A stretch of DNA of 64,000 bases from Gammaproteobacteria bacterium (GTDB lineage: Bacteria; Pseudomonadota; Gammaproteobacteria; SZUA-229). The notes under the pieces were generated by a model. The model worked only from the letters and a program-made list of their open reading frames with translations. It was not told where the DNA came from and did no database searches. How positions within the stretch are numbered: position 1 is the first letter of the stretch; each line of letters starts with the position of its first letter. A program made the position numbers and the translations under genes. This document shows, one piece after another, positions 1-64,000 of the stretch. The stretch spans positions 64,565 through 128,564 of the forward strand of contig JAOUNI010000002.1 of assembly GCA_029881035.1 (NCBI GenBank). The letters are read 5' to 3'.

Positions 1-14
1 TGCGGGGCTTTTTA
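1..14. terminator. 3' half of a GC stem plus T-run (tgcggggcttttt) cut by the window edge; probably a bidirectional terminator between convergent genes
   Basis: Sequence gcggggc followed by ttttt at the window start; the partner stem lies outside the window. Confidence 0.3.
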
Positions 15-40
15 TTTATCCGTAACAACCTATTTCGTAA

Positions 41-832
41 CTATTTTGAAAAAATCTCTTTAAAGAATTCCAGGTTTTTCTGCCACGAATCTTTATCAGC
101 TTCGGCGTTGTATTCCAGCGGCAAACCAAATTTTTTGCCGTTGGCATCTGCATCTGGATTGGTGAAACTGTGTTTCACGCCCGGATAATTCACAAACTCA
201 AAGTCGACACCAGCGTTTTTCATTTCTTCTTTCAATGCTTCAATCTGTTCTGCTTTAACAAAAGGATCAGCCTCGCCGTTAAACACCCTGACGCTGGCTT
301 TTATATCATCTTTCCCGGCCGGATTTTTAGTCGCGATACTGCCGTGGAAACTGGACACGCCTTTCAGCTCAACGCCCATGCGCGCCATGTTTAAAACCAC
401 ACCACCACCGAAGCAATAACCCATTGCCGCCAGCTTATCAGCGTCAACATTATTCTGAGCTTTCAGCGTATCCATCGCCGCTTCAAATCGCGCTTTGGCC
501 AGAGGCATGTTGCTGGCCACCGCGCTGGAGAATTTACCCGCATCGTCAGGATGATCGGCGGTTTTACCATCACCATACATATCCACCGCGAAAGCTACGT
601 AACCTTCTTTCGCCAGCATTTTTGCCTTGTCGCGGGCATGTTTGTTGTGGCCCCACCATTCGTGCACGATCAGCACACCAGGACGCTTGCCCTTGATAGC
701 ATCATCATAAGCCATCATGCCTTTCATGGTGGTATCACCTTGCTGATAGTCAACTTCTTTGCTGATAATTTCAGCGTGAGCGCTGCTGGCGATCAACAGA
801 CCGATCAATATGAGTGTGGTTTTCAGGTTCAT
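41..832 (-). CDS. Dienelactone hydrolase family protein (secreted alpha/beta hydrolase)
   Basis: 263-aa ORF with an N-terminal signal peptide, the HEWWGHN motif and a GYCFGG nucleophile-elbow-like motif typical of the DLH family. Confidence 0.8.
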   Translation of the reverse strand: MNLKTTLILIGLLIASSAHAEIISKEVDYQQGDTTMKGMMAYDDAIKGKRPGVLIVHEWWGHNKHARDKAKMLAKEGYVAFAVDMYGDGKTADHPDDAGKFSSAVASNMPLAKARFEAAMDTLKAQNNVDADKLAAMGYCFGGGVVLNMARMGVELKGVSSFHGSIATKNPAGKDDIKASVRVFNGEADPFVKAEQIEALKEEMKNAGVDFEFVNYPGVKHSFTNPDADANGKKFGLPLEYNAEADKDSWQKNLEFFKEIFSK

Positions 833-871
833 TTAATTTTCTCCATTTAAAGTTCACGAGCGCTTGGGTCT

Positions 872-1756
872 GTGATTCAACTCAATACAGGTAATCAGGC
901 AATTTTCATGATTACCGTATTTATAGTCGATCTTCACCTAACCAAGAACGAGAATCATTATACGCTTTTTGGGCAAAATGCTACCAAAGAACCTACTACT
1001 TTTAACTCACAAGGAAACAACCATAACAACGGCCCTGCATGTACCGACTTTGGTCCGCAAACTCTCAGGGACATCGACAGCGTACATGGCGAAAATAAAG
1101 TCACTTTCAAAGTAGCGCCGAGTTACAAAGAAATGAACCTTTGTAATATTCATATGCACACCAATGCCGAGCACAAGGCAAAAGCATTCTCCATCTACAC
1201 CGGTGAAGGTGAACTCGGCCATGGTGGCGGCTATCAATGCGCCATCAGCAAATCACTCAGCAAAGAAGAATTGATGCCATCCGAGAAAAATAACTGCAAA
1301 GGTGTGAAGCCGGGCGACACCATCGAAGTGCATTGGGTACACACATCCTGCGACGTGAAACCGGGCAAAGACCTGGGCTCGTGCCTGTCCGACAAATTCG
1401 AAAAACCCTTGCTACGCGTTGAAACCCAGATATTCACCGTGGTCAACGATTCCTCAGCGCTGGATTTCAACACCATGACCTACCAGGGCAACATGGTTAA
1501 CGGCCTGCATCAGGCGAAATCACTACCCAGCAACACCGGCAAACCGGTTCAGTTCCTGGGTTCAACAACAGGCCCTAAGTACACCGAGCAGCAATGCTCG
1601 CCTATGGAAGTCACCTGGAACGTGCGCCCAGAATGCGCCAAAGTGGACATCAACAGTCTGAGCAAGTGGTGCGAAAGCAATGTATTCGAAGAAAATGAAT
1701 CACATGGTGTTAGAAAGCTGGTGACCAATCTCAGGCTTTTATCAGAAATAAAATAA
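872..1756 (+). CDS. Hypothetical protein with carbonic-anhydrase-like metal-site motifs (possible delta/alpha-like CA)
   Basis: 294-aa ORF with several Cys. Motifs IHMHTNAEH and IEVHWVHTS resemble alpha-CA FHFHWGS..SEH and AELHLVHWN (HxH, E-H, ExHxxH). The true start is uncertain. Confidence 0.5.
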   Translation: MIQLNTGNQAIFMITVFIVDLHLTKNENHYTLFGQNATKEPTTFNSQGNNHNNGPACTDFGPQTLRDIDSVHGENKVTFKVAPSYKEMNLCNIHMHTNAEHKAKAFSIYTGEGELGHGGGYQCAISKSLSKEELMPSEKNNCKGVKPGDTIEVHWVHTSCDVKPGKDLGSCLSDKFEKPLLRVETQIFTVVNDSSALDFNTMTYQGNMVNGLHQAKSLPSNTGKPVQFLGSTTGPKYTEQQCSPMEVTWNVRPECAKVDINSLSKWCESNVFEENESHGVRKLVTNLRLLSEIK

Positions 1757-1770
1757 GCTAGTCGTACATT

Positions 1771-1838
1771 TAGCTTTTAAAAATCCCCAGCTATTCATTC
1801 AGTAAATTTGTCAGATGGATAGACTGGGGATTTTTTTG
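1771..1838. repeat. ~68-bp REP-like hairpin element, copy 1 (AATCCCCAGCTATT...AGACTGGGGATTTTTTT), acting as a bidirectional terminator
   Basis: 9-11 bp inverted repeat AATCCCCAG/CTGGGGATT with a ~40 nt loop and a T-run. It is about 85% identical to the copy at 4313-4381. Both copies sit at convergent gene ends. Confidence 0.6.
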
Positions 1839-1887
1839 CTCTTATTACAACAAAATGATTTACCGCAAATGAAAGCCTATACCATGC

Positions 1888-3705
1888 TTACCCTCTAGTT
1901 GATTTAGGAAGTTTTCCCGGAAGCGTGTTACTTAACCATTGATCAATAGCAGCATTTAGCACTTCCAGACTCATCGGTTTTATTAATCTTGCATTCATAC
2001 CCGCAGCGAGACATTGTTCCTCTCTCTCAGGGAAAGCATCTGCGGTCAGGGCGACGATGGGTATATCACTTTTATCCTCATTTCTGATGATAGAAGTTAA
2101 TTCATATCCATTCATGATAGGCATATTACAGTCGGTAATAATAAGCCCGTAGTGATTATTACGAAATAGCTGAAGCGCTTCATTACCATCAGTCGCCAGG
2201 TCTGCTTTATAACCCAGCACTTCCAGTTGGTACTCAATCATTCTTAAATTAGGAAGACTATCTTCAACAACCAGTATTTTTAAATTATCTTTGTTCTTTA
2301 CTGACTGGATAGTTGCATTATTATCGATACACTGCACAACATCTTCAGTAACATCATCCTCAGGCAAATGACTATCGAGTTCAATTGAAAAAGTACTACC
2401 CTTACCGATATCACTTTCAACCTTGATAGTGCCATGCATCTTTTCAATTAGCTGTCTGGATATCGATAAACCGATACCAGTACCTTCAATTTCACCCTCG
2501 GGATCCAGTCGACTAAAGGGCTTAAATAAAAGCACTTGCTGTTCTCTAGATATACCTCGACCAGTATCAATAACATCAATCCTGACTCTGTTATTATCAG
2601 AATGATAACACTTGATTATGACTGAGCCATTATTGTAATTGTACTTAATACCATTAGTCAGAAGATTAAGAATAGCCTGCTTCAATCGGATGTAATCCGC
2701 ATGTACCTGAATCGTAGTATCAGTGATATCTACATATATATTTTTTTCATCTGCCAGTGGTTGCACCAATGATTTACATTCTTTTAAAACTTCATCAAGT
2801 GCTATTGAAGCCATAGAGATATTCAGGTTGCCTTCCTCAATCCCTGCCAGATCCAGAATTTGATTAACCAGATCCAGTAAAAGATTTCCAGCATGTTTAA
2901 TCTCGCCAATATTACATGATTGTTTCTGACTGAGAGCATCTCCATGCTCTAACAGCTGCGCATAACCGAGGATGGCATGAAGCGGTGTTCGAAGCTCATG
3001 TGACATATTCGAAAGGAATGTTGATTTAGCTGCATTTGCCTGTTCAGCTTCATTTTTAGCTTCTCGCAAAGCTTTTTCATTATAATCAGCCTCTATACGA
3101 AGCTTAACGTTCTGGTTTGAGTTTTTATAAGCACGCCGAGAAGTGGATAAAGCAAACAGAATAAATACCGCCAAAAGATAAGAAAGAACTTGGGTGAAGT
3201 CACTATTCTCAAGCATTAAACGCAATTCCAGCAATAATAATGCCGGCATTATAAAAAACACAATCGTCTGCCAACGGTATGACAGTGTTGCCAATGAACC
3301 GCCCGCAACACCAACAATACAGACAACAATCAGAGTCTGATATTCATTTTCTACAGAATAGCCCAGCCATGCCAGCATACCCCACCAGAATCCGGCAAAA
3401 GTAGAACCTATAAGAAAGCGCGTACCCCACGATTCTTTTACCTGTTCATCAGGTGATGCGTTAATAAAACAATAGGTGTCCCAGCCACGTAACAGACTAG
3501 ATAACATCATAATTCCAAACCATAACGCCAGATACAATGTTGAGCTAGCATGCTTATACAAAACAAAAAACATAATCAGGCTGACAGCAAAAGTACCCAG
3601 TATCGAAAACATCATACCGCCATGGAGCATACGAATTTCTTCTAGTCGAATACGAGACTCCATACTTTGTATTGATTCTTTGACTGACACGGCTAACTGC
3701 TCCAT
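1888..3705 (-). CDS. Hybrid sensor histidine kinase/response regulator (multi-TM sensor, HisKA, HATPase_c, C-terminal REC)
   Basis: 605 aa. H-box SHELRTPLHAILGYAQLL; G-box DTGRGIS...GTGIGLSI; receiver domain ILVVEDSLPNLRM...ITDCNMP...K; about 6 N-terminal TM helices. Confidence 0.85.
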   Translation of the reverse strand: MEQLAVSVKESIQSMESRIRLEEIRMLHGGMMFSILGTFAVSLIMFFVLYKHASSTLYLALWFGIMMLSSLLRGWDTYCFINASPDEQVKESWGTRFLIGSTFAGFWWGMLAWLGYSVENEYQTLIVVCIVGVAGGSLATLSYRWQTIVFFIMPALLLLELRLMLENSDFTQVLSYLLAVFILFALSTSRRAYKNSNQNVKLRIEADYNEKALREAKNEAEQANAAKSTFLSNMSHELRTPLHAILGYAQLLEHGDALSQKQSCNIGEIKHAGNLLLDLVNQILDLAGIEEGNLNISMASIALDEVLKECKSLVQPLADEKNIYVDITDTTIQVHADYIRLKQAILNLLTNGIKYNYNNGSVIIKCYHSDNNRVRIDVIDTGRGISREQQVLLFKPFSRLDPEGEIEGTGIGLSISRQLIEKMHGTIKVESDIGKGSTFSIELDSHLPEDDVTEDVVQCIDNNATIQSVKNKDNLKILVVEDSLPNLRMIEYQLEVLGYKADLATDGNEALQLFRNNHYGLIITDCNMPIMNGYELTSIIRNEDKSDIPIVALTADAFPEREEQCLAAGMNARLIKPMSLEVLNAAIDQWLSNTLPGKLPKSTRG

Positions 3706-3970
3706 TATAAACTCATGGTAATTATGGTGTTCACGACAGTCTCATTATACGATATAAAATAAAAATAAAGAGCAGAGTAAAACTAAGCTTTCCGCCTTCC
3801 TACTCGATAATTTGTAAATATTTATAAAAGTCAGTTTTCCGATCAACCCTTTTAAATTATTGCCATAGTGTGTAATCAGAAGTTGAGACAAGTCACTCAG
3901 TTTTGATATCAAAATTATCATAAATTTACAAAAATCTAATTCGAAAGATAGCTTCTACTTATACACCAAT

Positions 3971-4299
3971 ATGAAGCCCACTATCGTTTCATCCAATAGA
4001 AAAAATCTAATTTCTCCTTACTACCAACACCTAAAGACGTAAATGAGATACGTAGCATTACAGAAACTCAATCCGGTATCTATGTATTACCTAAAAACAC
4101 CATACTAGCTGACTCCGATATCTTTTTACTCAAACCAAATACCAATAGTCGGATAAAGCGAACAACAGAATACAACGAAAGCGGCGTTCTCAGAGTACTG
4201 GATGAAAATATCGGAAAACGCATCTCTTTAAGTTTCGGTATAGACAACACTAAAATTCACTCCACTGATATGGACGTAAGTTGGGAAGAAATAAAATAA
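3971..4299 (+). pseudogene. Possible frameshifted or decayed small gene (MKPTIVSSNRKNLISP... then, in a second frame, ...LDENIGKRISLSFGIDNTKIHSTDMDVSWEEIK)
   Basis: Two adjacent overlapping reading frames in a 700-bp region that otherwise has no ORF. There is no intact ATG-initiated ORF of 60 aa or more. It lies directly upstream of repeat copy 2. Confidence 0.25.
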
Positions 4300-4312
4300 A
4301 CTAAAACGTTTT

Positions 4313-4381
4313 ATAGCTTTTATAAAATCCCCAGCTATTTACCCGGCAGATTTGTCGGATGGAAAGACTGGGGATTTTTTA
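4313..4381. repeat. ~68-bp REP-like hairpin element, copy 2 / bidirectional terminator
   Basis: TAGCTTTTATAAAATCCCCAGCTATTTACCCGGCAGATTTGTCGGATGGAAAGACTGGGGATTTTTT. Near-identical arms and the same internal motif ATTTGTC.GATGGA as copy 1. Confidence 0.6.
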
Positions 4382-4409
4382 TTGCTGCTAAATATTTCAC
4401 CGCAAACAG

Positions 4410-4877
4410 TTATTTTGATCCTGACACCATGAAGTCAACCGCCGCTTCCAGCTCTTCATCACTGCATGCGCCACAGGTTCCTCTGGCCATCATAGCCGTT
4501 CCAGCAACACCTTTTTTTGCTGAGTTATAGAGTGCGTCATTGCCTTTGGCAATACGATGAGCCCAGGCAGCCGCGTCACCCAGTTTGGGCGAATTAGCGA
4601 CACCTGCACCATGACAATTGACACAGGATTTTTTATAAACCTGTTCGCCGCTGAGCGCTGCTTTTTGAACTGGCTCCGCTACAGGTTCAACCGTTTTATT
4701 TTCAGCAGCTGACTCCTGAGCAGCTGTCGGTGCTGCGACTTCAGTCGCTGCTGGTGCCGTTGATATCGTTTCAGCATTTTTACCGGCCGGCGGTTTTTGC
4801 TCAGAGTCACAACCAGCAGTAATAAAGAAAGGTAAAAGTAATACGACAAAACTTATTTTAATTTTCATGATTGACAC
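4410..4877 (-). CDS. Cytochrome c5-family class I c-type cytochrome (lipoprotein with Ala/Pro-rich linker)
   Basis: Lipoprotein-type signal (..ITAGC), low-complexity linker, CVNCHG haem-binding motif and a second Cys pair GTCGAC. Confidence 0.75.
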   Translation of the reverse strand: MSIMKIKISFVVLLLPFFITAGCDSEQKPPAGKNAETISTAPAATEVAAPTAAQESAAENKTVEPVAEPVQKAALSGEQVYKKSCVNCHGAGVANSPKLGDAAAWAHRIAKGNDALYNSAKKGVAGTAMMARGTCGACSDEELEAAVDFMVSGSK

Positions 4878-4925
4878 TCGCTGTTAAAATTTTAATTAGT
4901 GTGGTTGTGAGGATACACAGTCCCG

Positions 4926-5450
4926 TTATAGAGTCTCTTGTTTCAACTTGAGGCGAAATATTTTTCCTATTGCCTCGATTATTTCCGGGCTATCCCACTC
5001 GTATGAACCACGCGCTTTTTGCAACACACGACCCTCGGCATCGACCAGAATAGTTAATGGAATAGTATTCGCACCCAGCATGTTTTCCAGCATCAGTTTG
5101 CTGTCAAGAAAGTTATCAAAGGTAATACCTGTTTGCTTAATGAAAGCCTCGGCTCTGTCGCTATAGTCATCTGTCGAAACCCCGATCACGTTGAACTCTT
5201 TGCCGTTATAACGCTTCGCCAGCCGCTCCAGCGAGCCCATCTCCGACCGACATGGACCACACCAGCTAGCCCAGACATTAATGAGCAATGGCTTGCCCTT
5301 AAAATCAGCAAATGTATTCGTCTTACCATTAAATCCACGCAACGTCGCCTCACGCAAAAAATCACCGACCTCAACTTCACCGGGCGTAGCCGCAGATGCA
5401 GCTGTAGGTAGCACTGATAACAGAATAAATATTAAGAGGATTATTCGCAT
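4926..5450 (-). CDS. TlpA/ResA-family periplasmic thiol:disulfide oxidoreductase
   Basis: Signal peptide plus the thioredoxin motif WASWCGPC. Confidence 0.8.
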   Translation of the reverse strand: MRIILLIFILLSVLPTAASAATPGEVEVGDFLREATLRGFNGKTNTFADFKGKPLLINVWASWCGPCRSEMGSLERLAKRYNGKEFNVIGVSTDDYSDRAEAFIKQTGITFDNFLDSKLMLENMLGANTIPLTILVDAEGRVLQKARGSYEWDSPEIIEAIGKIFRLKLKQETL

Positions 5451-5655
5451 TTAAAAAAACCATTTCGTTATTTATTTTAGGTGAACATATTAGCTTGATC
5501 TATATAGCGCCGCTACCAAAAAGTAGACATATATCAATGTTGTGGAGCTAAAACATTCACCAGAAAGAATCTAGATGTGCAATAACTGTGTACTTTTGTG
5601 AAAATAGCTTTTATTCTTTACCTGTCAACATTTTTATTAAAAAGGAGACACTAAA

Positions 5656-6564
5656 ATGAATAAAATTACTAAAGCATGGCTGCTTACCGGGATTGTAATT
5701 TTCTTGAATACTACCCCGGTTTTCGCAAAAGAGAGTCCCTGGCGATTACACCTGCCTTTCGAGAAGGCCGTTATCCATTACAATATCAACGGTTCACAGG
5801 AAGGAAATGAAACCCTGTACATACGGGATTTCGGCAACGAGAGAGTCAAAATCACCAAAAGCAAAGGCAAGATAATGTTCGTCACTATAATAACGGACAC
5901 CATCGAAATCACGACACATGACTCTATTGTAAATATCGACAAGGATAAAAGAACCGCCACCAGAATAACAAATCCACAAAGATTCATGCAGGAAGAAATA
6001 GAAAAACTTTCATCATCGGACCGTAAGGTCGTTATGAAGAATCTTGAAACAATTGGCATGAATATGGCGCTGCAGATGGGCGGCGAAGTCAAATTAAAAG
6101 CGGGAGAACACCTTGGCCATACCTGTGATCTAGTGACCATAATGGGAGCCACAAGTTGCCAAATGAGTGGCACACCGATCTTACTCAAGATGGATTCAAA
6201 TCTAATGGGAATAAAAACAAAAACTGTCGCAACAAAAATCGATAAAAACGCATCGATTCCCGCAGATATTTTCAAGTTACCTAAAGATATTAATATTGCG
6301 TATAACAAAGAATCCGATGACATGAACCACGCTATGGTTGCATCAATGATCGAATTAATGAAAGATCCTGATGCACCTAAAAAAATTGAAGAAGGTATAG
6401 CTCAGAACAAGATGGAAATGGAAGAAGAACAACAGCAGGAAACACAGGAGTTCGAAAATGTTATGGATGAAGATGCAAGAGAAAATAGTGACGAACCTGA
6501 TCAAAAGCAGATCGATGAAATGATGCAGAAAGGCATGAAAACCTTTAAGGGGTTATTTAACTGA
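5656..6564 (+). CDS. Hypothetical secreted protein with a highly acidic C-terminal tail
   Basis: 302 aa. Signal peptide (..TTPVFA), good RBS AAGGAGA, E/D/Q-rich C-terminal 60 aa. Confidence 0.6.
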   Translation: MNKITKAWLLTGIVIFLNTTPVFAKESPWRLHLPFEKAVIHYNINGSQEGNETLYIRDFGNERVKITKSKGKIMFVTIITDTIEITTHDSIVNIDKDKRTATRITNPQRFMQEEIEKLSSSDRKVVMKNLETIGMNMALQMGGEVKLKAGEHLGHTCDLVTIMGATSCQMSGTPILLKMDSNLMGIKTKTVATKIDKNASIPADIFKLPKDINIAYNKESDDMNHAMVASMIELMKDPDAPKKIEEGIAQNKMEMEEEQQQETQEFENVMDEDARENSDEPDQKQIDEMMQKGMKTFKGLFN

Positions 6565-6662
6565 ACCCAGGAAAAACAGGCATCCAGAGACAAACTTAAC
6601 GATCATTTCATGAAACATGCGTCTGATTAAAATAATCGTGATCAGATCATGGTACAGCTGTT

Positions 6663-6697
6663 CAAATTCGCTCCCAGCGAATTTAGGGGGGGCTTTT
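6663..6697 (+). terminator. Putative intrinsic terminator (AAATTCGCT-ccc-AGCGAATTT then G-run then CTTTTTT)
   Basis: 9-bp perfect stem with a 3-nt loop followed by a T-run, about 100 nt downstream of the 5656-6564 CDS. Confidence 0.4.
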
Positions 6698-6889
6698 TTG
6701 GCTGTAGAAAAAAGAGTGCTTACCCCTGGGTGCGAATACCCACTACTACCAAGATTAAGGCTTATTACTAAAATTAGTATTTGCACAAAAGCCCAAACAT
6801 GGATTCCATCCTTAGGTTCGTTAACGGTGCATCCATGCACCACTGCTCTCGCCTACACGGGAATGACGAGCGTTTTTTATTAAACAATA

Positions 6890-6921
6890 AAAAAGCCCCG
6901 TTGTTGCCAACGGGGCTTTTT
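6890..6921. terminator. Bidirectional rho-independent terminator downstream of groEL
   Basis: AAAAAGCCCCGTTGttgcCAACGGGGCTTTTT. 10-bp GC-rich stem flanked by an A-run and a T-run, 30 bp past the groEL stop. Confidence 0.65.
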
Positions 6922-6950
6922 AGCTTTTTGCGATTAGCAGAAAGACAACA

Positions 6951-8591
<1,641 letters not shown>

Positions 8592-8640
8592 TTATTTCCT
8601 CTAAAATTCTTTAACTTTGAATAAGCTTTTCAGCTATGAA

Positions 8641-8937
8641 TTAGGCCAGTACTGCCAGAATGTCATCTTCTTTCATAATGAGCAGTTCTTCGCCATCCAC
8701 TTTGATGGTGGTACCAGCGTAGCTGCTGAAATAAACCTTATCACCCACTTTCACATCCATAGCACGGATTTCACCACTATCTGTGATTCTACCCTTGCCA
8801 ACAGCCAGTACTTCGCCTGCCTGTGGTGCTTCAGCAGCTGAACCAGGAAGCACAATACCACCAGCACTGGTGGTTTCTTTTTCCATACGCTTAACGACAA
8901 CACGGTCGTGTAATGGACGTAATTTCAATTTTTTCAC
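8641..8937 (-). CDS. groES: Co-chaperonin GroES (Hsp10)
   Basis: 98 aa, [12 protein letters not shown]...GEVLAVG...[11 protein letters not shown]; immediately upstream of groEL. Confidence 0.95.
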
Positions 8938-8965
8938 TTGATTTATTCCCCTGTTTATAAAAAAG

Positions 8966-8992
8966 TTAGCACTCTATCTTGGTGAGTGCTAA
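8966..8992. promoter_or_regulatory. CIRCE operator (HrcA binding site) in the groES leader
   Basis: Perfect TTAGCACTC-N9-GAGTGCTAA inverted repeat 29 bp upstream of the groES start. Confidence 0.8.
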
Positions 8993-9054
8993 TCATAATG
9001 ACGAAACGACCAGAGTCAAGGCCATAGCGACATAGAACTCTGTACTGAGCCAAC

Positions 9055-9083
9055 TTATGTGGATAAATTACTGGATTACAAGG
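9055..9083 (-). promoter_or_regulatory. Sigma-32-like heat-shock promoter of groESL (CTTGTAAT-N13-CCACATAA on the - strand)
   Basis: Resembles the sigma-32 consensus CTTGAAA-N13-15-CCCCATNT. A near-identical motif lies upstream of ibpA at 38787-38814. Confidence 0.5.
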
Positions 9084-9115
9084 CCGAGGCGCCTAAAAAG
9101 AAGCAAGATAACATT

Positions 9116-9583
9116 TTAGTCATCTTTTCGATGAAACTCACCTTCCAGGGTACGACCGCCATCATTACCCTTGGGATGCACCTCTGAATACGACTGATAA
9201 CTCGAAGATTGATGAAAACCGTGCATCTGTACGTTACCCCGTTTTATCACGGCACGAATTAATGCCTGCCGAGCTGCTGGCATCAAACAGATAAAACCCA
9301 GTGTATCGGTAAGAAAACCCGGGGTGATCAGCAAAGCGCCTCCAACTGCGAGAACGATGCCTTCCATCATTTCCATGGCAGGCATCGCACCCTGCTCCAT
9401 ATTCTTCTGTGCCCGCCTTAAAGTACTGAAGCCCTGAACACGCAGCAAATTAACACCGATAACGGCAGTACCAATAATGATCATTACTGTCCAGAAGGCA
9501 CCGATCTGCCCTCCCACCTCAATAATAAGATAAAGTTCAGCCAGTGGTATGACTATAAAGAGTAGTGGCCAGTGTCTAAACAT
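9116..9583 (-). CDS. fxsA: FxsA family inner-membrane protein
   Basis: N-terminus MFRHWPLLFIVIPLAELYLIIEVGGQIG is characteristic of FxsA. Confidence 0.8.
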   Translation of the reverse strand: MFRHWPLLFIVIPLAELYLIIEVGGQIGAFWTVMIIIGTAVIGVNLLRVQGFSTLRRAQKNMEQGAMPAMEMMEGIVLAVGGALLITPGFLTDTLGFICLMPAARQALIRAVIKRGNVQMHGFHQSSSYQSYSEVHPKGNDGGRTLEGEFHRKDD

Positions 9584-9838
9584 GAGGATTCCTGTTGATT
9601 ATGTCGGCTAATAAGCCGAAGCGATTTAGTTGTATTTAAGATTTTTTTAAGCGGTTGTTTGTTATGATCCATGCTCTGTTCATAAGGTTCCATTTATCTC
9701 TTTACTGGTCTATGTCCGATAACCAAACAAGAGCAAGCTGTGAACTTGATGGACATATTGTGTACTAAACGTTGGTGGTCTGTCATCCTTAATGTAGATC
9801 GCTCACTTAATTAAACATTTACAGCATTCGAGTTTCCC

Positions 9839-11767
9839 ATGAAACCAGTCAAACATCTTTTATCTTTATCCGCCCTGATACTGATCAGCTTCCTGTTCCA
9901 GCATCCTGCAATCGCTTCAGGTGGCTCTGGCCTATTTGATTCATTCGGTATGAATCAGGATGACATTCTCGACGTTAATGAAGCCTTCAGGTTAAGCACC
10001 GAAATCACAGGCAGTGCATTTATCGCACGCCTGCAGATTGCCGAAGGCCATTATTTATATCGAGATAAAATCCAGATTCAGGTTGAAGATGTTGATATTA
10101 AAGCCGGTGAGCTACAGCTCCCCGCGGGAGAATCGAAAGACGACCCGATCTTCAATACAACACTGTTTGTGTTTCATCAGGATGTCGAAGCCACCCTGCC
10201 TTTCCGCTATACCGGTAGTGGCGATAAAGAGGTGGTTTTCAAAGTTAAATATCAGGGCTGCTCGGAGATCGCTGGCATCTGCTATCCGCCACAGACTAAA
10301 ACGGTCACGGCGACGCTGTTAGCGGCCAGTGCAGTCACTGCTGAATCTGAAACGGCCACAACCGAATCATCAGATGAAAAACCCGTGGACGCGACACCAG
10401 CAGCTAAAGCCTCCGTAGCAGAGGCTATACAGGTTTCCGAACAGGACAAAATGTCCGATGCACTTCGCTCGGGCAACATCTGGCTGACTTTGCTGGCCTT
10501 TTTTGCGGCCGGGCTTTTGCTGGCTTTCACGCCCTGCGTGTTCCCGATGATTCCTATTTTGATGGGCATTATTGTCGGTCAGGATAAGCAACAGGGCGTG
10601 AAGAAATCCTTCACCCTGTCGCTGGTGTATGTGCTGGCAATGGCTTCGACTTATACAATCATTGGCATTCTGGTCGGACTCTCAGGTGAGAATATTCAGG
10701 CCTGGTTCCAGAACCCGTGGATCATTGGCAGCTTTGCCGCCATTTTTGTCGCGCTGGCCTTCTCCATGTTCGGTTTCTACGATTTACAGATGCCGTCAGC
10801 TATACAGACCAAACTGACCCAAATCAGCCATAACCAGCGTGGTGGCACTCTGCTGGGCACCGCTATTATGGGTTTTCTTTCCGCACTGATTGTTGGCCCC
10901 TGTGTTACCGCACCCCTGGTCGGAGCACTGATTTATATTGCAGAAACTGGTGACGCCGTACTGGGCGGCATGGCGCTGTTTTCACTGAGCATGGGCATGG
11001 GCGCACCACTACTGCTGCTCGGCGCATCCGCTGGCAAGATACTGCCCAAAGCCGGCACCTGGATGGAAACCACCAAAGCCGTATTCGGTGTGATGCTGCT
11101 AGGTCTGGGCATCTGGTTGCTGGAACGAGTCGCACCGCCGGCTGCCACCATGACATTGTGGGCTGCACTGTTGATCATCTCGGCGATCTACATGGGCGCA
11201 CTCACCACACTCAATAAAGGCGAATCTGGCTGGCACAAACTCTGGAAAGGTCTGGGTATTATCCTACTCATTTACGGCATCGCCATTTTCATTGGCATGA
11301 TGGCCGGCAACCGCAGCATTTTCCAGCCATTACAGGGACTGGGTGCTTCAGCAACCTCGCTGTCGACACAGGCCACATCAAACCAGCAGGCATCGGCGCA
11401 CCTGAATTTCAAACAGATCAAAGGTGTCGAAGGTTTGAATGCCGCACTGGCTGAGGCTAAAGCGCAGAACAAAAAGGTGATGCTCGATTTTTATGCCGAC
11501 TGGTGCGTCTCCTGCAAAGAAATGGAAGCACTGACCTTTTCTGACCCGGCGGTCCAGCAGGCACTGGCCGGTATGGTTTTGCTGCAGGCCGATGTAACGC
11601 CGAATGATGAAAAAGACCGTGAACTGTACAAACACTTTGGTATTATCGGTCCGCCCTCCATTATGTTTTTTGACCGTGACGGTAACGAGCTGAAAAACTA
11701 CCGTATTGTCGGCTATATGAAAGCAGAGCAATTTACTCAACATATCCAGCGTAGTGCCATTCAGTGA
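9839..11767 (+). CDS. dsbD: Thiol:disulfide interchange protein DsbD (protein-disulfide reductase)
   Basis: 642 aa. Signal peptide, N-terminal periplasmic domain, central 8-TM domain with conserved Cys pairs, C-terminal thioredoxin domain WCVSCK. Confidence 0.9.
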   Translation: MKPVKHLLSLSALILISFLFQHPAIASGGSGLFDSFGMNQDDILDVNEAFRLSTEITGSAFIARLQIAEGHYLYRDKIQIQVEDVDIKAGELQLPAGESKDDPIFNTTLFVFHQDVEATLPFRYTGSGDKEVVFKVKYQGCSEIAGICYPPQTKTVTATLLAASAVTAESETATTESSDEKPVDATPAAKASVAEAIQVSEQDKMSDALRSGNIWLTLLAFFAAGLLLAFTPCVFPMIPILMGIIVGQDKQQGVKKSFTLSLVYVLAMASTYTIIGILVGLSGENIQAWFQNPWIIGSFAAIFVALAFSMFGFYDLQMPSAIQTKLTQISHNQRGGTLLGTAIMGFLSALIVGPCVTAPLVGALIYIAETGDAVLGGMALFSLSMGMGAPLLLLGASAGKILPKAGTWMETTKAVFGVMLLGLGIWLLERVAPPAATMTLWAALLIISAIYMGALTTLNKGESGWHKLWKGLGIILLIYGIAIFIGMMAGNRSIFQPLQGLGASATSLSTQATSNQQASAHLNFKQIKGVEGLNAALAEAKAQNKKVMLDFYADWCVSCKEMEALTFSDPAVQQALAGMVLLQADVTPNDEKDRELYKHFGIIGPPSIMFFDRDGNELKNYRIVGYMKAEQFTQHIQRSAIQ

Positions 11768-12318
11768 TGCTCAAACCCAAAAATGTTCTGCCAATCCTGA
11801 TCATCTTGTTTATCTCGACCATTTCAAGCTATGGCCTACAACGTTATCTCAATCAAGATACTATTTATAACAACGAACAAACTGATGATGGAATTTTAAT
11901 ACGACCTGAATTTGCCATGACTGATCTTGATGGCCAAATCAGAAACATTAAAGACTGGGATGGAAAAATTATTTTGCTGAATTTCTGGGCTACCTGGTGC
12001 CCACCCTGTCTAAGTGAAATTCCGGGCTTTATTGAGTTACAGAAAAAATATGGTGAACAGGGTTTTCAGGTGATCGGCATCGCCGTTGATAACGAAGAAG
12101 CCGTTCGTGCTTATGCTCATGAAGTAAAGATCAATTACCCGGTTATAGCGGCAGAATTTGAAGCCGTCGAACTCTCCAGTCGTTATGGTAACCGTATGGG
12201 GGCACTACCTTACTCAGTAATCATCAATCGCAAAGGTGAAATTAGCGACAAAGTTACCGGTGAACTCAGCAAGACCAGAGCAGAGAAACTACTGAAAAAG
12301 CTCAATATAAAATCCTAA
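11764..12318 (+). CDS. TlpA-family thioredoxin-like thiol:disulfide oxidoreductase (4-bp overlap with dsbD)
   Basis: N-terminal membrane anchor and the WATWCPPC motif; translationally coupled to dsbD. Confidence 0.8.
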   Translation: MMLKPKNVLPILIILFISTISSYGLQRYLNQDTIYNNEQTDDGILIRPEFAMTDLDGQIRNIKDWDGKIILLNFWATWCPPCLSEIPGFIELQKKYGEQGFQVIGIAVDNEEAVRAYAHEVKINYPVIAAEFEAVELSSRYGNRMGALPYSVIINRKGEISDKVTGELSKTRAEKLLKKLNIKS

Positions 12319-12411
12319 CTGCGCCCAAGTTCACGAAATTCGCCAATAATTTCGCCGAAATGATGGACAAATTTACTTCTTTTATGCAAAATCATCAGCC
12401 ACCGTTAATAT

Positions 12412-12876
12412 TTGGCAATCAAGAACATAATAATGCCCGACCTGCTCGTCCTCAATGGCCCTAATTTGAACTTATTAGGCATCCGTGAACCGGAACATTA
12501 CGGCTCCGACACACTTGATGACATCAACAAAAGACTGGAAATGCAAGCCACTCAACAGGGCTTTAGTCTCGAGTGCATGCAAAGTAATTCAGAAGCTGAG
12601 CTGATCGAAAAAATTCATCAGGCCAAAACTAACAAGGTACGGTTCATCTTGATGAACCCCGCTGCTTTCACACACACCAGTGTAGCGCTACGTGATGCTT
12701 TAAGTGGAGTTGAGATTCCTTTTATTGAAATCCATCTCTCTAACGTACATGCCCGTGAAGCGTTCCGTGAACACTCTTATTTCTCCGACATTGCTGTTGG
12801 CGTTATATCAGGTCTGGGCGCCATCGGTTACGAGCTTGCATTACAAGCTGCACTAAAACAACTCACTAGAGGTTGA
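12412..12876 (+). CDS. aroQ: Type II 3-dehydroquinate dehydratase
   Basis: [20 protein letters not shown]...[15 protein letters not shown] motifs. Confidence 0.9.
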
Positions 12877-12881
12877 TCCAA

Positions 12882-13334
12882 ATGGATATTCGCAAAGTCA
12901 AAAAATTAATTGAATTACTGGAAGAATCCGGTATTGCCGAGATTGAAATTAAAGAAGGCGAAGAATCGGTTCGTATTTCACGTTACGGCTCAGGTTCAGG
13001 CGCACCGGCGCCTATTCACTATGCTGCTGCGCCCGCACCAGCACCCGTCGCTGTCGCTGCCCCGGCCGCTGAAGAAAGCAGTGCTAGTGCCATCCCAAGT
13101 GGCCATGCAGTCAAGTCACCGATGGTGGGTACATATTATTCTGCGGCATCACCCGGTGCTAAACCATTTATCAATATTGGCGATTCAGTATCGGTAGGCG
13201 ACACTGTCTGCATTATTGAAGCCATGAAAATTCTTAACCAGATTGAAGCCGACAAGGCCGGCGTGGTTAAGGCTATTCTTGTTGAAAATGGCCAGCCAGT
13301 TGAGTTCGGCCAGCCACTCGTCATCATCGAGTAA
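12882..13334 (+). CDS. accB: Biotin carboxyl carrier protein of acetyl-CoA carboxylase. The track ORF starts at 12873; the likely true start is MDIRK at 12882
   Basis: [23 protein letters not shown], Ala/Pro linker, biotinylation motif [15 protein letters not shown]. Confidence 0.9.
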
Positions 13335-13342
13335 TATTTATT

Positions 13343-14686
13343 ATGCTAGCTAAAGTTGTTATCGCTAATCGCGGTGAAATTGCACTGCGAATTCTTCGGG
13401 CATGTCGTGAACTCGGCATAAAAACGGTGGCTGTTCATTCAGAAGCCGACCGCGATCTTAAACACGTCCGCCTGGCTGATGAATCAGTCTGTATCGGCCC
13501 TGCTCCATCGAACCTGAGTTATTTAAATGTACCCGCTATTATCAGCGCAGCGGAAGTCACCGATGCTGTAGGCATTCATCCCGGTTATGGTTTCCTGTCA
13601 GAAAATGCTGATTTTGCTGAACGTGTAGAAAACAGTGGCTTTGTTTTTATCGGCCCCAAGCCGGAATCGATTCGAATCATGGGCGACAAAGTGGCCGCCA
13701 TTAAAGCCATGCAGGATGCCGGAGTACCTTGCGTCCCCGGTTCCGATGGTCCGGTTGGCGACAATACCGAAAAAAATATAAAGCTGGCCAAAAAGATTGG
13801 CTACCCTATCATCATTAAAGCTGCTGGTGGCGGTGGTGGACGCGGTATGCGTGTGGTGCATTCTGAAGCTGCACTATTAAATTCGATCGCGCTCACCAAA
13901 CAGGAAGCCGGCCAATTTTTTGGCAATGACACGGTGTACATGGAGAAATACCTGGAGACACCACGTCACGTTGAAATTCAGGTGCTCTCTGATGGTCAGG
14001 GTAACGCCATTCACCTGGCCGAACGCGACTGCTCAATGCAACGCAGAAATCAGAAAGTGGTGGAAGAAGCGCCTGCACCCGGCATCACCGAAGAGCAACG
14101 CCAGAAAATTGGCCAACGCTGTGTCGATGCCTGCATAAAAATAAATTACCGTGGTGCCGGCACTTTCGAATTCCTCTATCAGGATGGTGAGTTCTATTTT
14201 ATTGAAATGAACACGCGCGTGCAGGTTGAGCATCCGGTTACCGAGATGATCACCGGTGTTGATATTATCAAAGAGCAACTTTATATCGCTTCGGGTGCAA
14301 AACTACGTTACAAACAAAGTGACATCAAGATTAGTGGCCACGCTATTGAATGTCGCATCAATGCCGAAGATGCAAAAACTTTTATGCCTTCACCAGGCAT
14401 GATCGAACGCTATCATCCACCCGGCGGCCCTGGCATACGCGTAGATACACATATTTACGGCGGCTACACAGTGCCACCTCACTATGATTCGATGGTTGGA
14501 AAACTGATTGCTCATGGCAATGACCGTGACATCGCCATTGCCCGCATGCGGGGCGCGCTGGATGAAATCAGCATCACCGGCATCAAAACCAATATTGATT
14601 TGCATAAGGAAATTCTGGGCGATGCGGCCTTCCAGGTTGGCGGCACCAATATCCATTATCTTGAGAAGAAACTGGGTATCGATTAA
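13343..14686 (+). CDS. accC: Biotin carboxylase subunit of acetyl-CoA carboxylase
   Basis: 447 aa, [33 protein letters not shown]..., ATP-grasp. Confidence 0.95.
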
Positions 14687-14687
14687 T

Positions 14688-14718
14688 CATTGGCCAGCAA
14701 TTGCTGGCCAATTTTTTT
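14688..14718. terminator. Bidirectional terminator: perfect 24-bp palindrome ATTGGCCAGCAATTGCTGGCCAAT plus T7
   Basis: Lies between the convergent accC and TraB/GumN genes. Confidence 0.7.
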
Positions 14719-14725
14719 ACCTGGG

Positions 14726-15604
14726 CTACTGGCGAACCACGTGATAACCGGCATTCTGCAACTGTTGCACGATGCCTTTATCACCGATCAAATGCCCCGC
14801 ACCGACAACCACAAAATACCGGCCTTTCTGTTTTAAATAACTTTTAATCGACTCGGTCATTTTAATATTGCGCTGAAAATATAACTGCTCATATAGCGAA
14901 ATCATCGCCGCATTCTCGTTAAGAATATCGTCGAACAATAATTTCTGTATGGCTTTCTCGTCGCCCTGCTTCCAGGCACTGATCATCGTATCCATTTCCT
15001 CCTCTACCGTTTCGAGGGCATAAAACGAATCCTGCAGCAACAGGTCTGCATCTTCTATATCAAGAAATATTCTTAACTGCTCATCCATGGTTTCGAGTGC
15101 AAGAATTTTTTTATGGTTCTTCGCCTTTTCCATAAAATGCACATCGATACCCTGCTCCGGTTTCAACCCTGCCTGCTGGGCCTGTATCGCCGCCAAAGTC
15201 AGTACGACGATACCGGGCTTCTGTCTCTCTACCATGGAGGGAGAGATACCTGACTCGTTCAAATAATTTTGAAGCTGTTCATAAGTTTTCTTCGATAAAT
15301 GATCCTTGAGTGTTTCATTGCCCGAATACGAACCTTCGCTCTGCATCAAATGCTGAAAACGTGCGGTCGCCCCCGGCGAATTCATATCGACTTCTACCAC
15401 TAAGTTTTCCGATGCATCAAAAGCCCGCTCAATCTCTGCACGCAAAGGATAAAAACTGTCATTAGCAAAATGGATCGAACCAAACAGGTAAACCGTGGCT
15501 GCGCCCGAATCGACCCGCCAGAACAAAGCCCTGTCTTCACTGGCAATAACCTGAAAACTGAAAATCGCATATAAAACAAAGCTGAGAATAATTTTTTTAA
15601 ACAT
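14726..15604 (-). CDS. TraB/GumN family protein (periplasmic)
   Basis: Signal peptide; LFWRV...YLFGSIHF motif typical of the GumN/TraB family. Confidence 0.75.
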   Translation of the reverse strand: MFKKIILSFVLYAIFSFQVIASEDRALFWRVDSGAATVYLFGSIHFANDSFYPLRAEIERAFDASENLVVEVDMNSPGATARFQHLMQSEGSYSGNETLKDHLSKKTYEQLQNYLNESGISPSMVERQKPGIVVLTLAAIQAQQAGLKPEQGIDVHFMEKAKNHKKILALETMDEQLRIFLDIEDADLLLQDSFYALETVEEEMDTMISAWKQGDEKAIQKLLFDDILNENAAMISLYEQLYFQRNIKMTESIKSYLKQKGRYFVVVGAGHLIGDKGIVQQLQNAGYHVVRQ

Positions 15605-16475
15605 CTTGTTTTTTCAGCTGCAGAGCTGCCTCATACAATTCATTTTTATTGACACCCGTTATTCGTGAGGCAATTTTTGCGGCCTGCTTGACTGGCAGCT
15701 CATCTACCAGCACAGCCAATATCTGGTCGCGCAACGGGTGCTCTGATTTATCCTGAACATTACCCGCCAGCACCAGCACGATTTCGCCCTTGCGCTGCAT
15801 ATCATCATCGGCAACCCATGCACACAGCTCAGCCAGCGTCGCCTTACGAATCGTTTCATATGTTTTGGTGATCTCCCGAGCGAATGTCGCCAGCCGTTGC
15901 TCGCCAAATACAGTGACCATGTCCTGTAATGTTTCAATAACCCGATGACAGGAAATATAAAACACCATGGTACGGGATTCTTCCTTGAGCGCCTGCAGGT
16001 AACTCAGCCGAGCAGCCTGTTTGGCGGGAGGAAAGCCTTCGAAGCTGAATCGGTCGGTTGGCAAGCCCGCCACACTCATCGCTGCAATCGCTGCGCAGGC
16101 ACCGGGAACAGGCACTACTTTGATGCCGTGCAGATGCGCCTGCTCAACCAGGCGATAGCCAGGGTCGCTGACCAGCGGTGTGCCTGCATCTGAAATCAGC
16201 GCAATCGACTCGCCCTGCCGCAATCGACCAATCAAACGCTCGGTCTGATATTCCTCATTATGCTCATGATAGGCCTGCATGTGCGTTGTAACCCCCAGAT
16301 GGCTCAGCAATCGCTGACTGTGCCGGGTATCCTCAGCAGCAATCAGGTCCACTATCTTGAGCGTCTCGACAGCACGCGGGCTGATATCGCCCAAATTACC
16401 AATGGGCGTAGCCACCATATAAAGCGTTCCACACCCTTCTCTGAGTTTTTTTTCTGGCGAAATTTCGATTGACAC
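15597..16475 (-). CDS. rsmI: 16S rRNA (cytidine1402-2'-O)-methyltransferase
   Basis: LYMVATPIGNLGDISPRAVETLK tetrapyrrole-methylase fold. Divergent from lpoA, as in the E. coli yraL-yraM arrangement. Confidence 0.9.
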   Translation of the reverse strand: MSIEISPEKKLREGCGTLYMVATPIGNLGDISPRAVETLKIVDLIAAEDTRHSQRLLSHLGVTTHMQAYHEHNEEYQTERLIGRLRQGESIALISDAGTPLVSDPGYRLVEQAHLHGIKVVPVPGACAAIAAMSVAGLPTDRFSFEGFPPAKQAARLSYLQALKEESRTMVFYISCHRVIETLQDMVTVFGEQRLATFAREITKTYETIRKATLAELCAWVADDDMQRKGEIVLVLAGNVQDKSEHPLRDQILAVLVDELPVKQAAKIASRITGVNKNELYEAALQLKKQDV

Positions 16476-16563
16476 GGCTCATCCTGCAAAACATACTTAT
16501 TGACCCGTAATACTAACGGATTCGGTGTCTGACTCGCACTGATTATTCACCCATTCCGAGCAT

Positions 16564-18498
16564 TTGATTTCTGATAAGCTAACAACCAGACCTACTACTT
16601 TGAATATTTTGCCCCAATCAGCTTTAATTAAACATCTGACATTACCGCTTTTTATCCTGCTCAGTGCCTGTAGCCTTGCCCCGGATAAAAGTGTGGATGA
16701 TCTCATCTCAGAAGCAGTTCGCGATCAGGCTATTGAAGAAAAACTAGACGTTACCGCACAGGAGACACCCGAGCACTATATTAAGCTCGCCAGTGAAAGC
16801 ACCGGTGAAACTCAGCAAAAATATTTAATGAAGGCAGCGGAGCTGCTCTATCAACGAGGCGATATCTCTTCTGCGCAAAATCAGCTTGAGAATATCAAAG
16901 CCGAAGATATGGCCGATTCACGCCAAATTCAGATTCAATTACTGGCTGCAAAAATTGCCCTGGCCAATCACAACCCAGCTCAAAGCCTTGAGTTATTGCC
17001 CAAACAAACACGAATGACTGTTCCCCAGTTTATTGAAGTCGGTGAAATTCGTGCTCAAGCTAACACCGCCATGGGTTACCTGATCGAAGCGATTAAAACA
17101 CGCGTACAAATCGACAATTATTATAAAGATGATAAACAACGTGAAAATAATCACACCGAGATCTGGTCAGCACTGAATGCTTTGCCTTCAGTTGTGTTAA
17201 ACAAATTAGGCTCCAGTAATAAAACTTTACAGGGATGGATTGAGCTGACTCAAATCGTTCGTACTGCTCAAATCAATAATCAGCAACTGCAAAATAATAT
17301 TCTCGACTGGAATACACGATTTCCTGAACACCCTGTCAGCAAAACATTCTTAACTGAGCTGTTAGAAGAACACGTTAATACACAAACTAAGGTTCAGGCT
17401 ATTGCTGTACTCTTACCTCTTAGCGGTCCTTATCAAGCGGCATCGGAAGCTATCAAAAGCGGCCTTCTAAGTGCTTATTATGCAGATATCAAACAGGAAC
17501 ATAAACCCACCATTCGTTTCTACGATACTGGTATAAAAGATCTGGAATTTATGTCTCTATATCGAAAAGCAGTACAGGATGGGGCTAATTACGTCATTGG
17601 CCCTCTTGATAAAACCATCATTAATCAGCTGACACAATTAAATGAATTTGAAATTCCATTGCTCACCTTAAACTACGCTGAAGAATCTTTAAGTACTGCC
17701 AATAATCTGTACCAGTTTGGTTTACTGCCTGAAGATGAAGCACGACAGGTCGCCGAACTAGCTATTCGTCAAAATAAAACCAAAGCAGCCATACTAGTAC
17801 CTGATGGCCCATGGGGACAGCGTTTAAAAGCTGCATTTCAGCAACGTTATACAGAGCTGGGTGGCACGGTTCTTTCATCACAATTTTTTAATGACAAAAT
17901 CGACGATTACAGTCAACCAATCAAGCTGCTTCTAAATCTGCAAGACAGCAACAACCGTCATAAAGATCTACAGCAGCTACTTGGCACAGAACTCAAGTAC
18001 ACGCCCTATCGCCGACAAGATATTGATATGATTTTTTTAGCTGCCACCTCTCGCTCTGCACGCAGCATCATGCCTGCATTCAAATTTCACCATGCGGGTG
18101 ATATTCCTGTTTATTCAACATCTCATGTTTACAGCGGCTATAAAAATGAATCCGCCGATCTTGATCTTAACGACCTGACTTTCTGTGATTTACCATGGAC
18201 ACTGGTGGGCGAAGATAAATTAAACCAAACTTTTAACGAATACTGGTCTGAACAGCAAAACTACACTCGCCTGTTTGCCCTGGGTATCGATAGTTATCAC
18301 CTCCTTTATAATCTGAAGTTGCTATCGAAATATGACTACGCTCGTTTTGCAGGTCAAACAGGCAATATCTATATAGATGATAATAACCGCCTGCACAGGG
18401 AATTACTTTGGGCAAAATTCAGAAAAGGCATCGCAGGTTATTTCAATACGACTATCGCACCCACCATTTTACCTGCGATTGAACCAGACCAGTCATAA
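16564..18498 (+). CDS. lpoA: Penicillin-binding protein activator LpoA (lipoprotein, TPR plus periplasmic-binding-like domain)
   Basis: 644 aa; lipobox LLSAC; conserved synteny rsmI<>lpoA-yraN-diaA. Confidence 0.8.
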   Translation: MISDKLTTRPTTLNILPQSALIKHLTLPLFILLSACSLAPDKSVDDLISEAVRDQAIEEKLDVTAQETPEHYIKLASESTGETQQKYLMKAAELLYQRGDISSAQNQLENIKAEDMADSRQIQIQLLAAKIALANHNPAQSLELLPKQTRMTVPQFIEVGEIRAQANTAMGYLIEAIKTRVQIDNYYKDDKQRENNHTEIWSALNALPSVVLNKLGSSNKTLQGWIELTQIVRTAQINNQQLQNNILDWNTRFPEHPVSKTFLTELLEEHVNTQTKVQAIAVLLPLSGPYQAASEAIKSGLLSAYYADIKQEHKPTIRFYDTGIKDLEFMSLYRKAVQDGANYVIGPLDKTIINQLTQLNEFEIPLLTLNYAEESLSTANNLYQFGLLPEDEARQVAELAIRQNKTKAAILVPDGPWGQRLKAAFQQRYTELGGTVLSSQFFNDKIDDYSQPIKLLLNLQDSNNRHKDLQQLLGTELKYTPYRRQDIDMIFLAATSRSARSIMPAFKFHHAGDIPVYSTSHVYSGYKNESADLDLNDLTFCDLPWTLVGEDKLNQTFNEYWSEQQNYTRLFALGIDSYHLLYNLKLLSKYDYARFAGQTGNIYIDDNNRLHRELLWAKFRKGIAGYFNTTIAPTILPAIEPDQS

Positions 18499-18859
18499 TA
18501 AAGGTCAACACGCTGAAAATGCGTGCTGCGAATATCTCAAGCAACAGGGACTCAAACTCGTGGCCAGAAACTATCGTGGACATAGAGGTGAAATTGATAT
18601 CATTCTTCAGGATGGCAATACCCTGGTATTTGTAGAAGTTCGCTACAGAAAAAATAATTTCTACGGTAATGGTCTAGAAAGCGTAACCACTCAAAAACAA
18701 CAACGCATTTTAAGAACCGCACAAGAATATATGCAAAATGAAACAAAATTAAAAAATGGGCGTATTGACGTTGTCGCCATGTCACAAAAGCTTCAAAATA
18801 CGCACAGTGAGAACACCGAAGACAGCTACACATTCGAGTGGATTAAAGATGCCTTTTAA
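18377..18859 (+). CDS. yraN: YraN/UPF0102 family endonuclease-like protein. The start is uncertain: the track ORF overlaps the lpoA 3' end by 122 bp
   Basis: GHRGEIDIILQDGNTLVFVEVRYR motif. No in-frame ATG/GTG between the lpoA stop and the conserved core, so either a long overlap or a non-canonical start. Confidence 0.7.
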   Translation: MIITACTGNYFGQNSEKASQVISIRLSHPPFYLRLNQTSHNKGQHAENACCEYLKQQGLKLVARNYRGHRGEIDIILQDGNTLVFVEVRYRKNNFYGNGLESVTTQKQQRILRTAQEYMQNETKLKNGRIDVVAMSQKLQNTHSENTEDSYTFEWIKDAF

Positions 18860-19474
<615 letters not shown>

Positions 19475-19499
19475 ACTAAAATATTCGACAATTAACCAC

Positions 19500-19527
19500 G
19501 CGTTCTTCTATTTGTTCAGAAGAACGC
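19500..19527. terminator. Bidirectional terminator hairpin GCGTTCTTC-N10-GAAGAACGC
   Basis: Perfect 9-bp stem between the convergent diaA and 19571-20434 genes. Confidence 0.6.
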
Positions 19528-19570
19528 ATGAATTAACTTTTCAAAATTTAACTCTTACCATTGCTGATAA

Positions 19571-20434
19571 TTACCAATATGGATAACCATAGTATCCGTT
19601 GGGCGCATTATTTGGGGCATAATAAGGGTTATTATTATAACCATATGGATTTACGGGCTGTGGTTGACCATTATAATTCCAACCCGAATTTTGCGCAGCC
19701 ATATTAACCGGCGCCTGATTGGGCTGCTGATAGCTATTAACTGGATAATTCATGTAACCAGGCATCTCACGCGCGCCGTTATACGGCATGTTAGCTGAAC
19801 GTTTAGCCCACTCCTGCTGATACCTCGCCTGCTCTTGCTGCATCAGTGTCTGTTGATCCTTAACCCATTGTGGTGGCTCTGATGCATTTCGATTTGCCTG
19901 ATAATTACCCGCATTCTGCTTTTCAAGCTCGGAGCGACGCTTATCCATTTGCGCCTGCCTGTCTTTGATCCATTGTGGCGGCTCGGATGAAGCTCTATTC
20001 GAGAGATAGTTACCCGCATTTAGTTTTTCAAATTCTACGCGACGCTTATCCATCTCTGCACGTTGCTGAGTCACCCACTCAGGTTGCTGAACACGATTTC
20101 CGTTAGCCATCGATGGCACCTGAAAATAATTTAAATTGGCATCAGCAACAATAGCAGATGAGGAATTATTGTCTGATGAGAGCAAAGAGTTTAATTGCTG
20201 TGGCATAACTATGTAAGCCACTATAGTAGCAGTAGGTATGGCCACAATTAATGCCATTAAGGCAGATGAGATTATATGTGATTCTGTTTTAGGGGTAGCT
20301 TCACTTACCGTAGATTTCTTATCTGATGACATCATTCCCATCGCCTTTAATTTATTCGCTATCTTCTTTGTTTTTTTCTTATCAATACTGTCACCATCTT
20401 CACTATTGGCCGTACTATCATTTTTAATAACCAT
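19571..20434 (-). CDS. Membrane-anchored repeat protein with an Asn/Tyr/Pro/Gln-rich prion-like C-terminus (last gene of the low-complexity cluster)
   Basis: 287 aa. One TM helix; three ~35-aa repeats (E)PPQW[VI]KD[RQ]QAQMDKRR.E.EK.NAGNY; C-terminal ~60 aa almost only N/Y/P/G/Q, ending YPYW. Confidence 0.6.
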   Translation of the reverse strand: MVIKNDSTANSEDGDSIDKKKTKKIANKLKAMGMMSSDKKSTVSEATPKTESHIISSALMALIVAIPTATIVAYIVMPQQLNSLLSSDNNSSSAIVADANLNYFQVPSMANGNRVQQPEWVTQQRAEMDKRRVEFEKLNAGNYLSNRASSEPPQWIKDRQAQMDKRRSELEKQNAGNYQANRNASEPPQWVKDQQTLMQQEQARYQQEWAKRSANMPYNGAREMPGYMNYPVNSYQQPNQAPVNMAAQNSGWNYNGQPQPVNPYGYNNNPYYAPNNAPNGYYGYPYW

Positions 20435-20467
20435 TAGTCTACTCCTCTAATCTTTCAATTTAATAAT

Positions 20468-21031
20468 TTACCAGGGTGTGTACGAATTCATAAATTGCAT
20501 AGGTCTTGATACGCTGTTGTTGATCACCGCTATTTCATGACTCATTTGACCCGCTGATACACTCATACTTCTTACATAGCCATTCATTTCCTGTATCGTC
20601 AATGTTTGCCTTTCCATATTGATAACAACAGCCTGCATAGTACCGTTAATTGAATTCATTTCAGTAGCTATAGCGCCTACATCCTTGGTCAGACTATTAA
20701 TAAGAAAGAATCCATATATCGCTAAGACAATGAAAGCAAACATAGCAGGAAAAACAATCATTTCCCATCGACGTGTACTAGCGGTAAATGTTTTAGTTAA
20801 CTCATTCAGACTTTCACTTAAGACGTGTTCAACACTATCTTTTATCGTGTCATCATAATAACCAAACATAGATAACTTCTTGTCACAACGATTCGGCTCA
20901 TTAGGACATGTATCTGGGTCACCAGTACAGCCCTCTATTCCTGGCTCGCACTCGATTGATTCTATAATTACGTCTCTTACGTTCTTTTTCTTATGAGGGT
21001 GCGCATTTTTGTCGGACATTGTATTTACCAC
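20468..21031 (-). CDS. Hypothetical single-TM protein with a Cys-rich N-terminal region
   Basis: 187 aa. ECEPGIEGCTGDPDTCPNEPNRCDKK then a central TM helix; C-terminus ends ...YTPW. Confidence 0.55.
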   Translation of the reverse strand: MVNTMSDKNAHPHKKKNVRDVIIESIECEPGIEGCTGDPDTCPNEPNRCDKKLSMFGYYDDTIKDSVEHVLSESLNELTKTFTASTRRWEMIVFPAMFAFIVLAIYGFFLINSLTKDVGAIATEMNSINGTMQAVVINMERQTLTIQEMNGYVRSMSVSAGQMSHEIAVINNSVSRPMQFMNSYTPW

Positions 21032-21051
21032 TTATTTAATTCAAAAAAATA

Positions 21052-21903
21052 TTACCCGGAAATCTTATTTCTGAGTTTTTCCGCACTGACCACATCAAGA
21101 CCCTGAATAACCCTCAACAAGTAATTGACCTGTTGCCCCATCTGTTCATTCTTATCTCGCTCCAATAAACGAACTGCCGCCTCATAATAAGCCTCAGCCG
21201 CCTGTTTCCATTTACCCTGAGCGTAATAAACATTACCCAATTCGCCATAAATATCCGGGTCACTATCATCAATATTAAGAAGATCTAGATAGCCTCTCTC
21301 AGAATCGTGTATCTCGCCTTTCCAGAATAACTGCCTTGCCATAAACAAACCTTGTTTTGCGTCAATAGATACGCTATCAGTTGCAGAAACACTGGTATTT
21401 TCCCTACTACTAATAACTAAATTATCAGTTTTTTGTTCCACCGAAACCAATACCTTATCCTTTTCATCATTGTTCGATGCAGGCTCAATAGCAAAAGATG
21501 CCTTATCTGCATCAAACAGCATATCAACTTTTTTGTTTATTGAGCTCACAGTTTCAGCCAACACCTCCATAATGGCCGCTGCCCCCTCGGTTTTCTCATC
21601 TGTAGCGATATCTTTACCTGACTCCATAGCCACTGACACTGTTTCTACATTGTCATCCTTTACGGCAACATTATCCACGATCGATTCGCATTCCTTTTGA
21701 ACAGCTACTTCTCCTTGAATATTCGCAGCCAAATATGATGGAATTGAAATTTTGAATTTTTCTTCCGCGTAAGAAAGTGCCGTATTAATATGCTGATTGA
21801 CGTTTGCATGAAATACTATTGAACGGAAATAAATTAATGCTGAAAATGCTAGCAGCAATACAACAAGTTTTATTGGTTTTATTAAAAATCTTAAGACCTT
21901 CAT
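21052..21903 (-). CDS. TPR-like repeat membrane protein
   Basis: 283 aa. N-terminal TM anchor, acidic/Ser-rich middle, C-terminal TPR-like helices (YGELGNVYYAQGKWKQAAEAYYEAAVRLL). Confidence 0.65.
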   Translation of the reverse strand: MKVLRFLIKPIKLVVLLLAFSALIYFRSIVFHANVNQHINTALSYAEEKFKISIPSYLAANIQGEVAVQKECESIVDNVAVKDDNVETVSVAMESGKDIATDEKTEGAAAIMEVLAETVSSINKKVDMLFDADKASFAIEPASNNDEKDKVLVSVEQKTDNLVISSRENTSVSATDSVSIDAKQGLFMARQLFWKGEIHDSERGYLDLLNIDDSDPDIYGELGNVYYAQGKWKQAAEAYYEAAVRLLERDKNEQMGQQVNYLLRVIQGLDVVSAEKLRNKISG

Positions 21904-21919
21904 TTTTTATGCCTCATAT

Positions 21920-22561
21920 CTAATTTATTAGATCTGGATATAGCGCATGCGCCAATTGATCAAATTCTTCTGCACTTTTACTCTTCCCTGAAAGCTCAAA
22001 TATTGAAAGCCCTTCACTTAAGGTACGCCTAAAACTCGTTCTCTGACATAGCCTGTATGGAATTACCCTGAATTTTTCCAGCATTTTTAGTGCCTGTTCT
22101 GCCTCATCGGATTCCCTCACGGCATGATGCGTATCAGCCCTGTTTATAAATGCAACTAATTCTGGATGATTATTATCACCACATGCATCATTAATTATTT
22201 TCAAAAATCTCTGCGTCGCCCATACATCAGGCTGGCTCGGTTGCACTGGAACAATAACTCGGTGAGCAATGCTTATAGCTGCTTTCATCGCATCCATATT
22301 AGCCGCACCCACATCTACTAAAACATGACACGAATGATTATTTAATGTCCCACAAATATCATTACTATCTGCAACACTTACTAACAGCTCAGGCTCAATA
22401 TCATCTTCTCTCCTAACCAATGCAACATCATGCAATGTTTGTTGAGGGTCAAGATCATAGGCAACCACGACTTCACCTTTCATCTTCAGCCAGATAGCAA
22501 GATTGAATGCAACCGTACTTTTGCCTGATCCACCTTTAAGATTTGCGATGACTGTTATCAT
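21920..22561 (-). CDS. Orphan ParA/MinD-like P-loop ATPase. The track ORF extends to 22597; the likely start is MITVIANLKGG
   Basis: Deviant Walker A IANLKGGSGKST with the signature Lys; ParA-type Walker A' and Walker B; no parB or parS nearby. Confidence 0.8.
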   Translation of the reverse strand: MITVIANLKGGSGKSTVAFNLAIWLKMKGEVVVAYDLDPQQTLHDVALVRREDDIEPELLVSVADSNDICGTLNNHSCHVLVDVGAANMDAMKAAISIAHRVIVPVQPSQPDVWATQRFLKIINDACGDNNHPELVAFINRADTHHAVRESDEAEQALKMLEKFRVIPYRLCQRTSFRRTLSEGLSIFELSGKSKSAEEFDQLAHALYPDLIN

Positions 22562-22568
22562 TCTGTAC

Positions 22569-23333
22569 TCACCTGTTAGTGTATTCAGGGCGAACATCTG
22601 GCTGAGATACTATTTTTGCGTAGTCTCCGGGGACACTGAATAAATCATCTGGCTGTTTGGAGACCACGATATTTTTTAGCTCTCTAATATAACCACCTGG
22701 CAACTCTTCTTTTATGGCGATTTTCAGGCCCGGGTCATACCATTGGTAAGATACTGCACTTTTTCCATCTGGACGACTCAACGTTCGCTGCCATTTTTCG
22801 GTATTTCGTCCATTTATTTTTTCCTTTTGTAACATCTTTAACTCTGCCACCGAACCATCTGGAAAAAATTCTCTTATCGCAAGTTTTCTTTTTATATCCA
22901 TCCAGTGAAGAGTCCGTAATTTTCTTCCTCTATTTTCAGAGATGATTTGCCATTTTTCTGTATCGTGTCCGTCGATGTTTTCATTACCCAATTTCTCACA
23001 TATTGCGTTTGATATTTGATCACATGGCGTATCATTATTTTTCTTATTATTTTGCCTATCAAACACTTTCTCCACATATGATTTCAATGGGTTGTTAATA
23101 AGGACTGCCCTACCCTCTTGCGGATAAACAATTTCGACAATCACTTGTTCGTTAACTACAGACTCATTTCTAACCGCTTTTTCACTCACAAATAATTTGG
23201 TCTGTCTCATGTTCTGTTGTGGCGCACTAATCACTGCATCTGCTGAAAACTCTACAATTTTTGGCTCAGCATATGTATTGCCGGTTATAAACACCGAACA
23301 AGCTATAACCAGGATTTTTCTCAGAGCACCCAT
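22569..23333 (-). CDS. Hypothetical secreted protein
   Basis: 254 aa; signal peptide MGALRKILVIACSVFITGNTYA; overlaps or abuts the ParA-like gene. Confidence 0.6.
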   Translation of the reverse strand: MGALRKILVIACSVFITGNTYAEPKIVEFSADAVISAPQQNMRQTKLFVSEKAVRNESVVNEQVIVEIVYPQEGRAVLINNPLKSYVEKVFDRQNNKKNNDTPCDQISNAICEKLGNENIDGHDTEKWQIISENRGRKLRTLHWMDIKRKLAIREFFPDGSVAELKMLQKEKINGRNTEKWQRTLSRPDGKSAVSYQWYDPGLKIAIKEELPGGYIRELKNIVVSKQPDDLFSVPGDYAKIVSQPDVRPEYTNR

Positions 23334-23412
23334 AACACGCTACCATTTATTTTGCATATTGCTAACTTCAACCGAGTTTGTCACATCCCTGTGAACACTC
23401 ATACTTCACTGA

Positions 23413-23865
23413 CTACTGAGCAGGTGCTGGTGCAGGTGCTGCTTGAGGAGCATAACCAGGACCATAATAACCAGGACCGGGGCCGTAACCATAACCAGGA
23501 CCAGGGCCATAACCGTAGCCATTGTTATAACCGTTATAGCCGTTATAGTTATTTCGACCGTAGTAGTCACCAGCACCATTACCATAACCACTACCACGAG
23601 CATTTGAGTTGCCACTCATGTTGAAGCCAAAATTGCCATCGCCAAGGAAATCGCCCATACCATTGCCATTACCCCAACCATTGCCATTATTACCCCAGTT
23701 GTTATTGTTGTTGCCCCAACCATTGTTATTATTATTCCAGGGACCCCACCAGGCATTTGCTGTCATAGGCGTAGCCAGAGCAGCTGCTACCGCTGCAACA
23801 CACAGTACTTTTTTCACGTTTTTCATAATATTTCTCCCCTTCTTCTGAAGGCTATTAAAAGACAC
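23413..23865 (-). CDS. Secreted extremely low-complexity Gly/Asn/Trp/Tyr-rich protein
   Basis: 150 aa. Signal peptide ..ATPMTANA, then WWGPWNNNNNGWGNNNNNWGNNGNGWGNGNG...NYNGYNGYNNGYGYGPGPGYGYGPGPGYYGPGYAPQAAPAPAPAQ. It has the same orientation as its neighbours, and the alternative-frame ORFs lack signal peptides. Confidence 0.6.
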   Translation of the reverse strand: MSFNSLQKKGRNIMKNVKKVLCVAAVAAALATPMTANAWWGPWNNNNNGWGNNNNNWGNNGNGWGNGNGMGDFLGDGNFGFNMSGNSNARGSGYGNGAGDYYGRNNYNGYNGYNNGYGYGPGPGYGYGPGPGYYGPGYAPQAAPAPAPAQ

Positions 23866-23958
23866 AATTTAAATATTAAACTGTTTGCTCTCTGGCCAAA
23901 TCTAACTGAATCATGTCGCAGAGAGCACCGCACGTGACCAGTTTTAAAAATGTTTGTA

Positions 23959-24582
23959 TTACCAGAACCTTGGCCTGGATAATAAACCTGTGTACGGATA
24001 AGAACCGCCAGGATAACCGCCATAACCTAGTCCGTTCGAAATTAAACCCGGATAGATTGATGGTGTAATTAATGGATTGTGATGCATCGTTCCTGGATAA
24101 CCATAAGCACCGCCTAAAGGTAGCAGTGATCTTCCGTAAGCAGTGAATGGATCAGCCGATACAAAATTATTACGATATGAGGAATCATTCTGATGACTCC
24201 ATTGTTTAAATCGCTGATCATGAAGCTTCATATTGTTTTTATTGCTCGGTTTCCGATCTGGAATATTTCCCCATGGCCGTTGACCAGAAAACGTTTTTTT
24301 AGAGTAAGTAGATTTAACTGCTTTCCATGGATTTTTGGTCGTTACCGGTGAATAACGAACTTTATTATCTTCATTAAAAGAGCGACCACTTCCCCATTGC
24401 TTTTCCCCGACACTATTCCGAAAATCAGGGTCAACAGAAGGTGGAGAAAAGTCTGAAAAACTTGATTTTGATACAAAATCTTCCTTCCACTCTGTTGCGC
24501 TCACTGGCTGAAGATAAAGACCACTATTAACAAGCAGCAATATAAGAATTTTATTCAAATAACTATTGTCAGCTATATTCAT
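23959..24582 (-). CDS. Secreted protein with a Gly/Tyr/Pro-rich C-terminal domain
   Basis: 207 aa. Signal peptide; C-terminus ...LPLGGAYGYPGTMHHNPLITPSIYPGLISNGLGYGGYPGGSYPYTGLLSRPRFW. Confidence 0.55.
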   Translation of the reverse strand: MNIADNSYLNKILILLLVNSGLYLQPVSATEWKEDFVSKSSFSDFSPPSVDPDFRNSVGEKQWGSGRSFNEDNKVRYSPVTTKNPWKAVKSTYSKKTFSGQRPWGNIPDRKPSNKNNMKLHDQRFKQWSHQNDSSYRNNFVSADPFTAYGRSLLPLGGAYGYPGTMHHNPLITPSIYPGLISNGLGYGGYPGGSYPYTGLLSRPRFW

Positions 24583-24657
24583 AACATCATCTCTGTATCT
24601 TATATTTCAATTCATTTAACAAAAAACTAACCTGCATCATATTTTTCAACAATGGAA

Positions 24658-25146
24658 CTAGTACCGTTGCCCCTGATACATTGGTTGCTGATAATATTCT
24701 GGCGGCACAGCACCAGGACCGTAAACCGGGCCACGTGCAGAAGGGAAAGGTTGCTGAAATCTATTATCTTGAACGCCGGGAGCACGACCTGAATAAGTAT
24801 TTGGCGCTGGTTGCATTTGATTATAATTCCATTGTGGCTGTTGATTTGGCCGATTCTGAGATTGCATATTTGATTGTTTCATTCGTTGCTCCATCTGAGC
24901 CTGGCGTTGTTTCACCCAATCTGGCACCTCACTGTTTAACTGGTTGGATTGTGCAGAGGGATGCCCATAATTTTTTCTCATATGCGAACAATTTTGAACG
25001 CTCTGATCTGAAGTATATTGATCAGTATCATCAACTGATTTATATGGGCCAGGAGGTGGCATCACATTCTCATAGCTTCCAGCAAAAACTGAATGATTTA
25101 TTGCCATTGTCATAGCAGTCATTAATACTAATATTGTTGTTTTCAT
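24658..25146 (-). CDS. Secreted Gln/Asn/Pro-rich low-complexity protein sharing the PxWVKQRQAQME motif with 19571-20434
   Basis: 162 aa. Signal peptide ..SVFAG; PDWVKQRQAQMEQRMKQSNMQSQNRPNQQPQWNYNQMQPAPN...; 24 bp downstream of the RND gene stop. Confidence 0.55.
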   Translation of the reverse strand: MKTTILVLMTAMTMAINHSVFAGSYENVMPPPGPYKSVDDTDQYTSDQSVQNCSHMRKNYGHPSAQSNQLNSEVPDWVKQRQAQMEQRMKQSNMQSQNRPNQQPQWNYNQMQPAPNTYSGRAPGVQDNRFQQPFPSARGPVYGPGAVPPEYYQQPMYQGQRY

Positions 25147-25170
25147 GCGGTTGCCTTATATAATTTTCTT

Positions 25171-28100
25171 TTATTCTGTTTCCAATCCAGGATTAAGACG
25201 GATTCCTCGTCTTTTCTTCTTCGTTGCAATCTTTTTTTCACTTACGATAACTGTATTTTTTTTATCTTCTGATGACTCACTGATGGATGCGATTTTTTTC
25301 CCAGGTGCTGACTTTTTTTTCACCGCAGTCGCAGCTTTCTCAGCTGCTACTTTCTTCTGTGCTGCAGTCTTCTTTTTCACCACCGGCCTCGATACTTTGG
25401 CGTCACCTACTTTTTCCTGAACCACCTCATTGTTGACAGCCTGATTCTGGTCACTAGTTTGAGTTTGTGAGGAACTTTGATTCACATCTCCATCATTGCC
25501 TGAAACTACCGATGAAGAAACTGGGGCGGGCGTGGGATTACCTCCTGATGAGCCTGAGCCGCCACCATCTGGTGAACTCGGACCGGAACCACCTGAGTCA
25601 CTACTGAATCGTGCAAGCAAACTCTGTATACCCATGCGAACCATCATGACAATCATGCGGCCAATATAGAAAGCCCATGTCACCGCATTAATTAACTGCA
25701 TCCAGATTCTTAACCATAAAGGTAACTGATAAGCCGGAGCTTCAGGCTCACTTACTTTAACTTTAATAGCGGGATTTTCCATGCCTGCCAGCAAATAGAA
25801 CTGCTTGCTGACACTTATACAACCCAACGGAATCACTACCAGAGTTAACACCGTGGCGACACCCGCACCATATAACAGACTGACGGCCATGCCCTTGAAA
25901 ATCAAATCATCAAGAATCATATAGGCACCTGCCATCAACGTTAGCGCCGTGATCAGGATAGGACGCATACGTGCTTTACCTGCCAGCACCACTGCCTCCT
26001 TAATATCCACGCCATTGGCCACCTCATGCTTGACGAACTCAACCAGCAAAATGGAATTTCGCACCACGATCCCTGCCAGCGCGATAAAACCAATCATAGA
26101 TGTGGCAGTAAATTCCGCATTCGCAAACCAGTGCCCAGGAATAATCCCAATGAGCGTCAACGGGATAGGTGCCATAATCAAACCACCGAGAGTAAAATTC
26201 TTGAACTCCCAGACGATCAGTCCATAAATCAGCAACATGGCCGCCATAAATGCGCCGCCCATATCCCTGAATGTTTCATAGGTCACGGTCCATTCACCGC
26301 CCCACTCAAAACCGCTTTCGAAACTATCATCCGGCGGTCCTAACAAACCCATTGGCATGCCAGTCATGGTGACACCGTCAGGTGTCACATAATTTTCGAG
26401 AATATCTTCCACATCAAACATGCCATAAATTGGCGCACCAAGACGTCCTTGCATTTCACCCGTAACGTATTCAACATCACGCAAATCTTTGTGATAAACA
26501 AGCTGGTCCTGTTCTTCTTTGATAAAACGACCTAGCTCAGAAAGCGGCACAGTTTCACCATTAACACCAGTAATTGGCAAATTACCCAGGCGGTTAATTT
26601 GTGAACGCACTCCCATAGGCGCCTGAATCACAATATAAGTTGGTTCCAGTACTACCCCTTTTTTCACATCACCTAGTTTGTAGCCACCCATAACCATAGC
26701 CAGGTTACGATTTATCGCGTCAACAGAAATACCGCGTCGTACTGCTTTTTCAGTATCCACCTCAAAACGCCAGTAATCGTGCGGCGTCGCCATATAATTA
26801 TCAACGTCAACAATACCTTCAGCTTCCCTGAAAATTTCAGTCATATCGCGAGCAACCTGACGACGCGTCTCTGCATCAGGTCCATATATTTCAGCAACCA
26901 CTGTCTGTAATACAGGCGGGCCTGGCGGCATTTCAATAACCTGAATATCAGCGCCTAAACTGTCAGCCATATCTTTTATCAACTCACGTGCATTAACCGC
27001 AATTTCATGACTCGCGCGTTCTCGATCTTCCTTATCAAGCAGCATGACCTGGATGTCAGCTTGCCAAGGCTCCTGCCTTAAATAGTAATGGCGCACCATA
27101 CCATTGAAATTAAACGGAGAGGCCGTGCCTACATAGGTTTGAATTGATGTCACTTCTGGTAATTCACGAAGTTTTGCCGCGAGCTGCGTAGTCACATTAG
27201 CCGTAACTGGCATTGCTGTTCCGTCAGGCATATTGATCACAATATTAAACTCAGGCTTGTTATCAAAAGGCAACATCTTTACAGTAACTGCCTGGGTGTA
27301 AAACAATGAACAAGCAATAAATGTTGCCGCAATTAATAAAAACAGAAACATCAAACCCAATGCCCTGTTATTACATAATGGATTCATGCAAGGGTCATAA
27401 AATTTACCAATCCATGCTGTAATTTTTTCCTCTCGCCTTTCTGCCTTTTCCAGTGCGCCTAACTGTGGACGAACCCGCATTGCAAACCAGGGCACAAAAA
27501 TAAATGCTGCAAATAATGAAAGCATCATAGCGGCCGAACCTAGCACCGGGATGGGTCTCATGTAAGGCCCCATCAAACCACTAACAAAACCCATTGCCAA
27601 TAAAGCAGCGACAATAGCCAATGTTGCCAGGATGGTTGGATTGCCAACCTCTCGCACCGCATCAATAGCAATATTGGTGGTTGTCTTTCCTGCCTTTAAC
27701 CATCGCCTGAAAATATTTTCGACTACCACGGTGGCATCATCGACCAGAATACCGATGGTAAAGACCATGGCAAATAAACTCACACGGTCAATGGTGTAAT
27801 CAAGAAACCACGCCGACCACACCGTCATTAAAATGACCAGTGGTATGATAAAAATGACCACCGATGCAGCACGAAGTCCCAGGCCAATTAAACATAAAAT
27901 ACTGACAGCGACCGTGGCTTCAAATAATGCTATCAGTAACTCATTAACCTTATCGTTGGCTGTTTTCCCGTAATTACGCGTAATGCTAACCTGAACATTA
28001 TCAGGGATAAGATGACCTTTTAAGGATTCAAGTTTTTCCAGCAACTGATTTGCAACTGACACACCATTAGAACCAATTTTCTTTGCCACTGCGATAGTGA

Positions 28101-29052
28101 CTGCTGGTGAATCTATAGTCTCGGGAGTTGAACCATCATGTGCCAGCCCAGTTGAAAAAGCCACCATCTTGCTAGTTTCTTCAGGCGCCTGATAAACCCA
28201 GGCAATATCACGCACATAAACCGGTGAACCTTTTCTGATCGCCACAACAAGATTAGAAACATCTTGTGCGCTTTTTAAGAATGCGCCTGTATAAACGTGA
28301 AAGCTGTCATTATCTCCTTCCACATTACCCGCAGATTGTTCAGCGTTCGCTGTTTTAATTGTGTTGGCAACATCTTCTATGCTAATCCCAAAACCACTCA
28401 AACGTTCTGGAGAAACCTCAACACGTATTTGTTCTGCTCGTCCACCAACAACAAAACCTTTACCTGAATTTGGAACTTCCTCAAGGCGCTGTAGCACATC
28501 CAGTCCCAGGGTACGTAGTACAGAATCATCGATCCCCTGATCTTCTGACCATAAAGTGATAGTCACTACTGGCACATCATCAGTACCTACAGGTTTAACC
28601 AGAGGCATTGAAACGCCTGGAGGAATCTTATCCAGATTCGACTGCAATTTATCATGCACTTTGACAATCGATTCGCCAAAGTCTTCGCCCACTCTGAAAC
28701 GCGCTGTCACCATACCCTGACCACGCGCGCTGGCAGAGTAAACGTGACGCATACCAGGTATTTCACTGATCATGCGTTCTAGCGGATTAACCGCAAGACT
28801 GGCCACCTGTTCTGCCGAAGCACCGGGATACTGAAAAAAGATATCCACCATGGGCACGGAAATCTGTGGATCTTCCTGACGCGGAGTAAACAGCAGCCCC
28901 AGTATGCCAATACCCAAAAAGGCCAGCATTAATAGAGGGGTAACCGGTGAATTTATAAACTGACGGGCAATACGCCCGGCGATACCAAGATTAGCTTCGT
29001 CTAGCTGCAGATCATCATCCTGCAGGTTCTTTTCGTCTATTTCATTTGACAT
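25171..29052 (-). CDS. RND (AcrB/HAE1-like) efflux permease with a ~230-aa C-terminal low-complexity Gly/Ser then Lys/Ala-rich histone-H1-like tail
   Basis: 1293 aa. 12-TM RND architecture with two large periplasmic loops (core ~1060 aa). The tail ...SGGSGPSSPDGGGSGSSGG...KKKTAAQKKVAAEKAATAVKKKSAPGKK...KKKRRG has no counterpart in canonical AcrB/MexB. Confidence 0.9.
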   Translation of the reverse strand: MSNEIDEKNLQDDDLQLDEANLGIAGRIARQFINSPVTPLLMLAFLGIGILGLLFTPRQEDPQISVPMVDIFFQYPGASAEQVASLAVNPLERMISEIPGMRHVYSASARGQGMVTARFRVGEDFGESIVKVHDKLQSNLDKIPPGVSMPLVKPVGTDDVPVVTITLWSEDQGIDDSVLRTLGLDVLQRLEEVPNSGKGFVVGGRAEQIRVEVSPERLSGFGISIEDVANTIKTANAEQSAGNVEGDNDSFHVYTGAFLKSAQDVSNLVVAIRKGSPVYVRDIAWVYQAPEETSKMVAFSTGLAHDGSTPETIDSPAVTIAVAKKIGSNGVSVANQLLEKLESLKGHLIPDNVQVSITRNYGKTANDKVNELLIALFEATVAVSILCLIGLGLRAASVVIFIIPLVILMTVWSAWFLDYTIDRVSLFAMVFTIGILVDDATVVVENIFRRWLKAGKTTTNIAIDAVREVGNPTILATLAIVAALLAMGFVSGLMGPYMRPIPVLGSAAMMLSLFAAFIFVPWFAMRVRPQLGALEKAERREEKITAWIGKFYDPCMNPLCNNRALGLMFLFLLIAATFIACSLFYTQAVTVKMLPFDNKPEFNIVINMPDGTAMPVTANVTTQLAAKLRELPEVTSIQTYVGTASPFNFNGMVRHYYLRQEPWQADIQVMLLDKEDRERASHEIAVNARELIKDMADSLGADIQVIEMPPGPPVLQTVVAEIYGPDAETRRQVARDMTEIFREAEGIVDVDNYMATPHDYWRFEVDTEKAVRRGISVDAINRNLAMVMGGYKLGDVKKGVVLEPTYIVIQAPMGVRSQINRLGNLPITGVNGETVPLSELGRFIKEEQDQLVYHKDLRDVEYVTGEMQGRLGAPIYGMFDVEDILENYVTPDGVTMTGMPMGLLGPPDDSFESGFEWGGEWTVTYETFRDMGGAFMAAMLLIYGLIVWEFKNFTLGGLIMAPIPLTLIGIIPGHWFANAEFTATSMIGFIALAGIVVRNSILLVEFVKHEVANGVDIKEAVVLAGKARMRPILITALTLMAGAYMILDDLIFKGMAVSLLYGAGVATVLTLVVIPLGCISVSKQFYLLAGMENPAIKVKVSEPEAPAYQLPLWLRIWMQLINAVTWAFYIGRMIVMMVRMGIQSLLARFSSDSGGSGPSSPDGGGSGSSGGNPTPAPVSSSVVSGNDGDVNQSSSQTQTSDQNQAVNNEVVQEKVGDAKVSRPVVKKKTAAQKKVAAEKAATAVKKKSAPGKKIASISESSEDKKNTVIVSEKKIATKKKRRGIRLNPGLETE

Positions 29053-29098
29053 TTTTATTCAGCCGGATTTAAAAAAATATTCTATGTGTAACGGATTA

Positions 29099-30415
29099 TT
29101 ATTTAGAGAAATCAGGCGTCCAGCCTGATCGAATACCCGGCGATGGTGAAGCAAAAATTTGCTCCCCAGGGCTAATACCAGATAATACAGCGACATTTTC
29201 ATTATCAACTTCATCACCCAGTCGTACTAGTCGCATCTCGGCACGACCCTCGTGATTAAGTACGAATACAGCTGGTAAACTGCCACGCCGAACAATGGCG
29301 GAGGAAGGAATAATTGGCATATCGGCAATAGGTGTGTTCACATCAGGGATCATTACTTCAGCATACATACCTGGACCACCCGGCACGCCCTCAGGTAAAT
29401 CAAATTTCACAACCACAGTGTGTCTCTGTGAATCCGCGACAGGAAAAATTTGCGCTACGCGCACATCAATGTAAGTATCACCCACGTCCAATTTTGCAGG
29501 CACGACCATATCTTCACTCAGTGCCGACACCAGTCTGGCAGGCACATCAACCTTGAGCTGCAGAAAACGGATATCCGCAAATTGCAATAAAGCCTGGCCA
29601 GGCTGAACCGTGTCGCCGACTTCTGCAACTTTCTTCACAATAACGCCTTCAAATGGCGAAATAGCCCGTGTATCACGTAAGCGCGCATCTATTTCATCAA
29701 TACGCGAACGTGCACCGTGAATTCCACTTTGCGCCTGATCGACGTGCGTACCCTGAGAGTACAGATCCACATCACGGACCACCCATGGATTCAAGCCGTT
29801 ATATGATGGATAACCGCCTGAGGATGGGCCGCCACCAAAACCCATAAATTTTTCAAACATGGAAGGGAAGTACCCCATGCTTGGTGCAGTTTGCTGCTGT
29901 TGCTGCTGCAAAGCCTGTGGCGCCCAGAACTCCCTGGAATATTGAGCTCGTGCATCCTGTAATGTTGATGACCTGCCATAAAGGTCAGCCATTGCCTGTT
30001 GCCGCTGCGCAAGCACATCGTCATCATCAATAGCGACCAGAATCTGGCCTTCGTCAAACCATTCACCTTCACTACCTGCAATAAACTCAACCCGTCCTGG
30101 AGTCTGAGCAGTTAAGGTCACTTCTCTATAAGGCTTAACAGTACCGCCCAATACTACATGTGCACCTGTTTTTGCATTGGTGACAGTGATAATGGATCCA
30201 TGCTGCTTACCACCACGCTGTACAGTCGGGTAGAAAACTTTGCCTGACGTATGCGCCGACTGATTACTGTTATCTGTCCGATAATAGGCTTTTTCGGCCT
30301 GCAACTGAAAAGATATTATTAATGATACTGCGAGCAATAATCGGCTTAATAAATAAGCACTATCTGCCGGCCGCGTAGTAAACCACTGGTTGTTACGCAT
30401 TACTGCTTTCCCCAC
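29099..30415 (-). CDS. RND efflux membrane fusion (periplasmic adaptor) protein with a Gln6/Gly/Tyr/Ser/Pro-rich insertion
   Basis: 438 aa. N-terminal anchor; biotinyl/lipoyl-like and beta-barrel MFP domains; ~45-aa insertion QQQQQQTAPSMGYFPSMFEKFMGFGGGPSSGGYPSYNGLNPW. Confidence 0.85.
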   Translation of the reverse strand: MGKAVMRNNQWFTTRPADSAYLLSRLLLAVSLIISFQLQAEKAYYRTDNSNQSAHTSGKVFYPTVQRGGKQHGSIITVTNAKTGAHVVLGGTVKPYREVTLTAQTPGRVEFIAGSEGEWFDEGQILVAIDDDDVLAQRQQAMADLYGRSSTLQDARAQYSREFWAPQALQQQQQQTAPSMGYFPSMFEKFMGFGGGPSSGGYPSYNGLNPWVVRDVDLYSQGTHVDQAQSGIHGARSRIDEIDARLRDTRAISPFEGVIVKKVAEVGDTVQPGQALLQFADIRFLQLKVDVPARLVSALSEDMVVPAKLDVGDTYIDVRVAQIFPVADSQRHTVVVKFDLPEGVPGGPGMYAEVMIPDVNTPIADMPIIPSSAIVRRGSLPAVFVLNHEGRAEMRLVRLGDEVDNENVAVLSGISPGEQIFASPSPGIRSGWTPDFSK

Positions 30416-30449
30416 AAAACTTAAAGAGATTGAAATCTATAGACGGTAT

Positions 30450-30836
30450 CTAGATTTTTGCCATGACAGCAAAACTTTTGATGAAGGGTCCGGCCATACG
30501 AGGATCTTTAATCATAGCGCCATAATCTCCAACTAAAAATTTCAGCTTACCTGTGGTATAGGCCATACCTAACCCCATCATCCCCGGTGGACTCTTCACC
30601 CATTTACCCCAATGCTCATTGGATGCACGTAAGTCCCAGTTCAACGTCTCACCGTTATACTCACCAGCTGAAACCACATGACCGTTTTCAACAGTAATAA
30701 CACCTACAGGCTTTTCTTCACCTGTGAAGCCATAAGCAATTACAGAGTTAAAATTTATCTGTTTAAGTGCATCTGCCAATCCAGGTTCAGCATTCCAGGC
30801 ATTCTGAAACTTCTTCATCCAGTCTTCTTTAAACAT
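30450..30836 (-). CDS. SCP2 (sterol carrier protein 2)-like lipid-binding domain protein; first gene of the RND operon
   Basis: 128 aa, WMKKFQNAWNAEPGLADALK...GKLKF...AMAKI; SCP-2 sterol-transfer fold signature; 34 bp upstream of the MFP gene. Confidence 0.7.
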   Translation of the reverse strand: MFKEDWMKKFQNAWNAEPGLADALKQINFNSVIAYGFTGEEKPVGVITVENGHVVSAGEYNGETLNWDLRASNEHWGKWVKSPPGMMGLGMAYTTGKLKFLVGDYGAMIKDPRMAGPFIKSFAVMAKI

Positions 30837-30879
30837 TTTTTATTTCTCCAAAATAATTTAACGACCCATATCTGACATA

Positions 30880-30895
30880 GCAAGAGTTATGCCAA
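30880..30895 (-). promoter_or_regulatory. Sigma-54 (-24/-12) promoter TGGCAT-N5-TTGC on the - strand, upstream of the SCP2-MFP-RND operon
   Basis: The reverse complement of GCAAGAGTTATGCCAA is TTGGCATAACTCTTGC, matching the TGGCAC-N5-TTGCW consensus with GG/GC correctly spaced. It sits about 45 bp upstream of the SCP2 start, with a divergent sigma-54 activator gene. Confidence 0.55.
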
Positions 30896-30923
30896 CTCCC
30901 AACTCATTGATTTACATCAAACA

Positions 30924-31055
30924 ATTGTTGCTCATTGTTCCATCATGCAACAATACTTTTATTGACTAATGTCACTAAGTGGATGAATACATGTAAAAAC
31001 CAAGGATATATTGGGTGAAACATTGTTGCGCAACACCGCAATAATTGCAACACTG
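30924..31055. promoter_or_regulatory. Putative upstream activator sequences: inverted repeat ATTGTTGC-N15-GCAACAAT (30924-30954), perfect palindrome TGTTGCGCAACA (31024-31035) and a TTGCAACA half-site (31045-31052)
   Basis: Repeated TTGTTGC/GCAACAA dyads 30-170 bp upstream of the sigma-54 promoter, inside the divergent intergenic region with the EBP gene. Confidence 0.4.
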
Positions 31056-31094
31056 TGATTAGATAATAATTTTTCCCCTACTAAGGAACGTCTA

Positions 31095-32444
31095 ATGCAG
31101 CCCAGTGAACCCAACTTTGCCCTGTTACTGGAAAACATTGTTTCATTCATCGATGAAGGTGTCATAGTAACTGATAATCTAGGTAACGTTCTATACCATA
31201 ACCCAGCAGTATTTAAATTACTCGGCATTGAACCCAACAAACCGATCAATAAACTACACGACATAGGTAAGTTTAATTTACAGAAAGCTATCTTACGTGC
31301 CGCTATCGACGCGGGTGAAACCGATGCTGCCGGTAAACCCAGTGACAACTTTATTAGCTTCGAACAACAATTTCATCATGATGGCTGCAATCGACTGGTC
31401 GAAATTATTAGTCGCCTGATTACCAGCCCTGATCACAAAGAGAAAAACCGCCTCATACTGTTCAGAGATCGAACAGACGCACGGCATATGGAAGCCGTGC
31501 TCAATCCCATGGGCAAACAGATGAGCAGCCAGGATCCACGCATGCTGGAAATTATTGATCGCATCTATCAAATTGCCCCAACTAATGCTTTTATCCTGCT
31601 ACAAGGGGAGTCTGGCACAGGTAAAACACAATTGGGACGATTGATCCATACTCAAAGCAGTCGATCAAAAGAGGCATTTGTGGAAGTGAACTGTGCAGCT
31701 ATACCAGAAACCCTGATTGAATCTGAATTATTCGGCCATGTTAAGGGGGCATTTACCGGTGCCAGTAGAGGTCGCCCAGGAAGGTTTCAGAGCGCACACA
31801 AAGGCACATTATTTCTTGATGAAGTTGGAGAGATCCCCCTGCATCTACAGGCAAAACTATTACGAGCCATTCAGGATCAGGAGTTCGAAATGGTGGGCTC
31901 AGATAAGCCCGTACGCGTTGACGTACGTATTATAGCCGCCTCCAACAAAAATCTAAGACAGATGGTAGATAAGGGCAAGTTCCGCGCCGACCTATTTTAT
32001 AGACTGGCCGTTATCCCCATAACCATACCTTCACTTAAAGAAAGACCAGGCGATATTATATTATTATCCAAACACTTCTGCGCCCAGTTAGTGGCCAGAG
32101 GTTACCCTGCCAACATTACTTGTAGCGACGAAGCCACTCGTATGATGATGGATTACCCCTGGCCCGGGAACGTACGTGAGCTTGAAAATGCGGTAGAACA
32201 TGGTCTAATTTGTGCCATCGATGGCCAGGTAAGAACTGAAAGCCTGCCTCAGGATATACGTGAACATAGCCTTAAGCTGAACAAGCCGATTCATGACGCT
32301 GAAGACAATGCAATTCAACATGCCTTCGAAATAGAATCTACATTAAAACAGGTTAATGGCAATAAAGCCGAAGCGGCAAAGGTACTGGGCGTAAACCGCA
32401 CCACACTATGGCGGTGGATACAAAAATACGGCATTGAAATATAA
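31095..32444 (+). CDS. Sigma-54-dependent Fis-family transcriptional activator with an N-terminal PAS-like sensor domain
   Basis: 449 aa. AAA+ sigma-54 interaction domain (GESGTGKT, GAFTGA, ESELFGH), C-terminal HTH (RTTLWRWIQKYGI). Confidence 0.9.
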   Translation: MQPSEPNFALLLENIVSFIDEGVIVTDNLGNVLYHNPAVFKLLGIEPNKPINKLHDIGKFNLQKAILRAAIDAGETDAAGKPSDNFISFEQQFHHDGCNRLVEIISRLITSPDHKEKNRLILFRDRTDARHMEAVLNPMGKQMSSQDPRMLEIIDRIYQIAPTNAFILLQGESGTGKTQLGRLIHTQSSRSKEAFVEVNCAAIPETLIESELFGHVKGAFTGASRGRPGRFQSAHKGTLFLDEVGEIPLHLQAKLLRAIQDQEFEMVGSDKPVRVDVRIIAASNKNLRQMVDKGKFRADLFYRLAVIPITIPSLKERPGDIILLSKHFCAQLVARGYPANITCSDEATRMMMDYPWPGNVRELENAVEHGLICAIDGQVRTESLPQDIREHSLKLNKPIHDAEDNAIQHAFEIESTLKQVNGNKAEAAKVLGVNRTTLWRWIQKYGIEI

Positions 32445-32512
32445 AACAAAGTGGCTATGTGATTATGATGTGCAGGGTTTGCTTTAAACTGATAACAGCT
32501 ACGGCATAAAGT

Positions 32513-32932
32513 CTATTTCACAATCCGCAAATTGGGTCTTGGTCTATCTGGATCAGGCTCGTGCTCGGGCTCAGAATTATTACCCATCTTGAATTCTTCA
32601 GAGCCCCTATCTGGTGATGGTTCATCGTCATCTGAGAACATCATACCCTGTCCATTTTCCCTGGCATAAATCGCAGTGACTGCATTTATTGGTACATAAA
32701 TTGACTCTGAAACCCCGTTAAAACGAGCACCAAAACTAATACCTTCATCACCTAGCATCAGCCCGCTAACCGCCATGGGTGCAATATTCAATACAATCTT
32801 ACTGTCCTGAATATAACCATCGGGAACCAGACAACCATCCACAGAGGCATCAGCCAATAAATGAGGCGTCACACCATTATCAACAATCCATTGATACATG
32901 GCACGTATAAGATAGGGTCGGCTAGAAGTCAT
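32513..32932 (-). CDS. sspB: Stringent starvation protein B (ClpXP adaptor)
   Basis: MTSSRPYLIRAMYQWIVDNGVTPHLL...; acidic tail ending RIVK. Confidence 0.85.
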   Translation of the reverse strand: MTSSRPYLIRAMYQWIVDNGVTPHLLADASVDGCLVPDGYIQDSKIVLNIAPMAVSGLMLGDEGISFGARFNGVSESIYVPINAVTAIYARENGQGMMFSDDDEPSPDRGSEEFKMGNNSEPEHEPDPDRPRPNLRIVK

Positions 32933-33066
32933 AGTTTAAAAACGGCCGCTACAGTAATTCAAAAAAATCGCAATGAAACCTTCGCTTCAAAATAACATAC
33001 TGATTTAATGGAATCTACAGAAAACTACATCAGGGCTGGCGGCTTTCCGCCAAGAATGAGGCTACG

Positions 33067-33663
33067 TTATAGTCGCAGCTCTCTCTCAGACTCAGTCAAA
33101 CTCAACTGAAAACCTTCTCTTTCGAAAAGACGATCCGCGTATTCCTGAACTGCCATAGCTGCCTTAGGCAACTCAATACCATAGTGCGGCAAACGCCACA
33201 AAATAGGCGCAATACTGGCATCCACCATGGTAAAACAATCATTCAGAAAGAATGGCATGGCTGAGAACACGTCCGCTGTAGCAGCAATGCTCTCGGCCAG
33301 TTCCTTACGTGCTTTAGTCACGGCTTTTTCAGCCTTGGTCTCAATAATATCGACCAATGGATACCAGTCGTTCTCTACACGGAACAAAGCCAGTCTTGAT
33401 TGAGCGCGCGCCACAGGACCAACCGGCATCAGAGGAGGATGAGGAAAACGTTCTTCCAGATACTCCATGATCACGCGTGAGTTATACAGAACCAGATCAC
33501 GATCAACCAGAGTCGGCACAGTGCAATAAGGATTTAAATCTATCAAATCCTCAGGCAAATTTTTGGGATCGATTTCCACAATTTCATGCACAATTTCCTT
33601 TTCAGCAAGAACAATGCGCGTTCTGTGACATTCAATCGATGTGCCGGTTGTATACAAATTCAT
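33067..33663 (-). CDS. sspA: Stringent starvation protein A (GST-like)
   Basis: 198 aa GST-fold; upstream of sspB and downstream of petC. Confidence 0.9.
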   Translation of the reverse strand: MNLYTTGTSIECHRTRIVLAEKEIVHEIVEIDPKNLPEDLIDLNPYCTVPTLVDRDLVLYNSRVIMEYLEERFPHPPLMPVGPVARAQSRLALFRVENDWYPLVDIIETKAEKAVTKARKELAESIAATADVFSAMPFFLNDCFTMVDASIAPILWRLPHYGIELPKAAMAVQEYADRLFEREGFQLSLTESERELRL

Positions 33664-33712
33664 TTATTCAGCCTTAAGGTTGATTTATTTATTCACACAA
33701 ACAGATGTTTAT

Positions 33713-34465
33713 TTAGTGAATGTCCTTCCAATATTCTTTCTTCAACAGATAGGCAAATACAAAGAAGATTGAAAGATAAATCAGCACCTTCCAGCCCAAA
33801 TCCCTGCGCTCCGTTTGTACCGGCTCGGCCAGATACACCATGAAATTAACCAGATCAGCCACAAAAGCATCATATTCTTCTGCTGTCATTGAACCAGCCT
33901 GTAGCGTCTCAAAATCCTCAATACGTTCGACAGAAACACCATCATGGTCTTCAGTCACATAAACAGGTTTATTTATCCCCTGCAATTCCCAAAGCACATG
34001 CGGCATAGCCACGTCTGGGAAAGCACGATTATTCATGCCTGTGGGGCGATTTGCATCTACATAGAAAGTACGCAAATAGGTATACAACCAGTCTGCACCG
34101 CGTGAGCGTGCTGTCAAAGTGATATCAGGAACGGCAGTGCCAAAAGCGTTCTTAGCGTAATCCTTGGTCATAGCAACCGTCATCAGATCACCCGTTTTTG
34201 TGACTTCGCCTTTTTTATCACGCGTAAAAATCATCATCTCACGCACTTCAGCTTCGGTCATGCCGGTATCTTTGGCAATACGATTAAAACGCATGAACTG
34301 TGCTGAATGACAGCTAAAGCAATAGTCTGCAAAACCCTTTGCGCCGCGTTTGATTGAATCTTTGTTGTATATATCAATCGGCGCAGCATCAAGATGCACA
34401 CCACTAGATGCAAACGATGTTGCCGGAAAAATAGCCAATATTAATATCAGGATATATTTTTTCAT
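33713..34465 (-). CDS. petC: Cytochrome c1 of the ubiquinol-cytochrome c reductase
   Basis: Signal peptide, CFSCHS haem motif, C-terminal TM anchor; follows petB. Confidence 0.85.
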   Translation of the reverse strand: MKKYILILILAIFPATSFASSGVHLDAAPIDIYNKDSIKRGAKGFADYCFSCHSAQFMRFNRIAKDTGMTEAEVREMMIFTRDKKGEVTKTGDLMTVAMTKDYAKNAFGTAVPDITLTARSRGADWLYTYLRTFYVDANRPTGMNNRAFPDVAMPHVLWELQGINKPVYVTEDHDGVSVERIEDFETLQAGSMTAEEYDAFVADLVNFMVYLAEPVQTERRDLGWKVLIYLSIFFVFAYLLKKEYWKDIH

Positions 34466-35676
34466 GATGTAACCCTATCCGGTACAGGTTTTGTTTGCTC
34501 GTTTTTCGAAGTCACGTAAAGCACCACAAAGAATGCAAAGTACAGGAGAGAAAAGACCTGTGACATCAACGTGATAGTTGAATTAACCGGTTGCATCGCC
34601 AACCAGCCCAACACAACGAAGCTTACTGCAAATATAACCAGGTTAACTTTGTAAAGGTTTGAACGGTAGCGAATTGATTTCACCTTGCAGCGATCAATCC
34701 ACGGCAGGAAAAACAGCACAACAATCGCTGCACCCATGGCACCAACACCCATCAACTTATCAGGTACCGCACGCAGAATTGCATAGAACGGAGTGAAATA
34801 CCAAACCGGAGCAATATGCTCTGGTGTCTTCAAAGGATCTGAAGCAATAAAGTTCGCATGCTCAAGGAAGTAACCACCACCATCAGGGAAGTAGAACATC
34901 ACTACACTGAAGAAGAACAGGAACGCCACCACACCAACAATATCTTTTACTGAGTAGTAAGGATGGAATGGAATGCCATCCAGCGGGATATGCGTAACTG
35001 GGTCTTTGTTCTTCTTGATCTCAACGCCGTCCGGGTTGTTGGAACCGACTTCGTGCAGCGCAAGAATATGCGCAATCACCAGGAACACAATAACAAATGG
35101 CAATGCAATCACGTGCAGCGCGAAGAAACGATTCAGCGTCGCATCGGAAATCACGAAGTCACCACGAATCCATAAAGTCAGGTCATCACCAATCACTGGA
35201 ATCGCACTGAACAGGGAGATAATTACCTGTGCGCCCCAGTAAGACATCTGGCCCCAGGGCAATAAATAACCCATAAAAGCTTCAGCCATCAATGCCAGGT
35301 AAATAAACATACCGAACAGCCAGATTAATTCACGTGGCTTTTTGTATGAACCGTACATCAGGCCGCGGAACATATGCAGATAAACCACAATGAAGAACGC
35401 GGTAGCACCCGTTGAGTGGATATAACGAATCAACCAGCCGTAAGGTACATCACGCATGATGTATTCAACAGAGGCAAACGCCAGCTCACCATCAGGTTTG
35501 TAATGCATGGTCAGAAAAATACCGGAAACAATCTGAATCACCAGCACTAATAGCGCCAATGAACCAAAGAAGTACCAGAAATTAAAGTTTTTTGGTGCGT
35601 AATACTCAGCCAGATGCTCATTCCACATTTTGCTCAATGGGAAACGATCATCTATCCAACCTAGTAACTTACCCAT
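34462..35676 (-). CDS. petB: Cytochrome b of the bc1 complex
   Basis: 404 aa; conserved haem-ligand His pairs; 8 TM. Confidence 0.95.
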   Translation of the reverse strand: MGKLLGWIDDRFPLSKMWNEHLAEYYAPKNFNFWYFFGSLALLVLVIQIVSGIFLTMHYKPDGELAFASVEYIMRDVPYGWLIRYIHSTGATAFFIVVYLHMFRGLMYGSYKKPRELIWLFGMFIYLALMAEAFMGYLLPWGQMSYWGAQVIISLFSAIPVIGDDLTLWIRGDFVISDATLNRFFALHVIALPFVIVFLVIAHILALHEVGSNNPDGVEIKKNKDPVTHIPLDGIPFHPYYSVKDIVGVVAFLFFFSVVMFYFPDGGGYFLEHANFIASDPLKTPEHIAPVWYFTPFYAILRAVPDKLMGVGAMGAAIVVLFFLPWIDRCKVKSIRYRSNLYKVNLVIFAVSFVVLGWLAMQPVNSTITLMSQVFSLLYFAFFVVLYVTSKNEQTKPVPDRVTS

Positions 35677-36272
35677 TATGCCGCCTCCCCGTCTTGACCA
35701 ATTAAAATCGTATTATCGGTTACATAATAGTGTGGCGGAACAGCCAGATTAGTCGGTGCAGGCACACCCTGGAATACACGACCAGCTAAATCAAATTTTG
35801 AGCTGTGACAGGGACAGAAGAAACCACCCATCCAGTTTTCACCCAGATCAGCCGGTGCGATGTCCGGACGGAAAGTGGGCGAACAACCCAGATGGGTACA
35901 AATACCAACCAGCACAAGAATTTCCGGCTTACGCGAACGCTGCATATTTTTTGCGTATTCAGGCTGCTGATCAAGATTATCTGAAGCCGGATCACGCAGG
36001 TTATCGTTATTTTTCTCAAGATCAGCCAATGTCTTTTCAGAACGTCGAACAATCCAGACAGGCTTGCTCTGCCACTCCACCGTCATCATTCGACCTTCTT
36101 CAAGACGACTAATATCGGCTTCTACAGGCGCGCCAGCATTTTTAGCACGTTCACTAGGCATCCATGAAGACAAAAAAGGAACGGCAACAAAACCAGCACC
36201 CACTGCACCCACAACAGAGGTGGATGTGACAAGGAATCGGCGCTTACCTTCATCTACAGTATCGGTAGACAT
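35676..36272 (-). CDS. petA: Rieske 2Fe-2S subunit of the bc1 complex
   Basis: Tat-like N-terminus; CTHLGC...CPCHSSKFD Rieske boxes. Confidence 0.9.
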   Translation of the reverse strand: MSTDTVDEGKRRFLVTSTSVVGAVGAGFVAVPFLSSWMPSERAKNAGAPVEADISRLEEGRMMTVEWQSKPVWIVRRSEKTLADLEKNNDNLRDPASDNLDQQPEYAKNMQRSRKPEILVLVGICTHLGCSPTFRPDIAPADLGENWMGGFFCPCHSSKFDLAGRVFQGVPAPTNLAVPPHYYVTDNTILIGQDGEAA

Positions 36273-36483
36273 TTATAAATCTCCGCATTATTAAATTAGG
36301 CTATTGCTGTACTTTTGCGGTAATCAAGCGTTGAATCAGCTCAAAAGTGACATACAATCAGAACGAGTAAGGAGTTTAAAATGGAACAAACCCATCACAA
36401 AGCCGCGGTAGCTTATCTTATGTTGTCCATGCCGCCAAGTTTTTTATAACAAACGCAATAAAAACAATAACCTACATAATCCC

Positions 36484-37620
36484 ATGAAAAATAAATACTC
36501 ACTTTTCAGCTATTTTCTTAACTGGGGACTACTGGGTCTTTTTCTTAGCCTGATTTTTCTATGGCTTCAGGGCTATATTCAGCTCTCCATCCCAGACAAA
36601 AATCAGCAACCAGATCAGCAGACATCAAATACCGGCTTTTCACAGGCGGTTACTCGTGCTGCGCCCTCTGTAGTAAGTATTCAGGTAGCCAGGCTGAAGA
36701 AAACACCGGAACTTAGCAATAACGAACAAACAGTGGAAAATTTTCTCGGCCAGAATTCACCGCACACGCCCCGTTTCAAAACTAGCATCGGCTCAGGCTC
36801 GGGTGTTATTGTCGATGCACGCGGTTATATTGCAACCAATTACCATGTCATCAAAGATGCTGAAAGCATTCAGATATCATTGAATGACGGCAGAAAAACC
36901 ATCGCACACCTCATCGGCGATGATCCGGAAACTGATCTGGCCATATTAAAAATCGATCTTACCGATCTGCCACAGGCTCAAATTGCAAACATTAGCCAAC
37001 TCAATATCGGTGACATTGCTCTGGCCATTGGTTACCCTTTTGAAATCGGCCAGACCGTCACTCAAGGCATCATCAGCGCCACTGGTCGTACACAGGTCAG
37101 CGCCAACACCTACGAAAACTTTTTACAAACCGATGCCGCTATCAATCCCGGCAACTCCGGTGGTGCGCTAATCAACGACAGGGGTGAAATTGTGGGTATC
37201 AACTCACTCATCTTCACCAAAACCGGTAGTTTTAATGGCATTGGTTTTGCCATCCCAATAGATTTGGCTATCGGCGTGTTACAACAAATTGTCACTCATG
37301 GTTACGTAGTGCGTGGCTGGCTGGGCGTTGGTGGGCAAGCACTGACTTCGCCGATTCTCAATAAACTGGGGCTCAAGGACATTACTGGCATTTTAGTCAC
37401 CGATGTTGATGCACAAGGCCCCGGTGATAAAGCCGGTTTAAAACCGGGAGATATCATTACTCGCATGAACGGACAAAGTATAGAATCAGCTCAGGATGTA
37501 CTCAATATTGTCGCCGCCGGCCAACCGGGCGATGATTTTGAAATCGAGGGGCTGCGCCAGCGTCAAAGCTTCAAGATTAAAGCTGTACTCGGACAACGGC
37601 CGATGATGAGCCAGGAATAA
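36484..37620 (+). CDS. S1C-family serine endoprotease, DegS/AlgW-like (single PDZ)
   Basis: 378 aa. N-terminal TM; catalytic His, Asp and GNSGGAL Ser; one C-terminal PDZ domain. Confidence 0.8.
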   Translation: MKNKYSLFSYFLNWGLLGLFLSLIFLWLQGYIQLSIPDKNQQPDQQTSNTGFSQAVTRAAPSVVSIQVARLKKTPELSNNEQTVENFLGQNSPHTPRFKTSIGSGSGVIVDARGYIATNYHVIKDAESIQISLNDGRKTIAHLIGDDPETDLAILKIDLTDLPQAQIANISQLNIGDIALAIGYPFEIGQTVTQGIISATGRTQVSANTYENFLQTDAAINPGNSGGALINDRGEIVGINSLIFTKTGSFNGIGFAIPIDLAIGVLQQIVTHGYVVRGWLGVGGQALTSPILNKLGLKDITGILVTDVDAQGPGDKAGLKPGDIITRMNGQSIESAQDVLNIVAAGQPGDDFEIEGLRQRQSFKIKAVLGQRPMMSQE

Positions 37621-37633
37621 GCAAACCCATCGT

Positions 37634-38725
37634 CTAGGCAGCCAGTGCTTTAGTCAGCGCAGACAGAAAAGCTGCATTTTCTTCCGGCTTGCCAATAGTT
37701 ACTCGCAGACAGTTTTTTAAAGCTCCTGTCTGAACGTTCATGTTTTTAATCAAAACACCCTGCTCGCGAATCTGATTAAACACTGCACCAGCATCGTGCC
37801 CGAGCAACCTGAACAGAATAAAATTAGCCCGGCTGGGAAAGGCTTCCACCGTATCTATCGCTGATAAAGCTTTCAACATGACTTCACGCTCGTTTCTGAT
37901 CGAAGCAGCCTGCCCATCCAGCACTGCAACATGTTCCAGCGCAGCGCAGGCCGCCTGCTGAGTCAGCACATTAATGTTGTATGGCAGACGCACTTTATCG
38001 ACTTCCTGAATCAGCGCGGGCGATCCTGCCAGCATGCCCAGACGCAACCCCGCCAACCCCATTTTCGATACCGTGCGCATCACCAGCAGTTGCTCATACT
38101 CAATCAGTTTTGGCATAAAACTACTTTGCGCAAACGGATGATAAGCCTCATCTACCACCACCAGGCCCGGTGCAATACTCAGAATTTCTTCAATGTCAGC
38201 TTCAGCAAATAAATTAGCCGTCGGATTATTCGGGTAAGCAATAAAAATAATCGCCGGCTGATGTTTTTTAATTGCCGCCCGCGTTGCCGCCATATCCAGT
38301 TCAAAATGCTCATCCAACGGGACACCAACATACTGCATGCCGACAAACTCAGCGATCATCTTGTACATAACAAAACCGGGGTCAAACGACATGATGCAAC
38401 GATCCTCACCACTGACCACCATGGCCAGCATCTGAATCAGCTCATCCGAGCCGTTACCCAGTACCGTCGCGGTACCCTCGGGTACGCCCATCACCCTTGA
38501 CAGTTTTTCACGCAACACTAACGCCGAAGGGTCCGGGTAACGGTTGATCTCCGCCGCTGCCAGCACCTCCGGCCAATGCCCGGTTAGCTCTTCCAGCGTA
38601 TATGGGTTCTCCATCGCATCCAGCTTGGTCAGGCCACTGGCATCCGCCACGTGGTAAGCGTTCAATGCACGAATCTCAGGTCGAATCCAGTTCAAAAGTT
38701 TATCTGTCACAGCAACGCTCTTCAT
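37634..38725 (-). CDS. hisC: Histidinol-phosphate aminotransferase
   Basis: 363 aa class-II aminotransferase; YPDP motif and PLP Lys region (VMRTVSKMGLAGLRLG). Confidence 0.9.
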   Translation of the reverse strand: MKSVAVTDKLLNWIRPEIRALNAYHVADASGLTKLDAMENPYTLEELTGHWPEVLAAAEINRYPDPSALVLREKLSRVMGVPEGTATVLGNGSDELIQMLAMVVSGEDRCIMSFDPGFVMYKMIAEFVGMQYVGVPLDEHFELDMAATRAAIKKHQPAIIFIAYPNNPTANLFAEADIEEILSIAPGLVVVDEAYHPFAQSSFMPKLIEYEQLLVMRTVSKMGLAGLRLGMLAGSPALIQEVDKVRLPYNINVLTQQAACAALEHVAVLDGQAASIRNEREVMLKALSAIDTVEAFPSRANFILFRLLGHDAGAVFNQIREQGVLIKNMNVQTGALKNCLRVTIGKPEENAAFLSALTKALAA

Positions 38726-38786
38726 TTATTTAATTAGAAACTGGATGGTATCAAACCCGGCCACACAAAAAAAATTATTTTCAGGG

Positions 38787-38814
38787 CTTGTAATAAAATA
38801 AACCATCCACAAAT
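38787..38814 (+). promoter_or_regulatory. Sigma-32-like heat-shock promoter of ibpA (CTTGTAAT-N12-CCACAAAT)
   Basis: Same -35 and -10 words as the groES promoter; upstream of an Hsp20 gene. Confidence 0.45.
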
Positions 38815-38855
38815 TGTAAGCACATACAATGAACAACCTGAATGAGGTGAACAAC

Positions 38856-39290
38856 ATGAGCTTAGTAAGATACAATCCATGGAGCATTTTTGACCAGCTC
38901 AATCGCGAGCTGGGTACATCAGCCAGCTACAGGAATGAAGATGATGCCAATGTAGCTACTGCTAACTGGACACCTTCTGTTGATATCACGGAAGACGAAA
39001 GCAGCTTCAAACTACTGGCTGATATTCCAGGCGTAAAACCGGAAGACATCGATATTTTTATGGAAAATGGCGTATTAACCATAAAAGGTGAACGCAGTAC
39101 TGAAGAAAAAACCGAGAAGGAAAACTTCCGCCGCGTCGAAAGACAGTATGGCGTTTTCTATCGCCGCTTCACTCTACCCGAGACTGCCAATGCGGATAAA
39201 ATTGAAGCCCATTCGGAACATGGCGTTCTAAAAATCACTATTCCCAAACAGGAAGTTGCCCAGGCTAGACGCATTAGCGTTAAACACTAA
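38856..39290 (+). CDS. ibpA: Small heat-shock protein, Hsp20/IbpA family. The track ORF starts at 38829; the likely start is MSLVRYNPW at 38856
   Basis: Alpha-crystallin domain; N-terminus MSLVRYNPWSIFDQL typical of IbpA. Confidence 0.85.
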   Translation: MSLVRYNPWSIFDQLNRELGTSASYRNEDDANVATANWTPSVDITEDESSFKLLADIPGVKPEDIDIFMENGVLTIKGERSTEEKTEKENFRRVERQYGVFYRRFTLPETANADKIEAHSEHGVLKITIPKQEVAQARRISVKH

Positions 39291-39317
39291 ATAACTCCTA
39301 ACTCTCCTAGAGTTTTT

Positions 39318-39345
39318 GACCCGCGCAAGCGGGTCTTTTTTTATC
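39318..39345 (+). terminator. Rho-independent terminator GACCCGCGCAAGCGGGTC plus T7 after ibpA
   Basis: 7-bp GC stem, 4-nt loop, TTTTTTT. Confidence 0.8.
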
Positions 39346-39430
39346 TCCCATTCTTGCAATTGAAATAATCTAATAACACGGGGATAATAGTCAACGGTAC
39401 TTTATCGACAAAGACAAACAGGTATAAAAC

Positions 39431-39595
39431 ATGAGTGGTGGCTGGGGTTGCCCACACGAGATAAATGGCAAATGCCAGCGTGTAGAAAATAAAATCTGTG
39501 ATCCAGGCATGAAGGGATGCGTGCTTGCAGGGAAGTTTATTTTTAGTGATAAATCCAAAAATACTGAAGCCGCAAAAAAGAAGAAACTCAAATAA
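39431..39595 (+). CDS. Small (54-aa) Cys-rich hypothetical protein, not in the ORF track (<60 aa)
   Basis: ATG preceded by AGGT 9 nt upstream. MSGGWGCPHEINGKCQRVENKICDPGMKGCVLAGKFIFSDKSKNTEAAKKKKLK has 5 Cys and a Lys-rich tail. It lies in an otherwise empty 460-bp gap. Confidence 0.3.
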   Translation: MSGGWGCPHEINGKCQRVENKICDPGMKGCVLAGKFIFSDKSKNTEAAKKKKLK

Positions 39596-39749
39596 TAATT
39601 ACTGCTAATAAGTAATCTCGTTTTCCCCAAATTCATAACCTGACAGCAGCGTCTAGCTACAGCCAATACCACTGGAACAGAAGATCAAAGCAACTTGAAA
39701 AAATCTGCGGCCTCTCACATCCGTTAGAGAGAGCCATAGAAATTAAAAC

Positions 39750-41582
39750 TTAATCCCCAACTACAAGATCCGAACCAGAATCTTTCTCTACCTGACCAAT
39801 CTTGAAATAATGCATCATGTTATTCAGCTCGTTGGATTGTCGATCCACCGAATCACTGGCGATTGCGATCCGATCTAACATAGAAGTATTCTGTTGAGTT
39901 ATTTCTTCTATTTCAAGAACAACGTGATTAACCTGATCAATGCCATTCGCCTGATCACGACAGGTACGTGAAATCTCAGAGATGGCGGCTGCCACCTTTT
40001 GAATTGAACCCGACATTTCACCTAGTGCTTCTGCTGCCTGTTCAACTAGGGCAGAACCTTCTTTAGCATTCTCAATATTACTTCTGATCAATGTACCAAT
40101 TTCCTTGGCAGCACTAGCCGAACGTTGCGCAAGATTACGCACCTCGCTCGCCACCACTGAAAACCCCTTACCTTTATCACCCGCATGTGCAGCTTCAATA
40201 GAAGCATTAAGAGCGAGCAGGTTTGTCTGGAAAGCAATCTCATTAATAACCTGAATAATGCCATCCATTTTTTCGCTGCCATTATCAATCATTTCCACTG
40301 AGCCAATAACCATGGTTAATGCTAATGCGGCATCCTGCGCCCGGGATTTTGCATTCTCGGAAATATCAGCAGCACCTTCAGAAAGGTCTGCCGTTTGTTT
40401 AACAGAATTGGTCATCGCTTTCATAGAAGCAGACGCCTTTTTTAAATTCGACATTTCTGCCTCAGTACGCCTGGCCAGATCAGCGTTACCATCCGCCGTT
40501 TGTCTGGCAAGATGGTTAATTGAATTCAGATTAACTCTTGCATCACTTACTACATTTTCAATCTTATCTACAAATTTATTAAATGCTCTTGCTAGCTTAA
40601 TCAATTCCTCAGTACCCGTTGCTGGCATGCGTTGAGTTAAATCACCATCACCATCTGCAATCTCTTCCATCGCAGTTGAAATTTTTACTAAAGGTTCGGT
40701 TAATTTTTTCAGGTACCAGAACAGACCTAAAACAGTACAGATTAACAACATACCATTAAAACTATAGGTTACTGCTACAATCCATTGCTCATCTTCATAG
40801 CTTTCTGTACGGTCCCTTGCACTCACAAGATAAGCAATAGCATCGCCACTTGAGTTGACCACAGGCTGAATTACAATGGTATATAAACGTTCATTAAATT
40901 GGCCTACTGAAACTGAATATTTACCCAGCTCTGGTAGAGCTACTCGCAACTTAGAAAACATATCAACTTGCGTCGTATAAATTTCATCACCATCTACATT
41001 CACGATAAAATTTTCAGAATTATCATTTTTCTTGAAATCTTCTAATGCTGCCTGAAGATTTTTCATATATACAGCCACACCGATTTGAACGCCCTTTGAA
41101 TAAAGTGGAAATGCGGCAGAAATTACCAGCGCATCATTATCGTCCAGTTCTACACCATAACTGATGTTGCCACTTTCCAGCGCCGCTTTCACCGTATTCT
41201 TCTGGGTCTCTCCTGAAGAAGCATTGGGTAAAGCGTACAAAATATCACCGCTCATATCTGTGATTTGTATACGATCGAGAACTTTATCTGAATTCAGTAG
41301 CTTATAGACAGCAAGTACATTGGCTGATAAATCAGCCTTATTTTTTTTCTTAAGTGCCGCAAGAATTTCAGGATCACTATTCAAAATTTGAATATTGGAT
41401 AGCATATGGTCAGCTTGACTGCTGATTATTTTTGACCATAAAACTGTCTTGCCTGTAATGGCCTCATCGCGAAATCTTTCTTCGACCTCAGCAATAGACA
41501 TTCTGGCGTTTATAATGATTACGGCCACTACTAGCAAAATAGTCGAAGCTGCAACAAAACTGATGCGCGTACCCAAAGTCAT
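39750..41582 (-). CDS. Methyl-accepting chemotaxis protein with a periplasmic Cache-like sensor domain and HAMP
   Basis: 610 aa; two TM helices flanking a ~270-aa periplasmic domain; conserved MCP signalling domain. Confidence 0.9.
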
Positions 41583-41981
41583 TGAACACCACCTTCTTTA
41601 AAACTATGCGACTGGCAAATAAAACCGGAATCCCTCCCTCCCGAGATATCAAAAAATCTCAACTCCCCCATTGAATAAATGCCAGGCTTGTAGCTTTTAT
41701 CTGGGGCCGTTATGACAAAGAACAACTTTCTGACCAAATAATTCTTTATTTCATATTATGCAATACACACCCTACGCATAATAACTTCTTGTTATGCGAA
41801 GTATAGAACATATGCCGATATTTGGGATGCTAATGAGAAAAACAGAATGAGGCATGTAATACGGCAGTGCGCATTATCGGAGTGTCACAGTAGTAAAAAA
41901 ACACCAAAACTATAGGATGATAAAATTTTACCTGCGTGATGACAGTGCACATCCACGAACTGAAAATTAACCTTTAAAGGA

Positions 41982-43286
41982 TTAACCCTTAATAAACCGA
42001 TACTCAGCAGATCGGGCATGCGCAACCAGACCTTCTCCATGGGCCAATGTTGAAGCACACTTGCCCAGATCTGAAGCACCCTGGGCTGAGCACGCAATCA
42101 AACTGGACCGTTTCTGAAAATCATAAACACCCAGTGGTGATGAAAAACGCGCAGTACCGGAAGTAGGTAAGACATGATTCGGGCCAGCACAATAATCACC
42201 CAGCGCCTCGGCGGTATAGCGTCCCATGAAGATAGCGCCAGCGTGACGTATTTTTTGCGCCCACTGCTCTGCATTCTCAATTGAGAGTTCTAAATGTTCC
42301 GGTGCGATATGATTGGCTACCTTAATCGCCTCATCCATATTCGATACCAAAATAAATGCCGCCCGATTCTGCAATGCAGCTTGAATGATTTTTTTACGAG
42401 GCATTTCGGCCAATAACTTTTCAATACTAGTTTTTACCTTTTGTAAAAAACCTGCATCAGTAGTAACTAAAATAGATTGCGCTTCTTCATCATGTTCGGC
42501 CTGCGAAAATAAATCCATAGCGATCCAGTCTGGGTCAGTTTTACCATCACACACTACCAGAATTTCAGAAGGGCCGGCAATCATGTCGATACCGACAACA
42601 CCGTAAACCATGCGCTTGGCCGTCGCAACATAACTGTTACCGGGGCCGGTAATGATGTCAACTTTAGGAATGGTTTCAGTACCATAAGCTAACGCAGCAA
42701 CAGCCTGTGCGCCACCCACGGTAAAGACTCGGTCGACACCTGAAATAGCTGCGGCGGCCAATACCAGATCATTAGTCTCTCCACCCGGGGTTGGCACCAC
42801 CATAATCAATTCGGGTACTTCGGCTACCTTTGCGGGGATTGCATTCATCAAGACGGAAGAAGGATAAGCGGCTTTACCACCGGGCACATACAGACCCGCT
42901 CTATCCATGGGTGTAATTTTCTGGCCCAACACTGTGCCATCGGCTTCGGTATAAGACCAGGATTCCATTTTCTGATGCTGCGCATAAGCACGTACTCGAT
43001 TTGCGGCTAATTCCAATGCTTCGCGTTGCTCAGGATTAATCGCCGCCAGTGCTTTTTGTAAAGTAACGGGGCTCAGCTCCAGCTGGTCAGCTGATGTTGC
43101 AGCCACACGATCAAATTTTTGTGTGTATTCAAGTAATGCTGCATCACCACGTTTTTTAACGTCGGCAAGAATATCAGTGACCACGGAAACGACGCCACTA
43201 TCAGCTGACTGTTCCCAGGCTAATACTTCATCCAGTTGTTGCCAGAAACTTTTATCGCTGGCATTGAGTTGACGAATCTCAGGCAT
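41982..43286 (-). CDS. hisD: Histidinol dehydrogenase
   Basis: 434 aa, canonical HisD. Confidence 0.95.
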
Positions 43287-43920
43287 TTTTCTCTACCGCT
43301 GCTTTTATTTTTTCAATGATGTCACTAATTCTTGCGTGTTTCATTTTCATCGCTGCTTTATTGATGATTAGGCGTGAACTAATATCGGCAATGTGATCCA
43401 TCGGTTTCAGACCATTGGCTTTTAAAGTGTTACCTGTATCAACCACATCAACGATTAAATCGGCCAGACCCACAATTGGACCCAATTCCATTGATCCATA
43501 AAGCTTGATAACTTCAACCTGTTCACCTCGTGATTCAAAAAATCGTTTAGCTACATTGACGAATTTAGTCGCCACACGCAGACGCCCATTTTTATTTCCG
43601 TTACTTGAATCAACATTGACCAATCCCGCAGTCATCAATCTACATTTTGCAATTCTCAAATCTACCGGTTCGTATAAACCCTCTGCGCCATGTTCCATCA
43701 ATACATCTTTACCTGCAACGCCGATATCGGCCGCGCCAAACTGCACATAAGTAGGTACATCGGTGGCACGAATAATCACCAGTTTGACGTCATCCTGATT
43801 AGTATCAAGGATTAACTTACGGCTTTTTTCGGGGTCTTCTGCCGGAATAATATTAGCCGCTTCCAACAAGGGAAGCGTCTCTTTATAAATACGGCCTTTA
43901 GATAATGCAATAGTAATCAT
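43279..43920 (-). CDS. hisG: ATP phosphoribosyltransferase, short form (HisGs). The track ORF is extended to 43956; the likely start is [10 protein letters not shown]
   Basis: ~213 aa lacking the C-terminal regulatory domain; overlaps hisD by 8 bp. Confidence 0.85.
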
Positions 43921-43952
43921 AATTATGTATTTTTTAACAATCTGCTTGAATA

Positions 43953-45556
<1,604 letters not shown>

Positions 45557-45558
45557 GA

Positions 45559-46236
45559 TCAGGATTTCTGTTGTGACTCATCACTGTTTGTCGTTTCTGG
45601 TGTAACTGGTTTTTCAGCGACTCGGGCATTTTTATCCTGCAGCATTTTTAGCACCGCTTCGATACCGCCTTTACGCATTTCCTGAGTAAAAGTACCGCGG
45701 TAATTAGTCACCAGGCTAACGCCATCAATAATAATGTCATACACTTTCCACTCGTTATCTTTAAGTCGCAGGCGATAATCCACAGGAATAGCAGGGCCCC
45801 CTGATTGCAGCACTTCAGATTTAACCGTGACTTTATCCTCTCCAGAAGCCACATTTAAAGGTGAGAAATTAATAGTCTGATCACGGAACTCCTGTAGTGA
45901 CTTACTGTAAGTGCGAATTAACAGGGTCCGGAACTGATCCACAAACTCAATTTTCTGCTCATTATTCGCCTTATTCCAGTTTTTACCCAAAGCCAGTTTA
46001 GCCAGCGTAACATCATCAAGATGAGGAAGAATATGCTCATCCACAATCTGGTAAACAACATTGGGATCCGCATCAATGGCTTCACGCTTCTCTTTTAACA
46101 CCTTTATCACGTCATCCGAAACACGTTTAAGCATATCCACAGGTGGCTCAATTTCAGCTGCCATTACAACCGAACTGATCAATAACACCGAAATAATCAG
46201 TGCATTTATTAATTGTCCAAACTGTAATTTAATCAT
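45559..46236 (-). CDS. mlaC: Phospholipid-binding periplasmic protein MlaC (Tgt2/Ttg2D family)
   Basis: Signal peptide; MlaC family; operon context. Confidence 0.85.
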   Translation of the reverse strand: MIKLQFGQLINALIISVLLISSVVMAAEIEPPVDMLKRVSDDVIKVLKEKREAIDADPNVVYQIVDEHILPHLDDVTLAKLALGKNWNKANNEQKIEFVDQFRTLLIRTYSKSLQEFRDQTINFSPLNVASGEDKVTVKSEVLQSGGPAIPVDYRLRLKDNEWKVYDIIIDGVSLVTNYRGTFTQEMRKGGIEAVLKMLQDKNARVAEKPVTPETTNSDESQQKS

Positions 46237-46268
46237 TCACTTTCTCCTTCAAAGTATTTAAAGGGATA

Positions 46269-46727
46269 CTATTCATCAGCCTTGCTATATAAAAATTGGC
46301 CAATAATTTGTTCCAGCACCAGTGCTGATTGAGTGATATCAATCATCGAACCCGCAACCAGATATTCTTCTTCAGCACCCGGCTCCAGACCGATATACTG
46401 CTCTCCCAGCAACCCCGAAGTCAGAATGCTGGCCGAGCTATCTATAGGAAAAGTATTGTACTGAGGGTCAATGGACATGCTCACCAGCGCCTCGAAACCT
46501 TCTGAATCATAACTGATATCGGTAACACGTCCGATGCGAACACCGCTGGCGGATACGGGTGAACGCACCTTGAGGCCGCCAATATTGTCGAAACGGGCTT
46601 TAATAATATAACCTTCATCGCCACCAAAACTGGCCAGATTACTGACTGACATCGCCAGCATGAATAAAGCTGCCAATCCTGCTGCTACAAATAAACCCAC
46701 CAGTAATTCCAATGTACGTGTATTCAT
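46269..46727 (-). CDS. mlaD: Outer-membrane lipid asymmetry maintenance protein MlaD (MCE domain)
   Basis: N-terminal TM plus an MCE domain. Confidence 0.85.
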   Translation of the reverse strand: MNTRTLELLVGLFVAAGLAALFMLAMSVSNLASFGGDEGYIIKARFDNIGGLKVRSPVSASGVRIGRVTDISYDSEGFEALVSMSIDPQYNTFPIDSSASILTSGLLGEQYIGLEPGAEEEYLVAGSMIDITQSALVLEQIIGQFLYSKADE

Positions 46728-46756
46728 GAAATACCTCTTAAATTCTCCAAATACTT

Positions 46757-47551
46757 CTACTTACTAAACATCAGCGCTGTCAGCACAAAGTCCAGTATCA
46801 GAATAGCCAATGAACCATAAACCACAGTACGGGTTGTTGCCTGCCCCAGACCTTCCGACGTGGGTATACAATCATAACCTTCGAACACTGCAATCCATGA
46901 AACCACGAAACCAAATACCAGGCTCTTGATCATTCCATTACCCAGGTCTTCAAATAATTCAACCTTGGATTGAGCCTGTGACCAGAATGCCCCGGAATCC
47001 AGACCCAACATTTGAACGGCCACCAGATAGCCGCCCATAACACCCACGGCGCTAAAGATAGCTGCAAGCAGCGGCATAGAAATCACACCTGCTAAAAATC
47101 GTGGTGCTACCACTCTCTCAACCGGATTCACTGCCATCATTTCCATACCGGAAAGCTGCTCAGTCGCCTTCATTAAGCCAATTTCGGCAGTCAGTGCGGA
47201 GCCCGCACGACCGGCGAATAATAAGGCGGTAATGACAGGCCCAAGTTCACGCAATAATGACAACACCACCATCACACTCACCGAGTCTTCGGCACCAAAA
47301 TCGACCAATGCGTAATAAGCCTGCAAAGCCATCACCATACCAACGAACAAACCGGCGACGACAATAATAATCAGCGTTTGCACACCGACAGAAAACAACT
47401 GCTTAACCAGTAACCCGGGACGCATCAACATTCCGCTCAGGCCAGCGAATACTGCCATCAAAAAAACATTAGCACGCCCTAAACGAGACAGTGCAGCGAG
47501 AGTGCCATGCCCCAGCGCCTGTATGCGATCCAGTAAATTGTTAACCACGCC
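46757..47551 (-). CDS. mlaE: MlaE permease. The track ORF extends to 47758 through non-conserved sequence; the likely GTG start is near 47546-47551 at GVVNNLLDRIQALG
   Basis: Aligns with E. coli MlaE from [10 protein letters not shown] onward; start overlaps the mlaF stop. Confidence 0.8.
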   Translation of the reverse strand, partial: GVVNNLLDRIQALGHGTLAALSRLGRANVFLMAVFAGLSGMLMRPGLLVKQLFSVGVQTLIIIVVAGLFVGMVMALQAYYALVDFGAEDSVSVMVVLSLLRELGPVITALLFAGRAGSALTAEIGLMKATEQLSGMEMMAVNPVERVVAPRFLAGVISMPLLAAIFSAVGVMGGYLVAVQMLGLDSGAFWSQAQSKVELFEDLGNGMIKSLVFGFVVSWIAVFEGYDCIPTSEGLGQATTRTVVYGSLAILILDFVLTALMFSK

Positions 47552-48356
47552 TTCTCTCCGAGACAGCAAACAAATCATCAAACAAAGGTGGTGCATCAAA
47601 ATGGAAGGGGACCGGCCCATCCGCCAGACCTTCCATAAACTGCCGCGTCCATTCAGAGTCACTGCTATGGATATCTTCAGGCGAGCCATGTTCAACCACT
47701 GTACCCGCAGAAATGATGTAGACATAATTTGCAATCGACATGGTCTCATAGACATCATGTGAAACTACAATACTGCAAATATTCAGCGCATCATTCAGGC
47801 TTTTGATGAGTTTCACCAGTACTCCCATGGAGATGGGATCCTGCCCGGTGAACGGCTCATCATACATAATCATCATCGGATCAAGTGCAATAGCTCTGGC
47901 CATAGCTACCCGCCGAGCCATGCCACCTGACAGCTCTGCTGGCGATAAATCCATGGCACCACGCAATCCGACAGCGTTCAGCTTGAGCAATACCAGCTGA
48001 CGCACCATAGCTTCATTAAGTTTGGTATGTTCGCGTATTGGATAAGCCACATTCTCGAAAACGGACAAATCGGTCAATAATGCTCCACTCTGGAACAACA
48101 TACCCATACGCTTGCGCAATTCGTACAATTCCCGGGTTTTCAGTTGATGAATATTCTGACCATCCACTTCGATAGAGCCCGCATCTGGTCTTAGCTGACC
48201 ACCAATCAGTTTGAGCAACGTTGTCTTGCCAGTACCACTCGGCCCCATAATGGCGGTAATACCTGTGCGCGGAATATCCATATCCACATTATTAAAAATA
48301 ACACGGTCGCCCCGGCTGAATTTCAGCCCACGAATCTTTATCAGGACTTCACTCAA
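47541..48356 (-). CDS. mlaF: MlaF ABC transporter ATP-binding protein
   Basis: Walker A GPSGTGKTT, ABC signature LSGGMARRVAMARA, Walker B MYDEPF. Confidence 0.9.
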   Translation of the reverse strand: MSEVLIKIRGLKFSRGDRVIFNNVDMDIPRTGITAIMGPSGTGKTTLLKLIGGQLRPDAGSIEVDGQNIHQLKTRELYELRKRMGMLFQSGALLTDLSVFENVAYPIREHTKLNEAMVRQLVLLKLNAVGLRGAMDLSPAELSGGMARRVAMARAIALDPMMIMYDEPFTGQDPISMGVLVKLIKSLNDALNICSIVVSHDVYETMSIANYVYIISAGTVVEHGSPEDIHSSDSEWTRQFMEGLADGPVPFHFDAPPLFDDLFAVSERRRG

Positions 48357-48574
48357 GCTATTAATCCTTTAGAACACCGCTTTATCACTTTTATCTGCAC
48401 CGCTTTATGATGAATATAGGCGCGTATTGTATGCGTTTGAACCTGTTCATGCACCTGTTTAAATGTGACCGCTCAACAACCACCGTTAGTTCGCTTATAA
48501 TGGCGAGACTAAATAATTTGTCTTTGATTTACACATTAGCGTATTCTTCACGGCCCACAAAACAGAAACTATTT

Positions 48575-49558
48575 ATGCCCGCCGAAAGCCTTATCATCAA
48601 TAGCATTGCCATTATTGCCGGTTTAGCTCTACTAGTATGGAGCGCTGACCGCTTTATTTTTGGTGCCGCTGCTGCTGCCAGAAACATGAATATCTCGCCA
48701 CTGGTGATAGGTTTAACCATCGTCGGCTTTGGTACCTCAGCACCCGAAATGTTAATTGCCTGTTTCGCATCCCTTGATGGTAGCCCGGCTATGGCCATTG
48801 GTAATGCCATTGGCTCAAATATAACCAATATCACGCTTGTTCTGGGCGTAGCGGCGCTAATCATCCCGCTGAACGTACATTCACGCATTCTGAAAAAAGA
48901 GCTCCCCCTGTTGCTTGTTGCCATGCTGCTCTCACTAACGTTATTAATCGATGGTGAGCTATCATTCACCGACGGTTTGTTACTGTTCGGCTCACTGGTT
49001 TTAATTATGTGGTGGATTACGCATCAGGCGCTCACCGAACGTAATCATGATGCCATGGAAGACGAATATGACGACGAAATTCCATGCAACGTACCTATGC
49101 CCAAAGCCATCTTCTGGCTGATCGCAGGTTTAACCCTGCTCATCGCCAGCTCTAAACTACTGGTCTGGGGCGCGGTCAATATCGCCACCGCCATGGGCAT
49201 CAGCGAACTGGTCATTGGCCTGACCATCATCGCCATTGGCACCAGTCTTCCGGAAATGGCTGCCACCATTGCTGGTGCTCTAAAAAATGAACACGATATT
49301 GCCATCGGCAATATCGTCGGTTCAAACCTGTTTAATACCCTGGGAGTACTCGCTGTGCCCGGTCTACTGGCTCCGGCACCACTGGCCGAAGGCATTCTGG
49401 AACGTGATATCCCGGTAGTCTTTACCCTGACCATTACTCTGTTTATTATGGCCTATGGTTTCAAAGGTCTCGGGCGTATCAACCGGATTGAAGGTGGCAT
49501 ATTGCTATCCGCATTTTGCGCTTATCAAGTTCTGCTATATTTCACCGCGATCCACTAA
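48575..49558 (+). CDS. yrbG: CaCA-family Ca2+/Na+ antiporter (YrbG-like). The track ORF starts at 48407; the likely start is MPAESLII at 48575
   Basis: Two alpha-repeat GTS(A/L)PE motifs (GFGTSAPEM, GTSLPEMA); synteny yrbG-kdsD-kdsC-lptCAB. Confidence 0.8.
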   Translation: MPAESLIINSIAIIAGLALLVWSADRFIFGAAAAARNMNISPLVIGLTIVGFGTSAPEMLIACFASLDGSPAMAIGNAIGSNITNITLVLGVAALIIPLNVHSRILKKELPLLLVAMLLSLTLLIDGELSFTDGLLLFGSLVLIMWWITHQALTERNHDAMEDEYDDEIPCNVPMPKAIFWLIAGLTLLIASSKLLVWGAVNIATAMGISELVIGLTIIAIGTSLPEMAATIAGALKNEHDIAIGNIVGSNLFNTLGVLAVPGLLAPAPLAEGILERDIPVVFTLTITLFIMAYGFKGLGRINRIEGGILLSAFCAYQVLLYFTAIH

Positions 49559-49619
49559 CATTGGCGACTAACCATCACTATATATCAACACTTAAAACAA
49601 GCAGAATGACTAAAAAACC

Positions 49620-50606
49620 ATGCCAATGACAGATTTGGAAAATGCCAATTTTAAACAGCTCGGACTCGCCGTTATCAACACCGAACTAGACGCGGTGGAG
49701 GCACTGAAATCGCGCATTAATGATGATTTTTCCAGAGCCTGTGAATTAATGCTCACCTGTGAAGGCCGCATTGTAGTTACCGGCATGGGTAAATCGGGGC
49801 ATATTGGTGGCAAAATCGCAGCGACACTAGCCAGCACCGGCAGCCCGGCTTTTTTTGTTCATCCTGGCGAAGCTAGCCATGGCGATCTTGGTATGATCAC
49901 CCCCAAAGACGTGGTTATCGCCCTGTCCAATTCAGGCAATACCACAGAAATATTAACCATCATCCCCATTATCAAGCGCTTCGGTGTACCGCTCATCGCG
50001 CTAACAGGCAATACCCAGTCACCACTGGCAACATTGGCGGATGTTAACCTGGACGTCAGCGTGGCACAGGAAGCCTGCCCACATGGGCTGGCGCCTACTT
50101 CAAGCACGACAGTCTCACTGGTCATGGGCGATGCCCTGGCTGTTGCACTGTTGCAGGCTCGTGGTTTCACCCCGGAAGATTTTGCACTTTCGCACCCTGG
50201 CGGCAGTCTGGGTCGCCGCCTGTTATGCCATGTTAGCGACATCATGCACAAAGATGATAGAACGCCTAAAGTAAGCCGACAGGCCACCATCTCAGAAGCA
50301 CTGCTGGAAATGACGAGCAAAGGCCTCGGCATGACCGCCATCGTTGACGACAACGACCAGCTATTGGGTATTTATACTGATGGTGACCTACGCCGTTCAC
50401 TGGACAAAGGGATCGACATTCATACTTCACCCATCGAAGCCGTGATGACTACCAATTGCAAGACGGCCGATGAACACGATCTGGCCGTCGAAGCCCTTAA
50501 GCTCATGGATGACTTCAATATCAACGGCATTCTGGTCACCGACAAAAACAACAAGCTCATCGGCGCACTCAATATGCACGACCTTTTACGTGCTGGCGTG
50601 GTCTGA
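49620..50606 (+). CDS. kdsD: Arabinose-5-phosphate isomerase (SIS plus tandem CBS)
   Basis: 328 aa KpsF/GutQ family, GMGKSGHIG SIS motif. Confidence 0.9.
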   Translation: MPMTDLENANFKQLGLAVINTELDAVEALKSRINDDFSRACELMLTCEGRIVVTGMGKSGHIGGKIAATLASTGSPAFFVHPGEASHGDLGMITPKDVVIALSNSGNTTEILTIIPIIKRFGVPLIALTGNTQSPLATLADVNLDVSVAQEACPHGLAPTSSTTVSLVMGDALAVALLQARGFTPEDFALSHPGGSLGRRLLCHVSDIMHKDDRTPKVSRQATISEALLEMTSKGLGMTAIVDDNDQLLGIYTDGDLRRSLDKGIDIHTSPIEAVMTTNCKTADEHDLAVEALKLMDDFNINGILVTDKNNKLIGALNMHDLLRAGVV

Positions 50607-50630
50607 AGCAACAATCAACAGGAGCTGCTC

Positions 50631-51164
50631 GTGCAGGACATTATTGAAAAAGCAAAAAATATAAAACTGGTTATTTTTGATGTCGACGGTGTAATGACCG
50701 ACAGCAGCCTGTTTATGGGCGACGATGGTCAGGAATACAAAGCTTTCAACTCCAAAGATGGTCACGGTATGCGCATGTTGCAAGAATGCGGTGTTAAAGC
50801 TGCGATTATCACCGGTCGCAAATCCAATGTAGTGGCACACCGTATGAAGGATCTTGGTATTGAGCTGGTATATCAGGGTTATCGAGATAAAACTCCAGCC
50901 TTCGAAGATTTGATGAAAGAAGTCGGGCTTTCAATTGACCAAATTGCCTACGTTGGTGATGATGTGGTCGATCTGCCGGTAATGTCACGTGTCGGTTTTG
51001 CTATTGCCGTACAGGATGCCCACCCCTTCGTAAAACAACACGCTCACTGGATTGCGCCTCGAAATGGTGGCTATGGCGCAGTACGGGATGTTTGTGAATT
51101 CATCCTCGAAGCCCAGGGCACGTTAGCTGACAAACTCAAATCCTATCTCTACATAGCCAAATAA
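50631..51164 (+). CDS. kdsC: 3-deoxy-D-manno-octulosonate 8-phosphate phosphatase
   Basis: HAD motif VIFDVDGVMTD. Confidence 0.85.
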   Translation: MQDIIEKAKNIKLVIFDVDGVMTDSSLFMGDDGQEYKAFNSKDGHGMRMLQECGVKAAIITGRKSNVVAHRMKDLGIELVYQGYRDKTPAFEDLMKEVGLSIDQIAYVGDDVVDLPVMSRVGFAIAVQDAHPFVKQHAHWIAPRNGGYGAVRDVCEFILEAQGTLADKLKSYLYIAK

Positions 51165-51182
51165 CGACAGAGTCCTAATTTT

Positions 51183-51737
51183 GTGAAACGACTGGTTTCC
51201 TTATCGATCATTGCTATTGCAGCGCTGATTTTCTGGGGCTCAAAAATCTGGGAAAATAAGCAGGTGATCAACACCCTGGAAAGCAGCGATCCGCACTATA
51301 TCAATGTTTTCATTCGTGATTTCACCATTACTGCAATGGATGAAAATGGCCAGCCTGCATATATCCTGAAAGCTAATAAACTCGAACACTATAATGATAA
51401 TGAATACGCCGTTATCGAAGCACCCGTTATAGAATTAACACAGGGGGAGCATCATTGGATGATTAGCGCCAGATCAGGCGAGATTGATGATACTAATCAA
51501 CGCATCACACTCCTTGGTGAGGTTATTTTACAACAACAAAATAAACCACAACCAATACGACTTGAAACTGAGCAACTGGAAATTGATACCCGCCAACAAA
51601 CTGCCAAAAGCACACAAACAGTGAACATTACTCAGCAGAAATTTAATCTACAATCCACGGGCATGATATTGAATAATGCTAGCGGGAAGCTTGAACTACT
51701 CAACAGCGTTAAAGGCAACTATGTTCAAATCAGATAA
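51183..51737 (+). CDS. lptC: LPS export protein LptC (GTG start)
   Basis: N-terminal TM anchor; position between kdsC and lptA. Confidence 0.75.
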   Translation: MKRLVSLSIIAIAALIFWGSKIWENKQVINTLESSDPHYINVFIRDFTITAMDENGQPAYILKANKLEHYNDNEYAVIEAPVIELTQGEHHWMISARSGEIDDTNQRITLLGEVILQQQNKPQPIRLETEQLEIDTRQQTAKSTQTVNITQQKFNLQSTGMILNNASGKLELLNSVKGNYVQIR

Positions 51738-52278
51738 AATCCGCTCAATTTCATATCACAGGATCATATTAACGCTGATGTTATTGCACGCTCCTGTGGG
51801 ACTTGCTACCAATAGTGAGATTGAAGAGAATATTCAAATTCAGGCGAATTACATGCAATTTGATATGGAAACAGGGAGTAGCATCTATGAAGGTGATGTC
51901 AAAATCAGTCAGGGAACAATCCAGCTACTTGGACAAAAAGTAACCATCCTACGACAACAGGATCAGATTCAGGAAATTAACGTTGATGGTCAACCTGCAC
52001 GATATAGCCAGGATGAAGATACCGAAAATAAAATTCATGCGACCAGCCAACACATGCAGTATCTGACCGATCAGCATCGACTAGTAATGACAGTAGATGC
52101 CCGTCTGGAACAACCCGACCATACTATAGAAAGTCAACGCATCGTCTACGATACCAAAAATAAAATCGTAATCGCTGGCAGTGATGATGAACATAAACCA
52201 TCAGGAGGACGGGTCAATATCACGCTGACACCGAAAAAAGACAATACGACCACTCCAGCCAACACAGAGAAACCATAG
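51721..52278 (+). CDS. lptA: LPS transport periplasmic protein LptA. The track ORF starts at 51676; the likely start is MFKSDK with a signal peptide
   Basis: Signal peptide ...LATNS; OstA-like beta-jellyroll; precedes lptB. Confidence 0.75.
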
Positions 52279-53003
52279 TGTCGATACTCCGTGCAAAAAG
52301 CCTGGTTAAAAGCTTTAAAACTAGAACTGTTGTCAATGATGTCTCAATTGAAATAAATAGCGGTGAGGTCGTTGGCTTGTTAGGACCCAATGGCGCAGGT
52401 AAAACCACCAGCTTTTATATGGTGGTCGGATTAGTGCCGACCGATAGCGGACAAATCTATCTAAACGAAAAAGACATCACCGACCTGCCGGTACATGCGC
52501 GGGCGCGCAAAGGCATTGGTTATCTACCACAGGAGGCATCCGTCTTCAGAAAATTAACCGTCGAAGACAACATTATGGCCATTCTGGAGCACAATCCGTC
52601 ACTCGATAAAAAAGCCCAATTGCAGCTACTGGAGGATCTTCTGGAAGATTTCCAGATCCAGCATATCCGAGAATCCACCGGGCTGAGCCTGTCAGGGGGT
52701 GAACGTCGACGTGTTGAAATTGCGCGTGCTCTGGCTTCTCAACCCTCTTTTATCCTACTCGATGAACCATTTGCCGGAGTTGACCCGATTTCAGTCATCG
52801 AAATACAGAAAATCATCCGACATTTGATTGAGCGCAATATTGGTGTACTCATTACCGACCATAATGTCCGCGAAACTTTGGGCATTTGCCAGCGGGCCTA
52901 CATTTTAAGTGATGGCAAAATTATTGCTCAGGGCAGCGCGGAGGAGATTTTAGCCAATCAACAAGTACGTGATGTATACCTTGGACGTGATTTTCAGCTA
53001 TAA
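52278..53003 (+). CDS. lptB: LPS export ABC transporter ATP-binding protein LptB (GTG start overlapping the lptA stop)
   Basis: Walker [10 protein letters not shown], signature [14 protein letters not shown]. Confidence 0.95.
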
Positions 53004-53124
53004 GACATGTATGAGCATCAAATAACAACAGTAACTACACTCAGCACCATGTCGACATTACAAATAATTCTGATTTTGTCAGATTTCCACTCCAAATCGT
53101 CAGTAGTGGGGGCCTGCCTATAAA

Positions 53125-54615
53125 ATGAAACCTTCACTTCAACTCAATATTGGCCAACATCTAACGATGACGCCACAGTTGCAGCAGGCCATACGTCTGT
53201 TACAACTTTCCACTCTCGATTTGCAGGCCGAAATTCAGCAGACTCTCGAAGAGAACCCAATGCTGGAGCTGGAAGAAGACAACATTTACCCCAGTGATAA
53301 CAGTGACAGTGCTATTGGCACAGAAATACAACAGGTCTCCGCTGATAGCGAGAACACCACTGGTGACACAGATGATTCTCATCTGGATATGGAAAGAAAC
53401 CAGGATATCCCAGATGAATTAGCCGTTGATACTGACTGGGGTGATATATACGATATCGCTCCCAGCAACACCAGCAGCTCAACCGGTGACGGCGGCAATG
53501 ACTACCTTGAGAACCAGTCTTCCGGGGATGAAAACCTTCAAGACCATCTACTCTGGCAACTGCAAAATAGCCCCACCAGTGAAACCGATCTATTAATCGG
53601 TACCTCCATCATTGACGCCATTAATGAAGATGGTTATCTCACTGAATCCGTTGAAGACATCTATCAGAGTCTGGTCGATGAGCTCGACATTGAGCTTGAT
53701 GAAGTTGAAGCAATGCTGCATCGTATCCAGCGTTTTGACCCACTCGGTGTAGGCGCACGTGATCTACGTGAATGCCTGTTATTGCAGCTGGAACAATTTG
53801 CCCCCGACACCCCCGAACTGGCTGATGTCAAAATGCTGATCGAAAACTATCTTGATCTGATTGGTGCTCATGATTATGCCCGACTACAACGTAAAACTCG
53901 TCGTAGTGAAGAAGAACTACATGTACTGATCAGTTTCATCCAGACGCTCAACCCCAAACCGGGTTCTATCATCAGCAGCAGCACTACCCACTACATAGCT
54001 CCTGATATTTATGTACAGAAAATCAACGGTCGCTGGCGTGTTGAACTCAACCCGGAAACAGCCCCAAAAATCCGCGTCAACCAGATTTATGCCGATCACC
54101 TGAAAGCTGCTGGCCGTGGTGACAACAATTCACAGCTCAAAAATAGCCTGCAGGAAGCGCGCTGGTTTATCAAAAGCCTGCAAAGCCGAAATGAAACGCT
54201 CATGCGTGTTGGTAAAGCCATCGTTGAACGCCAACGTCTGTTTCTGGAATATGGCGAGGAAGGCATGAAACCAATGATATTACGTGACATCGCCGAAGAA
54301 CTGGAGATGCACGAATCAACAATATCGCGTGTGACCACACAAAAATACATGCACACTCCTCGAGGAGTGTTCGAATTTAAGTTCTTTTTCTCAAGTCGGG
54401 TTACCACATCGGATGGAGGCGAATGTTCCGCAACAGCTATCCGCTCCATGATGAAAAAACTTATTGAGAATGAGAATCCACAAAAGCCCCTGAGCGACAA
54501 CAAGATTTCTGCCTTTCTAATCAAAGAAGGTATTAATGTTGCACGTCGAACTGTGGCAAAATACCGGGAATCGATGATGATTCCTCCTTCAAATGAGAGA
54601 AAGCGTCTTGCTTAA
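53125..54615 (+). CDS. rpoN: RNA polymerase sigma-54 factor
   Basis: MKPSLQLNIGQHLTMTPQLQQAIRLLQLSTLDL; C-terminal RpoN box ARRTVAKYRE. Confidence 0.95.
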   Translation: MKPSLQLNIGQHLTMTPQLQQAIRLLQLSTLDLQAEIQQTLEENPMLELEEDNIYPSDNSDSAIGTEIQQVSADSENTTGDTDDSHLDMERNQDIPDELAVDTDWGDIYDIAPSNTSSSTGDGGNDYLENQSSGDENLQDHLLWQLQNSPTSETDLLIGTSIIDAINEDGYLTESVEDIYQSLVDELDIELDEVEAMLHRIQRFDPLGVGARDLRECLLLQLEQFAPDTPELADVKMLIENYLDLIGAHDYARLQRKTRRSEEELHVLISFIQTLNPKPGSIISSSTTHYIAPDIYVQKINGRWRVELNPETAPKIRVNQIYADHLKAAGRGDNNSQLKNSLQEARWFIKSLQSRNETLMRVGKAIVERQRLFLEYGEEGMKPMILRDIAEELEMHESTISRVTTQKYMHTPRGVFEFKFFFSSRVTTSDGGECSATAIRSMMKKLIENENPQKPLSDNKISAFLIKEGINVARRTVAKYRESMMIPPSNERKRLA

Positions 54616-54633
54616 ACCTACTGGAGCATTACT

Positions 54634-54957
54634 ATGCAAATTGAACTGACCGGCCACCACATTGAAATCACCGACTCTCTACGCAATTATGTCACTGAAA
54701 AAATGGAAAAACTCGAGCGCCACTTTGATAAAGTTAGTAACACTCATGTCATCCTGAGCGTTGAAAAAAATGTACAAAAAGCTGAAGCCACTGTTCATAT
54801 GAGTGGTCATGATATTTTCGCCGAGGCTAATGAACCCGACATGTATGCCTCCATTGATGCACTAGTTGACAAACTCGACCGACAGGTCAAAAAACACAAG
54901 GAAAAAATCACTAACCACCTGCATCATAAACACGTTGAAGCACCTATTGAAGACTAA
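54634..54957 (+). CDS. hpf: Ribosome hibernation promoting factor
   Basis: MQIELTGHHIEITDSLRNYV..., 107 aa. Confidence 0.9.
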   Translation: MQIELTGHHIEITDSLRNYVTEKMEKLERHFDKVSNTHVILSVEKNVQKAEATVHMSGHDIFAEANEPDMYASIDALVDKLDRQVKKHKEKITNHLHHKHVEAPIED

Positions 54958-55427
54958 TGAACTTAAAAGATCTTGTTAGCCCTGACTCCGTCATCTGCAA
55001 CGCTGACGTTGTCAGCAAAAAGAGAGCCCTTGAATTACTGGCTGAGTTACTGGCCACTCAAACTGATGCAGATAAATCATTTGATATATTCCAGCTTTTA
55101 ACTGAAAGAGAGAAACTGGGCTCGACCTCGCTGGGGCATGGTATTGCCCTGCCCCATGCGAGAACAGACTTATGCAAACAGGCTATTGGTGTTTTCATAC
55201 GCACAAAAAATGGTATTGATTTTGACAGCCCTGACCATCAACCGACAGATTTGCTATTTGCCCTGATGGTGCCAGAACATTACACGGATGAACACCTCAA
55301 TATTCTTGCCGGACTAGCAGGCATGTTTAACGATGAAAAATTTTGCCAGAATCTACGCACCGCTGATAGCAATGCAGAGCTTTATCACCGACTGACCAGT
55401 TGGGACGCAATATCACAGGCCTCGTAA
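54957..55427 (+). CDS. ptsN: PTS IIA-like nitrogen regulatory protein (EIIA-Ntr)
   Basis: GHGIALPHAR active-site His motif. Confidence 0.85.
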   Translation: MNLKDLVSPDSVICNADVVSKKRALELLAELLATQTDADKSFDIFQLLTEREKLGSTSLGHGIALPHARTDLCKQAIGVFIRTKNGIDFDSPDHQPTDLLFALMVPEHYTDEHLNILAGLAGMFNDEKFCQNLRTADSNAELYHRLTSWDAISQAS

Positions 55428-55434
55428 AAAAACC

Positions 55435-56382
55435 ATGACTCAACTCTTCTCTGCCGAATCGATTATTGTCAACCTTTCCAGCAAGATTGAGTTGAAATGG
55501 GTTGCCGGTCAGGAAGATCCGAATCGCCCACTTCATGAAGTCAACGTCAATGACCATGCGACTTTAATCGGTCACTTAAATCTAATTCATAAAAATATTA
55601 TTCAGGTTATTGGTAAAACTGAATGTGATTATTTGCAAAATCTTGATGAAGATTTTCGCAATAGTGTTTTGCGACAACTTTTTTCTGACCATTCTGTTGC
55701 CATCATTATGGCTGATGGCATTCCCGTTCCTGACAAACTGATTGAATTTGCCAATCAGGGGCATGTGCCATTGTTAAGCTGCGAAACACACAGTAATGAA
55801 GTGGTCGATACTGCACGATTTTATTTACACGACCTATTTTCTGACAAACAAATTGTTCATGGTGTTTACATGGAGGTGCTAGGCACAGGCGTGTTAATCA
55901 CCGGCGAAAGCAGTGTCGGAAAAAGCGAATTAGCCCTCGAACTTATTTCACGCGGTCATCGACTGATTGCCGATGACGCACCCGAGCTGACCCGTATTGG
56001 CCCTGACATTCTTGATGGCAGGAGCCCCAGCGTACTCAAAGACTTCATGGAAGTACGTGGACTTGGCGTACTCAATATCCGCGAAATGTATGGCAACAAT
56101 GCATTAAAAATTAATAAATATCTACGTCTTATTATTCATATGGTACGTTTATCTAAAGAAGAGCTGGCACAGATCGATCGCCTTGAAGGCTCTCGACAAA
56201 TGCGTGAAATTATGGGAGTTAATATCCCCGAAGTATTATTACCGGTAGCACCTGGGCGTAACCTCGCGGTACTAGTTGAAGCGGCTGTACGCAATCATAT
56301 ATTACGACATAGCGGTTATGATGCTACCAGAGAGCTAATGCGTCTTCAGCAAATAGCCATCGACTCAGGCCAGACCTTATAA
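55435..56382 (+). CDS. hprK: HPr kinase/phosphorylase
   Basis: 315 aa; Walker A GESSVGKSE; HprK signature LEVRGLGVLNI. Confidence 0.9.
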   Translation: MTQLFSAESIIVNLSSKIELKWVAGQEDPNRPLHEVNVNDHATLIGHLNLIHKNIIQVIGKTECDYLQNLDEDFRNSVLRQLFSDHSVAIIMADGIPVPDKLIEFANQGHVPLLSCETHSNEVVDTARFYLHDLFSDKQIVHGVYMEVLGTGVLITGESSVGKSELALELISRGHRLIADDAPELTRIGPDILDGRSPSVLKDFMEVRGLGVLNIREMYGNNALKINKYLRLIIHMVRLSKEELAQIDRLEGSRQMREIMGVNIPEVLLPVAPGRNLAVLVEAAVRNHILRHSGYDATRELMRLQQIAIDSGQTL

Positions 56383-56386
56383 TCTC

Positions 56387-57244
56387 ATGAAACTTGTTAT
56401 AGTCAGCGGGCTATCAGGTTCCGGCAAAACGGTGGCACTTCATACTTTAGAGGATGAAGACTACTACTGTGTTGATAATCTTCCTCTCGGACTGCTGCCC
56501 GATTTTGTCGAACGCATCTCCAACCGAACATTACAGCCATACGAAAATATAGCAGTAGGCATTGACGCTCGAAGTGAAGCTAATGATTTACGTCGATTCA
56601 ATGAAATCATCAAACCGTTACGCAAAAAAAATATCCAGCTCGAAGTTATCTATCTACAGGCAGAACTTAACACTCTCATCAAACGTTTTAGTGATACGCG
56701 TAGAAAACATCCGTTAACTACCAAAGGTCTGCCCCTGTATGAAGCCATTGAGGTTGAGCGTGTTTTATTAACTGAGATTGCATCTGAAGCCGATCTTTTT
56801 ATCGACACCACCTACACTAATGTTCATCAATTGCGTGACCAGATCAAACAACAAATTGCCAAAGATAGCGGCGCCAGACTTTCCTTACTATTTCAATCAT
56901 TCGGCTTCAAACATGGCACACCGACTGACTCAGATTTTGTCTTCGATGTACGTTGCTTACCCAATCCACACTGGGAATCAAATCTACGCCCTCTAACAGG
57001 ACTTGATCCAGAAGTCGCTGCATTTTTACAATCACACGATGAAGTTCAAGATATGCTCGAAGACATTCGAAAATTCATGCAGCACTGGATCCCCAAATTC
57101 GAACAACAAAATCGTTACTATCTCACTGTATCCATTGGCTGTACTGGTGGCCAGCACCGTTCTGTTTTCATCGCACAACAATTAAGTGATGATTTTAAAG
57201 ATATTATTGAACACGTATCCATTCGGCACCGGGAGATGCAATGA
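56387..57244 (+). CDS. rapZ: RNase adapter protein RapZ (YhbJ)
   Basis: MKLVIVSGLSGSGKTVAL P-loop; 285 aa. Confidence 0.9.
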   Translation: MKLVIVSGLSGSGKTVALHTLEDEDYYCVDNLPLGLLPDFVERISNRTLQPYENIAVGIDARSEANDLRRFNEIIKPLRKKNIQLEVIYLQAELNTLIKRFSDTRRKHPLTTKGLPLYEAIEVERVLLTEIASEADLFIDTTYTNVHQLRDQIKQQIAKDSGARLSLLFQSFGFKHGTPTDSDFVFDVRCLPNPHWESNLRPLTGLDPEVAAFLQSHDEVQDMLEDIRKFMQHWIPKFEQQNRYYLTVSIGCTGGQHRSVFIAQQLSDDFKDIIEHVSIRHREMQ

Positions 57245-57648
57245 GCGTTGCCCTGTTATTAGTCTCACATAAAGGTATTGCCAGCAATCTGCTGAATACC
57301 GCCGCCTCCATTGTTAATGACCGGCCAACTAATATTGCTTATGTAGAAGTACCCATGGACGCATCCGTCGACACCATCAAAAAAAATATACAGGAAAAAC
57401 TTGATCAATTTGATCAACGCAAAGAAGTGTTAATCCTTACCGATATTTATGGTGCCACACCCAGCAACATCGCCAGCTGTTTTATCTCAAATAAAAACAC
57501 TCAACTAATCAGCGGGCTAAATTTAGCCATGATCATCAAAGCCATCAATTACCGGAGTTTGCCATTGACTGAACTAGTAGAAAAAATTATTCAAGGCGGA
57601 CGCCAAAGCATTGAACAACATTATGATGAGAGCCACTCATGTCATTAA
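57241..57648 (+). CDS. PTS EIIA component, mannose/fructose family
   Basis: 135 aa, ALLLVSHKGIASNLL with a phosphorylatable His near the N-terminus; no permease partner. Confidence 0.75.
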   Translation: MSVALLLVSHKGIASNLLNTAASIVNDRPTNIAYVEVPMDASVDTIKKNIQEKLDQFDQRKEVLILTDIYGATPSNIASCFISNKNTQLISGLNLAMIIKAINYRSLPLTELVEKIIQGGRQSIEQHYDESHSCH

Positions 57649-57911
57649 GCCGTGATATTGAGATCATCAATAAACTGGGCATGCACGCTCGCGCTGCCGC
57701 TAAATTTGTTAAGTTGGCATCCACTTTTGAAAGCCTGATAGAAATCGAACGCAAAGGTCGCCGTGTTAACGGTAAAAGCATCATGGGCGTTATGATGCTG
57801 GCTGCCAGCAAAGGCTCACAGGTCACCCTCTATGCCGAGGGCGCAGATGCAGAAGAAAGTCTCAATCAACTTGAGCAATTAATTAATAATCGCTTTGATG
57901 AAGATGAATGA
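57639..57911 (+). CDS. ptsH: HPr/NPr phosphocarrier protein
   Basis: 90 aa, His15 motif LGMHARAAAKF. Confidence 0.85.
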   Translation: MSLSRDIEIINKLGMHARAAAKFVKLASTFESLIEIERKGRRVNGKSIMGVMMLAASKGSQVTLYAEGADAEESLNQLEQLINNRFDEDE

Positions 57912-57939
57912 ATATAAATAAATTAACTGGAGCATTTAT

Positions 57940-59694
57940 TTGAGCATTCTTATCAACGGAATTGGAGTATCAACCGGCATTGCTATTGGTGAAGCCTACG
58001 TGTACTCACGCGAACATCAGGAAGTGCATGAATATAATGTCCCCGTAAGCCAACAAAAAAAAGAAATACAGCGATTTAAGGCAGCGCTGGCTAAAGCCGG
58101 CAGCCAGTTGCACAAAATAAAAAATAAAATAGCAGTCGATACACCTGCTGATATCCTGGCATTCATTGATACACATTTATTAATGCTGGAAGACCCTACC
58201 TTTGATGAAGGTACAGTTGCCAATATTAAAAAACTTTCATGCAATGCTGAATGGGCTTTATATTTACAAAGCCAGCGTCTGGTTAAAGTCTTTGATGAAA
58301 TGGAAGACGCCTATTTACGCACCCGCAAAGATGATGTTTTGCACGTTGTCCGACGTATTCAAGATTGTCTGGCCGATGCACCTGATCATATTCCTGATGG
58401 TCAGCAGCTAAAAGGACGCATCATTATTGCCGATGATTTAACACCCGCCGACACCTTAATGTTGCAACATCAAAAAATTGCAGGCTTTGTTACCGAGTTT
58501 GGTGGCCAGCTTTCTCATACTGCTATTCTCTCTAAAAATATTGGTATCCCGGCTATTGTTGGCGCCCATTTTGCGCGCCAGCTCATCAAAACTGGCGAAA
58601 TACTGATCATTGACGGTCTGCAGGGCATGGTCATCAACTCGCCCGACAAACACTCACTCAAACATTACCGGGCACTGCAAAAAGAAGAGATTGCTCGTAA
58701 ATCCTTATTACATAATCTCAGGGATGCACCTGTCGTTTCAACCGACGGCAAAGTCATTACGCTGCACGGTAATATTGATCGCCCCGAAGATATCCGAACA
58801 CTACGAAGTTTCGACAACACTGGTGTTGGTCTTTATCGCACCGAAATGTTATTCATCGAAAAAAACACCTGGCCAGATGAAGAAACACAATTCAAAACAT
58901 ATAAACGCGCCTTGTTTCGACTAAAGGGCGAACTGTTGACCATTCGCACTATTGACCTGGGCGCCGATAAAGAAACACAGGACAGCGTTGACCAGGGACC
59001 AATGGCACACAACCCTGCCATGGGCCTACGCGCTATTCGTCGTTGCATGAAAGAGCCGGAATCATTTGTACCACAACTACGTGCAATTCTTCGTGTTGCT
59101 GCCCTGGGACCAGTACGAATGATGATCCCCATGCTCACCAATATTGAAGAGCTACAGCAAGTACTCAACCTGATTGCACGAGTAAAACGACAACTACGCA
59201 CACAAAATATTCAATTTGATAAAAATATAAAAGTGGGCGCCATGATCGAAGTACCCGCAGCCGCACTCTCCGCCGATGCTTTTGCCAAACAGCTCGACTT
59301 CTTATCTATCGGCACTAATGACCTGATCCAGTATACACTTGCACTAGATCGTATTGATGATGAAGTTAGCTATTTATATAACCCGCTCAACCCAGCTGTA
59401 TTGCAACTGATCCAGATGACAATTAATGCGGGGAAAAAAGCGCGCATCCCGGTTTCACTCTGTGGTGAAATGGCGAGCAACCCACAATATACGCGTCTGC
59501 TACTAGGCATGGGACTGGAATATTTCAGCGTACAGGCAAATACCCTGCTGGAAATCAAACATATCATTAACCACAGCAAAATCTCTCGCTTGCGACCAAA
59601 AATAAAACAGATACTCGAATACTCATCCGCACACGAAATTGAAATCCAGCTCAACCAGCTCAATCAGCGCGAAGCAGAGAAATACTCCCATTAG
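57940..59694 (+). CDS. ptsI: Phosphoenolpyruvate-protein phosphotransferase (Enzyme I)
   Basis: 584 aa; catalytic His region GGQLSHTAILSKNIGIPAIVG; PEP-utilising C-terminal TIM barrel with Cys (SLCGEMA). Confidence 0.9.
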   Translation: MSILINGIGVSTGIAIGEAYVYSREHQEVHEYNVPVSQQKKEIQRFKAALAKAGSQLHKIKNKIAVDTPADILAFIDTHLLMLEDPTFDEGTVANIKKLSCNAEWALYLQSQRLVKVFDEMEDAYLRTRKDDVLHVVRRIQDCLADAPDHIPDGQQLKGRIIIADDLTPADTLMLQHQKIAGFVTEFGGQLSHTAILSKNIGIPAIVGAHFARQLIKTGEILIIDGLQGMVINSPDKHSLKHYRALQKEEIARKSLLHNLRDAPVVSTDGKVITLHGNIDRPEDIRTLRSFDNTGVGLYRTEMLFIEKNTWPDEETQFKTYKRALFRLKGELLTIRTIDLGADKETQDSVDQGPMAHNPAMGLRAIRRCMKEPESFVPQLRAILRVAALGPVRMMIPMLTNIEELQQVLNLIARVKRQLRTQNIQFDKNIKVGAMIEVPAAALSADAFAKQLDFLSIGTNDLIQYTLALDRIDDEVSYLYNPLNPAVLQLIQMTINAGKKARIPVSLCGEMASNPQYTRLLLGMGLEYFSVQANTLLEIKHIINHSKISRLRPKIKQILEYSSAHEIEIQLNQLNQREAEKYSH

Positions 59695-59843
59695 CAGTAT
59701 GCCTGTCGATAAAGTTTAAACATGGAGAAACACTGGACACTTCAGATACAGTGTTAACAACCTGATAGTTTTTTGAATAAAAATACGAATTAGTAATAGA
59801 TAATTCGTTAATATCATAAGACTAAAACATGCTATAAAGAAAA

Positions 59844-59872
59844 AGAGGTCGCATATAGCGACCTCTCATTTA
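59844..59872 (+). terminator. Hairpin AGAGGTCGC-atata-GCGACCTCT followed by cattt; probable ptsI operon terminator
   Basis: Perfect 9-bp stem with a 5-nt loop, 150 bp after the ptsI stop. Confidence 0.5.
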
Positions 59873-59975
59873 GTGCATCTTTCTGCTTGTTAGCGGACAG
59901 AACACATATCCCAATGATATAACGTCACTGAGGATAGCCCCAAACTACATAGCCGTCAACTAGGAGGACTCATTA

Positions 59976-62900
59976 ATGCTACCCAAAATGCGCTATCGCT
60001 TAGGTCTCGATATTGGGACAACATCAATCGGCTGGTGCCTGATCAGGCTAAACAAATCGGAAGAACCCATCGCCATTATCCGCATGGGCACAAGAATTTT
60101 CTCAGATAGCCGCAATCCCAAAGACGGCAGCTCACTTGCGGTCACACGTAGAGAAGCCAGACAGGCAAGGCGGCGACGTGATCGCCTACTCAAGCGTAAA
60201 CAAAGAATGCTGAATGCGCTAATTAATCACCAGTTCTTCCCGCAGGAAGAAAATAAAAGGCAGGCACTGGTCAATCTAGACCCCTATGCCCTACGTAAAA
60301 AGGGCCTGTATCAGACACTTACTGGAGAAGAATTTGCACGCGCACTATTCCACATCAACCAGCGACGGGGTTTCCTGAGTAACCGCAAAACCGACAAAAA
60401 TGACAATGAAAGTGGTGCACTTAAATCTGCCATCAAAACACTAAGAGAAAAGCTTATCCAGGAAGACTGCAAGACACTGGGAGAATGGCTGGCAAACCGA
60501 CATGAAAAAGGGGAAAGTGTTCGTGCTCGACTACATGGCAAAACCCAAAAAGACCGGGCTTATGATTTCTATGCTGATCGCGCCATGGTTGAACATGAAT
60601 TTAATGAGCTCTGGTCTAAACAATCCAGCTTTAATCCTTCGCTGTTCAATGAAAAAGCGAAAGAGGAACTCAAAGACATACTGTTATTTCAACGACCACT
60701 CAAACCTGTCAAACCGGGGCGCTGCACCCTGTTGCCTGAAGAAGAACGCGCCCCCCTGGCTTTACCAAGCACTCAGCGATTCCGTATTTACCAGGAGGTG
60801 AACAACCTGCGCATCATCACAGGCGAACTAAAAGAGCAACCTTTGACACTGGAGCAACGTGATGCCGTTGTTGAGCTTCTCGAACAAGGTGATGCCACAT
60901 TCAAAACAAAAATCAAAAAGGCACTTAATTTATCTGGCACAGTAGAATTCAATCTTGAGGATATTAAGCGAGACAGGCTAAAAGGAAACAGAACCTCTAT
61001 CATCCTTTCCAGGAAAGAATTATTTAGCAAGCAGTGGCATACCTTTACCCATGATCAGCAGGACGAAATTGTAGACCATTTATTACACGAAGAAAGCCTG
61101 GGAAAACTGGTCGATTGGTTGTGCAAGAAAACAAACATCGATGAAAGCACAGCCGAACTTATTGCTAACACCAATCTGCCAGAAGGCTATGGCAGTCTCA
61201 GCAAAAAAGCACTGAATCACATACTACCTGAATTAGAAAAAGACGTTATTCCCTACTCTACTGCAGTTGAAAAAGCAGGCTTTGAAAGCCATAGCGCACT
61301 TTCTCATGCACACCAGACAGGGGAAATTATGGAACAACTCCCCTACTACGGTATCCCTTTGCGACGACATGTCGCCTTTGAAAAAGACGAACCAAAAAAT
61401 GATGAAGAACGCTATGGAAAAATTGCCAACCCTACGGTTCATATCGGGCTAAATGAAATACGAAAAGTCGTCAATGCGATCATCAAACGCTATGGGCACC
61501 CAAGCGAAATAATTGTTGAGGTCACCCGCGAATTAAAATTAAATCGTGAAAGAAAAAATGAAATTCAGCGGGAACAAAAACTAAACCAGGATCGCAATGA
61601 AGAAAATATCAAGGAAGCCTGTATAGCACTAGGACTAAACCCTAACAATCTGGACAAATCCAAACGACGCGAGCTCTCGCAAAAAATGCAGCTATGGAAA
61701 GAACTCAATCCGAAAGATGCTGCAAACCGTCGATGCCCATACTCAGGCGAGCAAATCAGCATTAACAAACTACTTTCCAGTGAAATTGAAATTGAGCACA
61801 TTTTGCCTTACTCAATAACGCTCGATGATAGTTTAAACAACAAAACAGTATCAACGCGTCGTGCCAATCGGGACAAGGGTAACAAAACACCTTATGACGC
61901 ATTTGGCAAACAGGCATTAGAGGGTTACGACTACAATCTCATTCTCGAGCGTGCGGCACTCATGCCTAAAGCAAAATCTAAACGATTTACCACCGATGGA
62001 TACCAGCAATGGCTCCGTAACGATAAAGATTTTCTTGCCAGGGCGCTCAATGACACCGCTTATCTTTCACGAATCGCAAAAGAGTATTTATCGTGTGTTT
62101 GCCCACCAAATATGGTGCGTGCAATCCCCGGAAGAATGACTGCACTCTTGCGCGGAAAATATGGCCTTAATGACCTTCTATCTAACGATGACCATAAAAA
62201 CAGGGACGACCACAGACATCATGCTGTTGATGCTGCTGTAGTCGCCATCACCGACCAGGGACTGTTACAAAGGTTTTCCAAAGCCAGTGCTTACGCCAGA
62301 CAACATCAACTCAATAAGCTTGTCGACGAGATGCCATACCCATGGCCGACATTTCGGGCAGATGTTCAGCGCGGTTTAAATAATATTTATGTCAGCCACA
62401 AACCTGATCATGGCTATCAGGGCGCCATGCACGAGGCATCCGCCTGGGGCATAAACAAAGAAGGGATGGCCACTCGAAGCGTGAAACCCGAGGACGGAAG
62501 CATAAAGCAGCGCGAAACCAAAAATCAAAAGCTGGTCATGATCAATAGTTCAAACAATAAGACACGCCATGATCTCAATGAAGATGGCGAAACAAAGGCC
62601 TACAAGGGCTATGTCGGCGGCAGTAACTACTGCCTTGAAATCTTGCGTGACGAAAAAGGCAAATGGAATGGCGATGTTGTCTCCACCTTCCAGGCCTACC
62701 AGATCATTCGTGAAATGGGTGAAGACAATGGGTTCAGGCAACTAAGAAACCCATTAACCAGCCAAGCCGGCAATCCCCTTGTTATGCGACTCATGATTAA
62801 CGATTACGTCAGGTTAAATGTTGGTGATACCACTAGAACTATGCGCGTAGCCAAAATAAGTGGCAATGGTCAGATCTTTCTGAGCGAACACAATGAAGCC

Positions 62901-63041
62901 AATGTCGATGCACGTAACCGAGACAAGAACGAACCATTTTCCTACATCTCCAAGATGGCTGGCTCACTACAAAAAGCCAAGGGGCGCCGTGTAACTGTGT
63001 CAGAGATAGGCGAACTCCGAGACCCCGGCTATAAGAGTTGA
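59976..63041 (+). CDS. cas9: CRISPR-associated endonuclease Cas9, compact type II-C
   Basis: 1021 aa. RuvC-I LGLDIGTTSIGW; Arg-rich bridge helix RREARQARRRRDRLLKRKQR; HNH EIEHILPYS...D..N; RuvC-III HHAVDAAVVAIT; AGGAGG RBS 8 nt upstream. Confidence 0.95.
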   Translation: MLPKMRYRLGLDIGTTSIGWCLIRLNKSEEPIAIIRMGTRIFSDSRNPKDGSSLAVTRREARQARRRRDRLLKRKQRMLNALINHQFFPQEENKRQALVNLDPYALRKKGLYQTLTGEEFARALFHINQRRGFLSNRKTDKNDNESGALKSAIKTLREKLIQEDCKTLGEWLANRHEKGESVRARLHGKTQKDRAYDFYADRAMVEHEFNELWSKQSSFNPSLFNEKAKEELKDILLFQRPLKPVKPGRCTLLPEEERAPLALPSTQRFRIYQEVNNLRIITGELKEQPLTLEQRDAVVELLEQGDATFKTKIKKALNLSGTVEFNLEDIKRDRLKGNRTSIILSRKELFSKQWHTFTHDQQDEIVDHLLHEESLGKLVDWLCKKTNIDESTAELIANTNLPEGYGSLSKKALNHILPELEKDVIPYSTAVEKAGFESHSALSHAHQTGEIMEQLPYYGIPLRRHVAFEKDEPKNDEERYGKIANPTVHIGLNEIRKVVNAIIKRYGHPSEIIVEVTRELKLNRERKNEIQREQKLNQDRNEENIKEACIALGLNPNNLDKSKRRELSQKMQLWKELNPKDAANRRCPYSGEQISINKLLSSEIEIEHILPYSITLDDSLNNKTVSTRRANRDKGNKTPYDAFGKQALEGYDYNLILERAALMPKAKSKRFTTDGYQQWLRNDKDFLARALNDTAYLSRIAKEYLSCVCPPNMVRAIPGRMTALLRGKYGLNDLLSNDDHKNRDDHRHHAVDAAVVAITDQGLLQRFSKASAYARQHQLNKLVDEMPYPWPTFRADVQRGLNNIYVSHKPDHGYQGAMHEASAWGINKEGMATRSVKPEDGSIKQRETKNQKLVMINSSNNKTRHDLNEDGETKAYKGYVGGSNYCLEILRDEKGKWNGDVVSTFQAYQIIREMGEDNGFRQLRNPLTSQAGNPLVMRLMINDYVRLNVGDTTRTMRVAKISGNGQIFLSEHNEANVDARNRDKNEPFSYISKMAGSLQKAKGRRVTVSEIGELRDPGYKS

Positions 63042-63044
63042 TCC

Positions 63045-63977
63045 ATGATCGGACGAATCATCGAAGTGGCTGATGACAAACGCTATATGTTTGTCTCACG
63101 AGGTTTTCTGGTCGTTCAGGATACTGATGGCGAAAGAAAAGAGCTAGGCCAGATCCCACTGGATGACATAACAGCAGTTATAGCCAATGCACATGGTCTT
63201 AGTTACTCCAATAATCTTCTGGTTGCACTGGCAGAACGTGGCGCACCCTTTGTTCTCTGTGCCGCTAATCACAATGCCGTGGGCATGCTATGGCCGGTTG
63301 ACGGTCATTACCAGCAGGCCAAACGCTTTGATGCGCAGATCGCTGCAAAAAAACCAACTAACAAACGTATCTGGTCAGAACTGATTAAATCAAAAATTCA
63401 GCAACAGGCGGCCGCGCTAGATGCAGCAGGTCAGGCGTCAGTACCCGTAGCCGTACTGGTCAATAAAATACGCTCGGGAGACCCAAACAATATTGAAGCG
63501 CAGGCGGCCAGACGCTACTGGTCACTACTATTTGGCAAGACATTTCGTCGCGACAAAAATGCCAGCGGCATTAACGGGCTGCTGAATTATGGCTACACTA
63601 TTTACCGCGCCGCAACCGCACGCGCCATCATCGCCGCCGGGTTACACCCTACTATTGGCGTACATCATTCCAATGAAGGCAACCCGATGCGCCTGGTCGA
63701 TGATTTAATGGAGCCATTCCGTCCTCTCGTCGATTTACTTGTCTGGCAAATGAGTAATGCAGGCAAAGAGCAGGTGACCGCAGAAACCAAACGAATCCTC
63801 GTGCGCTCGCTTTACGATGACATGCAAACCAGTTCAGGCACAACACCCACAACAGTATGCATGCAGCGCCTTGCTATATCCCTCGCCCAGATTTATCTTG
63901 GTGAGCGAGAAGAACTCGATTTACCCTATCCTGCCTTACCATTAACACTTGCGGCTAGCCTGTCTGATGACTGGTGA
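63045..63977 (+). CDS. cas1: CRISPR-associated endonuclease Cas1 (type II)
   Basis: 310 aa; resembles type II-C Cas1 (..PLDDITAVI.., LLVALAERGAPFVLC, GYTIYRAATARAII); starts 4 bp after the cas9 stop. Confidence 0.95.
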   Translation: MIGRIIEVADDKRYMFVSRGFLVVQDTDGERKELGQIPLDDITAVIANAHGLSYSNNLLVALAERGAPFVLCAANHNAVGMLWPVDGHYQQAKRFDAQIAAKKPTNKRIWSELIKSKIQQQAAALDAAGQASVPVAVLVNKIRSGDPNNIEAQAARRYWSLLFGKTFRRDKNASGINGLLNYGYTIYRAATARAIIAAGLHPTIGVHHSNEGNPMRLVDDLMEPFRPLVDLLVWQMSNAGKEQVTAETKRILVRSLYDDMQTSSGTTPTTVCMQRLAISLAQIYLGEREELDLPYPALPLTLAASLSDDW

Positions 63978-63980
63978 ACC

Positions 63981-64000
63981 ATGCTAAGCGGTTATCGAAT
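63981..64000 (+). CDS. cas2: Probable 5' end of cas2 (MLSGYR...), truncated by the window edge
   Basis: ATG 4 bp after the cas1 stop. Type II Cas2 proteins begin M.YRYMR-like. Only 6 codons are visible. Confidence 0.35.

Follow-up and report, generated by a model that had tools for sequence, protein, structure and literature searches.

Among the loci inspected, a near-invariant peptide at the end of the long, Lys-rich C-terminal tail of an RND permease was found only where the same operon encodes a ParA-type ATPase, and the cell therefore probably places this pump at defined sites. Weighing this pattern together with the anatomy of the tail, we lean towards the view that the tail is a disordered polycationic tether that presents a ParA-docking peptide, the pump thereby being positioned. 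RND pumps are usually regarded as inner-membrane machines that diffuse freely. The permease is encoded in the window (i.e., the whole stretch of DNA that was analysed, 64,000 nucleotides), where its gene and its last transmembrane segment lie as follows:

25171..29052, minus strand: RND permease gene, tail and stop codon included, 1293 aa (ORF listing; Pfam ACR_tran)
25819..25893, minus strand: transmembrane segment 12 (TM12), approximately aa 1054-1078, terminating in the invariant VIPLGC (hydropathy; Hessa dG ~0 kcal/mol)

The ORF is a single frame of 1293 aa with no interruption. It matches the 12-TM, two-periplasmic-loop architecture over its full length and aligns end-to-end with the AcrB, MexB and TriC structures, the nearest solved structures being TriC (6vej, E 5e-62) and MexK. 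Since Pfam ACR_tran (PF00873) extends over aa 29-1076 (474 bits, cutoff 28; E 1e-141) and the AcrB alignment spans aa 32-1085, approximately 190-215 C-terminal residues lie past the canonical RND end; a first-pass annotation of this DNA, which had reported a long, low-complexity, basic extension at the C-terminus of an RND permease, was thus correct. At the end of TM12, P1075, L1076, G1077 and C1078 are invariant columns in the homologue alignment. None of the named NCBIfam RND subfamilies (multidrug, CusA/CzcA, MdtB/C and others) was reached at its curated score: the top match, RND_permease_2, gave 392.7 bits against a cutoff of 1250, and the rest lay far below their cutoffs. By sequence comparison, then, the permease is a distinct RND subfamily without a name. 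The “multidrug efflux” label on genes of this subfamily is likely wrong, given that an SCP2-type lipid carrier and sulfur-globule-protein-like proteins are encoded in the operon (see below).

An extension of this kind might be an artefact, i.e., a frameshift, an assembly error or a fusion of the pump with an unrelated low-complexity ORF. Low-complexity DNA is prone to errors, and two related contigs are indeed disrupted inside the tail, L004 by a frameshift and L014 by a premature stop. However, when orthologues with similar tails were searched for, a check proposed in the first-pass annotation, the tail was found in frame in all 120 of the closest homologues (1160-1447 aa in length, from many independent assemblies), and it is also present in dozens of independent contigs. 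The frame is kept up to the conserved terminal motif despite countless indels, and the tailed family extends over ~478 species-level GTDB genomes, mostly of sulfur-oxidiser-type Gammaproteobacteria. The artefact reading is refuted by these comparative data, and we give it practically no credence. One apparent tail-less paralogue, L058, was rejected because the contig ends within its ORF. The earlier statement that no RND transporter carries such a tail is true of the literature searched (on RND proteins with ParA, Lys-rich RND C-termini, DUF4412/DUF948 and sulfur globules), in which the system is not described; in the sequence databases, however, there are hundreds of examples that had gone unremarked.

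The tail is modular: past a variable linker come a juxtamembrane helix, a Gly/Ser/Pro spacer, a polar stretch, a Lys-rich stretch and a terminal peptide, with an antisense ORF on the opposite strand:

25720..25818, minus strand: variable linker after TM12, aa 1079-1111 (tail comparison; low-pLDDT block)
25603..25719, minus strand: conserved juxtamembrane hydrophobic/amphipathic helix LWLRIW...W.FYIGRM..., aa 1112-1150 (AlphaFold2)
25498..25602, minus strand: Gly/Ser/Pro-rich spacer, aa 1151-1185 (composition; pLDDT <50)
25384..25497, minus strand: polar S/Q/N/D/E stretch, aa 1186-1223 (composition; homologue tails)
25216..25383, minus strand: Lys-rich stretch, aa 1224-1279 (net charge ~+9)
25174..25215, minus strand: terminal peptide KRRGIRLNPGLETE, aa 1280-1293 (homologue conservation)
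25145..25420, plus strand: antisense ORF, 91 aa, Phe/Leu-rich (ORF listing)

G, S or P account for 28 of the 39 residues over aa 1147-1185. The polar stretch is hypervariable between homologues, and the Lys-rich stretch (14 K+R and 5 D+E over aa 1231-1279) conserves its composition but not its sequence, the median tail in the family having 38 K+R per 193 residues. AlphaFold2 pLDDT is 87-92 over the helix and 33-48 over aa 1153-1293, a region predicted to be disordered. The strings quoted in the first-pass annotation are all present (SDSGGSGPSSPDGGGSGSSGG, the S/Q/N stretch, KKKTAAQKKVAAEKAATAVKKKSAPGKK and KKKRRG), yet its placement of the Gly/Ser run straight after the last TM segment does not hold, as a 33-residue linker and the 39-residue helix intervene; its interval for the extension, 25171-25872, covers the tail but also takes in part of TM12. 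That annotation had overlooked the helix next to the membrane, the invariance of the terminal peptide and the peptide’s strict link to a ParA-like gene, a link that points to another and more specific mechanism.

The tail had been taken to be cytoplasmic, which is likely: RND C-termini are cytoplasmic, and in about one third of the homologues with the same tail end the juxtamembrane helix is too polar for the membrane. In the reverse arrangement the helix would be a 13th TM segment and a periplasmic tail would bind peptidoglycan, the outer membrane or the secreted low-complexity proteins of the operon, in the manner of TolA domain II, which is Lys/Ala-rich. Several operon partners are periplasmic, and in 9 of 119 homologues the helix is hydrophobic enough for a TM segment (dG <=0 kcal/mol); the tail would then come to lie across the membrane from the cytoplasm, which counts against docking. 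In the window, however, the best 19-mer of the helix has a dG of +3.2 kcal/mol, versus 0.0 for TM12 (hydrophobic moment 0.4-0.48); the median over the 119 homologues is +3.0, and in 36 of them the value exceeds +5, the helix being plainly amphipathic, with many charges, and followed by the same terminal motif. Moreover, a tail with 30-70 basic residues would be a poor translocation substrate, and the partner with which the motif covaries (see below) is a cytoplasmic-type ATPase that lacks a signal peptide. We therefore find a periplasmic tail very improbable.

The designation “histone H1/AlgP-like”, given to the tail in the first-pass annotation, captures a likeness of composition only, as no H1, HC2 or AlgP-type Pfam match and no repeat periodicity were found. 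TRF detected no tandem repeat at a score >=30 in the tail DNA (25100-25950), no periodic peptide repeat and no KPAA/AKKA-type repeats were seen in the tail protein sequence, and the tail alone, searched against Pfam at E up to 10, gave no significant match (only GAGA_bind at 0.044, plus noise). The antisense ORF to which the first-pass annotation had drawn attention does exist; its translation mirrors AAA/AAG Lys codons, its start lies within a 24-nt intergenic gap, and it is most likely a by-product of Lys-codon-rich DNA, not a gene. The composition nonetheless raises the possibility that the tail is an autonomous polycation akin to histone H1, AlgP or PhaM, which would bind DNA or polyphosphate directly and tether the pump, with no role for ParA. 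This is consistent with the conserved Lys-rich composition, with precomputed PF07382 (HC2) matches in a few homologues, and with the precedent of PhaM, by which PHB granules are attached to the nucleoid (PMC3556143). Yet the tail in the window has neither a significant Pfam match nor a repeat structure, and such a role would leave the terminal hexapeptide, the sole invariant element, unexplained.

Within the terminal peptide, KRRGIRL occupies aa 1280-1286 and its core, RRGIRL, aa 1281-1286 (nt 25195-25212). G1283, I1284 and L1286 are invariant in 91 sequences, with K1280, R1281 and R1282 conserved in at least 90%. The pattern RGI[RKQS]L is found in 113 of the 120 closest homologues, always within the last 8-31 residues, and occurs once in the window when all six frames are scanned; the last 28 residues of the permease gave no match to PDB sequences at E up to 10. 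A near-invariant peptide that always lies close to the end of a hypervariable tail is what one expects of a short linear motif on a tether. Its grammar is that of hydrophobic I and L around a central R/K, although one large subclade has Gln, not a basic residue, at the centre (RRGIQL), which counts against the ParA-docking reading. As a general rule, the termini of ParA/MinD partners are disordered and positively charged (PMC10241942), and the RND terminal peptide fits this rule.

The operon, which is conserved and under sigma54 control, runs in the order SCP2-fold protein, periplasmic adaptor (MFP), RND permease, secreted sulfur-globule-protein-like proteins, DUF4412 protein, ParA-like ATPase, TPR protein and DUF948 protein. 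Aside from the permease and the ATPase, its features and those of the adjoining control region are:

31095..32444, plus strand: divergent sigma54-dependent activator (bEBP; NCBIfam sigma54 regulators, 1e-98 to 1e-103)
30880..30894, minus strand: sigma54-type -24/-12 element TGGCATAACTCTTGC, one mismatch to TGGCAC-N5-TTGC
30450..30836, minus strand: SCP2-fold protein, first operon gene, 128 aa, cytoplasmic (AlphaFold2 and Foldseek)
29099..30415, minus strand: periplasmic adaptor (MFP) of the pump (TIGR01730 RND_mfp; HlyD_D23)
22569..25146, minus strand: four signal-peptide protein genes (translations; Pfam), comprising the next two entries
24658-25146, 23959-24582 and 23413-23865, minus strand: three N/G/Y/P/Q-rich low-complexity signal-peptide proteins (translations)
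22569-23333, minus strand: DUF4412 signal-peptide protein (DUF4412, E 2e-9)
19571..21903, minus strand: distal operon genes (Pfam), comprising the next three entries
21052-21903, minus strand: TM-anchored TPR protein (Pfam)
20468-21031, minus strand: DUF948 membrane protein (Pfam)
19571-20434, minus strand: low-complexity membrane protein (Pfam/translation)

The sigma54-type element lies ~45 nt upstream of the first operon ATG, in the intergenic region shared with the activator, whose divergent position is conserved in related loci. The first gene product, named “SCP-2 sterol transfer family protein” by NCBI, is modelled by AlphaFold2 at a pLDDT of 95.6, and Foldseek matches the model to SCP2 (2cx7, TM 0.78-0.80) and also to UbiJ-SCP2. 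The MFP gene adjoins the RND gene and scores 150.3 bits against TIGR01730 (cutoff 94.9), while a search for a TolC/OprM-type outer-membrane factor gave no OEP-family match among the ten flanking operon proteins; an unlinked factor may be encoded elsewhere in the genome. One of the three low-complexity secreted proteins is sulfur-globule-protein-like (PF17228 SGP, E 9e-4, sub-threshold). The order of the four signal-peptide protein genes is conserved in related loci, and the TPR and DUF948 genes are kept in essentially all of them, those that lack ParA included. No cultivated carrier of the RND operon was found in our search; Thioalkalivibrio nitratireducens TVNIR_2884 was rejected as a carrier, being a stand-alone SCP2-like copy without the RND operon.

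The ParA-like gene is located five genes downstream of the RND gene:

21920..22561, minus strand: ParA-like ATPase with a deviant Walker A motif, KGGSGKST (Pfam, NCBIfam, PDB; 36-orthologue alignment)

Translation probably begins with the ATG at 22561; the ORF as called mechanically reaches 22597. The protein matches CbiA/AAA_31/MipZ in Pfam and ParF/TP228 ParA, McdA and Soj in the PDB, and 36 orthologues share its Walker A, A' and B motifs (KGGSGKST, DLDPQ and DVGA) without variation. NCBIfam ParA_partition (NF041546) aligns over positions 2-202 of 203 with E 3.3e-39, its 134.5 bits falling below the cutoff of 180; judged by these matches, the ATPase is nearest to partition ParA/ParF and is a relative, not an equivalog.

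We inspected 80 of the ~478 RND-centred GTDB loci. Besides the window, 34 loci have both the motif and the ParA-like gene and 8 distinct loci have neither, counts that are phylogenetically non-independent and rest on two to three joint-loss events. L004, where an ESRAK repeat is followed by the motif in a shifted reading frame, and L014, where the motif lies beyond the in-frame stop, were counted as motif-positive, and L051, which is N-masked, falls in neither class. None of the inspected loci was discordant, with no motif without ParA and no ParA without the motif. In a ParA-centred scan of metagenome loci, 25 of the 25 whose upstream DNA was long enough contained an RND gene with the motif at its end. 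On the RND tree, joint absence falls on two to three separate branches, namely a Thiogranum-type tail-less clade and L005 and L003, whose nearest relatives are motif-positive; no ParA remnant is left in the ParA-less loci. In L003 and L005 the helix, spacer and basic stretch are kept while motif and ParA are both missing, indicating that it is the motif, rather than the whole tail, that tracks ParA.

The same two loci imply that the basic stretch has some value independent of ParA, in line with an autonomous polycation, but the loss of the peptide exactly where ParA is lost stays unexplained on those terms. Direct binding of DNA or polyphosphate by the tail is compatible with ParA docking as a sub-function and is insufficient alone; as the whole explanation we judge it distinctly unlikely. 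Other operon members were considered as partners or as covarying features. The TPR and DUF948 proteins were rejected as partners of the motif because both persist where it is lost, and retention of TPR, DUF948 and DUF4412 in ParA-less loci indicates that none of the three is its partner. The SCP2 gene was rejected as a covarying feature, being missing in the tail-less clade and present in the ParA-less L003 and L005; it is also undetected in some ParA-positive loci.

The co-occurrence data would equally accommodate a ParA-like protein that serves as an assembly or regulatory ATPase of an export complex, as BcsQ does, with the tail peptide recruiting it and switching the pump or its partners. 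Its gene indeed sits within an envelope-export operon and not beside one for a centromere-binding protein, and the protein shows a weak similarity to BcsQ (TIGR03371, E 1.8e-12) over an N-terminal stretch only. Its best full-length similarity, however, is to partition ParA/ParF, and a 140-residue disordered spacer exceeds what a purely local contact would need, a point that is only suggestive. We regard a local regulatory role as unlikely, if still credible.

Under the docking model that we prefer, the cytoplasmic disordered tail would be held at the membrane by the conserved juxtamembrane helix, and KRRGI(R/K/Q)L would be the peptide on which the ParA-like ATPase of the same operon docks and by which it is activated. 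By analogy with ParB, McdB, PomX and TlpT, we infer that the ParA-like protein, as an ATP-bound dimer, would be carried by a matrix, of which the nucleoid is the likeliest candidate. An RND trimer has three tails, which would bind ParA multivalently and trigger hydrolysis, with the Lys-rich stretch adding reach and a higher affinity for DNA or acidic lipids. In this way the pump would be spread out or kept at defined positions, and each daughter cell would inherit it; the same would apply to any envelope structure made by the pump together with the MFP, the SCP2-type lipid carrier and the sulfur-globule-protein-like secreted proteins. More tentatively, and with rather less confidence than in docking itself, we suggest that the ParA-type ATPase spaces and segregates a trans-envelope RND complex on the nucleoid via the C-terminal tag, and so dictates the site of an extracytoplasmic structure; deposits resembling sulfur globules, with a coat of the operon’s secreted low-complexity proteins, are one possibility for this structure.

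ParA/MinD ATPases organise chromosomes, plasmids, carboxysomes, chemoreceptor arrays, flagella and the divisome, and many are “orphans” because their partners are unknown. One orphan ParA family here gains a candidate cargo and a candidate docking peptide, and a widespread, unannotated RND subfamily, present in hundreds of environmental Gammaproteobacteria of the sulfur cycle, seems to bear a ParA tag of its own. If this is true, ParA systems would have a new class of cargo, including the first transporter of the efflux type and the first cargo facing the periplasm to be organised by such a system; partner peptides would be able to act from the C-terminus, this being the first C-terminal ParA partner peptide; and cytoplasmic spatial information would be linked to an envelope/periplasmic process. 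The short terminal peptide provides a ready, testable handle.

Several known systems share parts of this arrangement. BcsQ is likewise a MinD/ParA-family ATPase whose gene lies in an envelope-export operon and whose target is an inner-membrane machine. It works, however, with BcsR/BcsE and the PilZ domain of BcsA, which unlike the RND permease has no disordered tail with a terminal motif, and its resemblance to the ATPase described here is weak and partial. PhaM and PhaF use a Lys-rich low-complexity tail to couple a non-DNA cargo to the nucleoid for distribution (PMC3556143). Their cargo, though, is cytoplasmic, and their tails bind DNA directly, need no ATPase and contain AAKP/PAKKA-type repeats, whereas none were found in the RND tail, whose conserved element is the ParA-tied terminal peptide.

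Long C-terminal domains are rare in canonical RND proteins according to a review, and the cytoplasmic C-terminal domain of MmpL3 serves in localisation and protein-protein contacts (PMC10171966). MmpL3 and MmpL11, members of the RND superfamily, resemble the permease in having a long, disordered, dispensable-looking cytoplasmic C-terminal domain. MmpL proteins are nevertheless another RND family, the window protein being ACR_tran/HAE-like with an MFP; MmpL3 goes to poles or septa via Wag31-linked factors under phospho-regulation, and it lacks a ParA-type partner, a Lys-rich composition and a terminal RRGIxL.

The closest parallel is with the partner peptides of ParA/MinD ATPases. Those known to us are N-terminal, whereas the RND motif is C-terminal, a difference that counts against docking. 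The RND motif is also fused to an integral-membrane transporter, the known partners being DNA-binding or organelle-binding adaptors; RRGI(R/K/Q)L differs from the LG(R/K)GL of ParB, and its interaction with ParA is a proposed one. A ParB clamp offers two peptides, and an RND trimer would offer three tails (PMC12462528, PMC10241942). Like the RND tail, the peptides of ParB, ParG, McdB, PomX, MinE and TlpT each consist of a short conserved motif ending a disordered, positively charged region; like the RND motif, ParA/MinD partner peptides place hydrophobic residues around a central basic residue and are encoded beside their own ParA-type ATPase.

The gene at 25171-29052 (-) is a single uninterrupted reading frame of 1293 codons, whose translation contained each of the tail strings quoted in the first-pass annotation. 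Pfam ACR_tran spans aa 29-1076 of the protein (E 1e-141) and the AcrB alignment covers aa 32-1085, leaving ~190-215 residues past the canonical RND C-terminus and bearing out the annotated reading of an RND permease with a long C-terminal extension. All NCBIfam RND models match the protein over their full length and all far below their curated cutoffs; the closest structures are TriC (6vej, E 5e-62) and MexK. From TM12 onward, the protein is organized as follows:

aa 1073-1078: invariant VIPLGC, where TM12 ends (dG ~0)
aa 1079-1111: variable linker, low pLDDT
aa 1112-1150: helix, AF2 pLDDT 87-92
aa 1151-1185: G/S/P spacer (G, S or P in 28/39 residues, counted over aa 1147-1185)
aa 1186-1223: polar S/Q/N/D/E stretch, hypervariable
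aa 1224-1279: Lys-rich stretch, net charge ~+9
aa 1280-1293: terminal peptide KRRGIRLNPGLETE, core near-invariant

Beyond aa 1153, AF2 pLDDT drops to 33-48, i.e., disorder is predicted. The core of the terminal peptide, RRGI(R/K/Q)L (aa 1281-1286, hereafter the motif), is the only occurrence of its type in six frames of the 64-kb window. The tail had also been described as histone H1/AlgP-like, a family membership that fails: a Pfam scan with the tail alone gave no meaningful match, and the tail-coding DNA holds no tandem repeats.

Among the best 120 database matches of the permease (64-100% identity), all are 1160-1447 aa long and carry the tail in frame, and 113 contain RGI[RKQS]L, always within the last 8-31 residues. 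Their tails share a common module order, yet are hypervariable in sequence. Aligning 91 sequences showed no variation at G1283, I1284 or L1286 and at least 90% conservation at K1280, R1281 and R1282, with hardly any other tail position conserved. Furthermore, scanning GTDB with each species represented by one genome yielded 478 related RND loci, the best 80 of which are all Gammaproteobacteria MAGs (labelled Thioalkalispiraceae, Ectothiorhodospiraceae, Woeseiaceae, Granulosicoccaceae, Thiotrichaceae, Competibacteraceae, Thiogranum, Sulfuriflexus and similar). The presence of tail and motif across these homologues refutes the possibility that the tail is a frameshift or assembly error. Moreover, the frame survives an indel-riddled region up to the conserved terminal motif, which argues strongly for translation of the tail as annotated. 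In two related loci the tail ORF is broken, in L004 (14047-14190) by a frameshift after an ESRAK repeat run and in L014 (3883-3990) by an in-frame stop 23 codons ahead of RRGIRL, with the motif still encoded just downstream in both. Mis-sequencing of the low-complexity DNA is the probable cause of these breaks, which illustrate how tails of this type become mis-annotated.

The large antisense ORF reported to overlap the tail (25145-25420, +; 91 aa) does exist, lying in low-complexity DNA opposite the Lys-rich coding stretch. We found no evidence that it is a gene: its F/L-rich product mirrors the AAA/AAG Lys codons in reverse complement and its start lies inside the 24-nt intergenic gap, so that it is most likely a compositional by-product. 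It could mislead gene callers.

RND C-termini are cytoplasmic in AcrB-type pumps, a location that a 13th transmembrane helix would reverse by placing the tail in the periplasm. The tail helix is marginally hydrophobic, its best 19-mer scoring +3.2 kcal/mol versus 0.0 for TM12 (Hessa scale), with a hydrophobic moment of 0.4-0.48. Across 119 homologues the median best-window dG is +3.0, and only 9 score at or below 0; these values disfavour the extra transmembrane helix. In 36 homologues the dG exceeds +5, the helix having many Lys and Glu residues in an amphipathic pattern; all 36 end in the same motif, so that the tail compartment should be the same, pointing to the cytoplasm.

The permease lies in an operon whose gene order in the window is kept in related contigs:

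31095-32444, divergent: sigma54 activator, order kept in related contigs
30880-30894: -24/-12 element TGGCATAACTCTTGC, ~45 nt upstream of the operon's first ATG
30450-30836 (-): first operon gene, 128-aa SCP2-fold protein (AF2 pLDDT 95.6; Foldseek TM 0.78-0.80)
after the SCP2-fold gene: MFP gene (TIGR01730, above cutoff)
directly after MFP: tailed RND gene
after RND: 1-3 N/G/Y/P/Q-rich proteins with signal peptides, one matching sulfur globule proteins below threshold
then, in order: DUF4412, ParA-like ATPase (21920-22561, -), TM-anchored TPR protein, DUF948
distal end, variable: further low-complexity protein, dynamin-like, DUF302

The first operon protein has 2484 database homologues and no Pfam or NCBIfam match; its Foldseek matches are to SCP2 2cx7 and to UbiJ-SCP2. 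Since no outer-membrane factor gene lies within the cluster, a "multidrug efflux" annotation is unsupported, and a hydrophobic cargo and a role in building the envelope would be more plausible candidates. Thioalkalivibrio nitratireducens was rejected as a cultivated carrier of the operon, because its SCP2-like gene is a stand-alone copy beside DUF302 and no RND operon accompanies it.

Several TGTTGC/GCAACA half-sites form inverted repeats in the intergenic region 30837-31094 between the activator and the operon (31024-31035; 31020-31029 with 31047-31056; 30916-30931 with 30947-30962) and are candidates for upstream sites bound by the divergently encoded sigma54 activator. The window also contains rpoN, at 53125-54615. 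Four low-complexity operon proteins (19571-20434, 23413-23865, 23959-24582 and 24658-25146, all -) carry a signal peptide or TM anchor and have an extremely high content of N, G, Y, P, Q and W. P(Q/D)WV..(R/Q).QM(D/E)..R repeats recur in three of the four, and the C-terminal residue is aromatic in three (..PRFW, ..GYPYW, ..GQRY); a 150-aa member shows weak similarity to sulfur globule proteins (PF17228, E 9e-4, below cutoff). Some lineages have genes for a dynamin-like GTPase and DUF302 after DUF948 (Dynamin_N in related loci L003, 19172-20719; L004, 21899-23347; and L005, 19329-20867), which hints at a membrane-remodelling component; the window's operon has a 287-aa low-complexity membrane protein in place of the dynamin-like gene. 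Elsewhere in the window, a 1021-aa compact Cas9-like protein (59976-63041, +; HNH_4 E 1.8e-23, RuvC_III 5.8e-20, Cas9 alpha-helical lobe 3.7e-11) is directly followed by a 310-aa ORF (63045-63977, +) that may be Cas1.

We searched the window's operon proteins by phmmer against every ORF of the fetched loci, counting distinct loci among the best 80 of ~478 whose DNA extends as far as the ParA position. An RRGIxL ending occurred together with a ParA-like gene in 34 loci (including L004, with the motif in a shifted frame just past the ESRAK repeat, and L014, with the motif past the in-frame stop), and both were missing in 8; no counted locus had one without the other (L051, N-masked, was left out). 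Variants of the motif were RRGIRI in L041 and RRGIRLMPG in L055. Six of the eight loci lacking both form one clade, in which the RND protein ends 25-45 residues past TM12, without helix or tail, and the operon has no SCP2-fold gene. In L003 and L005, which make up the remainder, helix, spacer and basic stretch are retained but the C-terminal ends are unrelated; DUF4412 directly adjoins TPR in both, with no ParA remnant by tblastn. In a neighbour-joining tree of RND cores the loci lacking both lie on separate branches; the closest relatives of L005 (78-80% identity) all have the motif, as does L036, the closest relative of L003, giving two to three independent joint losses. In the other direction, we used the ParA-like protein as query in a metagenome scan and obtained 80 loci; wherever at least 5 kb upstream was available the RND protein ended in the motif (25/25), and in these 25 ParA lay between DUF4412 and TPR wherever neighbouring DNA was present. 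TPR, DUF948 and DUF4412 all persist in motif-less loci and were thus rejected as the motif's partner; the SCP2 gene does not follow ParA presence.

Across 36 orthologues of the ParA-like ATPase, three motifs are invariant: a deviant Walker A (KGGSGKST), a Walker A' (DLDPQ) and a Walker B (DVGA). The protein most resembles partition-type ParA/ParF, McdA and Soj; a BcsQ-like assembly or regulatory ATPase, rather than a positioning motor, is a less probable alternative that fits the co-occurrence data equally well. ParA/MinD ATPases are joined to cargos by partner proteins, through positively charged disordered termini (PMC10241942), and a ParA partner peptide binds the ParA dimer interface, with avidity from juxtaposed copies being important (PMC12462528). 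The RND tail follows the same grammar (basic residues followed by G, I, (R/K/Q), L), and likewise combines disorder with genomic linkage to ParA. On this comparative evidence, we propose a model in which the tail serves as a tether and presents a ParA-docking peptide, or "luggage tag", which would be multivalent in a trimeric pump. By binding the tail, and being activated by it, the ATPase could position, space or segregate the pump, presumably with the nucleoid as matrix, and pump placement would in turn determine where the envelope product of the operon is assembled. The Lys-rich stretch might also contribute affinity of a non-specific kind for DNA or acidic lipids; that L003 and L005 have kept it without ParA suggests that part of its role is independent. 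An autonomous H1/PhaM-like tail binding DNA or polyphosphate is compatible with this as a sub-function; taken alone, it lacks H1-type family membership and leaves the invariant terminal peptide and its coupling to ParA unexplained.

Neither this operon nor an RND pump linked to ParA was described in the literature searched. In MmpL3, a disordered cytoplasmic C-terminal domain contributes to polar localisation, and such domains are called rare in canonical RND proteins (PMC10171966); MmpL3, however, comes from another RND family and is not linked to ParA. The H1-like tails of PhaM/PhaF fix PHA granules to the nucleoid (PMC3556143), but need no ATPase and lack a terminal motif. The ParA-binding peptides of ParB, ParG, McdB, PomX and TlpT follow the logic proposed here, yet they are N-terminal and none is on a transporter, whereas the RND motif is C-terminal on one. 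We rate the putative combination of an RND pump with a ParA partner peptide as new, both parts being of known kinds; if this reading is true, the pump would extend ParA systems to a new class of cargo.

Follow-up and report, generated by a model that had tools for sequence, protein, structure and literature searches.

The 258-bp intergenic region at positions 30837-31094 of the 64-kb stretch of DNA analysed here (the window) most likely acts as an enhancer-dependent sigma-54 promoter region for an operon encoding an SCP2-fold protein, an MFP and an RND permease, and probably also for the small secreted proteins encoded beyond it. Both a sigma-54 promoter and TGTTGC-type repeats linked to a divergently encoded bacterial enhancer-binding protein (bEBP) had been proposed in a sequence-only reading of this DNA, and comparison across genomes backs both proposals: the putative promoter tracks the bEBP gene, and the candidate sites are enriched beside that gene and held at fixed positions.

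The divergent activator gene and the proposed target operon

The region is bounded by a 128-aa gene on the minus strand (30450-30836) and a 449-aa gene on the plus strand (31095-32444). The former is the first gene of an operon that continues on the minus strand with an MFP gene (29099-30415) and an RND permease gene (25171-29052) whose product has a K/S/G-rich C-terminal tail, the intergenic gaps being 34 and 46 nt. Pfam and NCBIfam identified both MFP and RND, confirming the earlier designation of this cluster as an RND operon. The 128-aa protein had no match in Pfam or NCBIfam, and the 'SCP2' label it had been given is good at the level of the fold: its AlphaFold model (pLDDT 93) matched the solved SCP2 structure 2cx7 in Foldseek with a TM score of 0.79. 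It belongs to a large, highly conserved family, for which a database search recovered 2484 homologues. A ribosome-binding site, GGAGAA, can be read at 30844-30849 on the minus strand, 7 nt before the SCP2-fold ATG, and the purine-rich block at this site is conserved in the alignment of intergenic regions described below. Further downstream on the minus strand lie genes for several small secreted low-complexity proteins and for a DUF4412 protein, and one product of this same-strand run of genes has homologues bearing a sulphur-globule-protein domain. A search of the intergenic region for structured RNA gave only Rfam noise below threshold, the top hit, YenS, scoring 21.5 bits where the gathering score is 80.

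By its domain content, the 449-aa protein is a complete bEBP of the NtrC/AAA+ class, with the order PAS - AAA+ (GAFTGA) - HTH_8. Pfam detected Sigma54_activat (PF00158, 3.7e-68), the AAA lid (PF25601) and HTH_8 (PF02954, 2e-9), and the N-terminal PAS domain marginally (PAS_8 at 23.5 bits versus a cutoff of 21.8; PAS fold at 21.3 versus 22.6); precomputed PAS matches exist in many of its orthologues. The GAFTGA motif, encoded at nt 31746, is conserved together with Walker A and B in 12 bEBP orthologues, and orthologues show hardly any variation in the HTH recognition region, NRTTLWRWIQKY, a constancy that fits the idea of a common DNA motif. None of the named bEBP equivalogs (NorR, NifA, PrdR, RtcR, AtoC, NtrC, ZraR, PspF, TyrR and others) scored above its NCBIfam cutoff, the top one being PrdR with 344.5 bits versus a cutoff of 795. 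At least 120 orthologues share 59% identity or more with this bEBP and none of them bears a specific name, and a full-text literature search found neither the regulator nor the operon described.

The window also contains the gene for sigma-54 itself, rpoN, at 53125-54615 on the plus strand (Sigma54_AID, CBD and DBD, 6.6e-17 to 1.2e-66), in the block ABC-ATPase (LptB position) - rpoN - hpf - ptsN and with the RpoN box ARRTVAKYR. As promoters for the bEBP gene, two plus-strand candidates were examined by eye and rejected as unconvincing and not conserved: TTGACT at 30962, which has a poor -10, and GATAAT at 31062, which is without a -35.

Predicted elements of the intergenic region

The candidate sigma-54 promoter, TTGGCATAACTCTTGCT (30879-30895, minus strand), was assigned from its consensus match and its conservation. 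Read on the minus strand from 30895 to 30879 it is TTGGCATAACTCTTGC(T), with the GG at 30893-30892 and the GC at 30881-30880, and TTGGCATAACTCTTGC (30895-30880) lies 43 nt from the SCP2-fold ATG at 30836, in keeping with the earlier claim of a sigma-54 consensus about 45 bp before the SCP2 start. Within it, TGGCATAACTCTTGCT (30894-30879) matches TGGCAY-N5-TTGCW exactly, with GG and GC 10 bp apart, and is the single exact match in the window. Shuffled windows are expected to contain 0.34 exact matches, and 31 of 100 shuffles had one or more, so that the match alone is suggestive and not significant; matches with one mismatch occur in the window at chance frequency. Transcription from sigma-54 promoters usually starts 11-13 nt downstream of the -12 GC, and on this spacing the predicted start is at about 30868 (30866-30870, minus strand), which would place the ATG at about +33. 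Element positions below count from a predicted start placed 12 nt past the -12 C, and on this numbering the -24/-12 promoter spans -25 to -12 (30893-30880). For the operon, a sigma-70 promoter was rejected after a simple scan returned no sigma-70-like match on the minus strand inside the intergenic region.

Upstream of this element the sequence-only reading had placed two palindromic features, both of which are confirmed, with refinements. The dyad ATTGTTGC-N15-GCAACAAT is present at 30924-30954, and one of its arms is conserved: that at 30946-30953, which reads ATTGTTGC on the minus strand and GCAACAAT on the plus strand and forms a proximal half-site centred at -81. The other arm, plus-strand ATTGTTGC at 30924-30931 (centre -61), is specific to this genome; L001, L002 and L004, which are the closest relatives, lack it there, as do most of the remaining loci. 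The perfect 12-mer palindrome TGTTGCGCAACA is likewise present, at 31024-31035, and its half-sites have their centres at -164 and -159; the distal site is, however, a cluster, here of three half-sites, and not a single palindrome. The third distal half-site, plus-strand GCAACAC at 31047-31053 (centre -181), lies 42 nt before the bEBP ATG and did not figure in the earlier reading. Only 5-6 bp separate the half-site centres of the 12-mer palindrome, a tight fit for an HTH dimer. Neither a 10-bp lattice nor a single dyad rule describes the distal half-sites, whose pairwise spacings (5, 17, 22; 10, 10; 7, 3; among others) follow no one pattern.

Either palindrome alone is within chance, as an 8-bp inverted repeat (spacer up to 20 nt) and a perfect 12-mer palindrome each arise in ~10% of intergenic shuffles, and TTGTTGC across the whole window occurs 17 times versus 16.5 expected. 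What is beyond chance is the half-site common to the palindromes: the 258 bp contain 5 copies of TGTTGC/GCAACA where dinucleotide shuffles give 0.24, and not one shuffle in 5000 reached 5; the intergenic region is the sole place in the 64 kb with at least three GTTGC/GCAAC within 60 bp. The window yielded no second regulon member, there being no further GTTGC cluster and no further copy of the palindrome.

Two IHF-like boxes on the minus strand, both overlooked in the earlier reading, complete the set of predicted elements. Box 1, AATCAATGAGTTG (30900-30912, centre -38), is an exact WATCAANNNNTTR, and its end lies 5 nt from the TGGCA motif, near the polymerase footprint. Box 2, ATTCATCCACTTA (30976-30988, centre -114), has one or two mismatches to the IHF consensus.

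Conservation with the activator gene and decay without it

A genome scan for the 128-aa gene gave 80 loci, nearly all from sulfur-oxidising Gammaproteobacteria (Thiodiazotropha, Sedimenticola, Thioalkalivibrio, Thiomargarita, Ectothiorhodospiraceae and Chromatiaceae), plus magnetotactic bacteria, and in most of them the gene order SCP2-fold, MFP, RND is kept. An orthologue of the bEBP (48-88% identity) occurs in 13 of the 80, always adjacent and divergent. Strong TGGCAY-N5-TTGCW matches were found at all 13 loci with the bEBP gene versus 2 of the 67 without it (Fisher p = 3e-13), a co-occurrence that is partly shared ancestry since the bEBP-linked loci are phylogenetically related. The -24/-12 match stands 36-47 nt before the ATG in 11 of the 13 bEBP-linked loci, and L036 and L078 are the only loci among the 67 without an adjacent bEBP gene to have a high-scoring one. 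GTTGC half-sites follow the same division, with a mean of 4.7 per 300 bp beside the bEBP gene versus 1.1 without it. Four further bEBP orthologues (60-68% identity), fetched independently and including one from an endosymbiont of Galathealinum, are all divergent to a gene for a ~130-aa protein followed by MFP and RND genes, and the other flank of the bEBP gene differs between these loci. The same intergenic elements are found in all four, the -24/-12 element included, with GTGC at -12 in L082.

When 12 bEBP-linked intergenic regions were aligned, mean column identity was 57%, and all of the invariant columns (20/20) fell within five blocks that correspond to the predicted elements, TGGCA and TGC of the -24/-12 element among them. 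The elements at -38, -81, -114, -159/-164 and -181 keep their positions to about 1 bp in many loci, with the intervening sequence diverged, and the ATG is at +26 to +37 from the predicted start in 14 of 17 bEBP-linked loci of other genomes. Among the 17 other loci scored, 12 have the proximal GTTGC half-site at -79 to -84; elsewhere it is at -93 (L018, L019 and L081) or -106 (L015), or is inverted, in L071 and L083, at -69 and -71. In the distal cluster, GTTGC abutting GCAAC recurs at -164/-159 or -165/-160 in L001, L002, L004, L008, L011, L041, L083 and L084, the remaining loci having the same half-site in other arrangements between -143 and -183, and a half-site at -180 to -183 is found in L001, L002, L004, L008, L013, L041, L071, L083 and L084. 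The cluster thus has 3-6 half-sites across loci, which vary in number, orientation and spacing.

Both IHF-like boxes contribute invariant columns to the alignment, AAA.CA and T in box 1 and TC and TA in box 2. Of the 17 other loci scored, 16 have the centre of box 1 at -38 or -39, with L015 at -51 and L082 unscored. A pattern scan put box 2 in 11 loci at -113 to -115, in three at -122 or -123 and in L015 at -140, and did not detect it in L038 and L071; in L041 it matches the IHF consensus exactly. We think it somewhat unlikely that these WATCAANNNNTTR-like boxes are something other than IHF sites, box 1 being UP-like or sigma-54-contact DNA and box 2 the -10 or the spacer of a sigma-70 promoter for the bEBP gene. 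Box 1 does abut the -24 element, the exact consensus occurs in some loci only, and box 2 could instead belong to the bEBP gene's own promoter, its conserved TA lying within a plus-strand CTAAGT that is compatible with a -10; on reading the sequence, however, box 2 is without a convincing -35 partner, box 1 has the exact IHF consensus in the window and in many loci, and both boxes lie between the activator sites and the target, like those of known IHF-assisted sigma-54 promoters. IHF sites are so placed in Pu/XylR, nifH/NifA, pspA/PspF and norV/NorR. The 64 kb of the window gave no IHF or HU signature, an absence that counts for little in a stretch of that size.

Relatives that have the operon and not the activator gene provide a second comparison. 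In L003, L005, L006 and L007 the SCP2-fold protein has 77-85% identity, there is no bEBP gene and sspB is directly upstream, and the regions upstream of the operon are still homologous to the intergenic region of the window. Neither the -24/-12 element nor the proximal half-site survives intact in any of the four, both being destroyed: at the -24/-12 position L003 has TTGGTGCGGCTTTTAA, L006 has lost the correct GG/GC spacing, and in L005 and L007 the position is unrecognisable. Relics read GTTGCaattattacaatGTTGCGTAACA in L006 and GTTGCGCAAC in L007; the AAATCAA box is retained in L003, L005 and L006, and relics of the distal cluster persist in L005, L006 and L007. In a neighbour-joining tree of RND (built without support values and with L006 left out), L003, L005 and L007 are nested in the bEBP-carrying clade and are not monophyletic, which suggests at least two losses of the bEBP gene. 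Conversely, L036 has no bEBP gene within 7 kb and retains the promoter, the box at -114 and GTTGC sites at -84, -162 and -173, and this suggests a regulator acting in trans. These patterns of loss and retention link the bEBP functionally with the promoter and with the proximal site.

A different account would accept the sigma-54 promoter as real and have the GTTGC repeats bind another factor, such as a repressor or a nucleoid protein, or serve only as the operator for autorepression of the bEBP gene, with activation coming from another site or from solution. The distal cluster does lie 42-71 bp from the bEBP ATG, where the promoter of that gene is expected; its relics in L005, L006 and L007 outlive the bEBP gene, for which another binding factor could account; and half-site arrangement differs between loci. 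We nevertheless judge this account to be distinctly unlikely, given that the proximal half-site at about -81 is distant from the bEBP start and at a constant spacing to the -24 element, that these two decay together upon loss of the bEBP gene, and that the repeats follow this gene across loci; retention of promoter and repeats together in L036, where no bEBP gene is adjacent, also fits a single functional unit. That the -24/-12 match and the palindromes are mere accidents of an AT-rich intergenic region, with sigma-70 driving the operon, is highly improbable: such features do appear in shuffles at the frequencies given above (31% of windows for an exact -24/-12 match and ~10% for each palindrome type), and relatives without the bEBP presumably express the operon independently of sigma-54, but the -24/-12 core is invariant in 17 diverged loci at a mostly fixed distance from the start codon, co-occurs with the bEBP gene and decays once it is lost, and the minus strand of the region offers no sigma-70-like match.

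Proposed mechanism, related systems and significance

In the mechanism that we favour, enhancer-dependent activation by the divergent bEBP, sigma-54 RNA polymerase would form a closed complex on the -24/-12 element (30893-30880), and the PAS-AAA+-HTH activator would bind the GTTGC half-sites, proximally at about -81 and distally at -159, -164 and -181, with an additional site at -61 in this genome. Bending of the DNA at the IHF-like boxes at about -38 and -114, putatively by IHF, would allow the activator oligomer to reach the polymerase, and a signal perceived at the PAS domain would release the ATPase and lead to promoter opening. The distal cluster probably also autoregulates the bEBP gene: because it lies 42-71 bp upstream of the bEBP start codon, autoregulation is likely, and likely to be negative. 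Negative autoregulation is found with NorR, PspF and NtrC.

This architecture would be of the ordinary sigma-54/enhancer/IHF type, and appears nearest in logic to norR-norVW of E. coli, which has a divergent activator, three sites, IHF and autoregulation. Common to both are a one-component activator that is without a receiver domain and divergent from its target operon, a short inverted-repeat half-site that recurs several times in the shared intergenic region, and an IHF-type box between enhancer and -24/-12 element, with the same sites probably autoregulatory. They differ in the sensor (PAS here versus a GAF domain with non-haem iron in NorR), in the half-site (GTTGC-type versus GT-N7-AC) and in the target (SCP2-fold/MFP/RND versus NO detoxification), and the bEBP was rejected as a NorR, with an NCBIfam NorR score of 330.8 bits versus a cutoff of 476. 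XylR/Pu and DmpR/Po resemble the present system in having an enhancer cluster ~150-185 bp upstream, an intervening IHF-type box and rigid distances; their activators, however, have V4R/XylR_N sensors and recognise other repeats, and the present region has, in addition, a second IHF-like box and, at -81, a proximal half-site. The half-site also recalls those of CbrB (TGTTAC-N14-GTAACA) and LuxO (TTGCA-N3-TGCAA), a likeness (TGTTGC against TGTTAC, GTTGCA against TTGCA) that serves as a lead only, as both are response regulators with receiver domains and other regulons, and half-site spacing here is different and variable. Identity with LuxO was likewise rejected (252 bits in NCBIfam versus a cutoff of 800).

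An ecological analogue is FisR of Cupriavidus and Acinetobacter, a Fis-family sigma-54 activator responsive to sulfide and persulfide, whose gene is divergent from a sulfur-related operon for which a sigma-54 promoter has been predicted (PMC7315123). The likeness lies in the divergent sigma-54 activator and in the host lineages, which here are sulfur oxidisers; the target operon here, in contrast, has no sqr or pdo gene. Thiol sensing of the FisR type in the sensor domain was rejected, since its sole cysteine, C98, is S, N, G or D in orthologues, the two regulators being set apart by the features tested only. The H2S-induced operon Dsui_3440-3443 of Azospira, which encodes an unknown protein, a pump, SQR and an MFP, offers a loose parallel only to the operon in the window.

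The regulatory logic is that of the textbook, and its mechanistic interest is modest; the main interest lies in what would be controlled, namely the SCP2-fold protein, the RND pump and the sulfur-globule-like proteins, in a conserved operon of unknown function that is spread through sulfur-oxidising and magnetotactic bacteria, mostly uncultured. What is new is an activator family of at least 120 orthologues with no specific name in the sources searched, and a GTTGC-type site and a rigid promoter geometry that are absent from every system compared. Loss of the promoter in lineages without the activator gene is unusually clean comparative support for the assignment. If confirmed, the assignment would make a defined promoter available, together with its operator set and its regulator, for probing the operon. 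A bolder proposal, which we regard as unlikely and put forward very tentatively, is that the PAS-bEBP/sigma-54 switch is the dedicated regulator of a sulfur apparatus made up of an SCP2-fold carrier (for hydrophobic cargo of the S8/polysulfane type), an RND pump and envelope proteins of sulfur globules; if true, the signal perceived by the PAS domain would be a sulfur or redox one, and the formation of periplasmic sulfur globules would have in this region its first candidate point of transcriptional control.

Sigma-54 and the operon promoter in related loci

Elsewhere in the window, on the + strand (52278-55427), we found the usual rpoN block, with an ABC-ATPase gene in the LptB position followed by rpoN, hpf and ptsN, which confirms that the organism has sigma-54. 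Among related loci linked to the bEBP gene (the PAS-AAA+-HTH_8 sigma-54 activator), three have unusually long leaders from the sigma-54 promoter to the start codon: ~266 nt in L011 (region 6504-6995), ~114 nt in L015 (6608-6992) and ~110 nt in L082 (3684-4000), the usual distance being ~30 nt. The added length could come from an insertion or reflect an additional regulatory leader.

Loci without an adjacent bEBP gene

We next consider relatives lacking the bEBP gene, in which relics of both the distal GTTGC cluster and AAATCAA box can still be recognised. In four such loci (L003 and L007, both 6731-7000; L005, 4749-5018; L006, 3016-3285) neither the -24/-12 element nor the proximal site survives, and sspB lies directly upstream of the operon in the same orientation, so that read-through from sspAB may now drive it. 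The promoter and half-site geometry is complete in L036 (6600-7000), where no bEBP gene occurs within 7 kb; the gene for the regulator presumably lies elsewhere in the genome. At other loci, from Sedimenticola and Thiodiazotropha (L057, L064 and L040, at about 5000-6700), the divergent position upstream of the SCP2-fold gene is taken not by the bEBP gene but by one encoding a dynamin-like GTPase about 505-530 aa long.

The RND permease and the genes behind it

The RND permease (25171-29052, - strand) ends in a Lys-, Ser- and Gly-rich C-terminal tail of ~200 aa (residues about 1090-1293). Since RND alignments extend to the final residues even for the distant loci L030, L040, L055 and L071, the end of this tail may be conserved. 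Behind the RND gene, on the same strand, are three genes (23413-23865, 23959-24582 and 24658-25146) whose products are small secreted low-complexity proteins with a high content of G, N, Y, P and Q. PF17228 (Sulphur globule protein) is present in 13 of the 15 database homologues of the 150-aa protein, whose own Pfam match falls under the cutoff. Close relatives keep the three genes in the same order behind the RND gene, and these may therefore be part of the same sigma-54 operon. The tail of this same-strand gene run comprises a DUF4412 gene (22569-23333), also found behind RND at a number of distant loci (among them L030, L035, L046, L049, L055 and L063), and a ParA/MinD-like ATPase gene (21920-22597) that overlaps its end.

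The SCP2-fold protein

Conservation of the 128-aa protein (30450-30836, - strand) is extreme, with 52 invariant residues at ~70% identity across orders in loci L001-L080; its SCP2 fold is missed by Pfam and NCBIfam. At least 568 genomes share the gene order SCP2-fold, MFP, RND, and nearly all of them are from sulfur oxidisers or magnetotactic bacteria. We speculate that the SCP2-fold protein might carry a hydrophobic sulfur cargo.

Follow-up and report, generated by a model that had tools for sequence, protein, structure and literature searches.

The right-hand end of the window, the 64,000-nucleotide stretch of DNA analysed here, carries a cas9 gene directly after the ptsI operon, and the locus raises the question of whether these genes belong to a working CRISPR–Cas9 system, where its RNA components lie and how it came to stand at this site. 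The cas9 gene (59976–63041, plus strand) follows an AGGAGG ribosome-binding site and encodes 1,021 amino acids; cas1 of the type II subtype (63045–63977, plus strand, 310 aa) begins 3 nt after it and, after another 3 nt, the first 20 nt of cas2 (63981–64000, plus strand) open with an ATG at 63981 and read MLSGYR(I) before the window end cuts the gene. The original prediction, a type II-C Cas9 locus with cas1 and the start of cas2, was borne out, as the open reading frames are exact and family scans agree with PADLOC. Cas9 matched TIGR01865 at 655 bits (cut-off 100) and also HNH_4, RuvC_III and Cas9_a, with both PF13395 and PF18541 matched, and Cas1 matched PF01867 and TIGR03639 (cas1_NMENI, 240 bits). 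The PADLOC calls at the locus were Cas9, Cas1_II (327 bits) and Cas2_II (143 bits).

As the window itself holds no repeats, the array and the full cas2 were read from contigs of other samples (L002, L001 and L020). L002 matches the window without a single difference across 4,348 nt, and L001 departs from it at 4 of 14,025 nt (99.97% identical). Extension downstream on L002 and L001 gave an intact cas2 of 108 aa (PF09827), ending at window-equivalent position 64307, and a repeat–spacer array, so that neither sign of a degenerate locus, a missing array nearby or a frameshifted cas2, was found. The first repeat (window-equivalent 64377–64412) begins on L002 69 nt past cas2, in agreement with the claim that the array lies outside the window, and from L020 the array runs on to approximately 66392, followed by the region upstream of mgtE. 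The repeats are 36 nt and the spacers 30 nt long, and all 17 repeats on L001 and all 32 on L020 are identical.

The assignment to subtype II-C is supported by the minimal gene set, the lengths of repeats (36 nt) and spacers (30 nt), and the closest PDB structures, which are II-C enzymes. The operon consists of cas9, cas1 and cas2 alone, with neither the csn2 of II-A nor the cas4 of II-B, and there is no space for either, since cas2 and the array are just 69 nt apart and mgtE comes next on the far side of the array. In PDB sequence match scores, the best solved relatives of the window Cas9 are compact enzymes of 1,055–1,154 aa (216–266 bits), which we take to be of Geobacillus and Neisseria type, and a 1,368-aa enzyme, presumably the S. 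pyogenes Cas9, scores just 37 bits. The description of the protein as a compact 1,021-aa Cas9 is true of its size, but such a size is usual for II-C.

The protein combines a split RuvC (I, II and III) and an inserted HNH in one large effector and keeps the catalytic residues. The original prediction that all catalytic motifs are intact held: the three quoted motifs, LDIGTTS (D12), EIEHILPY (H608) and HHAVDAA (H748, H749 and D752), were found, and the full set comprises D12 of RuvC-I, E515 of RuvC-II, E607–H608 and N631 of HNH, and H748, H749 and D752 of RuvC-III. In an alignment of 15 Cas9 sequences of the clade, D12, E515, H608, N631, H748, H749 and D752 are invariant. The HNH nuclease domain (aa 587–640; 61734–61895, plus strand) matched PF13395 with an E-value of 1.8e-23. 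The residue preceding the catalytic histidine is a glutamate (E607), near-invariant in the clade, whereas the solved Geobacillus-type enzyme in the alignment has an aspartate at this position; an aspartate also precedes the catalytic histidine in the Cas9s of S. pyogenes, Neisseria and Campylobacter. E607 would count against a predicted cleavage-competent Cas9, though the substitution is conservative. Between the window and the locus of a second lineage, L003, dN/dS was 0.049 for cas9 and 0.052 for cas1, and the three cas genes ranged from 0.035 to 0.052 in comparison with 0.062 for ptsI. The suggestion of a probably active nuclease is consistent with the invariant catalytic residues and with this strong purifying selection.

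The guide RNA partner had been expected to become predictable once the repeat was known, and an anti-repeat missed by the first reading was found inside the window, on the minus strand. The predicted tracrRNA gene (59836–59926, minus strand) is approximately 88–91 nt long, its 5' end being placed by a promoter-like site, and it diverges from cas9, whose start lies 50 nt away. It consists of the anti-repeat, an invariant GCUAACAAGC junction, a short nexus-like stem-loop (GCA-GAAAGA-UGC), a linker and an intrinsic terminator, and its fold has a z-score of -4.4. The anti-repeat (GUUAUAUCAUUGGGAUAUGUGUUCUGUCCGCUAAC; 59889–59923, minus strand) is complementary to the crRNA-sense repeat GUUCCGGACAGAACACAUAUCCCAAUGAUGUAAACU, with 28 of 29 positions matching at 59894–59922, the sole such site in 64 kb (0 expected from 100 shuffles). 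Cofolding of the tracrRNA with the crRNA repeat gave 3 bp, an internal loop and 29 bp, with a duplex energy of -51.2 kcal/mol in comparison with -13.0 +/- 2.9 for shuffled repeats. A terminator scan placed a Rho-independent hairpin (GAGAGGUCGC-UAUAU-GCGACCUCUU, then UUUCUUU) at 59843–59867 of the minus strand, with 10 pairs of which 6 are G–C. Upstream, at 59931–59959 of the minus strand, a consensus scan found a sigma-70-like promoter candidate (TTGACG, 17 nt, TATCCT; 9 of 12 positions), whose TAT(C/T/A)CT is roughly kept in the alignment, a consensus match rather than proof; from it, the tracrRNA would start approximately 5–8 nt downstream, where the anti-repeat has its 5' edge. The tracrRNA gene typically takes one of four positions, among them the region upstream of cas9 (PMC3737331).

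Comparison across the Cas9 clade bears on a rival reading in which this element, beside the regulatory region of ptsI or cas9, is a stray degenerate copy of the repeat, and either the true tracrRNA lies at another site or the array is read from the plus strand. Such a reading could point to the terminator and promoter calls, which are consensus matches whose regional counts are not above the shuffled expectation, to the internal pairing of the anti-repeat when folded alone, and to an Rfam search of the tracrRNA region, which returned zero family matches. Yet the element, the sole repeat-like site in the window, is present at all 10 clade loci in equal place and orientation, despite unrelated flanking genes, and the anti-repeat covaries with the repeat of its own locus (e.g., CAUCAUU to GAUGAUC and UGUG to UGCG). 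Conservation in the approximately 55 nt on the 3' side of the anti-repeat exceeds that of the intergenic DNA around, and this stretch contains a covarying hairpin, with double compensatory changes in 5 of 9 terminator stem pairs across the 10 loci, and a T-run. The locus offers no other intergenic space, as the gaps are 3 nt, 3 nt and the 69-nt leader, where an anti-repeat was looked for and is absent, and a plus-sense element would have no terminator and run into cas9. We consider a stray repeat highly improbable and treat the element as the predicted tracrRNA.

The orientation of its anti-repeat implies minus-strand crRNAs, with transcription of the array running from its mgtE end in the direction of cas2, and we infer the same polarity from several further features: T-runs follow both hairpins, that of the tracrRNA and that of the leader, in the minus sense only, the conserved module sits 3' of the anti-repeat in the minus sense only, the minus-sense repeat reads GUU...ACU, and the terminal repeats at the cas2-distal end are degenerate in two clade loci (L004 and L005). 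The leader (69 nt, window-equivalent 64308–64376) contains the minus-strand terminator hairpin, in which 8 of 12 pairs show compensatory changes. The crRNA 5' ends may arise either at promoters inside the repeats, in the way of N. meningitidis, or when RNase III processes a long precursor. Promoters within repeats have been described in II-C systems (PMC5965381; PMC12477760). A TAnACT resembling a -10 box is kept at the crRNA-sense 3' end in all repeat variants; an extended -10 TG is absent there and a -35 has no convincing match. A promoter scan of the crRNA-sense strand at the far array end and the flank beyond gave no promoter-like site. The ends of the tracrRNA, the direction in which crRNAs are read and the route of their processing are predicted from sequence.

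The spacers give a view of the array over time. L001 and L020 have 15 spacers in common in identical order and their differences are confined to the cas2-proximal end; the first spacer of L002 also differs from that of L001, and the three contigs together show polarised spacer gain at the leader-proximal repeat. The newest visible spacer of L020 matches at 30 of 30 positions an IMG/VR phage contig, beside tail genes, with CGGGATAGTT as the 3' flank of the protospacer. A spacer of a relative matched at 28 of 30 positions with the 3' flank TTGGAGGCGG. The proposed matching of spacers to protospacers thus yielded one perfect phage protospacer, but two flanks are too few to define the PAM.

These data also weigh on the reading that the locus is a decaying relic, with genes that look intact but spacer acquisition and interference lost. 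The spacers give it some footing, as a protospacer was found for just 1 of 33 lineage spacers (8 searched in IMG/VR and all in phage and plasmid collections), and the array of a relative (L017) has collapsed to one repeat. Decay is nevertheless hard to reconcile with three intact cas genes at dN/dS of approximately 0.05, catalytic residues invariant in the clade, 17 and 32 repeats without a single difference, contigs that differ between samples at leader-end spacers only, and a newest spacer that matches a phage perfectly, and we give it hardly any credence. The system apparently is active, judged by the spacer turnover at the leader end, the 30/30 protospacer, the invariant residues and the low dN/dS, and the locus very probably represents a complete, functional type II-C CRISPR–Cas9 adaptive immune system.

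The left boundary of the cassette is ptsI (PTS enzyme I; 57940–59694, plus strand; PF05524, PF00391 and PF02896; TIGR01417 at 516 bits), the last gene of a confirmed upstream block of lptC, lptA-like, lptB, rpoN, hpf, ptsN, hprK, rapZ, EIIA-Man, HPr and ptsI, of which the part from rpoN to ptsI is also found in five other contigs (L009–L013). An AT-rich segment of 141 nt (59695–59835), with two short hairpins by eye, separates the ptsI stop from the end of the tracrRNA terminator; L003 lacks this segment, and its terminator directly adjoins the ptsI stop. The cassette, approximately 6.8 kb, fills the interval from ptsI to mgtE exactly. In four related contigs (L011–L014) the site is empty and mgtE comes straight after ptsI, and the far flank of the array on L020 is the same mgtE region as at these empty sites; L010 has other genes after ptsI. 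The second lineage, L003, holds the cassette at the identical ptsI site, with 84% identity in Cas9 and 83% in PtsI.

The claim of an acquired island after ptsI stood insofar as the cassette is an accessory insert between ptsI and mgtE, with empty sites in four relatives, but GC content and dS speak against a recent insertion. In its strong form, a recent horizontally acquired genomic island, the idea draws on the patchy presence at one site, carried by the window and L003 and empty in L011 (the closest PtsI to L003, 88%) and L012–L014, on the occurrence of the Cas9 clade in unrelated genomic contexts including a Limnohabitans plasmid, and on the right flank, where approximately 22 nt similar to the 3' end of ptsI are kept. 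The direct repeat between left and right flanks is, however, not significant (508 of 1,000 shuffles score as high), no integrase, transposase or tRNA was found in the cassette, and a search of the empty sites gave no cassette remnants. The GC content of the cassette (0.44–0.49) lies inside the window range (0.38–0.50), and in the comparison of the two lineages that carry it, divergence in the cas genes is on a par with that in ptsI (dS 1.5–2.0 vs. 1.67). A recent arrival is therefore unlikely; judged by this equal divergence, the CRISPR cassette is an old accessory unit. The data fit either repeated loss of such a unit or its exchange through homologous recombination in the conserved flanks.

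In the working that we propose, the tracrRNA of approximately 90 nt would be transcribed from the minus strand, away from cas9 and immediately in front of it, and its anti-repeat would pair with the repeat part of the minus-strand crRNAs, the array transcripts stopping at the hairpin terminator of the 69-nt leader. Guided by the crRNA:tracrRNA duplex, Cas9 would read a PAM on the 3' side of the protospacer and make a double-strand break, HNH (H608) cleaving the target strand and RuvC (D12, E515, H748 and D752) the other, and Cas1–Cas2 would extend the array with new spacers at the end nearest cas2.

The arrangement recalls that of N. meningitidis, whose Nme1Cas9 we take to be represented by PDB 6jdq and related entries. 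Both loci have cas9–cas1–cas2, 36-nt repeats, 30-nt spacers, a Cas9 of approximately 1,000–1,080 aa with identical domain order, a Cas1 of the NMENI type, and a tracrRNA with anti-repeat, small stem-loop and terminator; the crRNA promoters of N. meningitidis sit at the repeat 3' end, where the repeat of the present locus is -10-like. The sequences are nevertheless distant (223 bits vs. a self-score of 2,323 for the window Cas9), and the present locus differs in its upstream and divergent tracrRNA, the missing extended -10 TG, the glutamate before the catalytic histidine and a PAM-interacting (PI) region without detectable similarity. The top solved relative is 9ar4_A (1,082 aa, 266 bits, E = 7.5e-78; also 8jtj and 8uza), by its sequence presumably a Geobacillus-type II-C Cas9. 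It aligns at RuvC-I, the bridge helix, part of REC, RuvC-II, HNH and RuvC-III, but the alignment ends at residue 802, leaving the C-terminal WED/PI part unaligned; its host is a thermophilic Firmicute, whereas that of the window is an uncultured proteobacterial lineage.

Much closer are the clade Cas9s, with 67–84% identity over the full length and 1,017–1,031 aa, from Sulfuritortus calidifontis (P0019), Aquabacterium sp. (P0090, locus L005), Rhodoferax sp. (P0114, locus L018), the plasmid pTEGF4 of Limnohabitans sp. TEGF004 (L008) and many metagenome-assembled genomes. Their loci share with the present one the order cas9–cas1–cas2–array, the upstream minus-strand tracrRNA, the leader hairpin and the repeat family AGTnTAnA...GGGATATG...CCGGAAC. 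They differ in genomic context, only the window lineage and L003 being placed after ptsI, and L008 and L018 have an extra 11–12-nt hairpin in the nexus loop of the tracrRNA. A search for characterisation of these Cas9s found annotated proteins and no characterisation; the window Cas9, already annotated as Cas9 in NCBI, is an ordinary member of this large uncharacterised clade.

The C-terminal approximately 170–220 aa of the protein are presumed to form the PAM-interacting region, and a PDB sequence search with the last 220 aa gave zero matches at E <= 10. As this region lacks sequence similarity to any solved Cas9, we put forward as a tentative idea, rather less probable than not, that the clade of approximately 1,020-aa Cas9s may read a PAM outside the current toolbox. 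If true, a clade Cas9 with its approximately 90-nt tracrRNA would be a compact editor ready for testing. A separate idea, put forward just as tentatively, is that the cassette may move between ptsI–mgtE sites without a recombinase of its own, e.g., by homologous recombination via the conserved flanks. For technology, the locus offers a 1,021-aa Cas9 of a populous clade, with the protein, the repeat orientation, the predicted tracrRNA and a first protospacer flank now defined, the new element being the tracrRNA gene at approximately 59926–59836, inside the window. The understanding of how type II-C systems work is unchanged by the locus. For the uncultured environmental lineage that carries it, the cassette is a sharply bounded unit at a variable chromosomal site and, with its leader-end spacer turnover between samples and its perfect phage match, a clean minimal example of II-C immunity apparently in use.

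The type II-C assignment of the original prediction was correct, and the locus is ordinary for the subtype. Its reading frames, all on the plus strand, were also borne out: cas9 at 59976–63041 (1021 aa) scores 655 bits against TIGR01865 (cut-off 100) and carries HNH_4, RuvC_III, and Cas9 alpha-helical-lobe domains; the type II cas1 at 63045–63977 (310 aa) scores 240 bits against cas1_NMENI; and cas2 begins with the ATG at 63981, reading MLSGYR up to the window end. The PADLOC calls (Cas9, Cas1_II, and Cas2_II) agree with the family scans. The Cas9 motifs quoted earlier are all present, and D12, E515, H608, N631, H748/H749, and D752 are invariant in the clade alignment (n = 15). The catalytic histidine is preceded by E607 (HNH motif E–H, window 61794–61799), where the aligned solved relative, like well-studied Cas9s, has Asp (D–H); because the Glu is nearly invariant across the clade, we take the change to be conservative and tolerated. 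Between the window and L003, a second lineage with a cassette after ptsI, dN/dS of cas9, cas1, and cas2 was 0.035–0.052, rough values with dS saturated.

NCBI nr already contains the exact window protein under the name Cas9, from a "Gammaproteobacteria bacterium" metagenome-assembled genome. This Cas9 has more than 100 relatives of 1017–1031 aa and 67–84% identity, found in Sulfuritortus, Aquabacterium, Rhodoferax, Limnohabitans, and many other metagenome-assembled genomes. The nearest structures are those of solved II-C enzymes, and the similarity is low. An AlphaFold2 model of the full-length protein (mean pLDDT 53.6, pTM 0.28), computed from a 15-sequence alignment of low diversity, was judged unusable. 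A literature search with the repeat and tracrRNA strings of the clade found no relevant paper, a weak negative as its scope was the open-access literature apart from supplements.

The sequence downstream of the window was reconstructed from three contigs of other samples, L001, L002, and L020. Two of these contain the exact window Cas9: L002 is identical to the window across 4348 nt, and L001 shows 4 differences in 14025 nt, every one upstream of cas9. The earlier reading, which had pointed downstream for the rest of the locus, held that a missing array or a frameshifted cas2 would indicate degeneration; neither applies, since on both L001 and L002 an intact cas2 (108 aa) is followed by a 69-nt leader and the CRISPR array. 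Repeats are 36 nt long (plus strand AGTTTACATCATTGGGATATGTGTTCTGTCCGGAAC) and spacers 30 nt, with 17 identical repeats in L001 up to the contig end. In another locus of the clade (L017 8325–8460, Logan SRR10388210, Cas9 P0104), one repeat stands alone after cas2 and the leader hairpin and directly adjoins an unrelated minus-strand decarboxylase gene; this array has collapsed to one repeat, with cas9, cas1, cas2, and tracrRNA still intact.

A metagenome scan with the last complete spacer of L001 recovered L020, which is 2.3 kb long and comes from a JGI metagenome. Its 32 repeats belong to the array also found on L001: 15 spacers recur in the same order on both contigs, and the only differences are at the cas2-proximal end, with one spacer private to L001 and two private to L020. 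The first spacer of L002 likewise begins differently from that of L001. Such differences next to the leader are the pattern expected of ongoing, polarized acquisition, and two further loci of the clade (L004 and L005) fit acquisition at the leader in that their terminal repeats at the far array end are degenerate.

The anti-repeat that the original prediction had deferred until the repeat was known lies inside the window: the 29 nt at 59894–59922 match the repeat's reverse complement at all but one position, a site unique in the 64 kb where none is expected by chance. The predicted tracrRNA of ~90 nt runs on the minus strand from about 59926 to 59836 and consists, in that order, of the anti-repeat, GCUAACAAGC, a small stem-loop, a linker, a 10-bp G+C-rich hairpin, and a U-run; a promoter-like site, TTGACG-17 nt-TATCCT, is found just upstream in the minus-strand sense. 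Upstream of cas9 is among the four usual tracrRNA positions (PMC3737331). The element occupies an identical place and orientation in all 10 examinable loci of the Cas9 clade (window/L001, L003, L004, L005, the Limnohabitans plasmid L008, and L015–L019), whose flanking genes are unrelated. In these loci the anti-repeat tracks each locus's own repeat, and 5 of the 9 terminator pairs show double compensatory changes. Cofolding the crRNA repeat and the anti-repeat gave 3 bp, a small internal loop, and 29 bp, with a duplex energy of −51.2 kcal/mol compared with −13.0 ± 2.9 for shuffled repeats. The predicted RNAs could be combined to a single-guide form of guide + GUUCCGGACAGAACACAUAUCCCAAUGA-GAAA-AUCAUUGGGAUAUGUGUUCUGUCCGCUAACAAGCAGAAAGAUGCACUAAAUGAGAGGUCGCUAUAUGCGACCUCUUUUU. 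Over the whole window, Rfam gave nothing at gathering thresholds, and its sole subthreshold match, Atu_L1 (20 bits vs. a cut-off of 60), was dismissed as chance. The tracrRNAs of L008 (about 3160–3190, minus strand, upstream of cas9) and L018 have 11–12 nt inserted in the nexus loop, where they form an additional small hairpin, and this part of the molecule thus tolerates insertions.

As the predicted tracrRNA is a minus-strand RNA, the crRNAs must be minus-strand too. Transcription would then proceed from the far array end toward cas2, the repeat reading GUUCCGG...GUAAACU, and a predicted crRNA would contain the 3′ portion of the spacer followed by GUUCCGGACAG... This polarity is independently supported by a hairpin in the 69-nt leader (L001 14333–14401, window-equivalent 64308–64376), in which 8 of the 12 pairs are compensatory among 11 sequences and which is followed, in most loci, by a T-run on the minus strand only. 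The hairpin is probably a terminator halting crRNA-sense transcription ahead of cas2; an alternative role would be in spacer integration. Besides the putative terminator, every repeat variant ends, in the crRNA sense, with TAnACT, which resembles a −10 box and matches in position the crRNA promoters of Neisseria meningitidis repeats (PMC5965381; PMC12477760). The TG of an extended −10 is absent from the repeat. The crRNAs could thus arise either from repeat-embedded promoters or by RNase III processing of a long precursor.

Spacer–protospacer matching, proposed earlier as the way to the PAM, yielded one perfect phage protospacer, and the matches did not establish the PAM. IMG/VR was scanned with eight exact 20-mers, and one of them hit: the newest visible spacer of L020 matches the 39.6-kb viral contig IMGVR_UViG_3300022204_000009 at 30/30, inside an ORF adjoining tail-completion and minor-tail genes. 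Its 3′ flank in the crRNA sense is CGGGATAGTT. No spacer matched the window or the fetched loci. The L001 array and a 155-spacer clade pool were searched against phages and plasmids and a 64-spacer clade pool against phages only; apart from a plasmid's own array, one Microviridae match, and one suspicious spacer, these searches gave no further match. The Microviridae match, of an L019 spacer to the major capsid gene of MH572470.1 (920–949), is 28/30 with E = 0.1, and its 3′ flank in the crRNA sense, TTGGAGGCGG, has only GGA at +3 to +5 in common with CGGGATAGTT. The candidate 3′ PAM pattern for comparison would be CGGGATAG. The suspicious spacer, CTTATGCTGCTGCTTATGCTACTGATGCTG of the Aquabacterium array (L005 11445–11474), matches 28/30, mostly near record ends, in five records from four unrelated phages (E. 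coli, Caulobacter, Vibrio, and Sashavirus); it looks like low-complexity or shared artifact sequence rather than a real target set. The C-terminal 220 aa of Cas9 had no match among PDB sequences at E ≤ 10, so PAM inference by homology was not available.

The cassette could be delimited through relatives with an empty site. In L011, L012, and L013, ptsI is followed after ~90 nt by mgtE, lemA, and an M48 peptidase gene, and the shorter L014 shows the same ptsI–mgtE junction before its contig end. The 281 nt of L020 past the array align to these empty sites, the alignment opening ~22 nt ahead of the ptsI stop and reaching across the mgtE start (MTEANHSEKTENQ), which places the cassette exactly between ptsI and mgtE, at 59695 to about 66470 in window-equivalent coordinates (roughly 6.8 kb). 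This right flank (L020 2146–2176) contains ~22 nt resembling the ptsI 3′ end (window 59672–59700), TAG included, a likeness based on the alignments to three empty sites; when the left junction was compared directly with the right flank, a direct repeat around the cassette was not significant, with 508 of 1000 shuffles scoring as high. No repeat or tracrRNA remnants were found at the empty sites. Two close relatives carry other cargo after ptsI: L010 encodes large proteins with Kelch and RCC1 repeats on its minus strand (8949–14325), and L009 has a minus-strand gene (8756–9572). This makes the junction a variable spot within the lineage. In the window, an AT-rich segment of 141 nt (59695–59835) with two short hairpins (about 59733–59759 and 59786–59809) separates the tracrRNA terminator from the ptsI stop. 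The terminator of the ptsI operon may lie in this segment; L003 lacks it, its tracrRNA terminator lying directly against ptsI.

The window's partner in the PtsI tree is L009; that of L003, the other carrier, is L011, which lacks the cassette. The distribution of the cassette is patchy, in agreement with the earlier idea of an acquired island. The cassette is nevertheless no recent arrival, as its GC is unremarkable, the cas genes of the carriers are as diverged as their ptsI, and no mobility genes were found in it. The same Cas9 clade is present on the 149-kb plasmid pTEGF4 of Limnohabitans sp. TEGF004 (L008, NZ_AP027057.1 47137–53200), with the same repeat family, an upstream tracrRNA, and a 30-repeat array; this locus is next to a PemK/MazF toxin–antitoxin pair, and the clade thus also travels on plasmids. 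To a locus ordinary for II-C, this analysis adds a tracrRNA, the polarity of the array, the boundaries of the cassette, and evidence that the system is active in nature, together with the first flank of a protospacer.
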